DNA of 64,000 nucleotides from Gemmatimonas sp. (GTDB taxonomy: Bacteria > Gemmatimonadota > Gemmatimonadetes > Gemmatimonadales > Gemmatimonadaceae): positions 4,864,001-4,928,000 of the forward strand of contig OZ257156.1 in NCBI GenBank assembly GCA_965279375.1, given 5' to 3'. The notes under the pieces are model-generated. The model ran no database searches and was not told the origin of the DNA. It was given only the letters and a program-made list of their open reading frames with translations. This document shows, piece after piece, positions 1-64,000 of this stretch. Numbering within the stretch: position 1 is the first letter of the stretch; the number at the start of each line of letters is the position of its first letter. A program made the translations under genes and the position numbers.

Positions 1-1918
1 GCGCACAGCGCGCCCGCACGACGGCGGGCTCGGTCACACCGTCGGCGATGCTCTCCTCGCGCCACGTCAGCGTCAGCGCGAGCAGTTCGTCCGCCAACAT
101 CAACTCGCGCTCGCCGGGGTCCGCGGCGGGCTCGTCGTCCTCTTCTACCAAGAGCGGATCGGCGAGCATCACGCGCGCATAGAGATCGTGATCCAGCTGA
201 TAGTGCCACCAGAGCGCGCTCTTCCCCGGATCGTCCTCGGTCGGTGCCGACGCGATGCGGGCATCCAACGCAGCGCGCTCGTCGAGAATCCCCGCGGCCC
301 ACGCGCAGACGATCCCCTCGCTCTCGAGCCACGAGAAGAACAGGCGCAGCGTTGCGACCAGTGCACCGACCTCGGCGCGCGCCTTGGGCGCGTGCGACGG
401 ATACCACGAGTACAGGAACACCCGCAGGTGCGCCTCGTGCAGCGCCGCCACGGTCACGCCGTGCCCAAACGCGAGATGCTCGATGAACAGCTGCGCGTTG
501 GACGCATGTGTGCGCAGCGTCTGATCGGCGCGTGCCCGTACGCGCTCTCCGCCACGTGCATCGAGCCACGCCAGAAATCGATCGACCCGCTCCAACTCGG
601 TGGCCAGTCGTGCGTCGAGCGCCTCCTCCGACTCGAGATCGCGCGGGAAGAGCGCCGCAGCACTTGCCGCAGGGCCCGTCGCACAGCCGGCGGAGAGTTG
701 CTCGGGTACGGACCAGAGTCGTACGCGGTCAGGGGCGCGCGTACCGCGATAGGACACGTGCAATCCGGCCGCCGCGTCATCACGATGCCACTCAACGTCG
801 AGCGGTTCGTTGGTGGGCGGCAGTCCGCTGTCGGTCGCGACCAGGTTGGCCAACGCATCCAGCGTGCGCGTCAACATCGCCGTCTGCACCCGCGTGACTC
901 CACCGGCCGGCGTATTGGCGACGCTGAGAATCGGGTGCGCCGCGTTATCCGCGACGGTCCACTTGTGGCGACGAAACTCCTGCTGCATCGGTCGCGGCAG
1001 GGCGCTTCGTGGATCGAAGTAGAGCGAAATCACCGCGCCCTGAAGCCCGCGCATCAAGTCGTCGGGATCGTCCGTCTCGAAGATGCGCAGGAAATCGGTC
1101 TCGTCCTCGTAGAGCACGACGCCAAACTGTTCGCCGGATGCGCCGAGTACGCACGCGTGCCAGGAGTTTGTCGGCCGATCGGTCGCCGTGAAAGAGACTA
1201 GTTCCGTGTCATCGAGTCGTGTCCACGGACTCGCCCGCCAGAAACGCGCGGCCGCATCGAAGAGTGCTGTGCGTGCGTCGTCCGCCATGCCCCACGCCGA
1301 CCACTCGAGTGGCATGGAGAGCAGTATGATGCCTTCGCGGGAGTCTGATTCGCCCTCGACAGCGTCCTCGTTGCCGAGCTGCTTCCGCAAACCGTTCGCA
1401 GCGCGGTCGAGCTCCGGCAGCAGCGCTGACGCGACGACGCGTGTTGGACCGTCGATCAGCCGCTGCATCGCCTGCGCGACGCTTGGGTGTCGAACACGCA
1501 GCGTGTCGGGCGCCTGTAACGTCACGCCATGCCGAGCATGGATGCCGTCCACCGTTTCGCGCATCCACGCCAGCAGCATTTCGGCGACGTCCTCCGGCTC
1601 CGACGGGGGTGCCGCGTCCGGTTGGATTCCGATCACGTAGTCGCCGATGACCAGCAGTCGCACGCAGAAGCGTCCGACCCGCTCATCATCGAGTGCGACG
1701 GGGACCGGCACCGCATCGAGCTCCCAGATGTCATCCCGATCGAACGCCTGCAGGACTTCCGGCGATACCCCGAGCTCGGGTGCGCTCGCGCCGACGCCGG
1801 GCTCGGCGCCCTGCACCAAGCGCAGCGAGCGGGCGCGCTCCGTGTCCGCGTCGAGGCAGCATTGCTTGTACTTCTTGCCCGATCCGCACGGACATGGCGC
1901 GTTGCGACTGATCGACAT
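1..1918 (-). CDS. SEC-C motif protein, partial (runs off the left edge, >630 aa), with an integrase SAM-like helical segment near the C-terminus
   Basis: Translated by hand because it is absent from the ORF track (no stop in window). ATG at 1918 gives MSISRNAPCPCGSGKKYKQCC (SEC-C) and the frame stays open to base 1. Later RFLAWL...TLRTHASNAQLFIEHL...TLRLFFSWLESEG. Confidence 0.8.
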   Translation of the reverse strand, partial: MSISRNAPCPCGSGKKYKQCCLDADTERARSLRLVQGAEPGVGASAPELGVSPEVLQAFDRDDIWELDAVPVPVALDDERVGRFCVRLLVIGDYVIGIQPDAAPPSEPEDVAEMLLAWMRETVDGIHARHGVTLQAPDTLRVRHPSVAQAMQRLIDGPTRVVASALLPELDRAANGLRKQLGNEDAVEGESDSREGIILLSMPLEWSAWGMADDARTALFDAAARFWRASPWTRLDDTELVSFTATDRPTNSWHACVLGASGEQFGVVLYEDETDFLRIFETDDPDDLMRGLQGAVISLYFDPRSALPRPMQQEFRRHKWTVADNAAHPILSVANTPAGGVTRVQTAMLTRTLDALANLVATDSGLPPTNEPLDVEWHRDDAAAGLHVSYRGTRAPDRVRLWSVPEQLSAGCATGPAASAAALFPRDLESEEALDARLATELERVDRFLAWLDARGGERVRARADQTLRTHASNAQLFIEHLAFGHGVTVAALHEAHLRVFLYSWYPSHAPKARAEVGALVATLRLFFSWLESEGIVCAWAAGILDERAALDARIASAPTEDDPGKSALWWHYQLDHDLYARVMLADPLLVEEDDEPAADPGERELMLADELLALTLTWREESIADGVTEPAVVRARCA

Positions 1919-1939
1919 CTCGGGCTCGGTGCGGCGCGA

Positions 1940-2800
1940 CTACTTGCTGGTCGCGAGCTTGGTGGCCTGCTCGATGTCGGTGGCGTGCGCCTGATACTCT
2001 GGCAGGTTCTTCTTGAGCTCCGCGTCCTTCACGGCGAGGAACTGCTTCCAGGCCGTTTCCGCGGCAGCGGCATCGCCCTTGAGGCGATAGGTGCGTCCCC
2101 GCAGCGATAGCGCGAGCAGATGGTCGGGCGAGGCCTTGAGAATCGTGTCGGCCTGCGCGAATGCCACGTCGTAGCTGCCCGTCTCGGACGCGACGCGACC
2201 GTAATCGTAGCGGGCATCGGTGTCGAGCTCGGGCCCCAGCACGTCGAAGCTGGCCATCGCCATCGGCGCGAAGAACGAGGCGCTGTCCCTCTTCCCTTCC
2301 TCGACGTAGCGCATGATGCGGTCGTAGAGGCGGCCGGCACGTTCGCGCGGGCTCATCGCGGAGATATCCGGCGGCGCGCCGCCGCCGCCACCGCCGTTGG
2401 CGAACGGAGCCACACCGGGCGGCGTTCCGGCGGCCCCCTCGGCGGCAGGCGCGGTGGCGGTGCCCTGACCCGAGAAGTAGGCCACCACCGCGATCAGCAG
2501 CAGCGCGGCGAGCCCCCACGGAGCGTAGGTCGCCACCGACGAACCGCCCGCAGCGGCCGGTGAAGCTGCGGCGGCAGCCGACGCGGCGGCGGAGCCAGCG
2601 CCGAGCGGGCGCGTGGGCGTGTCGGCGGTCGGGATGGTGGAGGTGCCGCACTCGCGGCAGAACCGTGCCCCCGGCTTGAGCGGGGCGTTGCAGTTTCGGC
2701 AGCTCGGAGCACCCAACGCGGTGCCGCAGGTCTCACAGAACTTGCCCGAGGCTTGGCTGCCACAGGCCGCACAGATCGTCGTCGCGTCTCGTTCGCTCAT
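1940..2800 (-). CDS. Double zinc-ribbon / single TM / TPR-like protein
   Basis: Four CxxC pairs (CAAC, CETC, CRNC, CREC), TM WGLAALLLIAVVAYF, helical TPR-like C-terminus. Start taken at MSERDA. Confidence 0.75.
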   Translation of the reverse strand: MSERDATTICAACGSQASGKFCETCGTALGAPSCRNCNAPLKPGARFCRECGTSTIPTADTPTRPLGAGSAAASAAAAASPAAAGGSSVATYAPWGLAALLLIAVVAYFSGQGTATAPAAEGAAGTPPGVAPFANGGGGGGAPPDISAMSPRERAGRLYDRIMRYVEEGKRDSASFFAPMAMASFDVLGPELDTDARYDYGRVASETGSYDVAFAQADTILKASPDHLLALSLRGRTYRLKGDAAAAETAWKQFLAVKDAELKKNLPEYQAHATDIEQATKLATSK

Positions 2801-2997
2801 GGGACCAAGTTGGGCGAGGCCTCTGGCGTTGTGTACCCCCCTGCCTGGCGCGGAACGAACCGGGACGGAATTCACACAATTCCACCAGTGATACCGACGC
2901 GATTCGCGGTTGCGCTCGTTAGGTTACGTGAGCTTACGAGCGCGTGGCGTGTCGTCGCAGATGCGGCGTCGCGCCCAGTCCGTCCCCTGCTCTTCAG

Positions 2998-3735
2998 ATG
3001 CTCCCTGCCGCGGTCGATCGCCCCGCGATCATTCTGGACAACATCGCGCACCGATTTGGACGTCGGTGGGCCGTTCGCGGCGTGTCGGTGTCCGTGGCGC
3101 GCGGTGAGGTGCTGGCCATCATGGGGCACAACGGCAGCGGCAAGAGCACACTGCTGCGCGTGGCAGCGACCGCGATCCGCCCGACGCGCGGCGTCGGCTC
3201 GGTCAACGGCGTCGACCTCGTGAAGGATCCGCAGCGCGTGCGCGCGATGCTGGCGCTGCTCTCCACTGAGCCGGGCGTCTACGGCGACCTGACGGCGCTC
3301 GAGAATTTGCGATTCGCCGCCAAAATGCTCGGCGTGTCGGCCGACGGGCTGGCGCTGCAGCGTGCCCTCGATCGGGTGGGGCTTGGGCGCGAGGGGGACG
3401 AACGCGCCCGCAACATGTCGTCCGGCATGCAGCGCCGCCTGTCCATCGCACGGCTGCTGCTGCGTGAACCACAGGTCCTGCTGCTGGATGAGCCGTACAA
3501 CTCGCTCGATCCGGCCGGCGCCCATCTGGTCAACGAACTCATTCGCGAGACGCGCGACCGCGGCGGCAGCGTGCTGCTGGTCGCGCACGATCTGGGGCGG
3601 AGCGAGGGTTTGGCGCACCGCACCGTCGAGATGCGAGACGGGTTGCTGGAAGAGGAGCCGGATACTTCGGACGTCGTTCCGCTGGATACCAAGTCGGCGC
3701 GCGTCATGCGCGTGGAACGCGGAGGCAGCCGGTGA
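2998..3735 (+). CDS. ccmA: Heme ABC exporter ATP-binding protein
   Basis: Walker A GHNGSGKST, signature MSSGMQRR, LLLDEP. First gene of the ccm operon. Confidence 0.9.
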   Translation: MLPAAVDRPAIILDNIAHRFGRRWAVRGVSVSVARGEVLAIMGHNGSGKSTLLRVAATAIRPTRGVGSVNGVDLVKDPQRVRAMLALLSTEPGVYGDLTALENLRFAAKMLGVSADGLALQRALDRVGLGREGDERARNMSSGMQRRLSIARLLLREPQVLLLDEPYNSLDPAGAHLVNELIRETRDRGGSVLLVAHDLGRSEGLAHRTVEMRDGLLEEEPDTSDVVPLDTKSARVMRVERGGSR

Positions 3736-4442
3736 GTACCGACAGCGCAGCGCTGACGTCGCTGCAGGCCGATTGGGGTCGGGTCAAGGCGGTGGCGTGG
3801 AAGGACCTCACAGCAGAGCGGCGAACCAAGTCCAACTTCAACGCCGTCGTCGCGATGGCGGGGCTGATTCTCCTGTTCTTCGGCTTTGCCCTCGGTCCGG
3901 ACGCCGAAGGGCTCCGCAACGCAGCGGCCGGGGTGCTCTGGCTGACCATCCTCTTCAGCGGCGTGCTGGCGTTCAACCGTTCGTACCAGCTGGAGCTCGA
4001 GGCGGGCGCGCTGGAACAGCTGCTGATGTATCCCGGCGAGCGCTGGGCGATTTATCTGGGCAAGTTTCTGGCGAATCTCGCGTTCGTTTTTTTGGTCGAG
4101 GCGGTCACACTGCCGCTGACCGGGGTGCTGTATCATGTCGCCTTCCCGGAGCGATGGGCGACGGTGCTGCTGGTACTGTTCCTCGGCACCACGGGCTTCG
4201 TGTCGCTGGGAACGCTCTACGCGGCGATGGCCAGCCGCAGTCGGTCCCGAGAGGTATTGCTGCCGCTGCTGCTCTTTCCGATGCTCGTGCCGGTGCTGAT
4301 TGCAGCGAGCGGGGCGACGGCGTCGTTGTTGGTAGGCGATGTGATGGGTGACAGCCGGGCGTGGATCCGCCTGCTGGGCTCCTTCGATGTCATTTTTGTC
4401 GTAGCGTCCACCTGGGCGTTTCAATTCGTGATCGAGGGGTGA
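3732..4442 (+). CDS. ccmB: Heme exporter permease CcmB
   Basis: Multi-TM, E..GALEQL and LLPLLLFP motifs, 4-nt overlap with ccmA. Confidence 0.9.
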   Translation: MSTDSAALTSLQADWGRVKAVAWKDLTAERRTKSNFNAVVAMAGLILLFFGFALGPDAEGLRNAAAGVLWLTILFSGVLAFNRSYQLELEAGALEQLLMYPGERWAIYLGKFLANLAFVFLVEAVTLPLTGVLYHVAFPERWATVLLVLFLGTTGFVSLGTLYAAMASRSRSREVLLPLLLFPMLVPVLIAASGATASLLVGDVMGDSRAWIRLLGSFDVIFVVASTWAFQFVIEG

Positions 4443-4453
4443 GGAGATAATCC

Positions 4454-5209
4454 GTGGCTGAAAGCACGCTGAGAACCGCCGCGCCCAAAGCGCCGCCCAC
4501 CGCGCTGCCGATCGAGCTCGAGGCCATGCCGGGCTGGCTCACCGCGTTGACGTGGCTGACCCCTGTCGCCGTCGTCGCGGCCGAGGCTTGGTTCGTCTAC
4601 GCCTCCGCGCCGGATCGCGACATGGGGCATTTGCAGAAGATCATGTACGTGCACGTGCCGGCCGCGTGGAACGCCTTTCTGGCTTTCCTGCTCGTTTTCG
4701 TGCAGAGCGTGCGGTACTTGTGGACGCGCAACGAGCGCGCCGACCTGCTGGCTGCCGCGGGCGCCGAAGTCGGCGCGGTCCTGACCGGACTGACGCTGGC
4801 GCTCGGGTCGATCTGGGGGCGTCCTACCTGGGGCGTCTGGTGGACGTGGGATGCGCGCCTGACCTCCACGGCCGTGCTCTTTCTCGTCTACGTGGGCTAC
4901 CTGGCGCTGCGCGGCCTGACGGACGACCCGGAGCGTCGGGCGCGGTGGAGTGCCGCGGTTGGCATTCTGGGCGCGCTCAACGTGCCGATCGTGTACATGT
5001 CGGTGAAGTGGTGGCGCACACTGCACCAGATGCAGTCGGCTCCCAGCACCGTCGATCCCACGTACGCGTGGGGACTTCGTGCGAACTCAATTGCCTTCCT
5101 GCTCGTTTTGATTGTGTTCATCTCACATCGCTATCGTGGATTGGTGGCGGAGTACGTATTGGAACGTCGCGCCGATGAAGCGGCGCTGACACGGAGGGCT
5201 GGCGCATGA
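4454..5209 (+). CDS. ccmC: Heme exporter / heme delivery protein CcmC
   Basis: YVHVP, WWD motif WGRPTWGVWWTWDARLT, WWRTLH. Confidence 0.95.
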   Translation: MAESTLRTAAPKAPPTALPIELEAMPGWLTALTWLTPVAVVAAEAWFVYASAPDRDMGHLQKIMYVHVPAAWNAFLAFLLVFVQSVRYLWTRNERADLLAAAGAEVGAVLTGLTLALGSIWGRPTWGVWWTWDARLTSTAVLFLVYVGYLALRGLTDDPERRARWSAAVGILGALNVPIVYMSVKWWRTLHQMQSAPSTVDPTYAWGLRANSIAFLLVLIVFISHRYRGLVAEYVLERRADEAALTRRAGA

Positions 5210-5358
5210 ACGGCATGGTCATCGATTCCTGGCCGTACGTGATCGCGTCGTTCGTCCTCACGTGGGTAGTACTAGTGGGCTACAGCGTTCGTCTTTTTCG
5301 CATGATGCGCCGCAATGGCGCAGCGGCGACTTCCCCTGCTTCGGCAACACGCTCATGA
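5206..5358 (+). CDS. ccmD: CcmD-like small membrane protein (50 aa, below the ORF track cutoff)
   Basis: MNGMVIDSWPYVIASFVLTWVVLVGYSVRLFRMMRR. ATGA overlaps with both the ccmC stop and the ccmE start. One TM followed by a basic tail. Confidence 0.8.
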   Translation: MNGMVIDSWPYVIASFVLTWVVLVGYSVRLFRMMRRNGAAATSPASATRS

Positions 5359-5852
5359 CCAGCTCTCCCGCTCCCGATTCGGCGTCGCCCGTTTCCGCCG
5401 GCCCGCGCAACCCGTCGCGCAAGCCGATGGCCATCACGGCGCTCGTCCTCCTCGTCGGCGCTTTCGGCTACCTGATGTACGGCGGTGTCGAAGAGAATCT
5501 CGTGTACTTCCTGACCCCCAACGAACTGGTGGCCAAGGGCGAGAAGGCAGTGGATCGCCCGGTGCGACTCGGCGGACAGGTGGTGCCCGGCTCCGTGGTC
5601 TGGAACGCCGAAGCGCTCGACCTGCGCTTCCGCGTGACGGATGGCTCCAAGGAGGTGCTCGTGCACTCCTCCGGTGCGCCGCCACAGATGTTCCGCGCCG
5701 GCATCGGCGTCGTGGTGGAAGGCAAGTACGGCCGCAGCGGCGTCTTCGAGTCGCACAGCCTGATGGTCAAGCACTCGAACGAGTACCGCGCACCCAAGGC
5801 GGGTGAAGAAGGTCATCCGGCGCGCCTCGACAAGACGCTGATCCGGAGCTGA
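5355..5852 (+). CDS. ccmE: Heme chaperone CcmE
   Basis: N-terminal TM, VYFLTP, VRLGG, PPQMF, heme-binding HxxxY (KHSNEY). Confidence 0.93.
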   Translation: MTSSPAPDSASPVSAGPRNPSRKPMAITALVLLVGAFGYLMYGGVEENLVYFLTPNELVAKGEKAVDRPVRLGGQVVPGSVVWNAEALDLRFRVTDGSKEVLVHSSGAPPQMFRAGIGVVVEGKYGRSGVFESHSLMVKHSNEYRAPKAGEEGHPARLDKTLIRS

Positions 5853-5856
5853 TCAA

Positions 5857-7890
5857 GTGACACGCATTCTTGGCCTGGCGAGTGTCTGGATCGCGCTGGT
5901 AATGGCGGTTTACGGCATCGTCGCCGCGGTCATCGGACTCACCAAGCAGCGGCAGGCCTACGTCGCCAGCGCGATGCAGGCGGTGTACGTCAACTTCGCG
6001 CTGCTGACGCTGGCGACCGGCGCGATGATCTACGGCTTGGTCACGCACGACTTCAGCATCGGCTACGTCGCGCAGGTGGGCAGCCGTACCACGCCGCTCT
6101 TCTACACGATCATCTCGCTCTGGGGCGCACTCGAAGGCTCCATCCTCTTCTGGGGATGGGTGCTGACGATGTACAGCGCTGTCGTGGTGTACAGCAATCG
6201 CAAGCGCGAAGGCAATCTCGTGCCCTGGTCCGCGGTCGCGCTGATGACGATCTGCCTCTTCTTCTTCATCCTGCTCGTCGGTCCGGCCGACCCGTGGGGG
6301 CTCGTTTCGCCCACGCCGGCGGATGGCCCGGGTCCTAACCCGCTGCTGCAGAACCACATCCTGATGGCGGTGCATCCGCCGCTGCTGTATCTGGGCTACG
6401 TCGGGATGTCGGTGCCGTTTGCATTCGCCGTGGGCGCGCTGATGGCCGGCGAGATCCACTCCGCCGACTGGATCAAGCTGACGCGCCGCTGGACGTTGAG
6501 CGCATGGTCGCTCCTCTCGCTAGCGATCATCGCTGGCATGTGGTGGAGCTACGAAGTGCTTGGCTGGGGCGGCTACTGGGCGTGGGATCCTGTCGAGAAC
6601 GCGTCGTTCATGCCGTGGCTCACCGCCACCGCCTTCCTGCACTCGGTCATGGTGCAGGAGCGTCGCGGGATGCTCAAGCTGTGGAACGTGAACCTGATTG
6701 TCTCCACGTTCCTGCTCACCATCCTCGGCACCTTCCTCACGCGCTCCGGCATCATTTCGTCGGTGCACGCGTTCACGACGGGCACGATCGGCTACTACTT
6801 CCTCGCCTTCATCGCGCTCTGTCTCGTTGTCTCGCTCGTGCTGATCGGCGGCAACAGCGACAAGCTGCGCAGCGACGGCTACCTCGACTCGGCGGCCTCG
6901 CGTGAAACGATCTTCCTCTTCAACAACCTGTTTCTGACTGGCTTCACCTTCGTGGTGGTGCTGGGGACGCTCTTCCCGCTGGTCGCGGAAGCATTCAAGG
7001 GTGTGAAGGTCACGGTCGGCGCGCCGTTCTTCAACAAGATGACCATCCCGATCTGCGTCGCCCTGCTGTTCCTCATGGGCGTCGGGCCGGCGTTGCCGTG
7101 GAAGGCGGCGTCGCGTGCACAGCTGCGCACGATGTTCATCCTGCCGTCGGTGGTGGCGATCGCGATCATCGGCATCGCGCTCGCGATGGGCATGCGCGAC
7201 GCGTATGGCATGGCGGCGTTTGCGTTCGCCGGCTTCGCCCTGGTGTGCAACCTGCGCGAGTACTGGATCGGAGCGGCGGCGCGCATGCGCGCCCATGGTG
7301 AAGCGTTTCCCGTGGCACTCGCGCGTCTCATCGGCGCCAACCGTCGTCGCTACGGCGGGTTCATCGCGCACATCGGCATCATCACCGTCGCGGCGGCAGT
7401 CACCGCGTCGTCCAGCTTCCGCTTTGAACGCGACGCCACGCTCAAGCCGGGCGCCGTCATGCCGGTCAAGGGCGATCTGTCCGTGCGCTTCAAGTCGCTC
7501 TGGGAAAAGGATGAGCCGCAGCGTCAGGTGATCGGCGCCGATGTCGAAGTGCTCGACAAGGGCGAGATCATCGGCACGCTTGATCCGCGGATGAACTTCT
7601 ATCGCTCGCAGCAGCAGCCGGTGCCAACGCCGGCCGTGCGCAGCCGTCTCGTCGGTGACGTGTACATCAACCTGATGGCGTTCACGCCGGATGGTCAGTC
7701 GGCGACGCTCAAGGTGATCGTCGAGCCGTTCGTGCCGTGGATCTGGTTTGGTGGACTCATCGTCGCGTTTGGCGCCGTCGTGTCCGCGTGGCCCGTCTCC
7801 CGTCGGTCAGCGCGTGCGGTCGCCGCCGTAGTGCCGCCGATGTCGCGTCCGCAGGGGACGCCCGTCACCGCATCGAGCGTGGCGCAATGA
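5857..7890 (+). CDS. ccmF: Heme lyase CcmF
   Basis: WGALEGS, HPPLLYLGY, WGGYWAWDPVENAS, SVHAF. Confidence 0.97.
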   Translation: MTRILGLASVWIALVMAVYGIVAAVIGLTKQRQAYVASAMQAVYVNFALLTLATGAMIYGLVTHDFSIGYVAQVGSRTTPLFYTIISLWGALEGSILFWGWVLTMYSAVVVYSNRKREGNLVPWSAVALMTICLFFFILLVGPADPWGLVSPTPADGPGPNPLLQNHILMAVHPPLLYLGYVGMSVPFAFAVGALMAGEIHSADWIKLTRRWTLSAWSLLSLAIIAGMWWSYEVLGWGGYWAWDPVENASFMPWLTATAFLHSVMVQERRGMLKLWNVNLIVSTFLLTILGTFLTRSGIISSVHAFTTGTIGYYFLAFIALCLVVSLVLIGGNSDKLRSDGYLDSAASRETIFLFNNLFLTGFTFVVVLGTLFPLVAEAFKGVKVTVGAPFFNKMTIPICVALLFLMGVGPALPWKAASRAQLRTMFILPSVVAIAIIGIALAMGMRDAYGMAAFAFAGFALVCNLREYWIGAAARMRAHGEAFPVALARLIGANRRRYGGFIAHIGIITVAAAVTASSSFRFERDATLKPGAVMPVKGDLSVRFKSLWEKDEPQRQVIGADVEVLDKGEIIGTLDPRMNFYRSQQQPVPTPAVRSRLVGDVYINLMAFTPDGQSATLKVIVEPFVPWIWFGGLIVAFGAVVSAWPVSRRSARAVAAVVPPMSRPQGTPVTASSVAQ

Positions 7891-8507
7891 ACTGGAAGCG
7901 TGCGGCGCTGCTCACGGCGTTCGTTGGTGGTCCGATGATCGCGCTGCTGTCGTACGGCATGACGCGCGATCCGCGCAGCATTCCGTCGCCGTTGCCAGGG
8001 CGTCCGGCACCGGTATTCACACGCAGCGTCTTTGCACCGGGCAACGATCCGGTGCTGCGCCTCCCCGTTGGTGACTCGGTGCGGCTCGCCGACCACAAGG
8101 GGCAAGTCGTCGTCGTGAACTTCTGGGCCTCGTGGTGTCTGGCCTGTCGCGATGAACATGAGGCGCTGTCCAACGTCGCGCGGCGGTACGCTGGGCAGAA
8201 CGTGCGCTTCTACGGCCTGCTCTACAACGATCAGCCCAAGAACGGCATCGACTGGATCGAGATGATGGGTGGTCAGGCGTACCCGGCGCTCGAAGATCCG
8301 GGCGCTCGCGCGGCGATCGACTACGGCTTGTACGGCGTGCCGGAAACGTTCGTCGTCGACCAGCACGGCAGCGTGGCGCACAAGTATCTCGGACCGGTCA
8401 ATCCGGGTGAGTTAAGTGCGCTGATCGACTCCCTGCTGACCACCAACAAGACCTCCACCGACGCACCAGTGGTTCGTACGCTGCCATCGGCCGAGCCGAA
8501 GCAGTGA
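7887..8507 (+). CDS. ccmG: Thiol-disulfide oxidoreductase CcmG/TlpA
   Basis: NFWASWCLAC, YGVPETF, N-terminal anchor, ATGA overlap with ccmF. Confidence 0.9.
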   Translation: MNWKRAALLTAFVGGPMIALLSYGMTRDPRSIPSPLPGRPAPVFTRSVFAPGNDPVLRLPVGDSVRLADHKGQVVVVNFWASWCLACRDEHEALSNVARRYAGQNVRFYGLLYNDQPKNGIDWIEMMGGQAYPALEDPGARAAIDYGLYGVPETFVVDQHGSVAHKYLGPVNPGELSALIDSLLTTNKTSTDAPVVRTLPSAEPKQ

Positions 8508-8980
8508 CGCGGGGAATCGTCGGCACGCTGCGTGCCATCGTCGGGGCGTGCGCACTGAGCGCGATGATGGCGGTGCCACTGCACGCGCAGGGGCAGATGC
8601 AGCCTGCGGCGCCCAAGGCGGGCGTTCCGCTCGCGGGCGCCGACACCCTGCTCGATGCGCGCACCAAGAGCGTCGCCTCGCGCCTGCGTTGCCCGGTGTG
8701 CCAAGGAGAATCGATTCAGGACTCGCCGGCCGAACTCGCTGGCCAGATGAAAGACCTGGTGCGCGAGCAGCTCGCCAGTGGTCGCAGCGAGGCGCAGGTC
8801 TACGAGTACTTCACCGCGAAGTACGGCCAGTGGATTCTGCTCGAGCCCAAGGCGGAAGGCATCAACCTGCTCGTCTACGGACTCCCCATCGCGTTTCTCG
8901 TGCTCGGTGGCGCGGGACTGATGATGGCGGTCAAGAAGTGGACGCGACCGCCCGCAGATCCCATCACCACGTCGGAGTAG
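8504..8980 (+). CDS. ccmH: Cytochrome c biogenesis protein CcmH
   Basis: LRCPVCQ, YGQWILLEP, C-terminal TM. Confidence 0.92.
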   Translation: MTRGIVGTLRAIVGACALSAMMAVPLHAQGQMQPAAPKAGVPLAGADTLLDARTKSVASRLRCPVCQGESIQDSPAELAGQMKDLVREQLASGRSEAQVYEYFTAKYGQWILLEPKAEGINLLVYGLPIAFLVLGGAGLMMAVKKWTRPPADPITTSE

Positions 8981-8984
8981 CGGC

Positions 8985-9458
8985 ATGTTTCGGATCGTCT
9001 CACCTGCCGCGAGACGCACGGCAGTTTGCTCACTCGGCGTTGCGACCACGATGCTGCTCGTAGCCTGTGGAGCGGAGGACACAGCTGGTCGTCAGCCACT
9101 CGGCGCAGGTGCTGCCGCCGCTGGTGCGGTACCAGCTCCGGCGGCCGACGCGCCATCGGCATTGAATGCCACGATTCCGGAGGGTCCCGTTCTCTCGGGT
9201 GAAGCCAAGCTCGCGCTGGATGCGGGGAACACCGCGTATCGCGCCAAGAAGTACGCCGAGGCGATCGGGTACTATCGGGCCGCTGCGGCGGCGGCGCCCA
9301 CGCAAGCCGCCCCGTGGTTTGGCGTCTTCATGGCGGCCAACGAGCTCAAGGATCAGGCGCTCGCCGACAGCGCGATGGCCAGGGTGGATGCGCTGTCGGC
9401 CGATGCCAAGGCACTGCAGGATCACGGGACCAGCAAGCCGGCCGTTCCAAACCCGTAG
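8985..9458 (+). CDS. TPR-like lipoprotein (possible CcmI-role protein)
   Basis: Lipobox LLVAC, TPR-like GNTAYRAKKYAEAIGYYRAA...APWFG, 4 nt after ccmH. Confidence 0.65.
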   Translation: MFRIVSPAARRTAVCSLGVATTMLLVACGAEDTAGRQPLGAGAAAAGAVPAPAADAPSALNATIPEGPVLSGEAKLALDAGNTAYRAKKYAEAIGYYRAAAAAAPTQAAPWFGVFMAANELKDQALADSAMARVDALSADAKALQDHGTSKPAVPNP

Positions 9459-9556
9459 GAGCGGCTTCGGCACGGATTGAAACCATCCGAGCCACAGCAC
9501 CCGTCAAAGGAAGTGTAGCCCGCCGAACATCGCGCTCTCTCTCCCCACGGTGCTCC

Positions 9557-10690
9557 ATGCGAAATCCCGCCCATCGCTCCGCATCACTCGCCGTAGCCAC
9601 GCACAACGGCGACGGCAGCTTCGTCACCGCGTCCGCCCGCACGGCGGGACTACTCGGCGCGCTTGCGCTCATGAGCAGCGCACTCGCGCCCGAGGCTCAG
9701 GCACAGTCGGAGCGGAGAACGCTCAGCGGCTCGTCCGTGGCGATCTACAATCTCGTCGGCAATGTGTCCGTCGAGTCCGGGCGCGGATCGGACGTGGTGG
9801 TGGAGGTTACGCGCCGCGGCGGCGATGCGCGGGAGCTGCGCATCGAGACCGGAGAGATTGGCGGCCGACAGACGCTCCGGGTGGTCTACCCCGACGACGA
9901 CATCATCTATCCAGGCCGTCGCGATTCCTGGGGAAGCACCGAGGTCCAAGTGAATGACGACGGCACGTGGGGCGGCAAGCGTTGGCGCGGCGGCCGTCGC
10001 GTCCGCATTCGCTCGCGAGGCCGCGGCACGGAAGCGTGGGCCGATGTACGTATTCTCGTGCCCACGGGCAAGAGCGTGGCTGCGCACGTCGCCGTGGGCG
10101 AGCTCAATGCGGACGGAGTGGATGGCAACATCGCGCTCGAGAGTGGATCAGGACGTACCACGGCATCGAATGTTCGCGGATCGCTGTCCGTGGATGTTGG
10201 CTCTGGCGGCGTGACGGTGCGCGATTCGGATCTGAGTGATCTCTCGATCGACACCGGTTCTGGTGGCGTATCGCTCTCCGGCGTGGTCGCGAATCACTGC
10301 GTCATCGACACCGGCTCCGGCGGAGTGCAGGGTGACAACGCCGCGTGCGATGCGCTGGATATCGACGTGGGCTCGGGCGGCGTGCGCTTTCTCGACTCGC
10401 GCTCCTCAGCGGTGCGCATCGATGCCGGCAGCGGGACCGTGTCGATGACGCTGCGCAACTCGCCGCGTTCGGTGAACATCGAGTCGGGCTCGGGCGGTGT
10501 CCTGCTTGGCGTGCCCGGTTCGTTGAGCGCGGATATCGATATCGAAACCGGCAGCGGCGGCATCGAGACCGACTTCATGCTCCGCACGAATCGCGTTGAA
10601 CGCAATCACGTGCGCGGCGTAATCGGCGACGGAGCGGGCCGCATTCGCATCGAGACCGGCTCCGGTTCGGTGAAGCTGCGTCGCAACTAA
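9557..10690 (+). CDS. DUF4097 / adhesin-like beta-strand repeat protein, exported
   Basis: Signal-like AQA-Q, many (D/E)TGSGGV repeats. Start approximate. Confidence 0.8.
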   Translation: MRNPAHRSASLAVATHNGDGSFVTASARTAGLLGALALMSSALAPEAQAQSERRTLSGSSVAIYNLVGNVSVESGRGSDVVVEVTRRGGDARELRIETGEIGGRQTLRVVYPDDDIIYPGRRDSWGSTEVQVNDDGTWGGKRWRGGRRVRIRSRGRGTEAWADVRILVPTGKSVAAHVAVGELNADGVDGNIALESGSGRTTASNVRGSLSVDVGSGGVTVRDSDLSDLSIDTGSGGVSLSGVVANHCVIDTGSGGVQGDNAACDALDIDVGSGGVRFLDSRSSAVRIDAGSGTVSMTLRNSPRSVNIESGSGGVLLGVPGSLSADIDIETGSGGIETDFMLRTNRVERNHVRGVIGDGAGRIRIETGSGSVKLRRN

Positions 10691-10701
10691 CGCAGCGCGC
10701 G

Positions 10702-12036
10702 CTACTTCTTCTTCACTGTTGGCAGCACCGTGAGCGCGAACGGATCTGCGTTCGGATCCTCGTGCCACTCGTACTCGAGACTTTTCGCCAGCAACCGCGC
10801 GCGATCCTTGCCGTAGAGCTTGGCCACCATGCCGAGCGCCATGTCGGTACCAGCGGACACACCGGACGACGTCAGCAGCTTGCCGTCGTCCACCCAACGC
10901 GCCTTGGGCATCCACTGCACCGATGGGTCCTGCTCCATCGCCAGTGCAAAGTAGGCCTTGTTTGATGTCGCCTTGTGCCCAGCGAGAATTCCCGCCTTCG
11001 CCAGCAACGCTGAACCCGTGCACACCGACGTCGTCAGCTCGGTGCGCGCGTGCTGCGTGCGGAGATAATCGAGGAACGCCGCGTTCTTGAGCTCCGTGAA
11101 CGTACCCACACCGCCGGGCACCATCATCACATCGAGCGGCGGCGCATTCGCAAACGAGTACTCGGCAATGGTAGAGACTCCCTGTGCCGATTTGACCGGC
11201 CCCGCCTTCTCGGCCACGAGCACCACCTTGAACTCCGTCACGTACGACCACATCTCGATCGGCCCAAAGACATCGAGGACCTCGAACCCTGGGTAGAGCA
11301 CGATCCCCACGGTCTTCTTGGTGGAGGCACCTGGCGGCGACACAGCCGGCGTTGCGGCGCTCGCCGAGGTAGCCACCGTCTTGATGGCTGGATCGAGGGC
11401 TGCCTTGAGATACGCGGCGCGCCCGCCCGAAATGCTGGCGAGATACTCGTCTCGATTGGAGACGCCATCGCCATCAGCATCGCCATCGTATGCGAGATAC
11501 TTGCTGAGCGCGACAGCAAGCGTGTAGTCGCTCTTGAGTGGTGCACCGAACGTGCCCGACATCTCGTTGTACGCGGCGAACGATCCTTTGCCGAGCATGG
11601 CGTATCCGGCGCTCACGTCGGCGGCCGTCGGGTAGCGGCTGGCCAGCGACTGCATGTCGGTCGTAGCGGAAGCCCGCGCTTGCAGAAACGCCGCCCGCAC
11701 GAGTGCATGCGTGACGCCTCGCGATGCGCTCCGATCGAACGTCGGATTGGCGAGAATCGCTGAGACCAGCGCCAACTCATCGGCGTCGAGCATGCCGTTT
11801 GGCTTGCTGGTGACATCAAGGTTGGCGTCGGTGGTGTTGGGTGCAAAGCCCAGCCCTTTCATCGCGGCGTCGAAGTCCACGACGAGCGGAAGCGGCGGAT
11901 TGGCGCGTGGCTGCGACTGTGCCTGTACTGTGTCCGTCGCGCCGAGCATGATGGTCGCAGTAGCGGCGGTCAGTCTGGCAACCTTTGACAGTGACCGACG
12001 TGAAGTCCGACGTCGCGGCGCACGCGCCGCGATCAT
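10702..12036 (-). CDS. Exported DJ-1/PfpI (isonitrile hydratase-like) protein with an N-terminal Ca-binding-motif domain
   Basis: Arg-rich signal ending VQA-Q, PNGMLDADE and DGDADGDGVSNRDE loops. C-terminal VGIVLYPGFEVLDVFGP...VPGG...SVCTGS...SSGVSAG. ATGA overlap with the copC stop. Confidence 0.85.
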   Translation of the reverse strand: MIAARAPRRRTSRRSLSKVARLTAATATIMLGATDTVQAQSQPRANPPLPLVVDFDAAMKGLGFAPNTTDANLDVTSKPNGMLDADELALVSAILANPTFDRSASRGVTHALVRAAFLQARASATTDMQSLASRYPTAADVSAGYAMLGKGSFAAYNEMSGTFGAPLKSDYTLAVALSKYLAYDGDADGDGVSNRDEYLASISGGRAAYLKAALDPAIKTVATSASAATPAVSPPGASTKKTVGIVLYPGFEVLDVFGPIEMWSYVTEFKVVLVAEKAGPVKSAQGVSTIAEYSFANAPPLDVMMVPGGVGTFTELKNAAFLDYLRTQHARTELTTSVCTGSALLAKAGILAGHKATSNKAYFALAMEQDPSVQWMPKARWVDDGKLLTSSGVSAGTDMALGMVAKLYGKDRARLLAKSLEYEWHEDPNADPFALTVLPTVKKK

Positions 12037-12439
12037 TTGCCTGTCACCTTGAAGTCGATCGTGCCGTTGACGACATGGCCGTCCTTGGACATTGCCTTCC
12101 ACGTCACCTTGTAGGCGCCCGCCGCGAGCGGCTTGCTGATCGCGGCAGACAGTGGAGCGTCCTTGGCTTCAGCACGCGTCACCGGCGCCGTTGCAATGGC
12201 AACGCCTGCATCCGTCGCCAATGCGATCTTGGTTGCCGGTACTTCCGCGGCTCGGAGAGCCAGAGCTGAATCGCTTCGGGCGACTTGGCGAGCGTGGTGT
12301 CTGCCGACGGGAAGGATTTGAGCAGCCGCAGATGACGCATCGCGGCACTCGGTGCTGCAACGGCCGCGAGGGCAGCAGCAACGGAAACGACAGCGACAGT
12401 ACGACGAGCAGTGACGTTAGCGAGGGGGCGAGCGATCAT
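12033..12439 (-). pseudogene. copC: Copper-binding protein CopC split by a 1-nt frameshift near 12247 (true lesion or sequencing error)
   Basis: The N-terminal frame gives signal + HLRLLKSFPSADTTL...IQLWLSEP. The other frame continues EVPATKIAL...LAAGAYKVTWKAMSKDGHVVNG. Adding one base restores a 135 aa CopC. Confidence 0.85.
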
Positions 12440-13593
12440 CGGGCACTCCAGGGGTTTGAATGTTGGGGATTCGTGAGAAACGAGCTGTCGGTGAGTGAGC
12501 GAAGAAACGCCAGCATGTCCTGCACTTCGCGCGGTGTGAGACCCATGCGCTTCATGAATTCGCTGCGGTACGGATTGGTCGCGCCAACGCCGGCGTGCGG
12601 CCCTGTCCGAATGGAGCGGCCACCCGCGTTGTAATGCGCGATCACCTGTTCGAGCGTCGCAATGCTGCCGTCGTGCATGTACGGCGCCGTCACGGCCACG
12701 TTGCGCAGCGACGGGGCCTTGAAGCGACCCATGTCCTCGTCGATGCCGGTGATCTCATGCACGCCGGTGTTGGGTGCCGGATACGCGCCGGTTCCACCGA
12801 TGTTGTAGAGTGCCGTATTGTGAAATTCGATTTCGGCGAAGCCTTTGCCTTCGTAGTCCGAGGTGCCAGTGAAGTTGAAGCCACCGTGACAGTGGAAGCA
12901 CTCGGTCTTCTCGGAGAAGAAGAGTTCCTCACCGCGTCGCGCCGACGCACTGATCGCGTGCAACTGGCCCGCCTTGTAGCGATCGTACGGCGAGTTCCCT
13001 GACAGCAGCGTGCGCTCGAATGACGCGATCGCCTTCACGATCTGGTCGAGCGTGACTCGCGCCGTATCGTCAGGAAAGGCCGCGGCGAACATCGCCTGAT
13101 ACTTGGGCACCGCCGCGAGGCGAGCGAGCAGCTGCTTCTCCTGTCCGCTCAGCCCCATCTCCACCGGCGATTCGCCGAACATCGGCACGATCGCCTGCTG
13201 CTCGAGCGAACGCATGCCGGGGTTGGCCCACGTGAGCGCCGGAGTGTACGCCACGTTCGCCAACGACATGCTGCTGCGCGGGTGCACCTGCCCCGTCGAG
13301 CCCAACGAACCCGCTCGACCATCCGTGAACGCGAGACGCTGGATGTGACAGCTGCCGCAGCTGAACGTGCCGTTCCCCGAGAGTCGCGTGTCGTAGAACA
13401 GATGTCGGCCAAGCGTGACCTTCTCCGTCGTCATCGGATTCGATGCGGGCACCTTGGGCACCGGGAAACCCTTCGGGAGATCCCACGACCATGCGCGGCG
13501 CGGCGTCCACGCCGTGAAGCCGGCCAGCGCGCACGCGGCAACGATCAGCGACGCAGCGCCAACGGTGCGCAACGAACTCTGACGAATAGTCAC
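12436..13593 (-). CDS. mbnH: MbnH-like di-heme cytochrome c peroxidase (MauG family)
   Basis: Two CxxCH motifs (CGSCH, CFHCH), FKAPSLRNVAVTAPYMHDGS, EMG, adjacent to an mbnP-like gene. Confidence 0.88.
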   Translation of the reverse strand: MTIRQSSLRTVGAASLIVAACALAGFTAWTPRRAWSWDLPKGFPVPKVPASNPMTTEKVTLGRHLFYDTRLSGNGTFSCGSCHIQRLAFTDGRAGSLGSTGQVHPRSSMSLANVAYTPALTWANPGMRSLEQQAIVPMFGESPVEMGLSGQEKQLLARLAAVPKYQAMFAAAFPDDTARVTLDQIVKAIASFERTLLSGNSPYDRYKAGQLHAISASARRGEELFFSEKTECFHCHGGFNFTGTSDYEGKGFAEIEFHNTALYNIGGTGAYPAPNTGVHEITGIDEDMGRFKAPSLRNVAVTAPYMHDGSIATLEQVIAHYNAGGRSIRTGPHAGVGATNPYRSEFMKRMGLTPREVQDMLAFLRSLTDSSFLTNPQHSNPWSAR

Positions 13594-13605
13594 GATCGAG
13601 TCTGG

Positions 13606-14565
13606 CTACTTGCCGGCAGTGCCAACGCGCATCGCATCGCCGCGCTGCGCGCGGAAGAAGCGCGGAGTGTCCGCGCCGGTCGATGACGGATGCGGCAGAC
13701 CGAGCGACGCAAAGAGTCCGCCGCAGTCGCTGTCCGACTCGGCCGACATGCACCCCGCCGCCGTCTTTGGCTGATTCTTGCGCACGTCGCTTCGAGCGAG
13801 CAGTGCGGCCAGATCGGCGACGACCACATCACGCTTCGGGTCGAAGCCCGGAAGCGCAATCGTCGCGCGGTTCGGATGACCGCAGCTCTTGGGAGTCTTT
13901 GCCGTGGAGTCGGCAGTGACGCATCCGGTGCTGCCCAGATGAATCACCCACGGCGTGGGCGCCGAGTCAGCGGCGGTCGCGCGCATGTCCACACGCAGGA
14001 ACTTGTGCCCCGACTGCCACGCCCAGAACAGCTGCGACAACGACAGTGGCGGCGGTGCCTTGGCGAGATCTTCGTGATTGCGGGAGAACGGAACGCCGAG
14101 CGCGAAGGAGACGCCGCGGTAGTCGCCAGCGGGTGCCATCACAACGACGTAGTCACGCGTTTCAGGCGTGCCGTTCGCGCACGATCCAGTCGCGTTCTCG
14201 AAGTCCACGAGTGCGACATCCGCGTCCTGCCACGGCGCTTCTGCGCGCAGCGCGGCGCGCACGGTGTCCCCGCGCGACGAGACGAGCTTGATGTCGCTCA
14301 CGTAGAAGCGGAAATCACTGGCGGTCACACTGGCGCGCGATGTACCGATGCCGTCGTATTTGGTGCCGCAACGAAAGGCCGCGGTGTCCACCACGCCGCG
14401 GAAGCGCACGGTCAGGGGAACGAGCGAGTCGCTCGCGGCCCGCGACGGCCGCGGGCGCTCGGCGGCGGCGGAGTCGGTAGCGACCGCGCCTAGCAGCGAG
14501 AGCGTGATCGCGCCGATGGCGCACAAACCGGCGGGAGCGATGAGGCGGGACAAGCGTTGGGACAT
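13606..14565 (-). CDS. mbnP: MbnP-family periplasmic copper-binding protein
   Basis: DFRFYVSD, LVDFENATGSC, LGVPFSRNH, WxW motif FWAWQSGHKF, IHLGSTGC, GCMS, signal peptide. Confidence 0.88.
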   Translation of the reverse strand: MSQRLSRLIAPAGLCAIGAITLSLLGAVATDSAAAERPRPSRAASDSLVPLTVRFRGVVDTAAFRCGTKYDGIGTSRASVTASDFRFYVSDIKLVSSRGDTVRAALRAEAPWQDADVALVDFENATGSCANGTPETRDYVVVMAPAGDYRGVSFALGVPFSRNHEDLAKAPPPLSLSQLFWAWQSGHKFLRVDMRATAADSAPTPWVIHLGSTGCVTADSTAKTPKSCGHPNRATIALPGFDPKRDVVVADLAALLARSDVRKNQPKTAAGCMSAESDSDCGGLFASLGLPHPSSTGADTPRFFRAQRGDAMRVGTAGK

Positions 14566-14837
14566 GAGAGCTCCGGAGAGAATCGGAGGCCCCTCCACCG
14601 CGTCAGGCCCGACGCGATGGAGGCACAACCGGCTGGAGGCCTGAAGGCACCGGTTGCGTGCTGCTCCGAGGACAAGAACTGGAGAAGTGGAGACCGCGCG
14701 CGACACGGAGCACGCACAACAGCGCGCAAACACGCGCGCCAACGCGTGCGTTCGTGAACGCAGATGCTCAGCGTCGGATAGACGCTGCGCTTACCGGTCT
14801 GTGATGTGAGGTGTGGCCGACCTTGCGGCCACCGACG

Positions 14838-15338
14838 TCAGGTGCGAACGCTGACGGGAGGCGCGATGGCGAACGGGAGGACGAAGTCCACCCAGCGCGT
14901 AACGAGTGCAGGATGCTCTTGCGGCAACGACACTTGGCCGACGCGTTCCACGACCCGCAACACCACCGCAGCAGGCTGCTGCGGCATGGCGACAATTGCG
15001 CAGCAGTGGCCGAGACAATCGCACGGATGTGGCGCCGGCGATCGCTCGCCTTGGCCATCACTCGTTGTGGCAGGCGCCGTGTGCGCCATGTGCGCGTGAG
15101 GCGCACTCTCCTCGTGCACGCTCGCAGCATGCGCAGCGGACGTAAGCGCGCTTCCGTTCACGTCGATCGGCGATTCGGCGGGAGCACTCATGCCCTGCAT
15201 CGCGCCGTGCGCCATGCCGTGTTCCGCACCGTGGCCGCCAGACGGGCACGACAAAACCGCCGGGCGGGCAGCGATGAAGCTGCACCACACCAACGCCATG
15301 ACGGCCTGCATCAGCCAGGATTTGCGCAACCGCGACAT
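14838..15338 (-). CDS. His/Met/Cys-rich exported leader protein, DUF2946/CruR-like architecture
   Basis: N-terminal hydrophobic segment, HGAEHGMAHGAMQGM, HAHMAH, CDCLGHCC, C-terminal LPFAIAPP. Upstream of mbnP on the same strand. Confidence 0.7.
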   Translation of the reverse strand: MSRLRKSWLMQAVMALVWCSFIAARPAVLSCPSGGHGAEHGMAHGAMQGMSAPAESPIDVNGSALTSAAHAASVHEESAPHAHMAHTAPATTSDGQGERSPAPHPCDCLGHCCAIVAMPQQPAAVVLRVVERVGQVSLPQEHPALVTRWVDFVLPFAIAPPVSVRT

Positions 15339-15370
15339 GCGAATAGCCTACGGCAGGTGGGCCGCGCATG

Positions 15371-17029
15371 TCAAGCCGAGCAGAATCCCCTCGCAACCAG
15401 CAGTGCGCGCACTGGCTCCGCCGCCATGCTCTCCGCTGACTCGTGCCACCGATTGAACGACTCGGCGCGCGTTGCGCCGGCGTCGAGCAGTGCGGCAGTG
15501 ATCGACACATAGTCGTCCACGCGCGGATTGTTCGCATTGGTGGAACCGTGGGCCGTCCACGCGATCGGTGAGCTGCCGTAGTTGCTGTCCCGCTGATTCA
15601 CTGGTGCGCCGGCGGCGATCAGCTGCGCCACCAGCGCTACGCGTCCGTGCCACGCGGCCCAATGCAGCGGCGTGCCGCCCCACTCGCCGTCCTGATCGAG
15701 CGGCCAACCCAGCGCGAGCATCAGGGCCACGCTCGCATCGCGTCGCTCGTCGATCGCTACGCCCAACGCCTGCCGATCTTCGGCAGTCAGTTCCGACAAG
15801 ACTCGCGGATGCGCCGTCAGCACGGCGCGCGCCGACGCTTCATCGGCCACGGCACAGGCACCGAGCAACAGATCGACGGGCGCGAGGTCATCGACAACCG
15901 CGCCGTGCTGCTGCAAGTACGCCGCAGCGGCCCTATTGCCCGCGCGTACCGCCAACGCGTACGGCGTTCGTCCATCGCGTCGGCGAACCGTGATGTTTGC
16001 ACCGTGTGCGACGAGCAACGCGACGACCGATGCGTCGTACCCGGACGCAACCACCCGATGCAGCGGCACCTCGCCGGCGTACGATTTACCTGCGTGCGAG
16101 TTACCCTCGTCGGTCGCACCGGCATTCTCTCCAGCAACGAAGCTCCGCACGTTCGGATCGGCACCATGCGCGAGCAGCCACTCCATGCCGCGGAGTACGG
16201 ACGCACTGATCGGATTGGACGCACGATGCGTGGCCAGAAAGTAGAGCGGCGTGTTGCCGGACGCGCCGTGCCGTCCGCTCAGCTCCGCACCGAACTCACG
16301 CAGCGCCTCCAGACATTCGCGGTGATCGTGCTGCGCGGCGTGATACACGCTTTCGCCGTCGGTCGGGTTGGCGCCACGCTCGAGTAGGAGCCGAGTGAGT
16401 GGCTCATCGTTGGCGACGCAGGCAAAGTAGAGAATGGGAATGCGTGCCGTAGCATCGCCCAGCGGCACGGAAGCGTTCGCGCTCGCCCCTGCGTCCAGCA
16501 GCAACCGTACGCTCTCCAACCGTGCGCGAGGCGACACGTCCAACTGCGCGTGCAGCGCACACTGCATCGCATACACGATCGGCTCGGTGCCATCGGGCTC
16601 GGTGGGTCGCATTGCCGAGGACGGATCCGACGCGATCCAGTCGGCGAGCGCGTCGACATTTGCCGTCGCGGCCGCCGTGTGCACGTTCACGCCAGAGATC
16701 GCGGGGTACGCGGTCAGCAGCTCATGCGCCCGCGCGAACTGCTCATCGCGCACGGCCTTGAGAAAGAGCGCGGCGTTCACCCGCAGCGGATCCGCCGCTT
16801 CGACCGTGCGCACCAGCTCCTCCCACGAGCGAAGCCCGGCCTGTGTGGCCAGCGCACGCTGCGCATCCGCGATGGTGAGCGCCTCGCGCATCACGTCGTC
16901 GCTGGCGGAGACAAACTCCGGAAGCAGCCCGCGCAGTCGCTTGAGCAACACGGCATCGCCCTGTTGCGCCGCGCGCAGCAACTGCATCGACTGCGTCTGC
17001 AGTGCGGCGATCGAGAATCCATCCGCCAT
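15371..17029 (-). CDS. Ankyrin repeat protein with a small N-terminal helical domain
   Basis: LLERGANP, GNTPLY, GRTPY, GGTPLHWAAWHG repeats. GGAGGA RBS before the ATG at 17029. Confidence 0.9.
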   Translation of the reverse strand: MADGFSIAALQTQSMQLLRAAQQGDAVLLKRLRGLLPEFVSASDDVMREALTIADAQRALATQAGLRSWEELVRTVEAADPLRVNAALFLKAVRDEQFARAHELLTAYPAISGVNVHTAAATANVDALADWIASDPSSAMRPTEPDGTEPIVYAMQCALHAQLDVSPRARLESVRLLLDAGASANASVPLGDATARIPILYFACVANDEPLTRLLLERGANPTDGESVYHAAQHDHRECLEALREFGAELSGRHGASGNTPLYFLATHRASNPISASVLRGMEWLLAHGADPNVRSFVAGENAGATDEGNSHAGKSYAGEVPLHRVVASGYDASVVALLVAHGANITVRRRDGRTPYALAVRAGNRAAAAYLQQHGAVVDDLAPVDLLLGACAVADEASARAVLTAHPRVLSELTAEDRQALGVAIDERRDASVALMLALGWPLDQDGEWGGTPLHWAAWHGRVALVAQLIAAGAPVNQRDSNYGSSPIAWTAHGSTNANNPRVDDYVSITAALLDAGATRAESFNRWHESAESMAAEPVRALLVARGFCSA

Positions 17030-17174
17030 ACCATCCTCCATGTGGCGACCCGCGCCGACTCGTCGAATCGGGCACGGCCGCATCCCGCGCAATCATGTAC
17101 ACGCTGTCGTCGAAGTGCCAATGTAACGATCGGGCAAAGAAGCCGGACTGTCACTGCTGCCGCTTTTTGTGGAC

Positions 17175-17888
17175 ATGCAGAATGCCTCGATGATCCAGCC
17201 TGTTCCGACTGCAACCGGCAGCTACTCCGTGCTCGACGTGCTTGCCGACGTCGTGAAGTTCTGGCAGATCATCATCTTCGTCTTTGGTGCCTACCAGTTC
17301 TACGCCAATCGACGCGAACGACTCGCGGCGGACAAGGTGCGCGAAGCGCAGGAGCGGAAGGACTCCAACTTTCAGGCGTGGCAAGTCGTCAACAGCTCGC
17401 AGGGAAAAGGCGGCAGCGGCGGACGCATCGATGCGCTGGCGAACCTCGCCAGAAATGCGCAATCCCTGGCAGGAGTTAATGCCGACGGTGCGTGGCTCGT
17501 CGGTGTTGACCTGCGCGGTGCCGACCTCACGCATGCAAGCTTCAAGGACGCCAATCTGCAGGGTGCGCAATTGGCCGGCGCCAATCTTCGCCACGCGAAC
17601 CTCGAGGGCGCCAACCTGACGGCCGCTCAACTCGATGGTGCGTATCTGCAAGGCGCCCGAGTGGCTGGTGCTCGACTCTCGGCGGCGTCGCTTCTGTCGG
17701 CTGACCTCGCGGATCTCGTCGGGTGGCAGGAGATCGCGAGTCTAACCTACGCGCGTCTCCAACACGTGCAGCGTGCACCCGCCGGATTCCGGGCGTGGGC
17801 CGTCACTCAGGGCGCGGAGGACCAGTCGCCTAACGAGCCAACGGATGCGGACGGGCATGCCTTTTCGACGCAATTCCGCGCCATGTAG
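17175..17888 (+). CDS. Membrane-anchored pentapeptide repeat protein
   Basis: TM FWQIIIFVFGAYQF, A(D/N)LxG-type pentapeptide repeats. Start approximate. Confidence 0.85.
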   Translation: MQNASMIQPVPTATGSYSVLDVLADVVKFWQIIIFVFGAYQFYANRRERLAADKVREAQERKDSNFQAWQVVNSSQGKGGSGGRIDALANLARNAQSLAGVNADGAWLVGVDLRGADLTHASFKDANLQGAQLAGANLRHANLEGANLTAAQLDGAYLQGARVAGARLSAASLLSADLADLVGWQEIASLTYARLQHVQRAPAGFRAWAVTQGAEDQSPNEPTDADGHAFSTQFRAM

Positions 17889-18026
17889 CAACGCAGCCTG
17901 ACGGGCGAGGGCGTCGTCTGCCATAGGAGCCTCCGTCGGCTAGCGCGTGCGCCAGAGCGCACGCATATATCAGGGCCGATATCTCACCACTGTATCATCT
18001 GTAAAATCACCGACTGGAGCCTTTTG

Positions 18027-18974
18027 ATGTCCCAGAAGATCATCGCCGTCTTCGGCGCCACGGGCGCGCAGGGCGGCGGCGTGGTTCGCGCCATTGCCGC
18101 AGACCCAAGCAGCGGGTTCGTCGCACGCGCCATCACGCGCAACCCCGAGTCTGACAGCGCCAAGGCGCTCGCGGCGCTCGGCGTGGAAGTCGTTGCCGCC
18201 GATGCCGACAAGCCCGAGACGTTGGCCGCGGCGCTCGCCGGCGCGTACGGCGCGTTCGTCGTCACGAATTTCTGGGAGCACTTCAACGCGGAACGTGAAG
18301 GCGCGCAGGCCTCAGCGATCGCCCGCGCCACCAAGGCGGCCGGCCTGCAGCACGTGGTCTGGTCCACGCTCGAAGACACGCGCAAGTGGATTCCGCTCAG
18401 CGACTCGAGGCTCCCGACGCTGCACGGCAACTACAAAGTCCCGCACTTCGACGCCAAGGGTGCGGTCGATCAGGTGTTCGCCGAGGAAGGTGCGCCGACG
18501 ACGTACATGATGGCGGCGTTCTACTGGGACAACCTCATTCACTTCGGCATGGGCCCGCGCGCGGGCGAGAACGGCGAGCTTGTGCTCGCGTTTCCGTTGG
18601 GTGGCGCGAAGCTCCCGGGTATCGCCGCGGCTGATATCGGCGGATGCGCGTTTGGCATCTTCAAGGAGGGCGCGTCTACGATTGGAAAGCGAATCGGCAT
18701 CGCCGGCGAGTCGCTGAGCGGCGCCGACATGGCCGCCAAGCTGGGCAAGGCGATCGGTCGTGCGGTGCACTTCTTCGACGTGCCCTTCGACACCTACCGC
18801 GGGCTTGGATTCCCTGGTGCCGAAGATCTCGGCAACATGTTCGAATTCCAGGCGATCCTCGGCGACGAATTCCAGTCGGCGCGCGACGCCGCGCGTTCTC
18901 GCGTGCTCAACCCAGCCATCCACGATTTCGATGCGTGGCTGTCCAAGAACGCGGCGGCGATTCCGATTGGTTGA
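18027..18974 (+). CDS. NmrA/HSCARG family NAD(P)-binding protein
   Basis: IAVFGATGAQGGGV, VTNFWEH, VPHFDAK. Confidence 0.92.
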   Translation: MSQKIIAVFGATGAQGGGVVRAIAADPSSGFVARAITRNPESDSAKALAALGVEVVAADADKPETLAAALAGAYGAFVVTNFWEHFNAEREGAQASAIARATKAAGLQHVVWSTLEDTRKWIPLSDSRLPTLHGNYKVPHFDAKGAVDQVFAEEGAPTTYMMAAFYWDNLIHFGMGPRAGENGELVLAFPLGGAKLPGIAAADIGGCAFGIFKEGASTIGKRIGIAGESLSGADMAAKLGKAIGRAVHFFDVPFDTYRGLGFPGAEDLGNMFEFQAILGDEFQSARDAARSRVLNPAIHDFDAWLSKNAAAIPIG

Positions 18975-19002
18975 TTGACCAGCAGCACCGAGGTGCAGTG
19001 CG

Positions 19003-19413
19003 TCAGCGTCGCTTGCGCTGCCCCTCGGTGACCAGCTGCTGATAGAGCCGGCGACGCGCGCGCGCGGCAGTCTCCAGCGTGGCGCCGTCCTTGAGCGTCT
19101 TGGAGAGCGAGCGCTGCTTGTATGTCGCGCGCACCACCAGCCCGCCCTGCGGCGTATGGTAGACGCCCACAACGCCGCTTGGTGTGCGTGCCTTGGTCAC
19201 GATGGGCACGCCATCGATGTAGACCTGCTTGTGCTTCTGGTGCTGACGCAGCACCCAGGCCGCGCACTTTTCCTTGGCCTTCTTCTTCCCGCCGTGCAGG
19301 CGATCGGAGAAGAAACGAGAGGGCGGACGGGCACCGTCCACCTCGAAGTAAATGCGACCCTGCCACCCGAAGCTGTTCTTCTCGGGCTGTTCGATGCGAA
19401 TGACGCCTTTCAT
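19003..19413 (-). CDS. Small basic protein with AP2-like DNA-binding domain(s)
   Basis: GVIRI...GWQGRI...RFFSDRLHGGKKKAK and a second SGVVGVY...AARARR unit resemble bacterial AP2 domains. Confidence 0.6.
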   Translation of the reverse strand: MKGVIRIEQPEKNSFGWQGRIYFEVDGARPPSRFFSDRLHGGKKKAKEKCAAWVLRQHQKHKQVYIDGVPIVTKARTPSGVVGVYHTPQGGLVVRATYKQRSLSKTLKDGATLETAARARRRLYQQLVTEGQRKRR

Positions 19414-19470
19414 GAGCGGACGCTAGAACGTGAGACGCCTGACTCCGACCGTGAGCCAGAAGGAATGGGA

Positions 19471-19492
19471 ATACTATATGCCGAAATAGTAT
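19471..19492. promoter_or_regulatory. AT-rich inverted repeat ATACTAT-N8-ATAGTAT, candidate operator
   Basis: Perfect 7-bp inverted repeat in the divergent gap upstream of the AP2-like gene. Confidence 0.45.
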
Positions 19493-19694
19493 CCGAGTCG
19501 AGCCGTTCGCAACAGCGCTCTGCGGTGTGCGTCACGTCACCGACCGCGCTGCGTTAAACAATCCTTGCCAGCCGGGTGACCCGGCGGCCGAGATCGCCGA
19601 GTCACGCATCCGCCCGTATTATCCCGCCAGACTGATTTCGCCGCCGCCTGCGCGGTCGGCACGGATTAGTCTCCCCTTGCCGCAGGACCACGCT

Positions 19695-21173
19695 GTGAAC
19701 CCTCTGCTGTCCCGTTGCCGTCGACGCGCGCGCGACTCGTCGCTGGTGGCGCTGCTCCTGGTCGCGCTCCTGCTCAGCGCGCCGCGTTCAATGCACGCAC
19801 AGCCGGCGGACCCGCGGTTCGAGTCGCTGGTGACGATGGCCGAAGCGAAGATGAAGCTCTACGGGGTGCCTGGTCTGTCCATCGGAATTATTCACGATGG
19901 TGTCGTGCAGATCCGCGGTGTCGGAGTCACCAACATCGAAGACCCGCTGCCGATCACGCCGCATACCGTCTTCCCCATCGCGTCGATCTCCAAGACGTTC
20001 GCGACGACGGCCACCATGCGATTGGTCGAGCAAGGCAAGATCGACCTGCGCGCGCCGGTTCGGACATATCTTCCCGACTTTGCGCTCCAGGACACCGCCG
20101 TCGCGCGTACCGTGACCGTCTGGCACTTGCTCACGCACTTGGGCGGCTGGGAAGGTCAGGTCTCCGGTCCGGATCGTGGTTCCGAAACGCTGCCCAACTT
20201 CGTGGCCTCGATGTCGGGCGTCATGCAGGTCGCACCGCCGGGCGCAGCGTGGAGCTACAACAACGCTGGCTTCAGCATCGATGGACGCGTGATCGAGTCC
20301 GTCACGGGGCAGTCCATCAACGACGCCGTGCGGGACCTGGTCTTTCGGCCGCTTGGGCTCGAGCATGCGGGCACGACAGCCGGCGATTTCATCGTGCAGC
20401 GCTTCGCCGCGGGACACATCACGCGCAACGGCGTCCCGACGCTGCAACGCCCCTTCGTACCGTCTACCGGAGTGACCGCTGGCGGCGTTGGTCTGTGCAT
20501 GACGGACCTCATGACGTACGCGCGCTTTCACCTCGGCGATGGCACGTCACCACGCGGCGAGCGTTTGCTGTCGCGCGAGACGCTGCAGCGCATGCGCACG
20601 ATGCAGGCACACAAGCAGGGCACGGACGACGACATCGGCCTCAGCTGGCATCTGCGCACCGTGAGCGGCGTACGCACCGCGTCGCACGGAGGAACACTCG
20701 GCGGGCACAATCTCCTGCTCGAGATCGCGCCCGACCGCAACTTCGCCATCGCGATTCTCACGAACTCGAACGTCGGATGGCGTGTCATTCAGGATGTGGA
20801 GCGCGAGGCGCTCCGCACGTACCTCGGGGCGACGTACGCGTCCAATCAGGGCATCGCCCACCGCGGCGTGCTCGAAACGCTGCCCTCAGCGACGCCGTTG
20901 GCCAAGCAGCCCGCGCTCTCGAGCTATACCGGCACCTTTGCACGCCCGTCTAACACGGTCGTCGTGCGCGCGGACAGCACGGGGCTGGTGCTGCAGGTGC
21001 GACCGATCAACGGGCAACCATCCCCGGAAATGCGCCTCGCGTTCTTCGGACCCGATCGTGCCGTGGTCCTCGACGGCACCGATCAAGGACAGGCGGTGGA
21101 GTTCGTACGCGACGGAAACGGCCGAGTGATGTGGGTGCGCGTGACTGGCCGTGTGGCGGTACGCACTCCATGA
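19695..21173 (+). CDS. Serine hydrolase, beta-lactamase class C / AmpC-like superfamily, exported
   Basis: SxxK (SISK), YxN (YNN), HGG, LLTH, signal peptide. Confidence 0.9.
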   Translation: MNPLLSRCRRRARDSSLVALLLVALLLSAPRSMHAQPADPRFESLVTMAEAKMKLYGVPGLSIGIIHDGVVQIRGVGVTNIEDPLPITPHTVFPIASISKTFATTATMRLVEQGKIDLRAPVRTYLPDFALQDTAVARTVTVWHLLTHLGGWEGQVSGPDRGSETLPNFVASMSGVMQVAPPGAAWSYNNAGFSIDGRVIESVTGQSINDAVRDLVFRPLGLEHAGTTAGDFIVQRFAAGHITRNGVPTLQRPFVPSTGVTAGGVGLCMTDLMTYARFHLGDGTSPRGERLLSRETLQRMRTMQAHKQGTDDDIGLSWHLRTVSGVRTASHGGTLGGHNLLLEIAPDRNFAIAILTNSNVGWRVIQDVEREALRTYLGATYASNQGIAHRGVLETLPSATPLAKQPALSSYTGTFARPSNTVVVRADSTGLVLQVRPINGQPSPEMRLAFFGPDRAVVLDGTDQGQAVEFVRDGNGRVMWVRVTGRVAVRTP

Positions 21174-21213
21174 CCCATCGCTCGGCGAGCCACCCTAACC
21201 TACGGATACCGGC

Positions 21214-22935
21214 ATGAAGCGACTCCTCATCGGCACGCTGATCGTGTCTGCAGTTGGTTGTGCAGGACGATCGTCCGTGTCCTCCTCGCCAACGGTGCCA
21301 CAGACGTTCGACCTCGTGATCGAGAACGGTCGCGTCATCGACGGCACCGGTGCGGCGTGGTTCTACGGCGACATCGGTATCACGGGCGATCGCATCAGCC
21401 TCGTCACCACGCGCGGCATGCTTCGCACGGCGAGCGCACGCCAACGCATTGACGCCGCAGGGCTCGCGGTCGCACCGGGATTCATCGATATCCAGAGCGG
21501 CTCGACGAACGCGTTCCTGCGGGGCGACTCACGTGTCGTGGGCAAGGTTACGCAGGGCGTCACCACGGAAGTCTTCGGCGAAGGCGGCACGCCGGCACCG
21601 CTGAGTCCGGAGATGCTCACGCGCTCTTTGGCCGCACTCGACCCAGCCGACACGCTGTCGCGACGACTGCTGCCGCTGTTCGCGACACCGCACGGGTTCG
21701 CCGAGATGTTTCGCGTGATCGAAGCGCGCGGCGCAAGCGTGAATGTGGGCGCCTTCGTGGGGGGCAGTACGCTGCGGGAGTACGGCATGGGATTGGCCGA
21801 GGGTGCACCGCCAGCTACCGCGCTCGAAGCGATGAAGGGAGCCGCGGCTCGCGCGATGCAGGACGGGGCGCTCGGGTTTTCGACCGCGCTCATCTATCCG
21901 CCCAGCACGTTCGCCAAGACACCGGAGCTCGTGGAGATCGCCAAGGTCGTGCGCGGGGCCGGTGGCATCTACATCACCCACATGCGCTCGGAGGGCGACC
22001 AACTACTCGAGTCCATCGACGAGGTGATTCGGATCAGCCAGGAGAGCGGCATTCCGGCGGAGATCTATCATCTCAAGGCGAGCGGAATCCGCAACTACGC
22101 CAAGGGGCCGTTGGCGATTGCGCGCATCGATTCAGCGCGCGCTGCGGGGCTCGATGTGCAGGCGGACATGTATCCGTACACCGCCGGCGCGACGGGATTG
22201 AGCTCGTGTCTGCCACCGTGGAGTGCCGCGGACGGCAAGCTGTTCGACAATCTCGCGAGCAAGGAGATGCGCGCGAAGATGCGCGCCGAGATGGAGCATC
22301 AGACGTTCGAGTGGGAGAACCTCTGCGAACTCGCCACGCCGCCCAATGTGCTCATCTCGCGGCTCAGCTCCCCCACGATGGCGCAGTACGGCGGCATGCG
22401 GTTGTCGGCCATCGCCGCTGCGATGAAGACCGACTGGATCGAAGCGGTGATGAATCTCGTGCAGACGGAGCACAACCGCGTGGAGACCACGTACTTCATG
22501 ATGGATGAAGACAACGTGCGCCTGAATCTGCGGCAGCCGTGGATGAAGATCGGCACCGACGCCGGCGCCGTCGATCCGGCCACGTTCAGAGGGCTCGTGC
22601 ATCCGCGTTCGCTCGGCACGTTCCCGCGCATTCTTGGCCGCTACGTGCGCGACGAGCGACTGATGCCGCTCGAAGAGGCGGTGCGCAAGATGACGTCGGC
22701 GACGGCGACTCGGCTCTCGCTACACGAGCGCGGCCTGCTCAAGCCGGGTATGTACGCGGACGTCGTCATCTTCGACCCGCGCACCATCATCGACAAGGCG
22801 ACGTACGAGCAACCGCTGCAGGCGTCGGTTGGCGTCCGCGACGTGTTCGTCAATGGCGTCGCAGTGCTGCGCGATGGTCAGCACACGGGAGCCAAGCCGG
22901 GGCGCATTGTTCGCGGGCCCGGGTACAGGCGGTAG
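21214..22935 (+). CDS. N-acyl-D-amino-acid deacylase family amidohydrolase, lipoprotein
   Basis: Lipobox AVGC, VIDGTG, THMRSE, YHLK, GTD, HPRSLGTFPR, ADVVIFDP. Confidence 0.88.
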   Translation: MKRLLIGTLIVSAVGCAGRSSVSSSPTVPQTFDLVIENGRVIDGTGAAWFYGDIGITGDRISLVTTRGMLRTASARQRIDAAGLAVAPGFIDIQSGSTNAFLRGDSRVVGKVTQGVTTEVFGEGGTPAPLSPEMLTRSLAALDPADTLSRRLLPLFATPHGFAEMFRVIEARGASVNVGAFVGGSTLREYGMGLAEGAPPATALEAMKGAAARAMQDGALGFSTALIYPPSTFAKTPELVEIAKVVRGAGGIYITHMRSEGDQLLESIDEVIRISQESGIPAEIYHLKASGIRNYAKGPLAIARIDSARAAGLDVQADMYPYTAGATGLSSCLPPWSAADGKLFDNLASKEMRAKMRAEMEHQTFEWENLCELATPPNVLISRLSSPTMAQYGGMRLSAIAAAMKTDWIEAVMNLVQTEHNRVETTYFMMDEDNVRLNLRQPWMKIGTDAGAVDPATFRGLVHPRSLGTFPRILGRYVRDERLMPLEEAVRKMTSATATRLSLHERGLLKPGMYADVVIFDPRTIIDKATYEQPLQASVGVRDVFVNGVAVLRDGQHTGAKPGRIVRGPGYRR

Positions 22936-23013
22936 CGGCTGCACGCCGGAGCGCTCGACGATCATGTCCGAAAGCGGCGAGTGTTCTGCGAGGTGACAGC
23001 GTAAGCTCCTCCC

Positions 23014-24501
23014 ATGTCTCCTCCATCGATGCCTTCGCCGATCGACTGTGATCGCGCACGCGCCGCCAAGGATGCCCGCTTTGACGGCCTATTCTTTACG
23101 GCCGTGCGCAGCACGCGCGTCTACTGCCGCCCGGTGTGTCCGGCGCCGACGCCGAACCAACGCAACGTCCTCTATTTCCCCACGGCGGCGGCCGCCGCGG
23201 GTGCCGGCTACCGCCCGTGCTTGCGATGCCGTCCCGAACTCTCGCCAGATGTCCGGTGGGGCGGCGAGGAGACGGTGCACCGTGCCTTGTCGCTGATCGC
23301 GGATGGGGAGTTGGAGGAGCGTTCCGTCGAGGTGCTTGCCGAACAGGTGGGCGTCAGCGGTCGGCAATTGCGGCGACTCTTCCTGCAACACTCCGGTGCC
23401 ACGCCGATCGCCGTGCACACCACGCGACGCTTGTTGCTGGCAAAGCAACTCCTGACCGAGACGTCGTTGCCCGTCACGCAGGTCGCCTTTGCCTCCGGCT
23501 TTCAGAGTGTGCGGCGATTCAATGCGGCGTTCGCGAGAGGTTGCGGGATGGCACCGACTGCAGTGCGCCGGTTAAACACAGGTACCCCGGTGGCCGGCTT
23601 CGCACTGCGGCTGGCCTATCGGCCACCGTTCGACTTCGGGTTGATGCTGTCGTTTCTCGCCAAGCGCGTGATGCCCGGGATCGAGCGGGTCTGCGACAAC
23701 AGCTACGAACGGGTGGTCGGTCCGGTCGACGCCTCCACGCTTGTTCGTGTTTCCGCACGCCCTGGCAAGACGGAGTTGTCGCTCGAGATTTCGAACACGG
23801 ACCCACAGCGCATTCCAGATATCGTGCGACGAGTGAGGCGGATGTTCGATCTGGATGCGGACCTGGCGGCTGTGCACTCGGTCTTGTCACAGGAGCCCCT
23901 GCTGGCCGCCGGTATAGCGCGACGTCCCGGCCTGCGCGTACCCGGCGGCTGGGACGGCTTCGAGGTGGCAGTACGTGCGGTGCTGGGTCAACAGATCAGT
24001 GTTGCCGGAGCAACCACGTTGGCGCATCGACTGGTGCAGGCGTATGGGCAGGAGCGACCCGATGCACCGCATGGATTGAATCGATGCTTTCCGCGCGCCG
24101 ACGCGTTGGTTAACGCCCCACTGGAGCAGATTGGCTTGCCCAGCGCGCGAGCGGAAACGATTCGCGGATTGGCGGACGCCGTGCTTCACGGCCGCGTCGG
24201 ATTTCACGCGGGCCAGCGACTGGACGCCGTCGTCCGCACGTTCACCTCGCTGCGCGGCATCGGCGACTGGACGGCGAACTACATCGCGATGCGTGGGCTC
24301 GGGCATCCGGACGCCTTTCCCGCTGGGGATCTGGTTCTACAGCAGGTGCTTGGCCAGGGGAAGCGATTGAGCGAACGAGAGGCGGAAGCGCGGTCGCAGG
24401 CGTGGCGCCCGTGGCGCGCGTATGCCGTGCTGCATCTGTGGCAGCTGTCTGGCGAGTCTCCACTGAACGAGTCGACCGCCGAGGTGACGCATGTGGTGTG
24501 A
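23014..24501 (+). CDS. alkA: Ada-type Zn/AraC regulator fused to AlkA DNA-3-methyladenine glycosylase
   Basis: YCRPVC and RPCLRCRP (Ada Zn site), AraC HTH, LGQQISV, GIGDWTANY, FPAGDL, WRPWRAYA. Confidence 0.92.
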   Translation: MSPPSMPSPIDCDRARAAKDARFDGLFFTAVRSTRVYCRPVCPAPTPNQRNVLYFPTAAAAAGAGYRPCLRCRPELSPDVRWGGEETVHRALSLIADGELEERSVEVLAEQVGVSGRQLRRLFLQHSGATPIAVHTTRRLLLAKQLLTETSLPVTQVAFASGFQSVRRFNAAFARGCGMAPTAVRRLNTGTPVAGFALRLAYRPPFDFGLMLSFLAKRVMPGIERVCDNSYERVVGPVDASTLVRVSARPGKTELSLEISNTDPQRIPDIVRRVRRMFDLDADLAAVHSVLSQEPLLAAGIARRPGLRVPGGWDGFEVAVRAVLGQQISVAGATTLAHRLVQAYGQERPDAPHGLNRCFPRADALVNAPLEQIGLPSARAETIRGLADAVLHGRVGFHAGQRLDAVVRTFTSLRGIGDWTANYIAMRGLGHPDAFPAGDLVLQQVLGQGKRLSEREAEARSQAWRPWRAYAVLHLWQLSGESPLNESTAEVTHVV

Positions 24502-25021
24502 CCGATTCAACACGCCAATTGGGCTGCTCACGGTGGCCGTCGACGACGCGGGATTGCGCTATGTGCTGTTCGAGCACGGCAAGCATCCGCCCCCAGACCA
24601 GTTGGGCTGGCGGTTTGATCAGGGCGCGACACGCGAACCCCGCGAGCAGTTGCTCCAGTACTTCTCGGGCGATCGCCGGTCGTTCGATCTGAAGTTGGGT
24701 CCTTCCGGTACGGACTTTCAGCTCCGCACGTGGCGCGCACTGGGCGAAATCCCGTACGGCACAACGTGGAGCTACTCGGAACTCGCGATCCGCGTTGGCG
24801 CTCCCACGGCGGTCCGGGCGGTGGGCGCCGCCAACGGACGCAATCCGCTTCCGATCGTGCTCCCCTGCCATCGTGTCATCGGCAGCAACGGCAGTTTGAC
24901 CGGCTTTGGTGGCGGACTGCCCGTGAAGCGGTGGCTGCTCGACCTCGAGAACCAAGGACAAGACAACCAACGCGGCGAATCACGAAGCCCACGCACTGAT
25001 GGTACCCTGTCGCTGTGGTGA
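24491..25021 (+). CDS. ogt: Methylated-DNA-protein-cysteine methyltransferase
   Basis: IPYG, RAVGAANGRNP, active site PCHRV. Confidence 0.95.
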   Translation: MWCDRFNTPIGLLTVAVDDAGLRYVLFEHGKHPPPDQLGWRFDQGATREPREQLLQYFSGDRRSFDLKLGPSGTDFQLRTWRALGEIPYGTTWSYSELAIRVGAPTAVRAVGAANGRNPLPIVLPCHRVIGSNGSLTGFGGGLPVKRWLLDLENQGQDNQRGESRSPRTDGTLSLW

Positions 25022-25060
25022 GCGACATTGCGCCGTGTGGTCTGTCGAGGCACCGAAACG

Positions 25061-25094
25061 ACAGCGCGGCCGGTGAAATCACCGGCCGCGCTGT
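25061..25094. terminator. Hairpin between the convergent ogt and pilC genes
   Basis: 16-bp perfect inverted repeat ACAGCGCGGCCGGTGA-AA-TCACCGGCCGCGCTGT. Confidence 0.75.
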
Positions 25095-25123
25095 TGGTTC
25101 TTGGAGGGCGTTGTCTCGAGCCC

Positions 25124-26320
25124 CTACTTCACCGCGTTCACCATGTCGAAGATCGGCAGGTACATCGCGACGATCATGCCGCCAACCACCACGCCGAGGA
25201 ACACGATCATGATGGGCTCGAGCAGTGAGAGCAGCGCGCTCACGGCCGCGTCCACTTCGTCGTCGTAGAAGTCGGCGATCTTGGTCAGCATTTCATCCAG
25301 ACCGCCCGTCTGCTCACCGACGGCGATCATGCTGATCACCATGGGCGGGAACACGTTCGACTTTTGCAGCGGGCCGGCGATGGTTTCACCACCAGCGATG
25401 CTGGCGCGGCTGCTCATGATGGCGTCCTGCACGACGCGATTGCCCGACGTGCGCGCGGTGATTTCGAGACCGTCGAGAATGCTGACGCCAGACGAAATCA
25501 GCGTGCCGAGCGTGCGGGTGAAGCGCGACACGGCCGACTTGCGGAGCACGTCGCCCAACACCGGCACGTGCAGCATGGCGCGGTCGATGACGAGCTGACC
25601 ACTCGGCGTGGAGTAGTACTTCTTGATCGCGAAGAACCCGCCTGCGCCACCTGCGATCAGCAGGTACCAGTACGAAGTCAGGAATCCTGACAACGCGATC
25701 ACCACGCGCGTCGGGAGCGGCAGCTCCATGCTGACGGAGCTGAACATGCTCGCGAACACGGGAATGACCTTCCACAGCAGGATGACCACGCACAAGCCGG
25801 CCACGCACATGATGACCGTGGGGTAGATCATCGCGCCCTTCACTTTGCGAACGAGGGCGTCGTTCTTTTCCATGAAGATCGCGAGGCGATTGAGGATGGT
25901 ATCGAGGATACCACCCGCCTCACCGGCTGCGACCATGTTGGTGTACAGGTCCGAGAACGCTTTGGGATGCTTGCGCATCGCGTCGGCGACCGTGTTACCG
26001 GACTCCACGTCGAACACGACATCGCGCACCACCGCGGCCAGCGACTTGTTCTCGCTCTGCTTGGCGAGAATGTCGAGCGCCTGCACGAGCGGCAGACCGG
26101 CGTTGATCATCGTGGAGAACTGTCGCGTGAAGATCACGATGTCGCGCATGCTGATGCCGCCACCGGTCTTCTTGGCGCGCGCCTTCTCCTCATCGACCTT
26201 GATGATCGTCAGGCGCTGCCGACGCAGCTGCGCGACGACTTCATCGCGCGACGGCGCATCGATCGTCGCCGACTTGAGCTCGCCGTTGTTGTTGCGCGCG
26301 GTGTAGGTAAACGTAGGCAT
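25124..26320 (-). CDS. pilC: Type IV pilus platform protein PilC
   Basis: FTRQFSTMINAGLPL, AGEAGG, AMIYP, GEQTGGL, LLEP, MYLPIF. Confidence 0.95.
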   Translation of the reverse strand: MPTFTYTARNNNGELKSATIDAPSRDEVVAQLRRQRLTIIKVDEEKARAKKTGGGISMRDIVIFTRQFSTMINAGLPLVQALDILAKQSENKSLAAVVRDVVFDVESGNTVADAMRKHPKAFSDLYTNMVAAGEAGGILDTILNRLAIFMEKNDALVRKVKGAMIYPTVIMCVAGLCVVILLWKVIPVFASMFSSVSMELPLPTRVVIALSGFLTSYWYLLIAGGAGGFFAIKKYYSTPSGQLVIDRAMLHVPVLGDVLRKSAVSRFTRTLGTLISSGVSILDGLEITARTSGNRVVQDAIMSSRASIAGGETIAGPLQKSNVFPPMVISMIAVGEQTGGLDEMLTKIADFYDDEVDAAVSALLSLLEPIMIVFLGVVVGGMIVAMYLPIFDMVNAVK

Positions 26321-26403
26321 GCGTTACTCCTGGAAATCGAACTGGAATGCGAACTCGAAAGCGAAGCTGATGACAGAACGGGTGCTGCGGTGCGCGCGAT
26401 CGT

Positions 26404-27558
26404 TCATCGGCGTACTCCGCCGGTGAGCGTGCGTTCGGCCTGGCGTCGATCGGGACCGGCGGCCTCGTCGCCCGGACCCTTGCCGATCATGCGCAGGAAC
26501 TCGTTGGGATCGCCCGAAGCGCGCACGCATTCGTCGGCGCTCACGGTGCGGGTCACATAGAGCTGATAGAGCGCGTCGTTCATCGTCTGCATGCCCCACT
26601 TCTTGCCCGACTGCATCAGCGAGTAGATCTGGTGCACCTTGTCGTCGCGAACGAGCGCGCGAATAGCTGGGGTGACGACGAGAATCTCGCAGGCCATCGC
26701 ACGCCCCTTTCCGGCAACCTTGGGGAGCAGCACCTGCGTGATGATGCCTTCGAGCACGAACGCCAACTGCGCGCGCACCTGACTCTGCTGATGGCTTGGA
26801 AAGACGTCGATGATGCGGTTGATCGCTTCGGCCGCGCTGTTGGTGTGCAACGTGGCGAAGACGAGGTGGCCGGTTTCGGCGATCGTGAGCGCCGCCTGGA
26901 TCGTCTCCAGGTCGCGCATTTCGCCGATCAGGATGACGTCCGGGTCTTCACGGAGCGCGTACTTGAGCGCGGAGGCGAAGCTCTTGGTATCCGCGCCGAC
27001 CTCGCGCTGATTGATGATGCAGTTGCGGTGCCGATGAATGAATTCGATCGGATCTTCGACGGTGATGATGTGCCCGCGACGTTCGGTGTTGATCTTGTCG
27101 ATCAGCGCGGCCAGCGTCGTGCTCTTGCCCGAACCGGTAGGCCCCGTGACGAGCACCAGCCCACGCGGACGCTCGGCGAAGCCCGCGATGACCGGCGCGA
27201 GATTCAGATCGTTGAACGTCTTGATGTTGAACGGGATCTGTCGGATCACCATGCTCACGCAGCCACGCTGCTTGAACACGTTGCCACGAAAGCGCGACAG
27301 GTTCGCGATGCCGAACGAGAAGTCGAGCTCGTCCTCCATTTCGAACCGCTTCTTCTGGTTTTCCGTGAGCACCGAGTACGCCAGCTGCAGCGTGTCGCGC
27401 GGCGTCAGCACATGCTCGACCGCCGAGCTCACGATATCGCCGTCTACGCGCAACTTCGGCCGATCTCCCGCCGTGATGTGGAGGTCGGACGCATCCTTCC
27501 CGATCATCTCGTCAAGGAGCGTCCGGAGGGAGACAGGCGTCTGGCTGGGAGCAGTCAT
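26404..27558 (-). CDS. pilT: Type IV pilus retraction ATPase PilT
   Basis: ASDLH, GPTGSGKST, EDPIE, LREDPD, AETGH, TLHT, AIRALVR (AIRNLIRE-like), GMQT. Confidence 0.95.
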   Translation of the reverse strand: MTAPSQTPVSLRTLLDEMIGKDASDLHITAGDRPKLRVDGDIVSSAVEHVLTPRDTLQLAYSVLTENQKKRFEMEDELDFSFGIANLSRFRGNVFKQRGCVSMVIRQIPFNIKTFNDLNLAPVIAGFAERPRGLVLVTGPTGSGKSTTLAALIDKINTERRGHIITVEDPIEFIHRHRNCIINQREVGADTKSFASALKYALREDPDVILIGEMRDLETIQAALTIAETGHLVFATLHTNSAAEAINRIIDVFPSHQQSQVRAQLAFVLEGIITQVLLPKVAGKGRAMACEILVVTPAIRALVRDDKVHQIYSLMQSGKKWGMQTMNDALYQLYVTRTVSADECVRASGDPNEFLRMIGKGPGDEAAGPDRRQAERTLTGGVRR

Positions 27559-27650
27559 GGATGCGGAAGAGGATCAGGTACCGAACCGCCGCGGGGCGAT
27601 CCGAGGAAGGACGAGCCGATCGGTGAGTCGAAACCCACCGTCACACGGAA

Positions 27651-29495
27651 CTACGCAGACGTTTCACGGATGACCTGATCGAGCGTGGTCAGTCCCTTGA
27701 GCACCTTGAGCCAGCCGTCCATGCGCAGCGACAGCATCCCCTCGGAGATGGCGGTATCGCGCAGCACTTGCACGTCGACATTCTGCATGACGCACTTCTT
27801 GATGGTCTGCGTCATGAACATCACTTCGTAGACACCCTGACGACCCTTGAGACCGGTGCCCGCGCACGCGTCGCAGCCGGTGCCCTTGAAGAACGGCAGC
27901 TCGCCGATGCGCGTATCGAGGCTGAGGTTGGTCAGAAACGGTGCGGCTTCAGCGGTGGCGCCCTTGCGTGCGTCGTTCAGCGCTTCGTCGGTGAAGCGCA
28001 GCTCGCGCATGGTGGTATTCGCCGTCACCTTCGCGCCCGCCAGTTCGGCCACGTCCGGCGTGTATTTGCGCTTGCACCGTGGGCAAATGCGTCGCACGAG
28101 ACGCTGCGCCAGGATCAGATTGAGCGCCGACGCGACGTTGAACGGCTCGAGGCCCATGTCCAGCAGTCGCGTGATCGTTTCCGGCGCCGAGTTGGTGTGC
28201 AGCGTGCTCATGACCATGTGACCCGTGAGCGCGGCCTTGATGGCGATGCCGCCCGTCTCCAGATCTCGAATTTCGCCGACCATGATGACGTTCGGATCCT
28301 GTCGCAGGAACGCCTTCAGTGCCGCGGCGAACGTCATGCCGATGTCGGTGCGCACTTGCACCTGATTGATGCCGTAGAGGTTGTACTCGACGGGATCTTC
28401 GGCGGTCATGATGTTCGTATCGCCGGTGTTGATCTTCGACAGCGCCGAATACAGCGTCGTCGTCTTGCCGGAACCGGTCGGTCCCGTCACCAGCACCATG
28501 CCGTACGGGTTGGAAATCGCTTCCATCAGCTCGCGTTCGGCGCGCGGCTCGATACCGAACTTCTCGAGATCGAGCGTCAGGTTGCCCTTGTCGAGGATTC
28601 GAAGCACGACCTTTTCGCCGAACAGCGTGGGGAGCACGCTCACGCGGAAGTCGATGACCTTCTTGCCGACCTTGAGCTTGATGCGCCCGTCCTGCGGCAC
28701 GCGACGCTCGGCGATGTTCAGCGACGCCATGATCTTGAAACGGGAGATCAGCGCCGCACGCATCTTGAGGGGCGGCTTCATCACTTCCTGCAGCGCACCG
28801 TCGATACGGTAGCGCACGCGCAGATCGTGCTCGAAGCACTCGAAGTGAATGTCGGACGCGCCTTTATGCACAGCGTCCACGAGAATGGCGTTGATCAGCT
28901 TGACGACGGGCGCTTCGTCGACCTGCGCGGCGAGGACACTCGCATCCTGCGCGTCATCCTGCGACTCGATGACCTCCACATCGTCTTCTTCGGCCGCGGC
29001 GATGTCCTGCAGCAGCGACTGCATGTGGATCTCATTCGCTTCGTAGTGCTTCTCGATCGCCGCGCGCATCGAGTACTCACCGGCGAGCACCGGGATGATG
29101 TCGTAGCGCGTGATGAACTTGAGATCTTCGACGACACCCATCACCGTCGGGTCGGCGATGGCGACCGTCAGCTGCCGGCCCTCGCGCTTGAGCGGCAGCA
29201 CGGTGTGCTTCGACGCCAGCTCGGCCGGAATCAGCTTCAGCAGGCGCGTATCGACTTCGAATCGGGCAAGATCGACGGCCGGCATGCGATACTGGCGGGC
29301 CAGCATACGCACGACTTCAGTCTCCGGCACCAGTCCCATCTTCACGACGGTCAGCCCAAGTCGCTGCCCAGGATGCTGGGTCTGCTCTGCAAGAGCTTTC
29401 GCGAGGTTGTCCTTGGTGAGTAATCCCTCGCGTACGAGCAGATCACCCAACCGTTCTGTTGGACGTGCCGGGCTTGAAGTCGCGGGAGCTGCCAT
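27651..29495 (-). CDS. pilB: Type IV pilus assembly ATPase PilB with an MshEN N-terminus
   Basis: RLGDLLVREGLL, ASDIH, PQDGR, GPTGSGKT, LRQDP, CPRC...CDAC Zn site. Confidence 0.95.
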   Translation of the reverse strand: MAAPATSSPARPTERLGDLLVREGLLTKDNLAKALAEQTQHPGQRLGLTVVKMGLVPETEVVRMLARQYRMPAVDLARFEVDTRLLKLIPAELASKHTVLPLKREGRQLTVAIADPTVMGVVEDLKFITRYDIIPVLAGEYSMRAAIEKHYEANEIHMQSLLQDIAAAEEDDVEVIESQDDAQDASVLAAQVDEAPVVKLINAILVDAVHKGASDIHFECFEHDLRVRYRIDGALQEVMKPPLKMRAALISRFKIMASLNIAERRVPQDGRIKLKVGKKVIDFRVSVLPTLFGEKVVLRILDKGNLTLDLEKFGIEPRAERELMEAISNPYGMVLVTGPTGSGKTTTLYSALSKINTGDTNIMTAEDPVEYNLYGINQVQVRTDIGMTFAAALKAFLRQDPNVIMVGEIRDLETGGIAIKAALTGHMVMSTLHTNSAPETITRLLDMGLEPFNVASALNLILAQRLVRRICPRCKRKYTPDVAELAGAKVTANTTMRELRFTDEALNDARKGATAEAAPFLTNLSLDTRIGELPFFKGTGCDACAGTGLKGRQGVYEVMFMTQTIKKCVMQNVDVQVLRDTAISEGMLSLRMDGWLKVLKGLTTLDQVIRETSA

Positions 29496-29560
29496 GGTAC
29501 TCAGTGACGGTCGAGAGCGGGCGAGAGAGGGTAGAGACGCCGACCGCTCGCCTCACTTTG

Positions 29561-30112
29561 TTATGGACGGGACCCACTGGAAAACGTCACCAGTGGGGCG
29601 ATGAGCGCCGCGGTTGTAACGCCGATGCCGGGAACGTGACGGAGCGCGTCGATATCTTCGAATGGGCCGTGCCGTACGCGCCACGTGACGATGCGCTTTG
29701 CGAGCGCTGGACCGATGCGTGGCAACTGCTCGAGCTCAGACGCGGATGCGCTGTTGATCTCCAGCGGCTGGGCGGACGAGGGCCCTGAAATCGCTGGAGT
29801 CGTCGGCGCTCGACGTCGGGCTCCGCGAGAAGGTGTCGGCGGGCGAGGCGATTCTCTTGAGGCCCCAGCACGATCCCGGCGACGGCTCCGCCGGCCCGAC
29901 CGATCGCTTCCTGCTTCTCGGGCCGAATCCACCGCAGCCAGCTGCGCCGCGAGGGCTCGCTCCGCAGGCGATCCCGACTCAGCGGCGCTGGTTCCAGTGG
30001 CCCGCTCGAGCTCCGCGTTAAGCCGACGCGCCGACTGCCAGCGCGCCGCGCCGCCCAGACAGGCGACGACAGCGAGGAAGCTCAGGGCACGACGTTCGGC
30101 GGCGGTGGGCAT
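29561..30112 (-). CDS. comEA: ComEA-family helix-hairpin-helix DNA-binding protein
   Basis: N-terminal TM, INSASASELEQLPRIGPALAKRIV...VPGIG. Confidence 0.85.
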   Translation of the reverse strand: MPTAAERRALSFLAVVACLGGAARWQSARRLNAELERATGTSAAESGSPAERALAAQLAAVDSAREAGSDRSGRRSRRRDRAGASRESPRPPTPSRGARRRAPTTPAISGPSSAQPLEINSASASELEQLPRIGPALAKRIVTWRVRHGPFEDIDALRHVPGIGVTTAALIAPLVTFSSGSRP

Positions 30113-30231
30113 GCGCGCAGGGTAGCCGAACGCATAGACGCCCCCGCCATCAGTTGCACGCCCCCACGCTCATTACCACGCAAGCGGCCAAGCACTCGCC
30201 GCCCGCAGCCCGCAGCCCGTAACCGGAAACT

Positions 30232-33200
30232 CTACCGCAACTCTCCGGCAAAGAACCGCAGCTGCATCGTCGCACTCAGCACCGTGTTGGAAATCCGTCG
30301 GTTGAGCGTGCGATCGAACGAGAGCACGTGGGATCCGGTCAGGCTGAACGTGACCAGCTCGGACACGTCGGTCGCCGCGTTGAGATTGAACGCCTGTCGC
30401 CCGTTGTTGGTCAGCACCGAGCTGATACCTGTGGAGGTGCCCGTCTCCGCGCCGCCCAGCGTGCTTGAGGCTATGGCTCCGATCACACCACCCACGACGG
30501 TCTTCGTTTCCTCGGACTGATACGACAGCTGCGTGCGCAGGTTGCTGCGTGTGTTCCAGCGCTTGGGCAGCTTGAAGCTGCGCGAGACATCGAAACTCAT
30601 CTGGCGAGTATCGAGGGCGGTCAGCGATCCCGGGCGCGAGTCCTCACGCTTGATGCGGTTGAACGAGCCGTTGGTGGTGACGCCACCGAAGAACGCCCAG
30701 CTCAACGTACCGGACAGCGGCCGACTCTTTGCCAGCGTTCGACTGCGATCGAAGAGCGCGCCGGTCTCGTTGGGGATACTGGTCTGCTGCTCCGTCACGA
30801 GGTAGCGGCCGTTGACCGACACCAGGTTGAGCACCTTCGCCAGCGACTTGGGTCGCCAGCTCCAACGCAGCGTGTAGTCTGGGTGCACGCGCTGCTCGCT
30901 AGTGATGAGTGCCTGGAATCCGTCGAGCGAACGACGCAGCCACGTTTCGGTGGTGCCGCGTTCAAAGCGCGAACCGAACGTGAGACCAAGCGGCAGGTTC
31001 ACGGAGCCGAGTGCGGTGAACTGCTTGACGCGTCCAGCGGCCGTCGCGAGTCGCGAATTCACGCCACGGAAATCCGTTACTCCGCCCAATCCGAACTGAT
31101 AGCCAACGCCCGGCATGAAGACGGTGTTGTCGTAGTTCGAATTGAGACTTTGCGACCAACGCAATTCGATCGGCGCGAAGAAGCGGCCCAACCAGCGCGT
31201 CCGCGACTTCTCGGTCGTGCGATCGAGCACGAATCGGCCAAGATCCACCGTCGTGCCGGCGCGCCAAGTCTGTGCCGCACCAAGTCGCTTGGGCAAGCGG
31301 AAGGCGCTCGTCGAGTCGCCTTCGCGCAACAGCGCGCGCGCGTTGGGATCCTTGTTCAAGTCAAAGCGCGACGTGAAGTCGAGTACGGGTCGCAGCCAGG
31401 GCGCCACGTTGGGTGCGAAGCCAACAGCCGACGTCAGCGAGCGCTCGCGCTCCAGTCCAAAGTTCGCTCCGACAAAGCGAATGCGCTCTGCTTCCGCGGC
31501 CTCGCGCCGAGCAATGCTGTCCGGCAACGTCGTCGCATCGCGATAGTCGCGCAGATCGAGGAGCTGGCGCGCGTCCAAGCTCGCGGTGAGCGACGGCACG
31601 GGCTGGAACTCCATGCGTGCACTGTTCTGCCAGTAGTGCGTCAGGCCGTACACCACCCGTCCTGTATCTGTCACCGAGGCCGCTGCCTTGGTGAACGACG
31701 TGAACGAGTTGGTGTTGCGCGCCAGCGAACTGGTGAGCCTGAACTGCGTGGGCGACCAGCGATACTTCTGCGTGAGCAGACCACGCACGACCCCGCTCTG
31801 CTGCCATGATTGCGGCAGCGCGCCCAGCATCCGGCCAAGGAAAGACGGTAGCGCCCCTTCTCGCTGGTCGTTGGCGAGGTTGAGCGTCGCGCCAAACACG
31901 TAGTTGCTGCTCTTGGCCGACTGAAACGCACTTTGCGACGTGCCGTTGGACCACGAGCCGTTGAGCGCGAGTCCGTTGACCACGGGCGCGTACCACCCGT
32001 TGGTAAGCGGCGTGGCTCTTCGCAGCGCCATCGCATAGTTCACACGCCGATCGCTCGGATTACGGATACCGTTTAAACCGCTGGCCCGCACGTCCGACTG
32101 ATTGATGAACAGCTGATCGACGCCGGAGCCCGCGTAGTCCATCGAGAACGGCAACACGATGCCCAGCTTGGCCGGCAGCATCCGCTCGAGATGCACGGTG
32201 CTGCCCACGCTCACACCGCTCGACGTCAGGAACGTTGGCGTCTCGCCGAGCTGTCGGAAGTTGGGATCACGACGACTGAGGTTCAGGCGGAAATCCGCGA
32301 GGTCGCCCGCGTTGGCCGACAAGCCGATTTCTCCGGCAAAACCGATGTCGTCCACCACGTCGGTCAGGCGAATGTCGTTGACCCAGAGCTCCAGCGTGTC
32401 ATTGGGGAGCAGCGCAGTGCCACCACGCGGCACGCTGTCCACGCGAATGATGCCCACCGCCATTTCCTGCACACCGGCGAGGTTGGGCGGCGTCACGCTG
32501 GGGTCCGCGCTGTAGACGATGTAGCCATCCTGACAGACGGCGTATCGACGCACAGTCACGCCGCGCGGCAATCCGGAGCGACGCAGCATCTCGAGATCGG
32601 CGCCGGTACACGCGAGCGAATCCTTGGACGCCGTGAGGAAATTGTTCTCCAGCTGCGCGCGCAAGAACTGGAACTTGGTCAGATCCACCCGCACTTCGGG
32701 ATTCCACGCCGACTGCGTCGGACCTGCATCTACCGCGGTGCGATACATGTAGAAGTTGTTCTCGTCACGCCCAAGCTTCACGAAACCATTCAGCTCCCCG
32801 GCCTGCCCCCACCCGTTCCCTCGGCCACGCATCCACAACCGCAGCGTCTTGTAGCCCATGAACGTCTTGGTGCCCTCGGCGAAGCGGAAGAACGCCTCCG
32901 CTCGATCGAACGGCCGCAGCGTCTGCCCCACCACACCGGTCTGCAGGCGCAACGCATGCTCATTCACCTGCTGCGTCACGTTGGAGTAGCCGGACTGTTT
33001 GTTCTCCGGCGCCTCGATCACGCCGGGCGGAGCGGTATACGGCAAGACTCCCGTGGAATCGAGCGTCCCGATCACCGACGCAATCACATAGCCAGCGGAC
33101 AAACCCAGCGAATCGCCCGCCGCACCAGAGATCGGACGATCGGCGCGCTTGAGCCACGGCGCACCAATGAGGCGCAGACGAGCGAGAGCGATGCGCGTGA

Positions 33201-36200
33201 ACTCATCATCGCCCGCCTGCGCCGACGACACCATCGTCAGGCGCATCGCACGCATGCGACGATCACTCGGCGCGTTCTGCTCTTCCAGCGGCGCTCGCCA
33301 GTTGAGGCGCACCTGCACCCAGCAGAGCGAGTCTGACGCCGCCGCGCCTGCGGTGGAATCCGCATAGCAGCGGCCGGTGCGAGTCCACGTTCGCCGATCG
33401 CTCAGGTCCACAGCGAAGCGCTTGAACTGCTCCTGATCGACCTGCGCGTCGGTCAGGTTTAACCGTCCGTCGAGATCGATGTCCTCTTCGTCCAGGCGGT
33501 TGTTTCGCACGCCGCAGTTGGCGCGACTGTCGCCCAACAGCTGCGTGGTACGTGTGGACGACGAACACAGCGTCACCTTGTACTGCGTGCTCACACTCGG
33601 CGCGCCCGACGTACGGTCTACCACTACGAGCGTATCGGCGACATCGCCCGGTCGGCCGAGGTCGTTGACGACAGCGTTGAAGGCACGAGAGAACGGGTCG
33701 CGTTCGGAGTCGTAGCGATCGAAGCCGACGAGCCGCTTGCCGCGATACGTCGAGTCGGGTGCAGCGCCGGCGCGCGCGCTCGGTGCGACCGTGAGTGTTT
33801 CCGGCGCGAACGCCACCGCGTTTTCGCTCAGCTCACCGAAGTCGAAGATCAGCGTGGGGTTTTTTTGCGTACGATTGGCGCCAGTTTTGACAAGCGCGAA
33901 GAACTCCAGGTTCTCGATGCGCGAGAGGTCGGCGCCGGTTGGGTTGAGCACTGTGCGCATGGAACGCCAGCGACGCCCTGACGGAGTGCTTCCCACGAGC
34001 GTGTTGTTGCCGACGGTCCACGCGTAGCGACGCTTGCCCGTGGCGGGATCGATATCGAACACGCCACCGGCCTTGAGCGGATAGAGCTGCATCCAGAGCA
34101 ACTGCTCGAACGGCTGCACGCCATTGCCGATGAAGCGCACCGAGGGATCGATCTGGTCGATGCTGTAGCGCGTGACTGCACCGCTCGTGTCGATGCCGTT
34201 GTTCTGGAATGCGAGCGTGGTGGCGCGATTGAGAGCCAGCGTCGTGCCACCAATGAGCGAACCCAAGCGCGTACCGAGCGACGGTCGAGAGCTGAACTGC
34301 CACGCCGCCTCGCCGAGCGGGATGTCGCGACCGGCGTCTCCCTCGAACGATTCGAGATAGGCCTGCCCAGCGGAATTGGGCTGTGGCTTGCTCATCGCGA
34401 ACTCGCCCTGCATGGCGATGCGCGACGTGCTGGCGCCAGTGTTGAATGGGAGCTTCTTGAGCGCACTGGTGAGTGCCGTCGCGTCCCACGCCATGTTGGC
34501 CGTCACGCCGGCCACGAGGGAGCCAATGGGCTCGAAACCAAGCTGCGGGCGATTGAGCAGCGAACGCTGTTGCTGCGAGATCGCGGTAAAGGAGAGCTGG
34601 CCGTTCTCGAGCGGAAACTGCGTAGCGAGACCGAGGATCGTGGTGGGTGCCGCGCCGAAGGTGGGGTTCTGTTCGTAGCGAACGTTCACCTGTCGTGGAC
34701 GCGGAAAGAGCGTGTCCGGCCGATTGAAGGTGATGCTGCCCAGATCGTAGCTGACCGTGTAGTCGATGTCGCGCTCGAGCAGTCGCCCGTCGATGGTGAC
34801 GCGCTCGGAGTTGGGGCGCAGCTGAATGGCATCGAGCTTGATCGTGCCGACATCAGCGCCACCGTCGGACTGATAGCGCGCAATCATGCGGTAGATCGTC
34901 TGTGGGCGCTGCGACGAGTACAGATACTCGTTGGGATAGCGATACAGCGTGTCGTTGGCGGGGTTGGCCAGCGGCTGCGCGAGGCCGGCGCGCGCGAACG
35001 GCTGCACCGACGGAAAGAAGATGAAGTAGTCGCGAAAGAGCTTCTGCTGGCCGCCGCTCGATGCGGAGATGTTCGGATCGTTGGGGCGCGGCCAGACGCG
35101 ATTGTCCACGTCGAACGCCGAGGCATTGGTGGCCTGCGACAGTCCGAAGAGACGCAGATATGTCTCACCGCGCGAGGAGTCGAACGGCTTCTCCTGATCG
35201 CCCGAGATGCCGGTAACGAGCTTGAGCGAGACCGATTGGCGCTGCACGTCCTCGCCGCCTAACCGATAGGCCGACTTGATCTCGCGAAAAAAGTACTCGG
35301 TGTTGCTCGGCTGCAGCTCTGGCTCCCACAGGAGATTGGCGAACTGCGGCGCCGTGGTGAACTCGACGTCGGGCGTGCCGCCGGTGTTCACGTTCCGGCC
35401 GGGCGTCCCGTTCTCGGTGACTTCGTACGCGATGGCCAGCCGCTCGGCGTTGGGCGTGAGCGGTCGCACCAGCGCGATCCAGAGCTGCGAGGGATCGACG
35501 TAATAGTCGATGTTCTCGCGCAGCAGCTCGTAGATCTGTCGCGACTGATTGCGCGCACCGCGCACCGAGAACTGCGGACCACGCGGGTTCTGGTTGGCTG
35601 CGCCGATCTGTTGGCGATAGATGTAGACGCGCGTCGGTCGCACCGAGTCGGGGAGAGCCGCGGCCAGTCCCTGCATCTGCTGCCGGTTGAGCAGGTCGAT
35701 GTTGGGGAAACCGCTGAAGCGGCGCGGGTCCACCGTGAAGAAGAAACGCCCCGTTTCGATCTGGATGTCGTCGATCGGGCGCGTGACTGTTTGCTGCGAG
35801 CGATCGCCCACCGTGAACACATTGTCACGCGAGACGTTGCCTTTCTGCTGCGCGAAGATCGTGCTGAAGCGCATCGCGCCCAGTTTGCCCGTGGCCTGCA
35901 CGCCGTAGTTGCCCGACGGGATGCCGGCCGTGAGGTAGCGCGACTGCGGCGGCTGAAAGGTGACGTTTCCCACTTCCAGCCGTTGCAGCCATTCGTTGGG
36001 CTTGCCCTGGTAGTAGACCGAAATGTTGTTGGAGCCGTCGAACTCACGCTGCGAGTCGTAGTCGACGCCCACGTTCACGCGCTCCGCCACCACGCCGCCC
36101 GAGCGGAGCTGGAACTGGAAGTCGAAGGCGGGGGGCTGGAAGGCGCCGAAGCAGTTGCTGCCGATGACCGTGATCTGGGCCGCGGTGCACCGCTCGTTCC

Positions 36201-36513
36201 GGCTACGCTGGAGCTTGGACTCCAGTCGTGCGTTCAGTTCGATGCCCAGGCCGCTCAGGTCTCGCAGGAGATCCTTCGCCGCGGGGGGCGTGTCCACCGG
36301 GATGAGCCGCGAGCGGGAGGCCGGCCGAGACGGACTGGGTCGGGGGGTCGTCCGGAGTGCGAACGGACTGGTGAAGAGCCAGCCGCCCGACGGCAGCCCC
36401 AGTCCCGAGGCCCTGGGAGCGGGAGCCACCTGCTGTGCCTCTGTCTTCGTGGCCACCAGGAGACCCAGGCCCGCGAACAAGGCGGGGATCCCACGGCGCA
36501 GCAGACGACGCAC
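30232..36513 (-). CDS. sprA: SprA/Sov-like very large outer-membrane beta-barrel protein (~2100 aa)
   Basis: VDYDSQREFD, LEVGNV, ERVTIDG..L.RDIDYTVSYDLG, AYLESFEG, LDEEDIDLDG, ELWVNDIRL, long amphipathic strand-rich C-terminus. GTG start chosen at a signal-like segment. Confidence 0.8.
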   Translation of the reverse strand: MRRLLRRGIPALFAGLGLLVATKTEAQQVAPAPRASGLGLPSGGWLFTSPFALRTTPRPSPSRPASRSRLIPVDTPPAAKDLLRDLSGLGIELNARLESKLQRSRNERCTAAQITVIGSNCFGAFQPPAFDFQFQLRSGGVVAERVNVGVDYDSQREFDGSNNISVYYQGKPNEWLQRLEVGNVTFQPPQSRYLTAGIPSGNYGVQATGKLGAMRFSTIFAQQKGNVSRDNVFTVGDRSQQTVTRPIDDIQIETGRFFFTVDPRRFSGFPNIDLLNRQQMQGLAAALPDSVRPTRVYIYRQQIGAANQNPRGPQFSVRGARNQSRQIYELLRENIDYYVDPSQLWIALVRPLTPNAERLAIAYEVTENGTPGRNVNTGGTPDVEFTTAPQFANLLWEPELQPSNTEYFFREIKSAYRLGGEDVQRQSVSLKLVTGISGDQEKPFDSSRGETYLRLFGLSQATNASAFDVDNRVWPRPNDPNISASSGGQQKLFRDYFIFFPSVQPFARAGLAQPLANPANDTLYRYPNEYLYSSQRPQTIYRMIARYQSDGGADVGTIKLDAIQLRPNSERVTIDGRLLERDIDYTVSYDLGSITFNRPDTLFPRPRQVNVRYEQNPTFGAAPTTILGLATQFPLENGQLSFTAISQQQRSLLNRPQLGFEPIGSLVAGVTANMAWDATALTSALKKLPFNTGASTSRIAMQGEFAMSKPQPNSAGQAYLESFEGDAGRDIPLGEAAWQFSSRPSLGTRLGSLIGGTTLALNRATTLAFQNNGIDTSGAVTRYSIDQIDPSVRFIGNGVQPFEQLLWMQLYPLKAGGVFDIDPATGKRRYAWTVGNNTLVGSTPSGRRWRSMRTVLNPTGADLSRIENLEFFALVKTGANRTQKNPTLIFDFGELSENAVAFAPETLTVAPSARAGAAPDSTYRGKRLVGFDRYDSERDPFSRAFNAVVNDLGRPGDVADTLVVVDRTSGAPSVSTQYKVTLCSSSTRTTQLLGDSRANCGVRNNRLDEEDIDLDGRLNLTDAQVDQEQFKRFAVDLSDRRTWTRTGRCYADSTAGAAASDSLCWVQVRLNWRAPLEEQNAPSDRRMRAMRLTMVSSAQAGDDEFTRIALARLRLIGAPWLKRADRPISGAAGDSLGLSAGYVIASVIGTLDSTGVLPYTAPPGVIEAPENKQSGYSNVTQQVNEHALRLQTGVVGQTLRPFDRAEAFFRFAEGTKTFMGYKTLRLWMRGRGNGWGQAGELNGFVKLGRDENNFYMYRTAVDAGPTQSAWNPEVRVDLTKFQFLRAQLENNFLTASKDSLACTGADLEMLRRSGLPRGVTVRRYAVCQDGYIVYSADPSVTPPNLAGVQEMAVGIIRVDSVPRGGTALLPNDTLELWVNDIRLTDVVDDIGFAGEIGLSANAGDLADFRLNLSRRDPNFRQLGETPTFLTSSGVSVGSTVHLERMLPAKLGIVLPFSMDYAGSGVDQLFINQSDVRASGLNGIRNPSDRRVNYAMALRRATPLTNGWYAPVVNGLALNGSWSNGTSQSAFQSAKSSNYVFGATLNLANDQREGALPSFLGRMLGALPQSWQQSGVVRGLLTQKYRWSPTQFRLTSSLARNTNSFTSFTKAAASVTDTGRVVYGLTHYWQNSARMEFQPVPSLTASLDARQLLDLRDYRDATTLPDSIARREAAEAERIRFVGANFGLERERSLTSAVGFAPNVAPWLRPVLDFTSRFDLNKDPNARALLREGDSTSAFRLPKRLGAAQTWRAGTTVDLGRFVLDRTTEKSRTRWLGRFFAPIELRWSQSLNSNYDNTVFMPGVGYQFGLGGVTDFRGVNSRLATAAGRVKQFTALGSVNLPLGLTFGSRFERGTTETWLRRSLDGFQALITSEQRVHPDYTLRWSWRPKSLAKVLNLVSVNGRYLVTEQQTSIPNETGALFDRSRTLAKSRPLSGTLSWAFFGGVTTNGSFNRIKREDSRPGSLTALDTRQMSFDVSRSFKLPKRWNTRSNLRTQLSYQSEETKTVVGGVIGAIASSTLGGAETGTSTGISSVLTNNGRQAFNLNAATDVSELVTFSLTGSHVLSFDRTLNRRISNTVLSATMQLRFFAGELR

Positions 36514-36652
36514 CGAACTCCGGTAGTGGGGTACGAGCGGCGCGTTCAGCCGCGTCGTCACAGTGGCGGTCAGGGGGCGCAAACTGGCAACAACAGCGGA
36601 CTTATGTCGCTGCGCCCTTGATAATGCAGGTAGTCACAGGGGAATTTACGTC

Positions 36653-38392
36653 GTGAAGCTTATTACCCGCTACGTGGTGCGAGAGCACGTCGGTCCGCTC
36701 GTGTTCGCGCTGACGGCGCTGACGTCGCTGCTCATGCTGCAGTACGTGGCCCGACAACTCGCCAATCTCGCCGGCAAGGGACTCCCTTGGTCGGTCATTT
36801 GGCAGTTCTTCTATCTGTCACTGCCGTTCACGATCGCCATGACGATGCCCATGGCGGTGCTCGTGGCGACGCTCTACGCCTTCGGTCGTATGGCGGCCGA
36901 ACATGAGATCACCGCCCTCAAGGCGAGTGGGGTGCGCGTCCGCTCGCTCGTGCTGCCGGTGATGGGCTGTGCATTCCTGCTCTCGCTGGGCATGGTCGCC
37001 TTCAACGACCAGGTCATGCCGCGGGCCAACCACAAGCTGCGCATCCTGCAACAGGACATCGCGCGTACCAAGCCGACGCTCGCACTGCGCGATCAGGTAC
37101 TCAACGCGCTCACCGACCAGTTCTACATGCGCGTCGGACGCAGCGACGCCGTGACGAACAAGATGTGGGACGTCACCATCTACGACCTGTCGCGCGGTCC
37201 GGAGCGGAAGACGATCTACGCCGACAGTGGCGTCTTCTCGTTGGCGCCCAACGGCCAGGATCTGCAGATGGAGCTGTTCGACGGCTACGCGCAGGAGTTC
37301 GTGCGCGCCGACAGTCGTCGCCTGCAGCGTTCCTTTTTTCGCACGCAGATGGTCCGCGTACGCAACATTTCGCGGACGTTCGAGTCATCGCAGGGCGACA
37401 GCTATAAGGGCGACCGCGAGATGACGATCTGCGAGATGCAGCAGAAGTACTACCTTAACGCGATCGAGTTCGAGCGAATCCGGCAGGACTACATCGCGTA
37501 TCTCTCGCGCACGGTCTCCAAGGGCACCAAGAGCATCGTCGTGCCGCGCCCGCGTCCGCGGAAGGACGCGCTGGCCAACGCGTATTGCACCGGCTTGCAG
37601 TCGGTCGCCTCCGTGTTCCGCGTGAAGACGGCGCAGGCGCAGGAACCGCCCAAGCCGGGTCAGCAGCCGCCGCAACAGCAACCGCCGACTCCGGCTCCCC
37701 AGCCACCGGCGCAGCAACAGCAACAGCAGCAGCAGCAACAGGTGCAGCCGGCTGCGCAGCCGCAGCCCGCGCTGGTCCCCGGCCAGGTGCCTCAACCGCC
37801 GACCGCGCGTGACTCGGCCAATGGCGTTCCGCCGGCCAGCGCGGTGCCGTCCACGCCGCCGCCGACGCCCGACCCGAATGCCGCCATCCCGGCGCCGTTG
37901 ATTCCGCAGACGGTGGACTCGGTCGCAATGTTCAAGGGCGCCGCATTGGCTGCCACCACGCAGCTCAACGACTCGCGCGAATCGCTGGATAGCCTCAGCG
38001 TGGAGATCCAGAAGAAGTTCGCGCTCTCCTTCGCCTGCCTCGTGTTCGTGCTCTTCGGGCCGCCGATCGCGCTCCGCTTTCCGCGCGGCGGCGTGGGTGT
38101 CACGCTCGGCGTGAGCATCGTGGTGTTCGGTCTCTACTACATCTGCCTCATGGCTGGTGAAGCGCTCGCCGACAAGGGACGCCTGCCAGCAATCGTCGCG
38201 ATGTGGGTCGCCAACGTGATCTTCGGGATCACAGGCGTGTTGCTGCTGTGGCGCGTCGAGTCCACCACGGACACCTCGCGTGGCGGCGGGCTTCTCGATT
38301 GGTGGGCCGACCGCAAGGCGAGGGCATCGCTGCGGGCACTCGAGCGGGCCGAGCGCGCGACCGCCAAGGCGTCACCGGCGGCGGGCGCATGA
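36653..38392 (+). CDS. lptF: LptF/LptG family permease (LptF-like) with a large Pro/Gln-rich insertion
   Basis: LITRYVVRE, PMAVLVATL, EITALKASG, EIQKKFALSFACL. Confidence 0.88.
   Translation: MKLITRYVVREHVGPLVFALTALTSLLMLQYVARQLANLAGKGLPWSVIWQFFYLSLPFTIAMTMPMAVLVATLYAFGRMAAEHEITALKASGVRVRSLVLPVMGCAFLLSLGMVAFNDQVMPRANHKLRILQQDIARTKPTLALRDQVLNALTDQFYMRVGRSDAVTNKMWDVTIYDLSRGPERKTIYADSGVFSLAPNGQDLQMELFDGYAQEFVRADSRRLQRSFFRTQMVRVRNISRTFESSQGDSYKGDREMTICEMQQKYYLNAIEFERIRQDYIAYLSRTVSKGTKSIVVPRPRPRKDALANAYCTGLQSVASVFRVKTAQAQEPPKPGQQPPQQQPPTPAPQPPAQQQQQQQQQQVQPAAQPQPALVPGQVPQPPTARDSANGVPPASAVPSTPPPTPDPNAAIPAPLIPQTVDSVAMFKGAALAATTQLNDSRESLDSLSVEIQKKFALSFACLVFVLFGPPIALRFPRGGVGVTLGVSIVVFGLYYICLMAGEALADKGRLPAIVAMWVANVIFGITGVLLLWRVESTTDTSRGGGLLDWWADRKARASLRALERAERATAKASPAAGA
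37662..37766 (+). repeat. In-frame CAG/CAA Gln- and Pro-rich low-complexity tract
   Basis: CAGCAACAGCAACAGCAGCAGCAGCAACAG encodes ten Gln within QQPPQQQPP...QPQP. Confidence 0.8.
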
Positions 38393-39507
38393 CGAGCAGC
38401 TCTGAACGCACAGCGTCGAGCCACGGTCGGCGTCGCTTCATCACGCCGCTCGATCGGTATGTGGCGAGCGAGTTCGTCCGCATCTTCGGCGTGACGATGC
38501 TCGGCTTCCCCGTGCTCGTCTTCGTGATCGATCTCGTGGACAACCTGCGCAAGTACACCGAGCGCAAGCTGACCATGCAGGCAGTGGCGATGAGCTACCT
38601 GTACTGGATTCCCGATACGCTGTTCATGGTGCTGCCGGTCGCGGTGCTGTTTGCCACGGTGTTTTCGATCGGCACGTTCACACGGTACTCCGAGATCACG
38701 GCGGCCAAGGCCTCGGGGATCAGCTTTTACCGGTTCATTGCGCCCATCGTCGTGCTCGCCTTCCTGGCCACCGGTATCGATCTGGTGTTCAGCGAGGTGG
38801 CACCGCCGGCCAACGCCAAGCGACTCAAGCTGCTCGAGGGCAATTCTTTCCGAGACAATGCGCGCTACAACTTCGCCTTTGCGAGTGAAGCGGGGCGCGT
38901 CTATCGCATCTACACGCTCGACGTGGCGCAGCTCACCGTGGACAACATCGAGCTCGAAAAGCGCGTCTCCGACAAGCAGCCCGGACAGTTGATCGCGGCG
39001 AAAGGCGGCAAGTGGCACGCCAATCGCGGTTGGATGCTGACATCGGGGACGATGCACGTCGTTCCCAATGACACCGTGGACCTCGCGGTGTCGTTCGACT
39101 CCATCGCCGATCGGGAGATGAAGGAAACACCGTCGGAGCTGCGCGCCAGCGAGCGCCAGCCGACGGAGATGAACTTCGCCGACCTGACGCAATTCATCAA
39201 AGTGCTGGAGCGTTCCGGAGCGGAAGTGAACACGCTCAAGGTGGAGCGTATGCTCAAGATCGCGATCCCCGTCACCTGCATCATCATTGCACTCTTCGGA
39301 GCACCGCTGGCCACCAGCTCCCAGCGCGGCGGTGCGGCGTATGGTGTGGCCATCAGCCTCGCGGTGACGATCCTCTTCCTCGTGCTCATTCAACTCACCA
39401 AGGCCATCGGCGGCAAAGGAATTGTCTCGCCGGAGGCCGCCGCGTGGATGCCCAATGCGCTGTGCGGCATCATCGCGCTGGTGCTGTTGGCGCGTGTCCG
39501 GACCTGA
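38389..39507 (+). CDS. lptG: LptF/LptG family permease (LptG-like)
   Basis: LDRYV, EITAAKASGIS, AAWMPN, ATGA overlap with lptF. Confidence 0.88.
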   Translation: MTSSSERTASSHGRRRFITPLDRYVASEFVRIFGVTMLGFPVLVFVIDLVDNLRKYTERKLTMQAVAMSYLYWIPDTLFMVLPVAVLFATVFSIGTFTRYSEITAAKASGISFYRFIAPIVVLAFLATGIDLVFSEVAPPANAKRLKLLEGNSFRDNARYNFAFASEAGRVYRIYTLDVAQLTVDNIELEKRVSDKQPGQLIAAKGGKWHANRGWMLTSGTMHVVPNDTVDLAVSFDSIADREMKETPSELRASERQPTEMNFADLTQFIKVLERSGAEVNTLKVERMLKIAIPVTCIIIALFGAPLATSSQRGGAAYGVAISLAVTILFLVLIQLTKAIGGKGIVSPEAAAWMPNALCGIIALVLLARVRT

Positions 39508-39522
39508 CCTCGTGATCAAGTA

Positions 39523-40320
39523 ATGCCGTTCCGTCCTGATGTGCTGCTGCGTCTCGCGATGCACCGGACCTCGAAGATTCTCACCGCGATCGGCAAGCGC
39601 GCGTACTACGCGCGCGACATCGCCCGCGCGGTGCGGGAGCCGGGGACGTGGGCGCCCGAGACGATCCGGCAGATGAAGACGATCGGCGTGGAGTCGCTGC
39701 CGCTCTCGATGATCGTCGCCGCGTTTCTGGGCGGCGTCACCGCCTTCCAGACGCGCTACCAGCTCTTCCCCGGCGTGCAGCTGTCGGTGGTCGGACTCAT
39801 CGCGCGCCAGAGCATCGTGCTCGAGCTCGGGCCGCTGCTCATCGCGCTTGTGCTCACTGGTCGCATCGGCGCACGCATGACCGCTGAAATCGGAACCATG
39901 CGCGTGACCGAGCAGATCGATGCGCTCGAAACACTCTCCTTCGACCCGATCGCCTATCTCGCGCTGCCGCGTTTGATCGCGACGCTGATCATGCTGCCGG
40001 CGCTGACGATGATCGCCAACGCGACCGCTATCGCCAGTGCGTGGGCTACGCTCATCCTGGCCACCGATGTGCGCACCGACGACTTCGTGTCGGGACTGCG
40101 GCTGGCCTTCACCGAGTTCCAGGTCGTCTACTCGATGATCAAAGCGGTGTCGTTCGGCGGTGCCATCGCGCTGGTGTGTTCGTATGAAGGCTACGTGACC
40201 GAAGCTGGTGCCGAAGGCGTGGGCCGCTCTACCGCACTCGCCGTCGTCATTGCGTCGGTCTCCATTCTCGTGCTCGACGCCATCGTCGCGGCGATCTTCG
40301 CTCCGTTCATTCAGGCATAA
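39523..40320 (+). CDS. mlaE: MlaE family ABC permease
   Basis: ELGPLL, GRIGA..TAEIGTMRVTEQIDAL, GAEGVGRST. Confidence 0.92.
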   Translation: MPFRPDVLLRLAMHRTSKILTAIGKRAYYARDIARAVREPGTWAPETIRQMKTIGVESLPLSMIVAAFLGGVTAFQTRYQLFPGVQLSVVGLIARQSIVLELGPLLIALVLTGRIGARMTAEIGTMRVTEQIDALETLSFDPIAYLALPRLIATLIMLPALTMIANATAIASAWATLILATDVRTDDFVSGLRLAFTEFQVVYSMIKAVSFGGAIALVCSYEGYVTEAGAEGVGRSTALAVVIASVSILVLDAIVAAIFAPFIQA

Positions 40321-40355
40321 GGACGCTTCATGCCTCGCACTCAATTTCTCGTCTC

Positions 40356-41240
40356 ATGAAAAGCCGTCGTGATGAAGTCATGGTGGGGCTCACGCTCCTC
40401 TTCGCCGTTGTGGTTGGGCTGGGCGGCACCGTCTGGGTGGCGCGCGGTGGCCTCTCCAGCGGCTACGACATGTACGGCCGCTTCCCATGGGGCGCCGGAC
40501 TGAAGACCGGGCAAGCCGTTTTGCTGGCCGGCGTGCAGGTCGGCTTCGTGAAGAAGGTCGAGCTCGTGCCGGACGGAACGCTCTCGGTCACGATGCAGAT
40601 CAACAAGGAGTACCAGGTCCCCAAGGGCTCCGTCGCCACGGTCGAGGCCAACGGCATCTTCGGCGATCAGCTCATCGCCGTGACCGCGCCGCTCGGCGTG
40701 AAGACGTTCTTGGCGCCGAACGATACGATTCCGGCGGGCAAGGGTTCGCCGCGCACCGGCGAGTTGCTGACCAAGGGTGACTCCATCGCCACGGACATTC
40801 GCGCGCTCACCAGCAAGGTGCGATCGGAGTACGTGGAAGGGGGCGGCCTCGCCGACACGCGCAAGACGATCAACGATCTCACCAAGTTGGTCGCGCAGCT
40901 CAGCTCAGTGGCCGCCGAGCAGTCCAAGCAGCTCACCACGACCCAACAAGCGCTGCGTCGCACGCTCGCCTCGGTGGACTCGGCGAAGGTCGACTCCACG
41001 ATCGCCAACTTGCGTTCTGCGTCGGCCAACGTCGAAAAGCTCACGCGCGCACTCGACTCCACGCGCACGGCGGTGAATCTGGTGGTGGCCAAGGTGAACA
41101 ACGGCCCGGGCACCGTGGGCAAGCTGATGAACGATCCGGCCGTTTACGCGCGCGTGGACACGTTGCTGATGCGGCTCGACTCGCTGACGATCGACATCAA
41201 GAAGAACCCGCGGAAGTACATCAACCTGAAGATCTTCTAG
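40356..41240 (+). CDS. mlaD: MlaD/MCE family protein
   Basis: N-terminal TM, GLKTGQAVLLAGVQVGFV, GIFGDQ, helical tail, GTVGKLMND, DIKKNPRKY. Confidence 0.9.
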   Translation: MKSRRDEVMVGLTLLFAVVVGLGGTVWVARGGLSSGYDMYGRFPWGAGLKTGQAVLLAGVQVGFVKKVELVPDGTLSVTMQINKEYQVPKGSVATVEANGIFGDQLIAVTAPLGVKTFLAPNDTIPAGKGSPRTGELLTKGDSIATDIRALTSKVRSEYVEGGGLADTRKTINDLTKLVAQLSSVAAEQSKQLTTTQQALRRTLASVDSAKVDSTIANLRSASANVEKLTRALDSTRTAVNLVVAKVNNGPGTVGKLMNDPAVYARVDTLLMRLDSLTIDIKKNPRKYINLKIF

Positions 41241-41244
41241 GCCA

Positions 41245-41706
41245 CTACGGCGCGGCGCGCGGCCGCAGCGCGCGCGCCAGCGCATCCAGTTCCGCACTCG
41301 GCGCCGCGAAAAACTCCGCGTCGGCTGCCTCCACCAACGCGATGGCCTGCTTGACGAGCGCGCCGCCCACGCTGGTAAGCACGATGCGCCGTGCGCGCGC
41401 ATCGTCAGGATGCGGCAGCCGTTCGAGAAAGCCTTTGCGCTCAAGCGTGCGCAGGACCTCCGAGGTCATCACCGCATCGGTGCGCGCATGCTCCGCGATC
41501 TGCGCCTGCGTCACCGGAGCGCCGTCCGCATGGCCTTCAAGCCAGCCGGCGCTCGCGAGCAAGACAAACTGCGCGTGAGTGAGTCCCACGGCATCGAGCG
41601 CCGTGCGCAGGTGGCGCTGCCAGAGCGTCGCCACCTGCCAAAGCAGAAATCCCGGACTCGCTGACGGTTGTTCGAATCGCGTTCCAATATCCACCGGACG
41701 CTCCAT
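41245..41706 (-). CDS. MarR family transcriptional regulator
   Basis: SPGFLLWQ, GLTHAQFVLL, MTSEVLRTLERKG, DARAR. GGAGG RBS. Confidence 0.92.
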   Translation of the reverse strand: MERPVDIGTRFEQPSASPGFLLWQVATLWQRHLRTALDAVGLTHAQFVLLASAGWLEGHADGAPVTQAQIAEHARTDAVMTSEVLRTLERKGFLERLPHPDDARARRIVLTSVGGALVKQAIALVEAADAEFFAAPSAELDALARALRPRAAP

Positions 41707-41744
41707 GGTTCCTCCTGCCCTCACTTCGTTGCGGTAGGCCGGCG

Positions 41745-42206
41745 TCACGTCGCCGTGAGTTCGGCAGACATCGCCAGCTCCGCGCAGGCGGCGAGCGACC
41801 GCACGGTCTCGGGCAGCCCTGTAACGAACGACGGGCCAAGGATTCGCGCTACCACCGGTCCAAACAGTCCCGCGATGCGAATGCGGTGCGTGATGCGTGT
41901 GCCGCCTGTGGGAAGTGCATCGAGGCAATGCTCGCCCTCGATGCGGGCCAGCGGCAGCAGCCAATGCGGGAACGGCGTGACGTCGGCGAAGCTGCGGTTG
42001 GCGGTGGCTTCCACGATGTCGAAGCGGAGCCGTGGACCGCCGGTCGGCGTCAGGTAGCCTCGCGTTCCGGAGGCCAGCGGTCCCTCCAGCTCGCAGCGGT
42101 CGAGCCCTGCGTCCCAGTCGGTCCACCGCGAGACGGCGACGTACTTCTCCCAGATGACGGACGGCGAGGCCTCAGAGACCGCGGAGGCCGAGGTGGACCA
42201 CGACAT
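41745..42206 (-). CDS. SRPBCC / polyketide cyclase-dehydrase family protein
   Basis: ASPSVIW...WTDWD...LEGPLASGT, GGTRITH. AGGAG RBS. Confidence 0.85.
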   Translation of the reverse strand: MSWSTSASAVSEASPSVIWEKYVAVSRWTDWDAGLDRCELEGPLASGTRGYLTPTGGPRLRFDIVEATANRSFADVTPFPHWLLPLARIEGEHCLDALPTGGTRITHRIRIAGLFGPVVARILGPSFVTGLPETVRSLAACAELAMSAELTAT

Positions 42207-42220
42207 GGCGCACTCCTTTT

Positions 42221-42277
42221 ATACGTGAACGTATTAAATCGGAGCTGGATAGTACGTACACGTATAATAAACGTCAA
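42221..42277 (-). promoter_or_regulatory. Sigma70-type promoter with two palindromic operators
   Basis: Minus strand TTGACG (42277-42272), 17 nt spacer, TACTAT (42254-42249). TACGT-N2-ACGTA palindromes at 42222-42233 and 42253-42264. Confidence 0.8.
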
Positions 42278-42288
42278 GGGGGATGCGA

Positions 42289-42318
42289 AACGGGGGATGC
42301 CAGTTGGCACCCCCCGTT
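42289..42318 (-). terminator. Putative intrinsic terminator after the TonB-dependent receptor
   Basis: Minus strand AACGGGGGGTGCCA-AC-TGGCATCCCCCGTT then TCG, about 80 nt after the stop. Confidence 0.65.
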
Positions 42319-42396
42319 CCACACAGCCTTCGAACGCCCATTGAGAGAACGTCGCCAGACCGCCAGGCGCTCAGGCCAAGCGAGCGGCCCCTTGGC

Positions 42397-45300
42397 TTAG
42401 AACGACAACCGCAGCGACGCCTGCAGCTGATAGAACTGGCTGAAGCTGAGCGGCGTGAAGCGGGTGTTGAAGTTGTTCGTGAACGTCACCACCGGCACCT
42501 GCGTCGCCGGGTCGGCGCTCGTCATCGACTGCACGTTGAGCAACGTGGCGTTGCCATTGCCCGTGGCGGACTTGATGCGTCCCCACTTGCTGTTGAGCAG
42601 GTTGGCCGCGTTGAAGATGTCGAGACGGAACGTGGCGCGTTCACCGCGAATCGTGGGCAGCTGCTGTTCGATCGTCAGGTCGAAGCGATCGAACATCGGG
42701 TTGCGGCACGACGTCGGCTTCATGATGGTGCCGCGCTGGTTGGCGAGGCAGCTGTTGTCGTTGATGTAGGCATCGAGCGACGCGGCCTGCTGCGCCGGCG
42801 TCAGCGTTACACCGCCCACCGTCGTGGCGACAAAGCCCATCTTCGGATCGGTCGGGCCGGTCGGGATGTAGATCGGATCGTTGGCGTTCGAGCCATCGCC
42901 GTTCATGTCACCGCGGCCGCCGTTGCCACCATACACGAACGCGTACGGCGTACCCGACTGCTTGCTGTAGTAGAACGTGACGTTCGTCTGATTCGTCTTC
43001 CACGGCGCCGTGTACGTGCCGTTGATCAGCACGCGATGCGGCTGGTCGAACAGCGACGGGTTAAGCGGCTGATCCGTCTGCAGCCCCGAGTACACGCGGC
43101 CGAACTGCCAGTTGGACAACGCGACGGACGACGTGAGGTCGGTGACCGAGTAGCTGCGGCTGTACGTGTATGCCACCGAGCCCTCGAACGAGCCGGTGAA
43201 GCGCTTGCGCAGCTGCGACGTCGCGCTGTACGCGTGGTCCTTCGACTGGTTGGACAGCTCGATCACGTTGCTGCCGTAGACCGGGAAGAGCGGCGCCACG
43301 GTGGGGATGCCGGTTGCCGGGAAGTTGGCGAACACCGTGCGCCCCTGCGCGTCGATGCGACCCGTCTGCGGGATGTTGATGTTGTTGTAGAAGAAGTTGT
43401 TGATGCTGCGCGAGTACAACCCTTCCACGGTCGCGATCAGGTTGCCCGGCAGCTTGCGGTCGTAGCCGAAGGTGGCGCGAAGCAGCTGCGGGAACTTGAG
43501 GTCCGGATCGGCGAGGTTGACGGTACCGAGGAACGTGCCGTCATCGAGGCTGCGACCGGCGGTGCCGTTGGTCTTGAGGCCGCAACCGCGCGGCGATACC
43601 GGCGTGGCGTTGAACAGCGGCGATGCGCCGTTGGTGGCCGCGACGGCGCCACCGCAAGTGATCTGCGCGAGACCCGCGCCGGTGTTCTGGAACTGGTTGG
43701 ACATCCACACATACGCCGGAATGCCCTGGAAGAGACCGACACCACCGCGCACCTGATTCTGCTGATCGCCGGTGACGTCCCAGTTGAAGCCCAAGCGCGG
43801 CGAGAACTGCAGGTTGCCCGACGGCAGATCGCTGGTGCTGCGACCGAAGTCGCGCTGCACGGCGGCGGCGAACGACGGCTTGTCGAAGAAGAGCGGCACG
43901 TCGACGCGCAGACCGAACGTCGCCGTGAGACGCGGCGTCACCGACCACTGATCCTGCACGTAGGCGGCAAGCTGCGCGGCCATGAAGTTGGCGACGACAT
44001 CGCCACCGAGACCGCCAGAACCGGAGAACGACGCCGGCGTCCGATTGGCGACGAAATCGGCGAGCGTGTTGAACGTGTAGTTGCCGTACGAGTTCTGCAG
44101 AAACGCGTTGTAGGCCTTGTAGATCTCGTTGCGCGTACCGATCGACACGAGGTGATTGCCGAGCGGCATCGTGAAGTTGTTCTGGATCTCGTAGAGATCT
44201 TCACGCAGCTCATTGCCCTGCGAGCTGTTTTCCGTGCCGGCGCGGAAGGCGATGCCCGATCCGGTGCCACCGATGTTCTGCACGAGCACCTGCGGCGCGA
44301 GCACATCGGAGTTGCGCTTGAAACGCGTGCTGGTGAGGCCGAGCGTGAATTCGTTGGAGAAGCCGTTGGCGAAGTTGGTGAAGACCTGCCCGACGACCTG
44401 ATTGGACTTCTCCGTGCGGCGGAAGCCGTTGGAGAGGAAGTTGAACGTGCCCAACGAGCGCGAGAAGTCGAACGCTTCCTGGTCGTTGTAGATGTTGCGC
44501 AGCACGAAGCGCGTCCGGTCCGACAGCTGGTAGTCAAGACGCACGAAGGTGTTGAGCAGCGGGTTCTCGTTCGAGGTCAGGCCGCCGCTGCCGGCGGCAA
44601 TGCCCTTGCTCGACAGGTAGTTCACGAACGAGTCCACCTGTGCCGTCGTGATGCGTGCGGTGGCGACCGGCGAGTTCACGAGACCCGTGGGCGACGTGGG
44701 ATCGTAGAACGGTCCCGACGACGGCGCGACATTCTGGCTCGTCTCGACCGTCGCGAAGAAGCGCAGCTTGTTCTTGATGATCGGGCCGCCGAGCGAGAAG
44801 CCCATCTGGCGGCGCACGAAGGGCGCGGTACGCAGGAAGGCCGTGTCGCGCGCCATCTGCTGGTCGCGGTAGTAGAGGAAACCCGAGCCCTTGAATTCGT
44901 TCGTGCCCGACTGCGTCACTGCGTTAACCAAGGCGCCGGTGAAGTTGCCCTGACGAACGTCGTACGGCGACACGAGGATCTGGAATTCCTTGATGGCGTC
45001 GAGCGGCAGCGCGCGTCCGCCCACCTGCGCGCCAACCGTCGGCGAGGCACCCAGACCAAAGCGATTGGCCAGCGACACACCGTCGATCTGGATGTTGTTG
45101 AAGCGGTTGTTCTGGCCGGCGGCGGAGATACGCCCGTCCTGCGCCACGTTCACCTGCGGCGAGTTGCGGATGAGATCCGACACGTCGCGGTTGAGCGTCG
45201 GCAACCGACGCACGAGCGTATCAGTGAGAACCGTCTGCGCGCCCTGTCGAGTGGCCGTGAAGTCGGAGGTGGTCGCGGCAACGCGCGTCTCGACGGTGCC

Positions 45301-45660
45301 AAGGCGAACCGCCTGCTCCTTGAGCACGATGTCCACGCGCGTGGCCTGCGTGAGGCTCACGACGATGTCCTTCTTCGTCTCCGGGCCGTAGCCGATCAGG
45401 CGAACCGTGACCGTGTACGTGCCGACTTCAAGATTCGGGATCAGGAAACGGCCGTTCTCGCGAGTGAGCTGACCGGCGCGAGCGCCATTGGTCACGTTCA
45501 CCACTTGAACCTGCGCGTTCGGCAGCCCGGCGTTCTTGTCGTTCGTGACGGTGCCGGAGATGGCTCCGGTCGTCGTGCCCTGCGCCCGGACGGGCGAGGA
45601 AAGGCCAAGCGCCAGGCCAGCCGCCACCAGGGCGTGTCCGAGCCAACGATGATTGCGCAT
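42397..45660 (-). CDS. TonB-dependent receptor, Oar-like, with a carboxypeptidase-regulatory-like N-terminal domain
   Basis: Signal AQG, GAISGTVT, NNIQIDG, LDAIKEFQI, TQSGTNEFKG, YVQDQW, FSPRLGF, terminal LRLSF. Confidence 0.93.
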   Translation of the reverse strand: MRNHRWLGHALVAAGLALGLSSPVRAQGTTTGAISGTVTNDKNAGLPNAQVQVVNVTNGARAGQLTRENGRFLIPNLEVGTYTVTVRLIGYGPETKKDIVVSLTQATRVDIVLKEQAVRLGTVETRVAATTSDFTATRQGAQTVLTDTLVRRLPTLNRDVSDLIRNSPQVNVAQDGRISAAGQNNRFNNIQIDGVSLANRFGLGASPTVGAQVGGRALPLDAIKEFQILVSPYDVRQGNFTGALVNAVTQSGTNEFKGSGFLYYRDQQMARDTAFLRTAPFVRRQMGFSLGGPIIKNKLRFFATVETSQNVAPSSGPFYDPTSPTGLVNSPVATARITTAQVDSFVNYLSSKGIAAGSGGLTSNENPLLNTFVRLDYQLSDRTRFVLRNIYNDQEAFDFSRSLGTFNFLSNGFRRTEKSNQVVGQVFTNFANGFSNEFTLGLTSTRFKRNSDVLAPQVLVQNIGGTGSGIAFRAGTENSSQGNELREDLYEIQNNFTMPLGNHLVSIGTRNEIYKAYNAFLQNSYGNYTFNTLADFVANRTPASFSGSGGLGGDVVANFMAAQLAAYVQDQWSVTPRLTATFGLRVDVPLFFDKPSFAAAVQRDFGRSTSDLPSGNLQFSPRLGFNWDVTGDQQNQVRGGVGLFQGIPAYVWMSNQFQNTGAGLAQITCGGAVAATNGASPLFNATPVSPRGCGLKTNGTAGRSLDDGTFLGTVNLADPDLKFPQLLRATFGYDRKLPGNLIATVEGLYSRSINNFFYNNINIPQTGRIDAQGRTVFANFPATGIPTVAPLFPVYGSNVIELSNQSKDHAYSATSQLRKRFTGSFEGSVAYTYSRSYSVTDLTSSVALSNWQFGRVYSGLQTDQPLNPSLFDQPHRVLINGTYTAPWKTNQTNVTFYYSKQSGTPYAFVYGGNGGRGDMNGDGSNANDPIYIPTGPTDPKMGFVATTVGGVTLTPAQQAASLDAYINDNSCLANQRGTIMKPTSCRNPMFDRFDLTIEQQLPTIRGERATFRLDIFNAANLLNSKWGRIKSATGNGNATLLNVQSMTSADPATQVPVVTFTNNFNTRFTPLSFSQFYQLQASLRLSF

Positions 45661-45956
45661 GAGTCTGGGATTACCAGTTGAGTATCAAGGAACGGAGGCT
45701 CGCGCGCGGGACGCGAACCAACGGGCGAGCGGTACGGCGGAAGGGAAACCGGGCCGACTCACCGGACAAAACGTTACCGTGTGCCCGTGATGCAATCAAC
45801 GCGGCCACCGGCGGAACGGTCCGCGCGGCAGCCGAGTTGCAGAGACAACAGCGGCAAGAAATCCGGCGTCAACGCATTGCTGGCGCGAACCTGGGCCCGG
45901 CGCGCGTCGTTTCCATTCCGTGACGTTCATGACCGCGACCGCCACGAACGCGAGGT

Positions 45957-47315
45957 TCACGTCCGCTTTTTGCCCACGGTCGCGTAGTAGACGGGAATGC
46001 CGAGGGCGATGACGCCCAAGACGCCCACGGTGCCCCAACGCTGTCCCGGATCCACCAACGCATTCACGATCAGAAAGAGCGTGGCGAGGCAGAAGAGTGC
46101 CGGCACCAGCGGATAGCCCGGCACCTTGACCGGCGGATTCCAGTCGGCGCGCCGACGCAGCGGAAAGATCGCGCCCACACTCAGGATGTAGAACACGAGC
46201 GACGCGGTCACAAAGATGTCCGCCAATTGTTCGAACGACCGCAGCAACACGAAGGCGATGCCGATGCCGGCCGCCAGCAGGATGGCCACGTACGGCGTCT
46301 TGAACTTGGGATGAACCGCGGCGACCTGCCGGAAGAAGAGCCCGTCGTCGGCCATGGCGAAGAAAATGCGAGGCCCGGTCAGCAGCGACCCGTTTACCGA
46401 GCCGAATGTCGAGAGCAGCACCGTGATGGACACGAGCGTGACGCCAATCGGCCCGATGAGCTTCTGGGCCACATCCGCCGCGACCAGTCGCGCGCCCCGG
46501 ATCTCGTCAACGGACAGCACCGACAGGTAGGCCACATTGGCCAGTAGGTAGATCGCCACCACGGCCAGCGTCCCCAGCACGATCGCGCGCGGCATGTTGC
46601 GCCGTGGGTCCTTCACCTCGCCGCCCACTTTCGTGAGGTCGCCCCACCCGTCGAACGCCCAGAGCACGGACACGAGCGCCAGGCCAAAGGCGCTGACCGA
46701 GAAGCTGCCCGGCGGCGTCGCCGGCGTGAAATGGCCGCCACCGCTCTGCGGCAGGCCAATCGCAAAGGCCAGGATGATCACCAGCAGCAGCCCGCCGTAC
46801 TTGGCCACCGCCGTGATGTTCTGCACCAGCGACCCCCAGCGGAGCCCCACCACGTTGACCGTCGCCATGACGGCCAGCGCTGTCGCCGCGATCCAGTGGG
46901 CGTAGTCCGAGTATGGTGCCTGAGACGGGTCGTGGCCCAGGGCCCGCAGCAGATACTCGGCGAAGGTGATCGAAATCGCGCCCAGCGCCGCCGCTCGAAT
47001 GATGATCAGCTCCGACCATCCATACAGAAAGGCTGGGAGCCGTCCCCACCCTTCCCGGATGAACACATAGTGCCCGCCCGTCTTCGGGAGCGCGCCGGCC
47101 ACCTCGGCCAGGGTCAGCGCTCCGCAGAGCGAGAAGATGCCGCCGGTGATCCAGACGGCCAGCAGCGGGAGCGGACCGGGCAGCTTGTCGGCGATGCCGG
47201 CCGGGGAGCGGAAGATTCCGGACCCGATGGTGGTGCCCACCAGGACGGCGATGGCGCTGAAGAGGCCAAGGCGGCGGGGAAGTTCCGTGGGCGGGCTGGA
47301 ATCGGCTGGAGGCAT
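45957..47315 (-). CDS. APC family amino acid permease
   Basis: GTTIGSGIF, PKTGG.Y, WAFDGW, PRIFFAMA, HPKFKTP. Confidence 0.92.
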   Translation of the reverse strand: MPPADSSPPTELPRRLGLFSAIAVLVGTTIGSGIFRSPAGIADKLPGPLPLLAVWITGGIFSLCGALTLAEVAGALPKTGGHYVFIREGWGRLPAFLYGWSELIIIRAAALGAISITFAEYLLRALGHDPSQAPYSDYAHWIAATALAVMATVNVVGLRWGSLVQNITAVAKYGGLLLVIILAFAIGLPQSGGGHFTPATPPGSFSVSAFGLALVSVLWAFDGWGDLTKVGGEVKDPRRNMPRAIVLGTLAVVAIYLLANVAYLSVLSVDEIRGARLVAADVAQKLIGPIGVTLVSITVLLSTFGSVNGSLLTGPRIFFAMADDGLFFRQVAAVHPKFKTPYVAILLAAGIGIAFVLLRSFEQLADIFVTASLVFYILSVGAIFPLRRRADWNPPVKVPGYPLVPALFCLATLFLIVNALVDPGQRWGTVGVLGVIALGIPVYYATVGKKRT

Positions 47316-47352
47316 GGCCGCCAATGCTACAGCCTTGCTACCTTTCTCCGCT

Positions 47353-47595
47353 ATGTCACCAGCATTACTCGACGCGCTCTTCTGGGCCGCCGTCGGCACC
47401 TGCGCGGTTGCGCAGCTGTTCATCCTGCGGGCCGTCTTTCGCGTGCTCCCGCCCCGGTCGTCGTCCCCTGACGCGCCGAACGTTCCAGTGCCACACCGCG
47501 TGCAGGAAATCGCCTGGGCCATCCTCCCGGCGTTTCTCCTCGCGGGCGCCTTCATCGGCGCGTGGCGCGCGATGCACCCGACTTCGACACCGTGA
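47353..47595 (+). CDS. Small two-TM protein resembling the COX2 transmembrane hairpin (80 aa)
   Basis: LFWAAVGTCAVAQLFIL, loop, HRVQEIAWAILPAFLL. 7 nt upstream of ctaA. Confidence 0.65.
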   Translation: MSPALLDALFWAAVGTCAVAQLFILRAVFRVLPPRSSSPDAPNVPVPHRVQEIAWAILPAFLLAGAFIGAWRAMHPTSTP

Positions 47596-47602
47596 TTCCG
47601 GC

Positions 47603-48616
47603 ATGACTTCGTCTGCTTCGCTTCCTCCCGCGCAGATCCGCCGCGCGTCGTATATCGCACTGAGCGTCGCGCTCGTGCACATCGTTTTTGGCGCGATCGT
47701 CCGCATCTCCGGCTCCGGCATGGGCTGCGGCGAGAACTGGCCCAAATGCTACGGCTACTGGTTCCCGCCGTTCGAGCGCATGGACCTGGTCATCGAAGTG
47801 ATGCACCGCTATCTCGCGATCGCGCTCTTTGCATCCATCGCCTGGCTGGTCGCCACCGTCTTCCGCAACCGCCACGATCGCACCGTCAGCGGCACGGGCG
47901 GCGTCGCCAACAGCGCGCGGCTCGCGCTGGCCCTGTGGTTCGCACCGGCGCTCTTTGGCGCGGTGACGGTCTTCACGGGCAATCCGGCGTGGGCCACGGT
48001 GGTACACAAGCTTCTCGCGGCCTCGCTGATCGCCGTGCTGGTCGTGTCGGCCATCCGTGCTGGTGGACTTGGTGGCGCGAGTGTGCTGACCGAACGTGGC
48101 ACGACCAAAGCCGTGGGCGGCGCGACGGGTGCCGCCGTGATGGCGCTCCTCGTGGTGTTGCTCGGCGGACTGACGGCCAAGATCCCCGATGCGGCGATCG
48201 CCTGCGCAGGCTTCCCGCTCTGCGGCCCCGGCTCGCTCGGCGGCGGCGCGCAGCATGTGCAGCTGACGCATCGCATTCTCGCCTACCTGCTGGTGCTGCA
48301 TCTCGCGTCTCTCCCGTTCCTGTTCCGCAAGCGCGGTGAGCCGAGCGTGATCACGCGTGCGGCGTGGATCGGGATGGGCCTTGGCCTGCTGCAGGTGGTG
48401 TGGGCTGGCTGGATGGTGACAGGCGGATTCCCCTCGGTCGTGCGTTCGCTGCATCAGGCGACGGGCATTCTGATCTGGGTGACGGCCGTGACGATGACCT
48501 ACCTGGCGCGCATTGCGTCGGGCAAAAGCACGGTGGCGTCGCAGCAGATCGGCGGCGCGTCGCGCGGTGATGTTGGCACGATCAGCGGCCGCGTCTCGCC
48601 GAGTGGTGCGCGCTGA
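47603..48616 (+). CDS. ctaA: Heme A synthase (COX15/CtaA)
   Basis: VRISGSGMGCGENWPKC, EVMHR, second Cys pair CAGFPLC, THR, LHQ. Confidence 0.9.
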   Translation: MTSSASLPPAQIRRASYIALSVALVHIVFGAIVRISGSGMGCGENWPKCYGYWFPPFERMDLVIEVMHRYLAIALFASIAWLVATVFRNRHDRTVSGTGGVANSARLALALWFAPALFGAVTVFTGNPAWATVVHKLLAASLIAVLVVSAIRAGGLGGASVLTERGTTKAVGGATGAAVMALLVVLLGGLTAKIPDAAIACAGFPLCGPGSLGGGAQHVQLTHRILAYLLVLHLASLPFLFRKRGEPSVITRAAWIGMGLGLLQVVWAGWMVTGGFPSVVRSLHQATGILIWVTAVTMTYLARIASGKSTVASQQIGGASRGDVGTISGRVSPSGAR

Positions 48617-49557
48617 TGGCTGTGGTGAATGATGTCGCACCGGAGCTGATGGGAACGCCGGCAGGTAAGCCGGCACCGGCCGAGCCGTCGCTCTCGCGGG
48701 ATCTCGTCTCGCTCACCAAGCCACGCATCATCTCGCTGTTGCTGGTGACAACCATCGCGCCGATGTATGCGGCGGGCTCGCCGTCGTGGCTGAGCGTGGT
48801 GCTGGTCACCATCGGCGGCTATCTGATGGCCGGCGGTGCGAATGCGATCAACATGTACATCGATCGCGACATCGACGACGTGATGGCTCGCACGCGACTG
48901 CGTCCGCTGCCCAGTGGTCGCATGTCGCCGGTGCAGGTGCTGGCGTTCGGCATCGCCTGCGCGACGCTCGCCACGTGGATGCTCGCGCATTTCGTGAACG
49001 TGCTGACGGCCGGACTCGCGCTGGCGGGCTTCTACTTCTACGTCTTCATCTACACGCGCATTCTCAAGCGCACGTCGCCGCAAAACATCGTGATCGGTGG
49101 CGCGGCGGGTGCGTTTCCGCCGCTGGTCGGCTGGGCCGCGACCACGGGCACGCTCGACGTGTCGGCGCTGTGCCTGTTTCTGATCGTATTCTACTGGACG
49201 CCGCCGCACTTCTGGGCGCTCGCGCTGCTGAAGCAGGTGGACTACGGTCGTGCCAAGGTGCCGATGGCGCCGCTGGTGTGGGGCGAACGCGAGACGATGA
49301 ACCAGATGCTCTGGTACACCGTCATCCTCATCGTGCTGACGATGCTACCGGTGCTCTTCGGTGCATTCGGCCTGTTCTACCTCGCGTCCTCGATCATCCT
49401 GAACGCGCTGCTGATGCGCGGCTTGCTGCGCATTCTGTCGGCGGCCAAGGCGGGGGCACCGTGGACGGGACCGGCGTGGTGGGTCTACAAGTACACACTG
49501 CTGTATCTGGCGCTGCTGTTCGTCGCCATGGCTGTCGATAAGGCCATTGCCCGCTGA
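48616..49557 (+). CDS. ctaB: Protoheme IX farnesyltransferase (heme O synthase)
   Basis: LTKPRII, DRDIDDVMARTRLRP, NIVIGG, WTPPHFWAL. Confidence 0.96.
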   Translation: MAVVNDVAPELMGTPAGKPAPAEPSLSRDLVSLTKPRIISLLLVTTIAPMYAAGSPSWLSVVLVTIGGYLMAGGANAINMYIDRDIDDVMARTRLRPLPSGRMSPVQVLAFGIACATLATWMLAHFVNVLTAGLALAGFYFYVFIYTRILKRTSPQNIVIGGAAGAFPPLVGWAATTGTLDVSALCLFLIVFYWTPPHFWALALLKQVDYGRAKVPMAPLVWGERETMNQMLWYTVILIVLTMLPVLFGAFGLFYLASSIILNALLMRGLLRILSAAKAGAPWTGPAWWVYKYTLLYLALLFVAMAVDKAIAR

Positions 49558-51340
49558 TTCTGCGTCACCGACGGCTGGAGTGAAGACGAGTGGGCGTGGC
49601 CGATTTCCGTCGCCGCGCCCACTTGCTCGTCTTGCGCCACTCCTGCGCCCGTATCGCGCTCGGTTGACCGTTGCATTCGTCTGTCTCGTGGTCGCGGCCG
49701 CCGCAGGATTGGTGTTCCCGCGCGTGCTGCAGTATCTGCTGGACGCCGCGTTCGAACAGCACGATCGCGCCGCGCTGGACCGCATCGCGCTGGCACTGCT
49801 CGGCATCTTTGCCGTGCAGGCGGTGATGAACTTCGTGCAGGTGTTCCTGCTGACGTCGTCCACGGAGAAGATCGTGGCCGCGCTGCGTCGCGAAACGTTC
49901 GCACATCTCATTCGACTGTCGCCCGCGTTTTTCACGGAGCGGCGCACCGGTGAACTGACCAGTCGATTGTCGAGCGACTTGGGATTGCTGCAGCAGCTCA
50001 TGGGCACGTGGGTATCGGAGCTCTCACGCCAGCTGCTGTTTCTCGTGGGTGGCGTGATCATGCTGTCGATCACCAATCCGGGGCTCACGCTCACCACGCT
50101 GGCGGTGGTGCCTGCGGTGGCCATCGCGGCGGTCACGTTCGGTCGTGCGCTGCGCAAAGCCAGCACTGGCGTACAGGATCGCGTCGCCGAAGCGATGGGT
50201 ACCGCCGACGAAGCCTTCGGCGCCATTCGTGTGGTGCAGAGCTTCACTCGGGAAGCGCAGGAGACGGCGCGCTTCAGCGGCCTGCTCGACGGCGTAGTGG
50301 CCGCCGCGATTCGTCGCGCACGTTTGCGCGCGATGTTCTTCGGCATCGTGGGCTTCGTCGCCTTCGCGGCCGTGGTCGCCGTGTTGTGGCAGGGCGGCGC
50401 GCAGGTACTGGCCGGGCGTCTCACCGCCGGCGCGTTGGTGTCGTTCCTGTTCTATGCGCTCACGGTGGCGGCAGCGATCGGCGCACTGGCATCGGTGTTC
50501 GGCAATCTGCAGGAAGCGATTGGCGCCGTGTCGCGTGTATTCGAATTGCTGGACACGCAACCGACGGTGCGCGAACCCGAGCACCCGCGCGCGCTCGCCG
50601 GCGCCGTGCGCGGCGCCGTCGCGTATGAGCAGGTGGCGTTTCGCTACGATGCATCGCCGCGTGATGTGATTGCGGACTTCTCGCTCGACATCGCGCCGGG
50701 AGAAGTCGTGGCCCTCGTGGGGCGCTCAGGCGCCGGCAAGACCACCATCGCGAGTCTGCTGCCGCGTTTCTGGGACGTGACCGCGGGACGCATCACGCTT
50801 GATGGCGTGGACATTCGCGAGCTCTCGCTCGAGACGTTGCGCGGCGCGATTGGCATCGTGCCGCAGGAGCCGGTGCTCTTCAGCGGCAGCATTCGCGAGA
50901 ACATCGCCTACGCGCGTCCCGATGCATCCGACGCCGATGTCATGCAGGCAGCGCGCGCTGCGCATGCGTGGGAGTTCATAGAGAAGCTGCCGGCCAAGTG
51001 GGACACGTTGGTGGGCGAACGAGGGGTCAAGCTCTCGGGCGGACAGCGTCAGCGCATCGCAATCGCGCGCGTGTTTCTCAAGAATCCAGCGGTGGTCATT
51101 CTCGACGAGGCCACGTCCAGTCTCGACACCGAAAGCGAACAGCTCGTGGAAGACGCTCTCGAAGTGCTGCTCAACGGCCGCACGACGCTGATCATCGCAC
51201 ATCGTCTGAGCACGGTGCGACGAGCCGATCGCGTGGTGGTGATGAACGACGGCGCGATCACCGAAATCGGCAGCCACGACGAACTCGTCGGGCGCGAAGG
51301 TGGGCTCTACGCCAAACTCTACCTCGGGCAGACGCTTTAG
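49547..51340 (+). CDS. ABC exporter, fused TMD-NBD (MsbA-like)
   Basis: TGELTSR, GRSGAGKT, LSGGQRQR, ILDEATS, IAHR. Start uncertain. Confidence 0.92.
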   Translation: MPADSASPTAGVKTSGRGRFPSPRPLARLAPLLRPYRARLTVAFVCLVVAAAAGLVFPRVLQYLLDAAFEQHDRAALDRIALALLGIFAVQAVMNFVQVFLLTSSTEKIVAALRRETFAHLIRLSPAFFTERRTGELTSRLSSDLGLLQQLMGTWVSELSRQLLFLVGGVIMLSITNPGLTLTTLAVVPAVAIAAVTFGRALRKASTGVQDRVAEAMGTADEAFGAIRVVQSFTREAQETARFSGLLDGVVAAAIRRARLRAMFFGIVGFVAFAAVVAVLWQGGAQVLAGRLTAGALVSFLFYALTVAAAIGALASVFGNLQEAIGAVSRVFELLDTQPTVREPEHPRALAGAVRGAVAYEQVAFRYDASPRDVIADFSLDIAPGEVVALVGRSGAGKTTIASLLPRFWDVTAGRITLDGVDIRELSLETLRGAIGIVPQEPVLFSGSIRENIAYARPDASDADVMQAARAAHAWEFIEKLPAKWDTLVGERGVKLSGGQRQRIAIARVFLKNPAVVILDEATSSLDTESEQLVEDALEVLLNGRTTLIIAHRLSTVRRADRVVVMNDGAITEIGSHDELVGREGGLYAKLYLGQTL

Positions 51341-51397
51341 CTGCCGATTACTGCGACACGCTGTCTGCAACCCGCAGCCGGCGCCGCAGCTCTCCAC

Positions 51398-52366
51398 CTA
51401 GTACTTGATGTCCACTCGCGTTTCGACGCCGTCGGTCACGCGCAGTTCTCGTGAGCGCGTGCCGAGCGCCTCGCTCCACACTACCAGCGTATAGCGACCG
51501 TCGGGCACGCCATCAAAGCGGAACTGCCCATCTGCGGACGTGATCGCCACGAACGGATGCGGTGACACCGCGATCCACGCACGTACCCACGGATGCAGGT
51601 CGTCACGCACTTCCACGAGCCCCGGCCGATCGGCGGCCTTCGAGGTCGGCACCACCTGCCCCGCATCGTTGAGCATCACCGTCGCACGTATCGCGTTGGG
51701 CTCGCCGACGTCCACAAAACGCAGCCGTGAGCTCATCACGTCCGCCGACGTGACCATCACCGTGCTGCCCACCGGTACGCGCTGCACGCGCGGCTCGAGA
51801 CGGCACCCGGCCAATCGCAGCGACGCGCGCCGCTTGTCCATGTCCGCCGGACCGCTCGCTACGCCCACCAACCAGGCGACGGCGTTCCCCACGCCATCGC
51901 CGGCACTCGGCACGGCGCGCTGCGTGAACGGCTGACAGGCCTGCAGGTCGTGCGTGGGCGTGATGATCGTGTCGCGTGAGGCGCGCTCACCGCCACCAAC
52001 GCGGCCCACGATCGTTCCGCCGGTCGTTACCACGGAGGAGTCACCGCTCCGCCGTGCCGCCGCCGTGTATTTCGTGCCGTCGGCGCCGCCGGCTGCCCGC
52101 GCGAGCGTTTGCACCATTCGCTGCGCGGGAGACGGCGCAGGCAATTGCAGAGCGCTCTGCGCACTGCTCACCGACGATGCGTTCGCGGGCGTGAGCGTCG
52201 CCGATGCGCTGCCCCCTTCTCCCGCGTTGAGCTCGAGCGTGCCCGCGACCTCCGCGATGCGGCCGCTACCCGCTGCGTCTGTCTTTCGCTCGCGGCACGC
52301 GGAACTCGCAGTTGCGGCCGCGCCAAGCAACAGCGCGACGGTCGCGCGCAGCAGATGCCCGCGCAC
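51398..52366 (-). CDS. Lipoprotein with degenerate cupredoxin-like and carboxypeptidase-regulatory-like domains
   Basis: Lipobox-like SSAC, GCRLEPRV, DLHPWVRAWI, HPFVAITSADGQFRFDGVPDGRY. Confidence 0.7.
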   Translation of the reverse strand: MRGHLLRATVALLLGAAATASSACRERKTDAAGSGRIAEVAGTLELNAGEGGSASATLTPANASSVSSAQSALQLPAPSPAQRMVQTLARAAGGADGTKYTAAARRSGDSSVVTTGGTIVGRVGGGERASRDTIITPTHDLQACQPFTQRAVPSAGDGVGNAVAWLVGVASGPADMDKRRASLRLAGCRLEPRVQRVPVGSTVMVTSADVMSSRLRFVDVGEPNAIRATVMLNDAGQVVPTSKAADRPGLVEVRDDLHPWVRAWIAVSPHPFVAITSADGQFRFDGVPDGRYTLVVWSEALGTRSRELRVTDGVETRVDIKY

Positions 52367-53547
52367 TATACGACGTACAGGTCGCGCTGCGGCGTTCCGG
52401 GGGTCACCAACAAGGCGTCGTCACCTACGAATGCGTTGACTTCGCTGCGCACCCCGAGCTCACCCGGGATGTAGATGCCGGGTTCGATGGAGAAGCCGAC
52501 GCCCGGAATCAACAGGCGATCGTCACGCGATTCGAGATTGTCGATCTGCGGACCGGAGCCGTGCAGGTCGCGCGAGTCGATGCTGTGACCCGTGCGATGC
52601 CAGAACTGCGCGCCAAAACCGCGCGCTTCGATGACAGCACGGGCCGCATCGTCCGCCGCACCACCGTGCACCGGCACGCCGGCCGCGATCCGCTCACTCA
52701 GCAGAGTCAGCGCCGCATCGCGCGCGTCGCGCACCGCTTCCCATATCGTCACGGCACGCATTGACGGGACGCCCAACGACGCCATCCACGTCTGGTCGGC
52801 GTACACGCCACCGTTGCGCTCACGCGCCCAGAGGTCGATGAGCAAGAGGTCGCCTGAGACGATCAGACGTGGCGCCTGCTCCGATGGCGCGTAGTGCGGG
52901 TTGGCCGCGTTCTCTGAAGCAGCCACATCGGGGCCGTGGTCAGTATCGAGACCGGCGCGATCGAACGCGGCGAGAATGCGTGCCTGCAGCTCGTGCTCCG
53001 CGACCGGGTTGCCCTCGGCGACCCGTTGGCCCGCGTACGTGATCGCGTCGTGCGCGATGGCCGCGATCTGTTCCGCTGCGCGCTTGTGCGATGCGAGCTG
53101 CGGCGCCGTCCAGGTGGCATACACCTGCGACACCAGATCGCCCGAGCACACCACGGATGCGCCCGTCGCGCGCACCATCTCCAGCACACCGGCCGGCACG
53201 CGATCGAGATACGGAATCGCGTCGCCGGCCGAATACTCCATCGCCACGCGCTTGCCGGCGATCAACGTCGACAGCTGCGACTCCAACTCGCGCCACCCGC
53301 TGTAGGTACGCAGTGGCCACGCCTTGGGCCAACGTGCCCACGGACCCGGTTCGATGTTGTGCCCAATGCCGATTGGTGTGCCCTCGCGCGGAATCAGCGC
53401 GAACACCCGACGCGAGCACAGCCCCTCGAAACCCAGCAGCGCACTCGCAATCGCGTTCGTGCCGCGAAAGTCATACAGCAGCCAGCCGTCCAGATCGGCT
53501 TCGGCCAGCAAACGCTGCAGCATCGGCAACTGCGCTTCCGTCAGCAT
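52366..53547 (-). CDS. M24 family (Xaa-Pro) metallopeptidase
   Basis: DGWLLYDF, NPHY, LIDLW, YADQT, HRTGHS, FSIEPGIY, GVRSE. Confidence 0.92.
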   Translation of the reverse strand: MLTEAQLPMLQRLLAEADLDGWLLYDFRGTNAIASALLGFEGLCSRRVFALIPREGTPIGIGHNIEPGPWARWPKAWPLRTYSGWRELESQLSTLIAGKRVAMEYSAGDAIPYLDRVPAGVLEMVRATGASVVCSGDLVSQVYATWTAPQLASHKRAAEQIAAIAHDAITYAGQRVAEGNPVAEHELQARILAAFDRAGLDTDHGPDVAASENAANPHYAPSEQAPRLIVSGDLLLIDLWARERNGGVYADQTWMASLGVPSMRAVTIWEAVRDARDAALTLLSERIAAGVPVHGGAADDAARAVIEARGFGAQFWHRTGHSIDSRDLHGSGPQIDNLESRDDRLLIPGVGFSIEPGIYIPGELGVRSEVNAFVGDDALLVTPGTPQRDLYVV

Positions 53548-53612
53548 CGCTCGTTCCTCACCGGATCCGCATCATCTCGTGTTTGTCCTCGATGGCAACC
53601 GCGCCACATCGC

Positions 53613-54284
53613 TCAACGACGGCGCCATTCCGAGCGCCACTGACAGCGTGCGTCGCCACGCGAGCGACACATCACATGCTCCACCGCGCCGTCGGTATCC
53701 GCGAGCACGTGCATCGCCTCACGAAAGGCCGCCTCGTACATGCCGCAGCCTGCTGCACGAGGCGCGGCATCGGCCGAGACGGGTGCGGCCACCTCGAGCA
53801 CGATCGTGCTGCCTTGTCTCACCAGCGTGCCGTCCATGAATCGCTTGGCCAGCCGACGCAGAAGCCCCAACGCGATCGGACGCCCGATCAGCGACGGCAT
53901 GGACGTGGCGGCCGTACGCTGCGCCGAGCTGATGGTGGACATCGCCGAACGCGCCCAACGCCGACCCGCCTCGCGAAAGGCGAGATCGGCGTCCGGTCGG
54001 CGGCCGATGAGCCGCGCTAACGCCAGAACCTCGTCGAAGGGCACGCGCTGCTGCCGACGCACGGCCTCCGAGTAGCGGCGGATCTGCTGCAGCACCGTCT
54101 CGCTGAGTCCGAGCCGCTTGTTGCGCAGCTCATGCACCAGCTCAGCGTCCAGCTCGGCCTCGGGCGTGTCGATCAGCTTGACCGCTTCCAGCAGGGCCAG
54201 CGGGAGACGGGCGTCAAGCGACGCGCCAGACAGCGGCAGCGCGGCCGGAGGCAGCGAACCAGCCCCCGTTGTGGCGTTCGTCAA
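53613..54284 (-). CDS. Hypothetical protein with a V4R-like C-terminal domain
   Basis: FREAGRR, GCGMY, VEHVMCRSRGDARCQW (V4R Cys pattern). TTG start approximate. Confidence 0.65.
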   Translation of the reverse strand: MTNATTGAGSLPPAALPLSGASLDARLPLALLEAVKLIDTPEAELDAELVHELRNKRLGLSETVLQQIRRYSEAVRRQQRVPFDEVLALARLIGRRPDADLAFREAGRRWARSAMSTISSAQRTAATSMPSLIGRPIALGLLRRLAKRFMDGTLVRQGSTIVLEVAAPVSADAAPRAAGCGMYEAAFREAMHVLADTDGAVEHVMCRSRGDARCQWRSEWRRR

Positions 54285-54498
54285 TGCGGAAACTGCGTGC
54301 GGGACGGCACGCTGTGCGGAATCTTCGGTGAGGGAGGACACTGACGGCGAAGCTAATGCGTGACACGCGGCGCGAACAAGCGGGACAGGCGCATCCCGAG
54401 CGCGATTCTCGCGAATGAGACGCGGTGCAACGTGGCTTGCGGTCGAGCGGTCCCGGCTGCACCGTGCAGCGTTGCTCCCACCTCCCCATTCGGTCCCG

Positions 54499-54861
54499 AT
54501 GGTCGCCTCCCCGCCTCCTACGGTGTTTGCGCCGCTCGAGACTTCGTCCGCGTCCGGCAGCGCCGCGAAAAGCTTCGCCGAACGGCTCTGCGCACAGACA
54601 CGAGCGCATCTCCACGAGTTTGTCGACAACGAACTCGATCTCCGCGATGCGTCCGAACGTGCGCTGCATGATTCGGTCAACCGGCATCTCCTGCTCTGCA
54701 CCAAGTGCGCGCGGCTGGAAGCCCAGCTGCGCGCCATGCGCCTTGCCCTCGCGGCCGTCGGTGCGCGCTCGATGCGCCGCGAACGAGCGAGCGAATCATT
54801 CCGCAGCGCCGCCGCCACTCTGCTGCGCGAACGTCCGCACGGCCCGCGACTGGTGGACTGA
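54499..54861 (+). CDS. Zinc-finger anti-sigma-like (zf-HC2) small protein
   Basis: CAQTRAHLHEFVDNEL...HLLLCTKC (HxxxCxxC). Start approximate. Confidence 0.7.
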   Translation: MVASPPPTVFAPLETSSASGSAAKSFAERLCAQTRAHLHEFVDNELDLRDASERALHDSVNRHLLLCTKCARLEAQLRAMRLALAAVGARSMRRERASESFRSAAATLLRERPHGPRLVD

Positions 54862-54915
54862 GGACGCGCGCGACACGCATCGCCTGCGCCCGAGCGCGAC
54901 CTGGGTACTGAGCTG

Positions 54916-55728
54916 ATGGACGGGGCAATTCTCACACATCCCGCGGCGTGGTGGATGGCCGTGCTCTTGGCCGCACTTGTCGCATCCGTGGCGTGGCGCG
55001 CCGGCAGTCTGTCGCGCAGCGGTGCGGTGGCAGCCTGTGCGATAGGCGCGATCGCGATCGCGACGACATGGGGCGTCGGCCTTTATCTCGTCGCCTGGTT
55101 CGTGCTGGCGTCGCTGCTCTCGCGCGTCGGGCGCTCGCGCAAGGCGGCGCGTGTGGCGCGCATCGTAGCCAAGGGCGACCAACGCGACGCACGGCAGGTG
55201 CTGGCCAACGGCGGGATCTTCGCGGTTGCCTCACTCGGCAGCCTGCTCGCCCCTGCCTACGCGGCGCCACTGCTCACCGCGGCGGCTGGTGCACTCGCCG
55301 CAGCCGGCGCGGACACATGGTCCACGGAAATCGGTACGCTCGTCGGCGGCACACCGTGGTCGCTCCGCACGAGGGGGGCCGTGCCGGCCGGCACCTCCGG
55401 TGCGGTCACGTGGCCGGGCTCACTCGGCGGCGCGCTGGGCGCCCTGACACTCGCCGGCATGGCCACTGTCTGCGCGATGGTCCCGGTGTCGGCCCTCCTG
55501 AGCGTGGCCGCAGGCGGACTGATCGGAGCGTGGACGGACACCGCCATAGGCGCGTGGGGGCAAACGCGCCGCTGGTGTTCGCGATGCGCCGAGGAAACGG
55601 AACAGGACATGCACCACTGCGGTACGCCGACCGAGCGACGCGGTGGGCTTGCCGCACTCGACAACGACGCGGTCAACTTCCTCTGCACCGTCGTCGGCGC
55701 GGTGTCTGCGGTCGTTCTGTCCGTCTGA
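54916..55728 (+). CDS. DUF92 / TMEM19 family membrane protein
   Basis: RDARQVLANG, ADTWSTEIG, GTSGAVT, DNDAVN, CSRC...HHCG. Confidence 0.9.
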   Translation: MDGAILTHPAAWWMAVLLAALVASVAWRAGSLSRSGAVAACAIGAIAIATTWGVGLYLVAWFVLASLLSRVGRSRKAARVARIVAKGDQRDARQVLANGGIFAVASLGSLLAPAYAAPLLTAAAGALAAAGADTWSTEIGTLVGGTPWSLRTRGAVPAGTSGAVTWPGSLGGALGALTLAGMATVCAMVPVSALLSVAAGGLIGAWTDTAIGAWGQTRRWCSRCAEETEQDMHHCGTPTERRGGLAALDNDAVNFLCTVVGAVSAVVLSV

Positions 55729-55842
55729 CGGATAGTGATCCAGCTTACATAGCCCGAGTCCGGCAGTACCGGCGCGGGCACGCGCGCGGCCACAGATTCG
55801 TTCTGCAATGACCGAGATGTGCTTCCTTTCACCCACGCCCCA

Positions 55843-57138
55843 ATGATGAATCGCTCCGCGCAGGTGCTGGTGGTGGGCGGAGGGCCTGCAGGGAGCTCAA
55901 CGGCATGGCACCTCGCGAAAGCTGGGCTCGACGTCACGCTCATCGATCGCGCACGCTTCCCGCGGGCCAAGCCGTGCGCGGAGTACGTGAGTCCGGAAGG
56001 TGCGCGCATTCTGCATGCGATGGGTGCGCTGGAGACTTTGGAGCGAGCGCACACTGCAGCGCTGACTGGCATGGTCGTGCATGCGCCCGACGGCGGACAG
56101 ATCCATGGCGAGTTCATCGCGCGTCACGGCTTTCGCGGTTTTCGCGACCGCGGGCTCGGCGCACGCCGCGAGTTGCTGGACACACTCCTGCTCGATCGGG
56201 TGCGTGCGGCCGGCGTGCATGTGGTCGAAGGCGTGAAGGTCGACGACGTCCTGCGCGACGGCAACGGCGGCTGCGTCGGCGTGCGCGTCCGCTCGGACGA
56301 GGGCGTCTACGACATTAGGGCGTCGGTCGTGATCGGCGCTGACGGTTTGCGCTCGGTGGTCGCGCGGCGCTTGTCACTCACGCGCCAGTCCCGATGGCCC
56401 CGACGCGTCGCGCTGGTGGCGCACTATCGCAACGTGCAGGGGATCGGTACGCTCGGCGAGATGCACGTCACGCGCGAAGGGTACGTGGGGCTCGCCGCCG
56501 TGGGCGATGGGCTCACCAACGTGGCACTCGTCGTCCCCAAGTCGCAGGCATCGGCCATGCATGGCGACCCGTCGGCGTTCCTCGGCGACTGGCTCGAGCG
56601 ACAGCCCGCGTTGGCTGAACGGTTTCGTGGCGCCACGCGAGAGACACCGGTGCGCGCCACCGGCCCCTTCGCTTCTCGCGCGGTGCGCGCGTGGGCGCCC
56701 GGCGCCGCGCTCGTTGGTGACGCGGCCGATTTCTTCGATCCGTTCACCGGCGAAGGCATCTACGCGGCGCTGCGCGGCGGCGAGTTGGTCGCGCCATTCG
56801 TGACCGATGCCGTGCACGCGATTGAACGCGCCGACCCTCGCGCCGCCGCGCGCGCGCTGGCCAGCTACGACCGCGCACGGCACGACACCTTCGCCGGGAA
56901 ATGGCGCGTGGAACGCCTCATCGGTGCGGCCGTCGCCTTCCCGTCGCTCATGAATCACGCCGCGCGCATTCTCGGTCGGGATCGCGACCTCGCGGACCTG
57001 CTCGTTGGCGTCACAGGCGACTTCGTGCCGGTCAGCGCGGTGCTCACGCCGCGTACCCTGCTCAAGTTCCTGCTGCCTTCGTCGGCACACGCTGCTGCAC
57101 GCGCTTCCTCAACTCCTACGTCCTCGCATGTCCATTGA
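55843..57138 (+). CDS. FAD-dependent oxidoreductase, geranylgeranyl reductase family
   Basis: VVGGGPAG, FPRAKPCAE, IGADG, GDAADFFDPFTGEGI. Confidence 0.88.
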   Translation: MMNRSAQVLVVGGGPAGSSTAWHLAKAGLDVTLIDRARFPRAKPCAEYVSPEGARILHAMGALETLERAHTAALTGMVVHAPDGGQIHGEFIARHGFRGFRDRGLGARRELLDTLLLDRVRAAGVHVVEGVKVDDVLRDGNGGCVGVRVRSDEGVYDIRASVVIGADGLRSVVARRLSLTRQSRWPRRVALVAHYRNVQGIGTLGEMHVTREGYVGLAAVGDGLTNVALVVPKSQASAMHGDPSAFLGDWLERQPALAERFRGATRETPVRATGPFASRAVRAWAPGAALVGDAADFFDPFTGEGIYAALRGGELVAPFVTDAVHAIERADPRAAARALASYDRARHDTFAGKWRVERLIGAAVAFPSLMNHAARILGRDRDLADLLVGVTGDFVPVSAVLTPRTLLKFLLPSSAHAAARASSTPTSSHVH

Positions 57139-57604
57139 CGGTGATCTGTTTCGTTCCGTACTCGGCCGCTTTGCATCCGGTATCACGGTCATCACGACGC
57201 GTGATGCGAGCGATCGCGATCATGGCATGACCGCGAGTGCATTTTCGTCGCTCAGCCTCGATCCGCCGCTTGTGTTGGTGTGCATCGCCAACGACGCCAC
57301 GATGGCACCGGTAATGGCGGCGGCAGAGACCTTTGCCGTGAACGTGCTCACCGACGCGCAGGAAGCGGTGTCGCGGCGCTTCGCCGGCAAGGTGGACGAT
57401 CGCTTCGCCGGCATCGGCTTCTCGCGGGGCGAGTTTGGTGACGTGGTGCTCGACGATGTCCTGGCGTGGATGCAGTGCCGCATCGTGGCGCGACATCCCG
57501 CAGGCGATCATGTGATCATCGTCGGGCAGGCCGAGTCGGCTGGCGTGCGAGATGCGCGTCCGTTGCTGTATTATCGCGGCGGTTACGCGCAGCTCGAGCG
57601 CTGA
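57128..57604 (+). CDS. Flavin reductase family protein
   Basis: FRSVLGRFASGIT, GMTASAFSSLSLDPPL, GDH, PLLYYRG. Confidence 0.92.
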   Translation: MSIDGDLFRSVLGRFASGITVITTRDASDRDHGMTASAFSSLSLDPPLVLVCIANDATMAPVMAAAETFAVNVLTDAQEAVSRRFAGKVDDRFAGIGFSRGEFGDVVLDDVLAWMQCRIVARHPAGDHVIIVGQAESAGVRDARPLLYYRGGYAQLER

Positions 57605-57609
57605 CAAGC

Positions 57610-58362
57610 ATGCTCACGCCGGCGCGTCGCAGAGGCATCGAGATCCTCGACGACCCGTCGCAGGATCCGGCCCTTGCCGTGCGTTCACTGCGTGACGTGA
57701 AGCTGGCGAACACGCTCTTTGGCGGGCGACGCGCTGTCATTCGCGAGCTGCATGCGCTCATCAAGCGTGGCCTGGCAGACCGCGCCGCCGTGGATCGCGC
57801 CACGCGCACCCAGACCCCGACCAGTCAGATGGTCATCACGTTGCTCGACGTAGGCACGGGGCTGGGTGACATACCCGGCGCAGCGACGCAGGCGACCGAC
57901 CTGTTCGGCGTGCAGATTGCGACGATCGGACTCGAAGTGTCACCCGCAATTGCGCGTGCGGCGCAGCCTGCCTGCACGCACGTGCTGGTCGGCAACGCGA
58001 TGCAGCTGCCGTTCGCCGACGCGAGCATCGACATCGTGACCTGCTCGCAAGTGCTGCATCACTTCGATGGCGCCGCTGCCGAAGCGTTGCTGCGCGAATG
58101 CAATCGTGTCGCGCGCATGGGCGTCGTCATCGGCGACTTGCGACGGAGCTGGCTCGCCGTGGGCGGGCTCTGGTGCGCATCCTTCCTGCTTGGATTCCAC
58201 CCAGTCAGTCGGCACGACGGCGTGGTATCGATCCTGCGTGGCTTCACCCCCCAGGAGCTACGACGTTTGGTGCGTCGCGTGACCGGCGGGCGCGTGCTCG
58301 TGCGTCGGCGATTCGCGTGGCGCGTCACCGCAACCTGGATTCCCGGAAAGAACATCGAATGA
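57610..58362 (+). CDS. Class I SAM-dependent methyltransferase
   Basis: EILDDP, NTLFGG, LLDVGTGLGD, VLHHF, DLRR, HDGVVSI. Confidence 0.88.
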   Translation: MLTPARRRGIEILDDPSQDPALAVRSLRDVKLANTLFGGRRAVIRELHALIKRGLADRAAVDRATRTQTPTSQMVITLLDVGTGLGDIPGAATQATDLFGVQIATIGLEVSPAIARAAQPACTHVLVGNAMQLPFADASIDIVTCSQVLHHFDGAAAEALLRECNRVARMGVVIGDLRRSWLAVGGLWCASFLLGFHPVSRHDGVVSILRGFTPQELRRLVRRVTGGRVLVRRRFAWRVTATWIPGKNIE

Positions 58363-58919
58363 CGAGCCCGTCCACGTCGTCCTCCATGCATCCCAACTAC
58401 GAACTGGGCCCTCCACCGACCAATCGTCTCATGACGACGGTAGATGAGGCACTCGTGCGCGCGCCGGTGGCGCGCATCTTTGATATCGCGCGCGAGGTGG
58501 AGAACTGGCCCGCTTTTCTTCCGCACTATCGCTTCGTGCGCTTTCGCTCGCGTACGGCCGATGGCGGCGGCATCGTCGAGATGGCGGCGAATCGTCCGTT
58601 CGGGCTGTTCAACTGGCCGACGTGGTGGTTGTCCGAGATGGCCGTGAATACGCAGGAACCGTGGGTGCGCTTTCGCCATATCGGCGGGATCACGACACGC
58701 ATGGACGTGGAGTGGAACTTCACCCAAACGGAACAGGGGACGCTGGTGCGCATCATTCACGTGTGGAACGGGCCGGGTTGGCCGCTGATCGGCAGCATCG
58801 CCGCAACGCAGGTGATCGGACCCGTCTTCGTGCACGGCATCGCGTCGCGCACGCTCGCCGGACTCGGTCGCGTCGCAGAGCAGGCGACAATGGCCGAGCA
58901 GCCACTGGTGCGGAGATGA
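58359..58919 (+). CDS. SRPBCC aromatase/cyclase-like protein
   Basis: IAREVENWPAFLPHY, WWLSEM, FRHIGG, MDVEW. ATGA overlaps on both sides. Confidence 0.82.
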   Translation: MTSPSTSSSMHPNYELGPPPTNRLMTTVDEALVRAPVARIFDIAREVENWPAFLPHYRFVRFRSRTADGGGIVEMAANRPFGLFNWPTWWLSEMAVNTQEPWVRFRHIGGITTRMDVEWNFTQTEQGTLVRIIHVWNGPGWPLIGSIAATQVIGPVFVHGIASRTLAGLGRVAEQATMAEQPLVRR

Positions 58920-60175
58920 GTGCGAGACTGGCTTCGCCGAAGGCGCCGCGACGTGTCGCGATCACTGGCATCGGCTGTGTCACGCCTCTCGGCACTGGCG
59001 TCGAACAGTTGTGGCAGGGGCTCCGCGCCGAGCGGTCCGTGGTGAGCGCAGCGACACGCTTCGATGCATCGATCTTTCGCAGCCGCTGCGCCGCGCAGGT
59101 GAACGATTTCGATCCCGTGGATCATCTGGACATCAAGCGTGTGCGGCGCCTCGATCGCTTCGGTCAGTTCAGCGTCGTCAGCTCCAAGCTGGCGCTGGAG
59201 GATTCGGGAATCGATCTCGCCCGAGAGAATCGTGAGCGCATCGGTGCCATGATGGGCACCGCGTTGGGCGGCGTTGCCTACGCCGAGTCACAGGCGGCCA
59301 ACTTCATGACCGGCGGGCTGCGCGCCGTGGACGCGACGCTCGCGCTCGCCGTCTTTGGCGGCTCCTCGAGTTGCAACATCGCCATCGAGTTCGGCGTGCA
59401 GGGACCCAACTCCACCAACGCGATGAGCTGCGCGTCGGGGACGATGGCCATCGGCGAAGCATTTCGTCAGGTGCGCGATGGCTATGCGGACGTGATGATC
59501 GCCGGTGGCGCCGAGGCGCCGCTGGCGACGCTGTGCTTCGGCGCGTTCGCGTTGATTCGCGCGATGTCCAATCGCAACGACGAGCCCGACAAGGCCTCCC
59601 GTCCGTTTGATCGTGATCGCGACGGCTTCGTGATGGGCGAGGGTGGCGCCGTGCTGATTCTCGAGGAGTATTCGCGCGCGGTCGCGCGTGGCGCGCGCAT
59701 CTACGCAGAGCTGGCGGGCTACGGCACCAGCAACGATGCCCACCACATGACCGCACCGCTTCCGGGCGGATCGCAGGCCGCGCGCTCGATGCGGCAGGCG
59801 CTCGACGACGCGGACATTGCGCCGCACGACGTGGACTACATCAACGCACACGGCAGCGGCACGCCCCTCAATGACCCGACGGAAACGGACGCGATCAAGG
59901 CAGTCTTCGGCGACCGTGCGTATCAGGTCCCCGTATCGAGCACCAAGGGCTACTACGGGCATGCGTTGGGCGCGTCCGGCGCATTCGAAACAGCCATCTC
60001 CGCGCTCGTGCTGCAGCGCGGGTGGGTGCCGCCCACGCTCAATCTCGACAACCCCGATGCTGGGTGCGATCTGGACTACGTGCCACACCGGGGGCGTGAG
60101 TTGGCGCCCAAGGTGGTGGTAACGAACAGCTTCGGGTTTGGTGGCATCAACGCGGCGTTGGTGCTGAAGCAGTGA
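58916..60175 (+). CDS. Beta-ketoacyl-ACP synthase II-like (FabF / type II ketosynthase)
   Basis: RRVAITGIG, SCASG (Cys), RPFDRDRDGFVMGEG, NAHGSGT, GHALGA, NSFGFGG. Cys-His-His triad. Confidence 0.92.
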   Translation: MSARLASPKAPRRVAITGIGCVTPLGTGVEQLWQGLRAERSVVSAATRFDASIFRSRCAAQVNDFDPVDHLDIKRVRRLDRFGQFSVVSSKLALEDSGIDLARENRERIGAMMGTALGGVAYAESQAANFMTGGLRAVDATLALAVFGGSSSCNIAIEFGVQGPNSTNAMSCASGTMAIGEAFRQVRDGYADVMIAGGAEAPLATLCFGAFALIRAMSNRNDEPDKASRPFDRDRDGFVMGEGGAVLILEEYSRAVARGARIYAELAGYGTSNDAHHMTAPLPGGSQAARSMRQALDDADIAPHDVDYINAHGSGTPLNDPTETDAIKAVFGDRAYQVPVSSTKGYYGHALGASGAFETAISALVLQRGWVPPTLNLDNPDAGCDLDYVPHRGRELAPKVVVTNSFGFGGINAALVLKQ

Positions 60176-60200
60176 CGTAACACGATGGCGATAAAACGAA

Positions 60201-60235
60201 AAACGGCGGGTCGCATCCTCTGCGGCCCGCCGTTT
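60201..60235. terminator. Likely bidirectional terminator between the ketosynthase and ppa
   Basis: AAACGGCGGGTCGCA-TCCTC-TGCGGCCCGCCGTTT, with A-rich left and T-rich right flanks. Confidence 0.8.
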
Positions 60236-60265
60236 CGTTCAAGCAGCGTCTAACCCACCGCTGAA

Positions 60266-60811
60266 TCAGTCCTGCTGCTTTCCGTACTTCTCCGTGTAGC
60301 GCGCAATGCTCCCCTGAATGATCTCGAAGGCGCGCTCGCTCTTCTCCCACCCCTGAATCTCGACGCGCTTGCCTTCGAGGTCCTTGTAGATGTGGAAGAA
60401 GTGCTCGATCTCCTTCAGGTAGTGCTGCGGCATGTCCGCGATGTCGTACACATCGTGGTGATACGGATCGTCACACGGCACAGCGAGAATCTTCTCGTCC
60501 GGCTCACCACGATCGAGCATGCGCAGCACGCCGATCGGACGGCACGCGATCTGGCAGCCCGTGAACGTCGACTCGTTGATGCGCACGAGAATGTCGAGCG
60601 GATCGTTGTCCTCATGCAGCGTCTGCGGAATGAATCCGTAGTCGCCGGGATAGTGCACCGCCGAGTAGAGCACGCGATCGAGCTTGAACTGGCCGCTGAT
60701 CTTGTCGAGCTCATACTTGTTGCGCGAGCCGGCCGGGATCTCGATGATCGCGGTCACGCGCTCCGGCGGATGGTCGCCGGGTGATACGTCGTGCCAGGGA
60801 TTGTGAATCAT
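60266..60811 (-). CDS. ppa: Inorganic pyrophosphatase (family I)
   Basis: EIPAGSRNKYE, LDR, YPGDYGF, DNDPLD, YKDLEGK. Confidence 0.96.
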   Translation of the reverse strand: MIHNPWHDVSPGDHPPERVTAIIEIPAGSRNKYELDKISGQFKLDRVLYSAVHYPGDYGFIPQTLHEDNDPLDILVRINESTFTGCQIACRPIGVLRMLDRGEPDEKILAVPCDDPYHHDVYDIADMPQHYLKEIEHFFHIYKDLEGKRVEIQGWEKSERAFEIIQGSIARYTEKYGKQQD

Positions 60812-60841
60812 GCAGTGGGCTTCGGGAATTGCGCGGGAAGG

Positions 60842-61852
60842 TCAGCGAGAGCGCAGCGCGATCGCTGCGTCGATGGCGAAATACGTGATGACGAGATCAG
60901 CGCCGGCCCGCACGATGGCGATCAGCGATTCCAACATGGCGCGTTCCCCGTCAATCCAGCCGCGTTCCGCTGCCGCCTTGATCATCGAGTACTCACCACT
61001 CACCTGGTACGCCGCCAACGGAAGTCCGGTGTCCTGCTTCACCGCCGCGATGATGTCCAGATACGCGCCGGCCGGCTTCACCATGAGAATGTCGGCCCCT
61101 TCAGAGACGTCCAGGCGTACTTCACGTAACGCTTCGCGCCCGTTGGAAGGATCCATCTGATAGCTGCGGCGGTCGCCGAAGGCCGGCGTGGACTCCGCAG
61201 CCTCGCGGAACGGGCCGTAAAACGCCGACGCATACTTGGCCGCGTAGCTCATGATCGGCACCTGCTCGAAGCCTGCCGCGTCCAGCGCGCGCCGCAGATG
61301 TCCGATACGGCCGTCCATCATGTCGCTCGGCGCGATGATGTCCGCCCCCGCCTCCGCGTGCGAGATCGCTTCCCGCGCCAGCAACTCGAGCGTGGCGTCG
61401 TTGTCCACCTCGCCAGCCGGTGTCAGCAGCCCGCAATGTCCGTGGTCCGTGTACTCGCACATGCAGACGTCGGTCACCACGAGGAGCTGCGGGAACTTGG
61501 CCTTCACCGCGCGCACCGCCTCCTGCACCGGACCGTGCGGGTCCCACGCCGACGAGCCCTCGTGGTCCTTGTGATCAGGAATTCCAAACAAGAGTATGCC
61601 GCCAATGCGCTCGGCTACCGCTCGCTCGGCGTCCTTCAGTAGCTCGTCCACGCTGGTCTGGTAGACACCCGGCATCGATCCGATCGGCGCGCGAAAACCC
61701 GAGCCACTGCGCACGAACAGCGGCCAGAGGAACTGCGCCGGATCGAGCCGCGTCTCGCGCACGACGCGGCGAATCGCATCCGTGCGGCGCAGTCGTCGCA
61801 TGCGCGTGGTGAGGGCGGGTGCTCCCGTTTCCGTGCCGATGATTCCGGTCAT
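60842..61852 (-). CDS. hemB: Porphobilinogen synthase (Zn-type)
   Basis: [45 protein letters not shown]. Confidence 0.97.
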
Positions 61853-61853
61853 G

Positions 61854-62840
61854 TCAGTGCGCTCCCTGAGCGGGCGCGTGCGACTCGCGCGGCCGCAGCG
61901 ACGAGAGAATGTCAGCACCGCCGTCACGATGCAGCTGCGCAGCCAGCGCGCGACCGGCGGCAGTCGGATCGGCGAGATCCACCGCCATATGCCCGCGCAC
62001 CACCTGCGTGCCATCGATCGCCGCGATCACGCCATGCAACGTCGCGCTCGCGCCATCGCGCAGCATCGCCGCGCCGATCGGCACCTGACAGCCGCCTTCG
62101 AGCGCGGCCAGCAGGGCGCGTTCGCAGGTGACGGCCGCTCGGGTGTCCGCGTGATCGAGCGACGCGAGAATGGCTCCCATGCGCGCATCGCCCACGCGGG
62201 CCTGCACGGCAATCGCGCCCTGCCCCGGCGCAGACAACCACTGCGGTGGATCGAGCAGCGCCACAATGCGATCGCCCAGCCCCAACCGACGCAGCCCCGC
62301 CGCCGCCAACAGCGCGGCATCCACGTCGCCTTCGTCGATCTTGCGGAGTCGCGTGCCCACGTTGCCGCGCAGTTCACGCACATCGAGATCCGGACGCAGC
62401 GCGCGCAGCTGCGCACGCCGACGCAGCGACGACGTGCCAATCCGCGCACCGTGCGGCAGCTCGTGGAGCGTGCGTGCGGTGACGCCCGGGCCAACCACCA
62501 GCGCATCGCGCGGATCCTCGCGCTCGAGCAGCGCCACCAGATGCAGCCCCTCGGGATCGGCCGTCGGGAGATCCTTGAGCGAATGCACAGCACAATCCGT
62601 GCGCCCCGCGATGAGGTCGGCTTCCAGCTCCGCAGTGAAGAGCCCCTTCTCGCCGATCGCCGAAAGCGGCTTGTCGAGTACCCGATCGCCGATCGTGGTG
62701 TAGGTGACCAGCTCGCTCGCCACGCCGTTGACGGCGAGCATCGCCGCGACCTGCCGAGCCTGACGCAAAGCCAGCTCCGAGGAGCGCGTGCCGATGCGCA
62801 CCACCATGTCCGACACTGTGTTTGACGCGTTGTCTGTCAT
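61854..62840 (-). CDS. hemC: Hydroxymethylbilane synthase
   Basis: [41 protein letters not shown]. Confidence 0.97.
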
Positions 62841-62848
62841 GCCGAATT

Positions 62849-63646
62849 CTACCGTGATGGCGGAAACGCCGCGACGATGCTCTTCACCAATCCTTCCATC
62901 GTGGCGGCACCTGATTCGACCTTCACCGGAAAGCCGGCCAGTCGCGCGGCCTTGGCGGTAACGGGCCCAATGCAAGCAACGGGCAGGCGCCGCGCGAGCT
63001 CCGCCGGCAGCGCGTCCAGCAGCGCATCCACGGCACTCGGCGCCGCCACGGTCACGAGATCCAGTCCGTTCGCCAGTGCCAGCGTGCGTAGTTGGGACTG
63101 CCCCTGTGCGTCAACGGTGCTGCGGTAGACAGGGATGACGTCCACCGTGGCGCCGAGCGACCGGAGCCCATTGGGGAGCACGTCGCGTGCCCCAAGCGCC
63201 GCTGGGTACAGCATGCGGGCGCCGTCCACGTCGGTGCGCGCCGCCATCGCGTCCACCAGCGCTTCCGCGTGGAAACGCTCGGGCATCAGCGTGGCCGTCC
63301 AACCACGCTTCGCCACGGCGTCGGCGGTCGCCGCCCCCACCACCGCGATCTTGCGCGCGCGCAGCTGCGCCGCCGCAATGGCCGTATTGATTGCGGCCGC
63401 GAGATGTTCGACGGCGTTGACGCTCGTCAGCAGCACCCACTGGTAGCGCGCAAGCTCCTCCACCGCAGCCGAGAGCGGCGCTGGATCCAGCGTCTCGATG
63501 CGTGTGAGCGGAATCTCGTGGACCAGCGCACCCACCGACCGCAGCGCGTCCGCCAGTGGCCCGCCGCGCTCGCCCGCACGCGTCACGGCAATCCGAACGC
63601 CCGCGAGCGGCGTAGGCAGTCGCCCCGGCGGCGTCGCGGAAGTCAT
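62849..63646 (-). CDS. hemD: Uroporphyrinogen-III synthase
   Basis: IAVTR, LTSVNAV, VGAATA, VYR, APSAV, CIGPVTA. Confidence 0.9.
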   Translation of the reverse strand: MTSATPPGRLPTPLAGVRIAVTRAGERGGPLADALRSVGALVHEIPLTRIETLDPAPLSAAVEELARYQWVLLTSVNAVEHLAAAINTAIAAAQLRARKIAVVGAATADAVAKRGWTATLMPERFHAEALVDAMAARTDVDGARMLYPAALGARDVLPNGLRSLGATVDVIPVYRSTVDAQGQSQLRTLALANGLDLVTVAAPSAVDALLDALPAELARRLPVACIGPVTAKAARLAGFPVKVESGAATMEGLVKSIVAAFPPSR

Positions 63647-63857
63647 GGGCGACTCCTCGGGTGACACAGGTGCGCGACGATATCCGCCGCCGCCTGGACT
63701 GACGTCGCACCTTCTGACGACGCGGACCGGGACGCAAACTCAAGCGCAGGCATCGCACAACGATAGTGACCCGACCCGTTGCCCGCGACGCGTCCGCACA
63801 TAAGCTTCGACAGCCTCGTGCGCTTCCCACCGACCTGCCACTACGCGACACCCGACG

Positions 63858-64000
63858 ATGAGCGATATCGACGTCCTGCTGCAGGAAAACCGATCCTTCC
63901 CTCCTCCAGCCGCGTTTCGCGCGTCGGCCCGCATTCACGACAACCGCATCGTGGAAGACGCGGAGCTCGACCCGCAGAACTTCTGGGCGCGTGAAGCCGG
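63858..64000 (+). CDS. acs: Acetyl-CoA synthetase, N-terminal fragment (runs off the right edge)
   Basis: Translated by hand: MSDIDVLLQENRSFPPPAAF...DPQNFWAREA, typical of the ACS N-terminus. Confidence 0.75.
   Translation, partial: MSDIDVLLQENRSFPPPAAFRASARIHDNRIVEDAELDPQNFWAREA

Follow-up and report, generated by a model that had tools for sequence, protein, structure and literature searches.

In MbnP/MbnH pairs, MbnH oxidises a Trp of the WxW motif of MbnP to kynurenine, giving rise to a copper site, and CopC holds copper in the periplasm. MbnH was found to react with hydrogen peroxide (PMC11951088), and the pair is conserved far beyond the methanobactin producers (PMC3621798). Genes encoding MbnPH and CopC have already been listed downstream of homologues of cruR of Bordetella pertussis, whose product has a gap of 45 residues between its Cys motif and its C-terminal motif (PMC9426467); in an E. 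coli system, CruR no longer arrests once that motif has lost its Arg (PMC12992588). For leaders like CutF of Rhodobacter capsulatus a rule was formulated that asks for PP within the last 15 residues, a Cys/His motif and a length below 150 aa (PMC9973294). Isocyanide hydratase has been studied with respect to the catalytic roles of Cys101 and Asp17 (PMC10462001), and hydratase-driven metal release from diisonitriles was proposed (PMC13674278, PMC8872721), and SfaF and Rv0052 are enzymes for which a part in metal release is proposed; deletion of the fungal hydratase homologue xanA left isocyanide conversion unchanged (10.1101/2020.07.23.217810). In our literature searches, none of the papers listed dealt with an exported isocyanide hydratase, and there was no match for PfpI in combination with CopC and copper, and none for a RAPP arrest peptide in a Gemmatimonad; PMC13500777 contains no passage on a hydratase, and the supplements on CruR/CutF leaders that we searched contained no Gemmatimonadota entry.

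The locus described here lies in a window of 64,000 nt of a Gemmatimonas sp. genome (contig OZ257156.1) and consists of five co-directional genes within 10702-15338, preceded by a promoter:

15345..15374, minus strand: sigma-70-type promoter (TTGACA, 18 nt, TAGGCT), with its end 6 nt upstream of the leader ATG
15338-14838, minus strand: leader ORF, 166 aa, CruR/CutF-like
14566..14837, minus strand: intergenic region, 272 nt, with one hairpin immediately behind the leader stop and another, conserved one (14592-14623) ahead of the mbnP start
14565-13606, minus strand: mbnP, 319 aa, exported copper-binding protein (TIGR04052, PF20243)
13593-12436, minus strand: mbnH, 385 aa, di-heme enzyme (TIGR04039; CxxCH at 79 and 232, PYMH at 304)
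12439-12033, minus strand: copC, 407 nt in the assembly, where one base is missing behind 12247; the intact protein has 135 aa
12036-10702, minus strand: fusion gene, whole X-DJ-1 ORF, ATGA-coupled to copC
11377..12036, minus strand: N-terminal part of the fusion, a signal-peptide-like stretch and, at about residues 50-220, the helical domain X, which has loops of the DxDxDG type
10702..11376, minus strand: C-terminal part of the fusion, a linker and a DJ-1/PfpI domain of the 3MGK-like subfamily

The ORFs confirm the layout given in a preliminary description of this DNA, including the 12 nt between mbnP and mbnH and the ATGA overlaps of mbnH/copC (12439-12436) and copC/DJ-1 (12036-12033), and profile searches bore out the gene identities; the periplasmic copper role proposed for the set is also supported. 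MbnP scored 264.9 bits with TIGR04052 (cut-off 140) and 143.6 with PF20243 (cut-off 27), and its WxW motif (W181-A-W183), His209 and Met273 are conserved relative to PDB 7L6G, although the Met that stands two residues before the WxW in 7L6G is a Leu here. MbnH scored 505.2 with TIGR04039 (cut-off 362.85) and matched PDB 6E1C with 405 bits; the cut-off of the MauG model was not reached (181.9 versus 443.85). The CopC and DJ-1_PfpI models were matched as well.

In the assembly, copC is split over two reading frames, each with one half of the gene (PF04234 model positions 1-29 and 48-92). Short-read contigs from all four runs, which represent one sample that is possibly the source of the assembly, show, at full depth, one more C behind 12247 and do not otherwise differ over 10600-15500. 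The break is therefore an assembly error, and a real copC pseudogene is ruled out by the presence of the base in these contigs. The intact orthologue in a related genome (G339) reaches 75.4 with PF04234 (cut-off 23.3).

A core of mbnP, mbnH and copC without methanobactin genes behind a leader of the CruR/CutF type is a known arrangement; what is new in the operon is the DJ-1 gene, the remainder being ordinary. The reported absence of mbnABC and of a local transporter or copD holds: a profile search for mbnB (PF05114) gave 0 matches in the genome, with the positive control matched in Caulobacter, and neither copD nor a TonB receptor was found in window positions 4000-22000. The missing mbnABC is no distinctive trait, since the pair is so widely conserved outside methanobactin producers. 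For the isocyanide synthase PF05141 the genome likewise gave 0 matches, but here the control was silent too. Nor is the module self-contained, contrary to what had been suggested, because the same genome has copC-copD with genes for cytochrome c, SCO1 and PCuAC at C1:16.3-20.1 kb and, at C1:747-753 kb, a TonB receptor gene headed by a paralogue of the leader. A copD or TonB receptor gene is present in 22 of 41 related loci. The ccm genes noted beside the operon are indeed nearby (2998-8980, opposite strand, two genes away), but this adjacency is not conserved: ccmF occurs in 1/41 loci, the one being the window itself, so that a functional link beyond general heme attachment is unsupported. The ankyrin and DUF4097 neighbours, each found at only 1/41 loci, were rejected as operon parts.

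The leader shows a hydrophobic N-terminus, a His-rich linker and a Cys cluster, followed after 44 residues by I-A-P-P, five residues before the stop. It has no Pfam match, including none to DUF2946 (PF11162); sub-threshold matches to this model were found in 5/27 members of the leader family (11-17.7 versus a cut-off of 23.7). A leader was found in 37 of the 41 mbnP loci, and the distance from Cys to xAPP is 43-47 residues in 36/36 aligned leaders. Arg precedes [AG]PP in none of 44 distinct leader sequences (consensus P-F/P-A-x-A-P-P, IAPP in the window); the training set excluded Arg by pattern, and an unrestricted scan found RAPP only in a Lautropia locus. With respect to the CutF-like rule, the leader has the PP and the Cys motif and, at 166 aa, exceeds the 150-aa filter; many of its relatives measure 115-149 aa. 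Between leader and mbnP no Rfam match was found at E <= 1, and in the hairpin at 14592-14623 three pairs change on both sides among five close relatives. The final 50 nt contain more C than G in 30/30 leaders, a bias that we did not count as a Rho site because Pro codons explain much of it and because it is weak beyond the stop (20/30 and 22/30).

The promoter extends over the final codons of the ankyrin gene upstream and the adjoining gap, and its position implies that the predicted mRNA is leaderless. With only 3/6 matches in its -10 box, it escaped a generic promoter scan. The same layout was found ahead of 19/38 leaders (with 2-14 candidate starts each) versus 10/1153 genes of the genome (with one start each), and an exact TTGACA ahead of 10/38 leaders. 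Judged from these sequence features, the gene set is probably switched by a copper-sensing leader peptide.

PF01965 matches residues 242-404 of the fusion protein with 81.2 (cut-off 26.6), with a nucleophile-elbow VCTG at 338-341. In an alignment with isocyanide hydratase, Asp255, Cys339 and Thr340 correspond to its Asp17, Cys101 and Thr102, and the equivalents of Asp17 and Cys101 are kept in 116/120 and 113/120 homologues, respectively; the Asp/Cys pair is not diagnostic, as it is also present in regulator-type models (FtrA, GbdR). The domain matches PDB 3MGK with 157 bits, isocyanide hydratase (among characterised PDB proteins the best match in both sequence and fold) with 113 bits and human DJ-1 with at most 39. 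The motif ATxN[KR] is found in 114 of the 120 homologues (ATSNK in the window) versus ATTHW in isocyanide hydratase, and in a tree made without PDB sequences the domain lies on a long branch separate from the hydratase-like sequences. NCBIfam cut-offs were not reached for glyoxalase III (67.5/131.25), PfpI (29.8/139.05) and YajL (28.7/252). Only one Cys and no His are conserved in the DJ-1 domain, and Asp stands in the place of Glu18 of human DJ-1. A second, twin-Arg (Tat-exported) DJ-1 clade, which is close to isocyanide hydratase (178-180 bits) and has its own branch in the tree, is present in 6/41 mbnP loci; its strong matches among 401 genomes all lie in copper contexts (5/5), and four weaker matches without a signal do not. 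Exported DJ-1 proteins are absent from 32 of the 41 loci.

Domain X has no match in Pfam or NCBIfam. Its structure was predicted with a pLDDT of 94.4 and a pTM of 0.91; Foldseek found no PDB match to the model at E <= 0.001, and the best PDB fold comparison gave a Z of 4.0 (rmsd 4.3, 109 aligned). Atlas matches to the domain all stayed below 0.9, giving a TSP3-like lead only. Among 34 X-domain proteins scanned we found four X-DJ-1-CopC proteins, which form one clade and thus probably reflect one event, two MbnH-X proteins and one X-HMBD-DJ-1 protein; the CopC part of the X-DJ-1-CopC fusions has no C-terminal DGH motif. The domain also occurs in large surface proteins without a copper domain. 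Homologues are present in Caulobacter, Phenylobacterium and Vicinamibacterales, and none was found on plasmids, in 351 genomes of a gammaproteobacterial order or in five named-locus genomes.

X-DJ-1 was found in 5/87 genomes of the genus, following copC in 5/5, and in 3/401 genomes of the phylum, counts that are not independent because the related genomes are kin. In Gemmatimonadota it lies in a copper operon in all six genomes in which it was found. The five-gene order proposed for a neighbourhood survey does recur, in full in three genomes (the window's, G026 and G824 = L026). In G817 the order mbnH-copC-X is cut by contig ends, and in G240, which belongs to another family, X-DJ-1 ends an mbnP-mbnH run. 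G339 has leader-copC-X-DJ-1-cytochrome c-PCuAC-SCO1 and has lost mbnPH; it was rejected as an independent case, as a 5' mbnP remnant (residues 45-92, 75%) is joined out of frame to copC, so that its locus derives from the same operon. None of four close metagenome loci has mbnP, mbnH or copC within the flanking DNA examined; two follow a siderophore-type TonB receptor, one of which exceeds the siderophore-receptor cut-off (TIGR01783, 297 versus 223.5), one follows a PvdQ-like acylase and one is uninformative. The coupling of the DJ-1 fusion to the module, stated in the preliminary description, is supported by the synteny in other genomes and by the protein fusions with CopC and MbnH, and the exported X-DJ-1 protein very probably belongs to the copper module.

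We favour a copper-starvation periplasmic module that would strip copper from isocyanide ligands, and estimate the probability of this whole chain, including the isocyanide step, at roughly 45%. A constitutive promoter would give a leaderless mRNA; when copper is scarce the ribosome would stall at the proline-rich end of the leader and the downstream genes would be expressed, and copper on the Cys cluster 44 residues upstream would release the stall and shut the operon. This CruR-like direction is fairly likely, and the opposite, CutF-like one considerably less so. The Cys339/Asp255 site would hydrate isocyanide groups to formamides; as formamides do not bind copper, hydration would free the metal from imported or ambient isocyanide chelators and also detoxify these. 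The freed copper may then pass to CopC and MbnP, with entry and onward transport provided in trans by the leader-led TonB receptor and the copCD/SCO1/PCuAC locus. The isocyanide activity is a prediction, since the catalytic Asp and Cys are kept but the domain belongs to the uncharacterised 3MGK subfamily; the conservation suggests that X-DJ-1 frees copper from the isocyanide carriers of other microbes or detoxifies these.

The same protein could be a protective enzyme (a glyoxalase, or a scavenger of electrophiles or oxidants via Cys339) that acts against damage by periplasmic copper or by the peroxide chemistry of MbnH and not on isocyanides, which would fit its DJ-1 superfamily membership, the reaction of MbnH with peroxide, the existence of MbnH-X fusions and the difference in subfamily from isocyanide hydratase. 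We consider this unlikely: the glyoxalase III and PfpI cut-offs are missed by a wide margin, Asp replaces the Glu18 of human DJ-1, G339 retains X-DJ-1 after the loss of mbnPH and a true hydratase clade occupies the same genomic slot. The metagenome loci that come right after a TonB receptor (two) or a PvdQ-like acylase (one) would agree with hydrolysis of an amide or ester in another TonB-imported metallophore or ligand, which would make X-DJ-1 not copper-specific and only secondarily recruited; with a copper operon in 6/6 Gemmatimonadota genomes found to have X-DJ-1 and with the CopC fusion or HMBD insert that it has elsewhere, this appears quite improbable.

Still less probable is a non-catalytic DJ-1 domain that would pick up Cu(I) at Cys339 and shuttle it among MbnP, CopC and SCO1/PCuAC. 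Human DJ-1 binds copper at its catalytic Cys, and the CopC fusions, the HMBD insert and the SCO1 and PCuAC neighbours in G339 point the same way, but the domain has only the one conserved Cys, no conserved His and the full hydratase-type catalytic set. That the fusion is a passenger which an ordinary leader-mbnP-mbnH-copC operon acquired at its end would account for its rarity (5/87 genus and 3/401 phylum genomes), for the relatedness of the genus cases and for the many mbnP loci without X-DJ-1; the ATGA coupling, a second family with X-DJ-1 in an mbnPH run, the CopC and MbnH protein fusions and the parallel recruitment of a second DJ-1 clade make it very improbable. An extended form of the isocyanide reading we regard as doubtful when all its parts are taken together. 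Gram-negatives that make no isocyanides would practise copper piracy in the periplasm, stripping the isocyanide chalkophores of streptomycetes or fungi with an exported Cys hydratase that was taken up from different DJ-1 clades on at least two occasions, and the copper would be handed to CopC and to the kynurenine-bearing MbnP; the helical X domain, of unmatched fold, would dock the enzyme to MbnH or CopC, and a stalling peptide confined to Gemmatimonadota, leaderless and without Arg, would gate the set.

The locus bears on the role of MbnP/MbnH pairs outside methanobactin producers and on the release of copper from strong chelators in the Gram-negative periplasm, as fusions tie one exported enzyme, which has a catalytic Cys and for which a class of substrates is predicted, to CopC and MbnH. 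If true, the extended isocyanide reading would explain what orphan MbnPH pairs and the 3MGK subfamily are for. The locus could also bring a structure to the unnamed domain X, and its leader bears on whether ribosome stalling works without the Arg that RAPP peptides need.

Compared with the obligate homodimer isocyanide hydratase (ICH/InhA) of Pseudomonas (PDB 3NON), the C-terminal domain shares the DJ-1 fold and the equivalents of Asp17, Cys101 and Thr102, but is about 35% identical, has ATSNK in place of ATTHW and another C-terminus, is exported and fused to X, and has a predicted activity. PDB 3MGK, a ThiJ-family protein of Clostridium acetobutylicum deposited as a probable protease/amidase, is the closest solved relative (41% identity by fold search) and has the ATxNK and W-x-x-D-x-x-x-D-P-F motifs in common with it, but is a single-domain protein whose aligned chain has no signal peptide or X; we know of no link of 3MGK to copper. 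CopC resembles its counterpart in the CopC/CopD uptake pair in the C-terminal DGH motif and the N-terminal His, which here is conserved two residues past the cleavage site predicted by eye and is not the first residue, and copD, absent from this locus, is found in 15/41 related loci and elsewhere in the genome. Like CruR and CutF, the leader is the first gene of a copper operon, has an export-signal-like N-terminus and a C-terminal A-P-P that lies some 45 residues behind a Cys cluster, and is followed by a long intergenic region (PMC9426467, PMC9973294); it differs in staying below PF11162, in lacking the Arg, in a CxCxxxCC-type cluster in place of CxxC and in its apparently leaderless mRNA. 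As in the described MbnP/MbnH pair (GenProp0940), the two genes are adjacent, exceed both cut-offs and encode the WxW and the two CxxCH motifs, but here a leader ORF heads the operon, and copC and an exported DJ-1 fusion take the place next to the pair where a TonB receptor would stand.

The operon comprises five co-directional ORFs on the minus strand (15338-10702) of a genome assembled as a single contig of 5.31 Mb (G000, contig C1; the window is C1:4864001-4928000):

15338-14838 (-), leader ORF, 166 aa
14565-13606 (-), mbnP
13593-12436 (-), mbnH
12439-12033 (-), copC
12036-10702 (-), DJ-1 fusion (X-DJ-1)

The layout given in the preliminary description, with five genes in one direction, 12 nt between mbnP and mbnH and ATGA overlaps at mbnH/copC and copC/DJ-1, is present in the sequence, and profile searches bore out its assignments for mbnP (TIGR04052, 264.9 against a cut-off of 140), mbnH (TIGR04039, 505.2 against 362.85) and the last gene, in which residues 242-404 form a DJ-1_PfpI domain preceded by an unannotated N-terminal domain, here called X. 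MbnP and MbnH match the solved structures 7L6G and 6E1C; for MbnP biochemistry we follow a review (PMC11951088). In the assembly copC is split into two pieces in two reading frames. Contigs from 4/4 runs (one sample, possibly the assembly's own source) carry an extra C behind 12247 and show no other difference over 10600-15500, and relatives also have this base; copC is therefore an intact gene. In CopC (12033-12439 and relatives) the conserved N-terminal His apparently lies two residues past the signal cleavage site as judged by eye (x-x-His), whereas in classical CopC it is the first residue.

The DJ-1 fusion is part of the module. The preliminary description had proposed its coupling to the operon, and domain X was indeed found in five of the 87 genomes of the genus, each time behind copC. 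The full five-gene order is present in three of these five; in G817 mbnH-copC-X is visible between contig ends, and G339, a deletion derivative of the operon, has retained the leader together with copC and the fusion and carries cytochrome c, PCuAC and SCO1 genes behind them. In a genome of another family (G240) the fusion follows mbnP-mbnH, an Asp/Asn hydroxylase gene and a BNR gene. At E <= 0.001 the family counts 137 members, the named ones from Vicinamibacterales, Caulobacter, Phenylobacterium and Gemmatimonadota; of the 106 that could be scored, 104 have a hydrophobic stretch at the N-terminus, taken as a rough sign of export. Among the 34 X-domain proteins scanned (31 of 150 listed and 3 of 120 listed) there are four X-DJ-1-CopC fusions, two MbnH-X and one X-HMBD-DJ-1. 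Several points count against the link: the four CopC fusions form one clade and have no DGH motif in their CopC part, X is repeated in large surface proteins that carry no copper domain, and four close metagenome loci (of nine returned) show no copper gene in the DNA available; the gene follows a TonB receptor in two of these loci and a PvdQ-like acylase in one.

The best solved match of the DJ-1 domain is the uncharacterised 3MGK (157 bits), followed by isocyanide hydratase (113 bits), with human DJ-1 at 39 bits or less, and fold comparison gave the same order (3MGK, then isocyanide hydratase). Asp255 and Cys339 align with Asp17 and Cys101 of isocyanide hydratase, described in PMC10462001 as general acid/base and nucleophile, respectively. 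Among 120 homologues LDxxGP is found in 116 and VCTG in 113. Because ATxN[KR] (114/120) replaces ATTHW (never found), X-DJ-1 was not classified as an isocyanide hydratase proper.

A second, separate clade of exported DJ-1 proteins, with a twin-Arg signal, is close to isocyanide hydratase (178-180 bits) and occurs in 6/41 mbnP loci. Nine matches to a twin-Arg query were found in 401 genomes. Every one of the five strong matches has copper-related surroundings, four lying in mbnP loci and one beside copC; the four weaker ones have no signal and no recognised copper gene within 17 kb, two having a distant di-heme gene. Without the query, three of four strong matches fall among the 25 mbnP genomes of 400 (P ~8e-4, inflated by kinship). 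Single 650-aa ORFs at L089:8281-10233 and L093:9088-11040 match both MbnP and MbnH, apparently as fusions, and in both cases the second gene downstream encodes a Tat-exported hydratase-like protein.

Since two DJ-1 clades arrived in one operon type, we prefer the reading that exported X-DJ-1 would strip isocyanide ligands from copper in a periplasmic copper-starvation module, and give this whole chain a probability of roughly 45%. Isocyanides chelate copper, and hydratases are considered defensive. For diisonitriles, hydration is put forward as the step that releases the metal, the resulting formamides not binding copper (PMC13674278, PMC8872721). Deletion of a fungal homologue left isocyanide conversion unaffected (10.1101/2020.07.23.217810). 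The remaining probability is shared by readings in which the protein is protective, acts on another ligand, serves as a carrier or is a passenger.

The fused CopC domains (P0137, P0143, P0145, P0160) share an H-x-M-x-x-x-D-L-M stretch, possibly an alternative copper site. In P0134, P0147, P0150, P0121 and P0136, X either recurs, up to 11 times in large proteins, or is paired with Ig-like, CHRD, P-domain or GDSL domains and a hydrophobic tail at the C-terminus. The structure model of X is confident (pLDDT 94.4) and has no clear match in the PDB (best Z 4.0, rmsd 4.3, 109 aligned); this alone is no proof of a new fold. Domain X deserves its own family model.

MbnP is found in 26 of the 401 genomes of the phylum. 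We surveyed 41 Gemmatimonadota mbnP loci (window included, two duplicates excluded) from about 38 genomes, 3.9-19 kb long and some stopping at contig ends; 27 carry copC, 15 copD and 11 a TonB receptor, 22 have copD or a TonB receptor, and ccmF occurs in the window alone. No MbnB gene was found in the genome. The view of the operon as self-contained did not hold, since copper genes lie elsewhere: copC-copD at C1:16.3-20.1 kb, adjoining cytochrome c, SCO1 and PCuAC genes, and at C1:747-753 kb a paralogous leader followed by TonB receptor, thioredoxin-like and BNR genes. The operon thus belongs to a copper system spread over the genome, and the TonB receptor is likely the copper entry point of the genome (C1:747419-752649; L001:4419-9650; the thioredoxin-like gene is of the AhpC/TSA type and the BNR gene has BNR repeats). 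The copC-copD pair (C1:16086-20079, L135) converges on an L31 gene, and leader-mbnP-mbnH-copC-copD fills the same L31-adjacent slot in several relatives (L019-L022, L085, L087, L095), so that both the window operon and this pair may derive from a single ancestral locus. The mbnPH-copCD loci L020, L022, L087 and L095/L121 lie amid L31, L33, CobW-family GTPase, Fur-family and DUF3526 ABC genes, which as a group are commonly linked to zinc limitation; some leaders may therefore differ in metal specificity. A second mbnH above the TIGR04039 cut-off, without mbnP, lies behind a small molybdopterin-oxidoreductase-like gene (L002:8101-9675, C1:488-490 kb), and two further CCP_MauG genes were seen (L003:5600-7339, an Ig-domain fusion, and L004:6023-7852). 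Other genes of the window include an ankyrin-repeat gene (15371-17092, minus strand) ending 32 nt before the leader and found in 1/41 loci, a small gene of lower G+C style (19003-19413, minus strand) that may encode an AP2-like DNA-binding protein, and a 2116-aa ORF of unknown function (30232-36582, minus strand) between pilus-like and LptF/G-like genes (labels by eye).

The leader ORF has no Pfam match; DUF2946 matches below threshold in 5/27 family members. Its profile finds exactly two strong copies in the genome and a leader in 37/41 mbnP loci, a count that is partly circular, since many of these loci went into its training. A TTGACA-N18-TAGGCT promoter ends 6 nt 5' of the leader ATG, a layout found ahead of 19/38 leaders (several candidate starts tried per leader) against 10/1153 called genes; this placement supports the start codon and implies, as a prediction from sequence, a leaderless mRNA. 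From the last Cys to the terminal x-[AG]-P-P there are 44 residues, and 43-47 in 36/36 rows (one a duplicate) under a search pattern permitting a much wider range, compared with 45, conserved within one or two, in CruR (PMC9426467). The 272-nt spacer behind the leader is long, of the CruR type, and together with the downstream acquisition genes favours repression by copper, which is the probable direction by this analogy. No Arg precedes [AG]PP in any of 44 distinct leaders (the training pattern excluded Arg); a scan without this restriction gave RAPP in the Lautropia locus only. There (L033:5384-7193) a canonical RAPP leader heads PCuAC-mbnP-mbnH, making this locus the direct equivalent of the operon in a proteobacterium.

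The openly searchable literature yielded no paper on a DJ-1/PfpI protein that is exported and associated with CopC or MbnPH, and the accessible supplements of three papers gave no Gemmatimonadota or PfpI entry (for PMC9973294, 8,054 characters of text without its large tables). The core of the operon is already known and ordinary: MbnP/MbnH are conserved far outside methanobactin producers (Kenney and Rosenzweig, PMC3621798), and genes behind cruR homologues include MbnPH-like genes and CopC (Roy et al., PMC9426467). New at the locus are the second DJ-1 subfamily with its CopC and MbnH fusions, the unnamed X domain, and the Arg-free, predictedly leaderless leader. CruR arrest in an E. coli system requires the Arg (PMC12992588; PMC10951233), CutF by contrast stalling at a run of prolines (10.1101/2025.02.05.636593; PMC9973294), and the Arg-free leader is therefore a variant rather than a new class.
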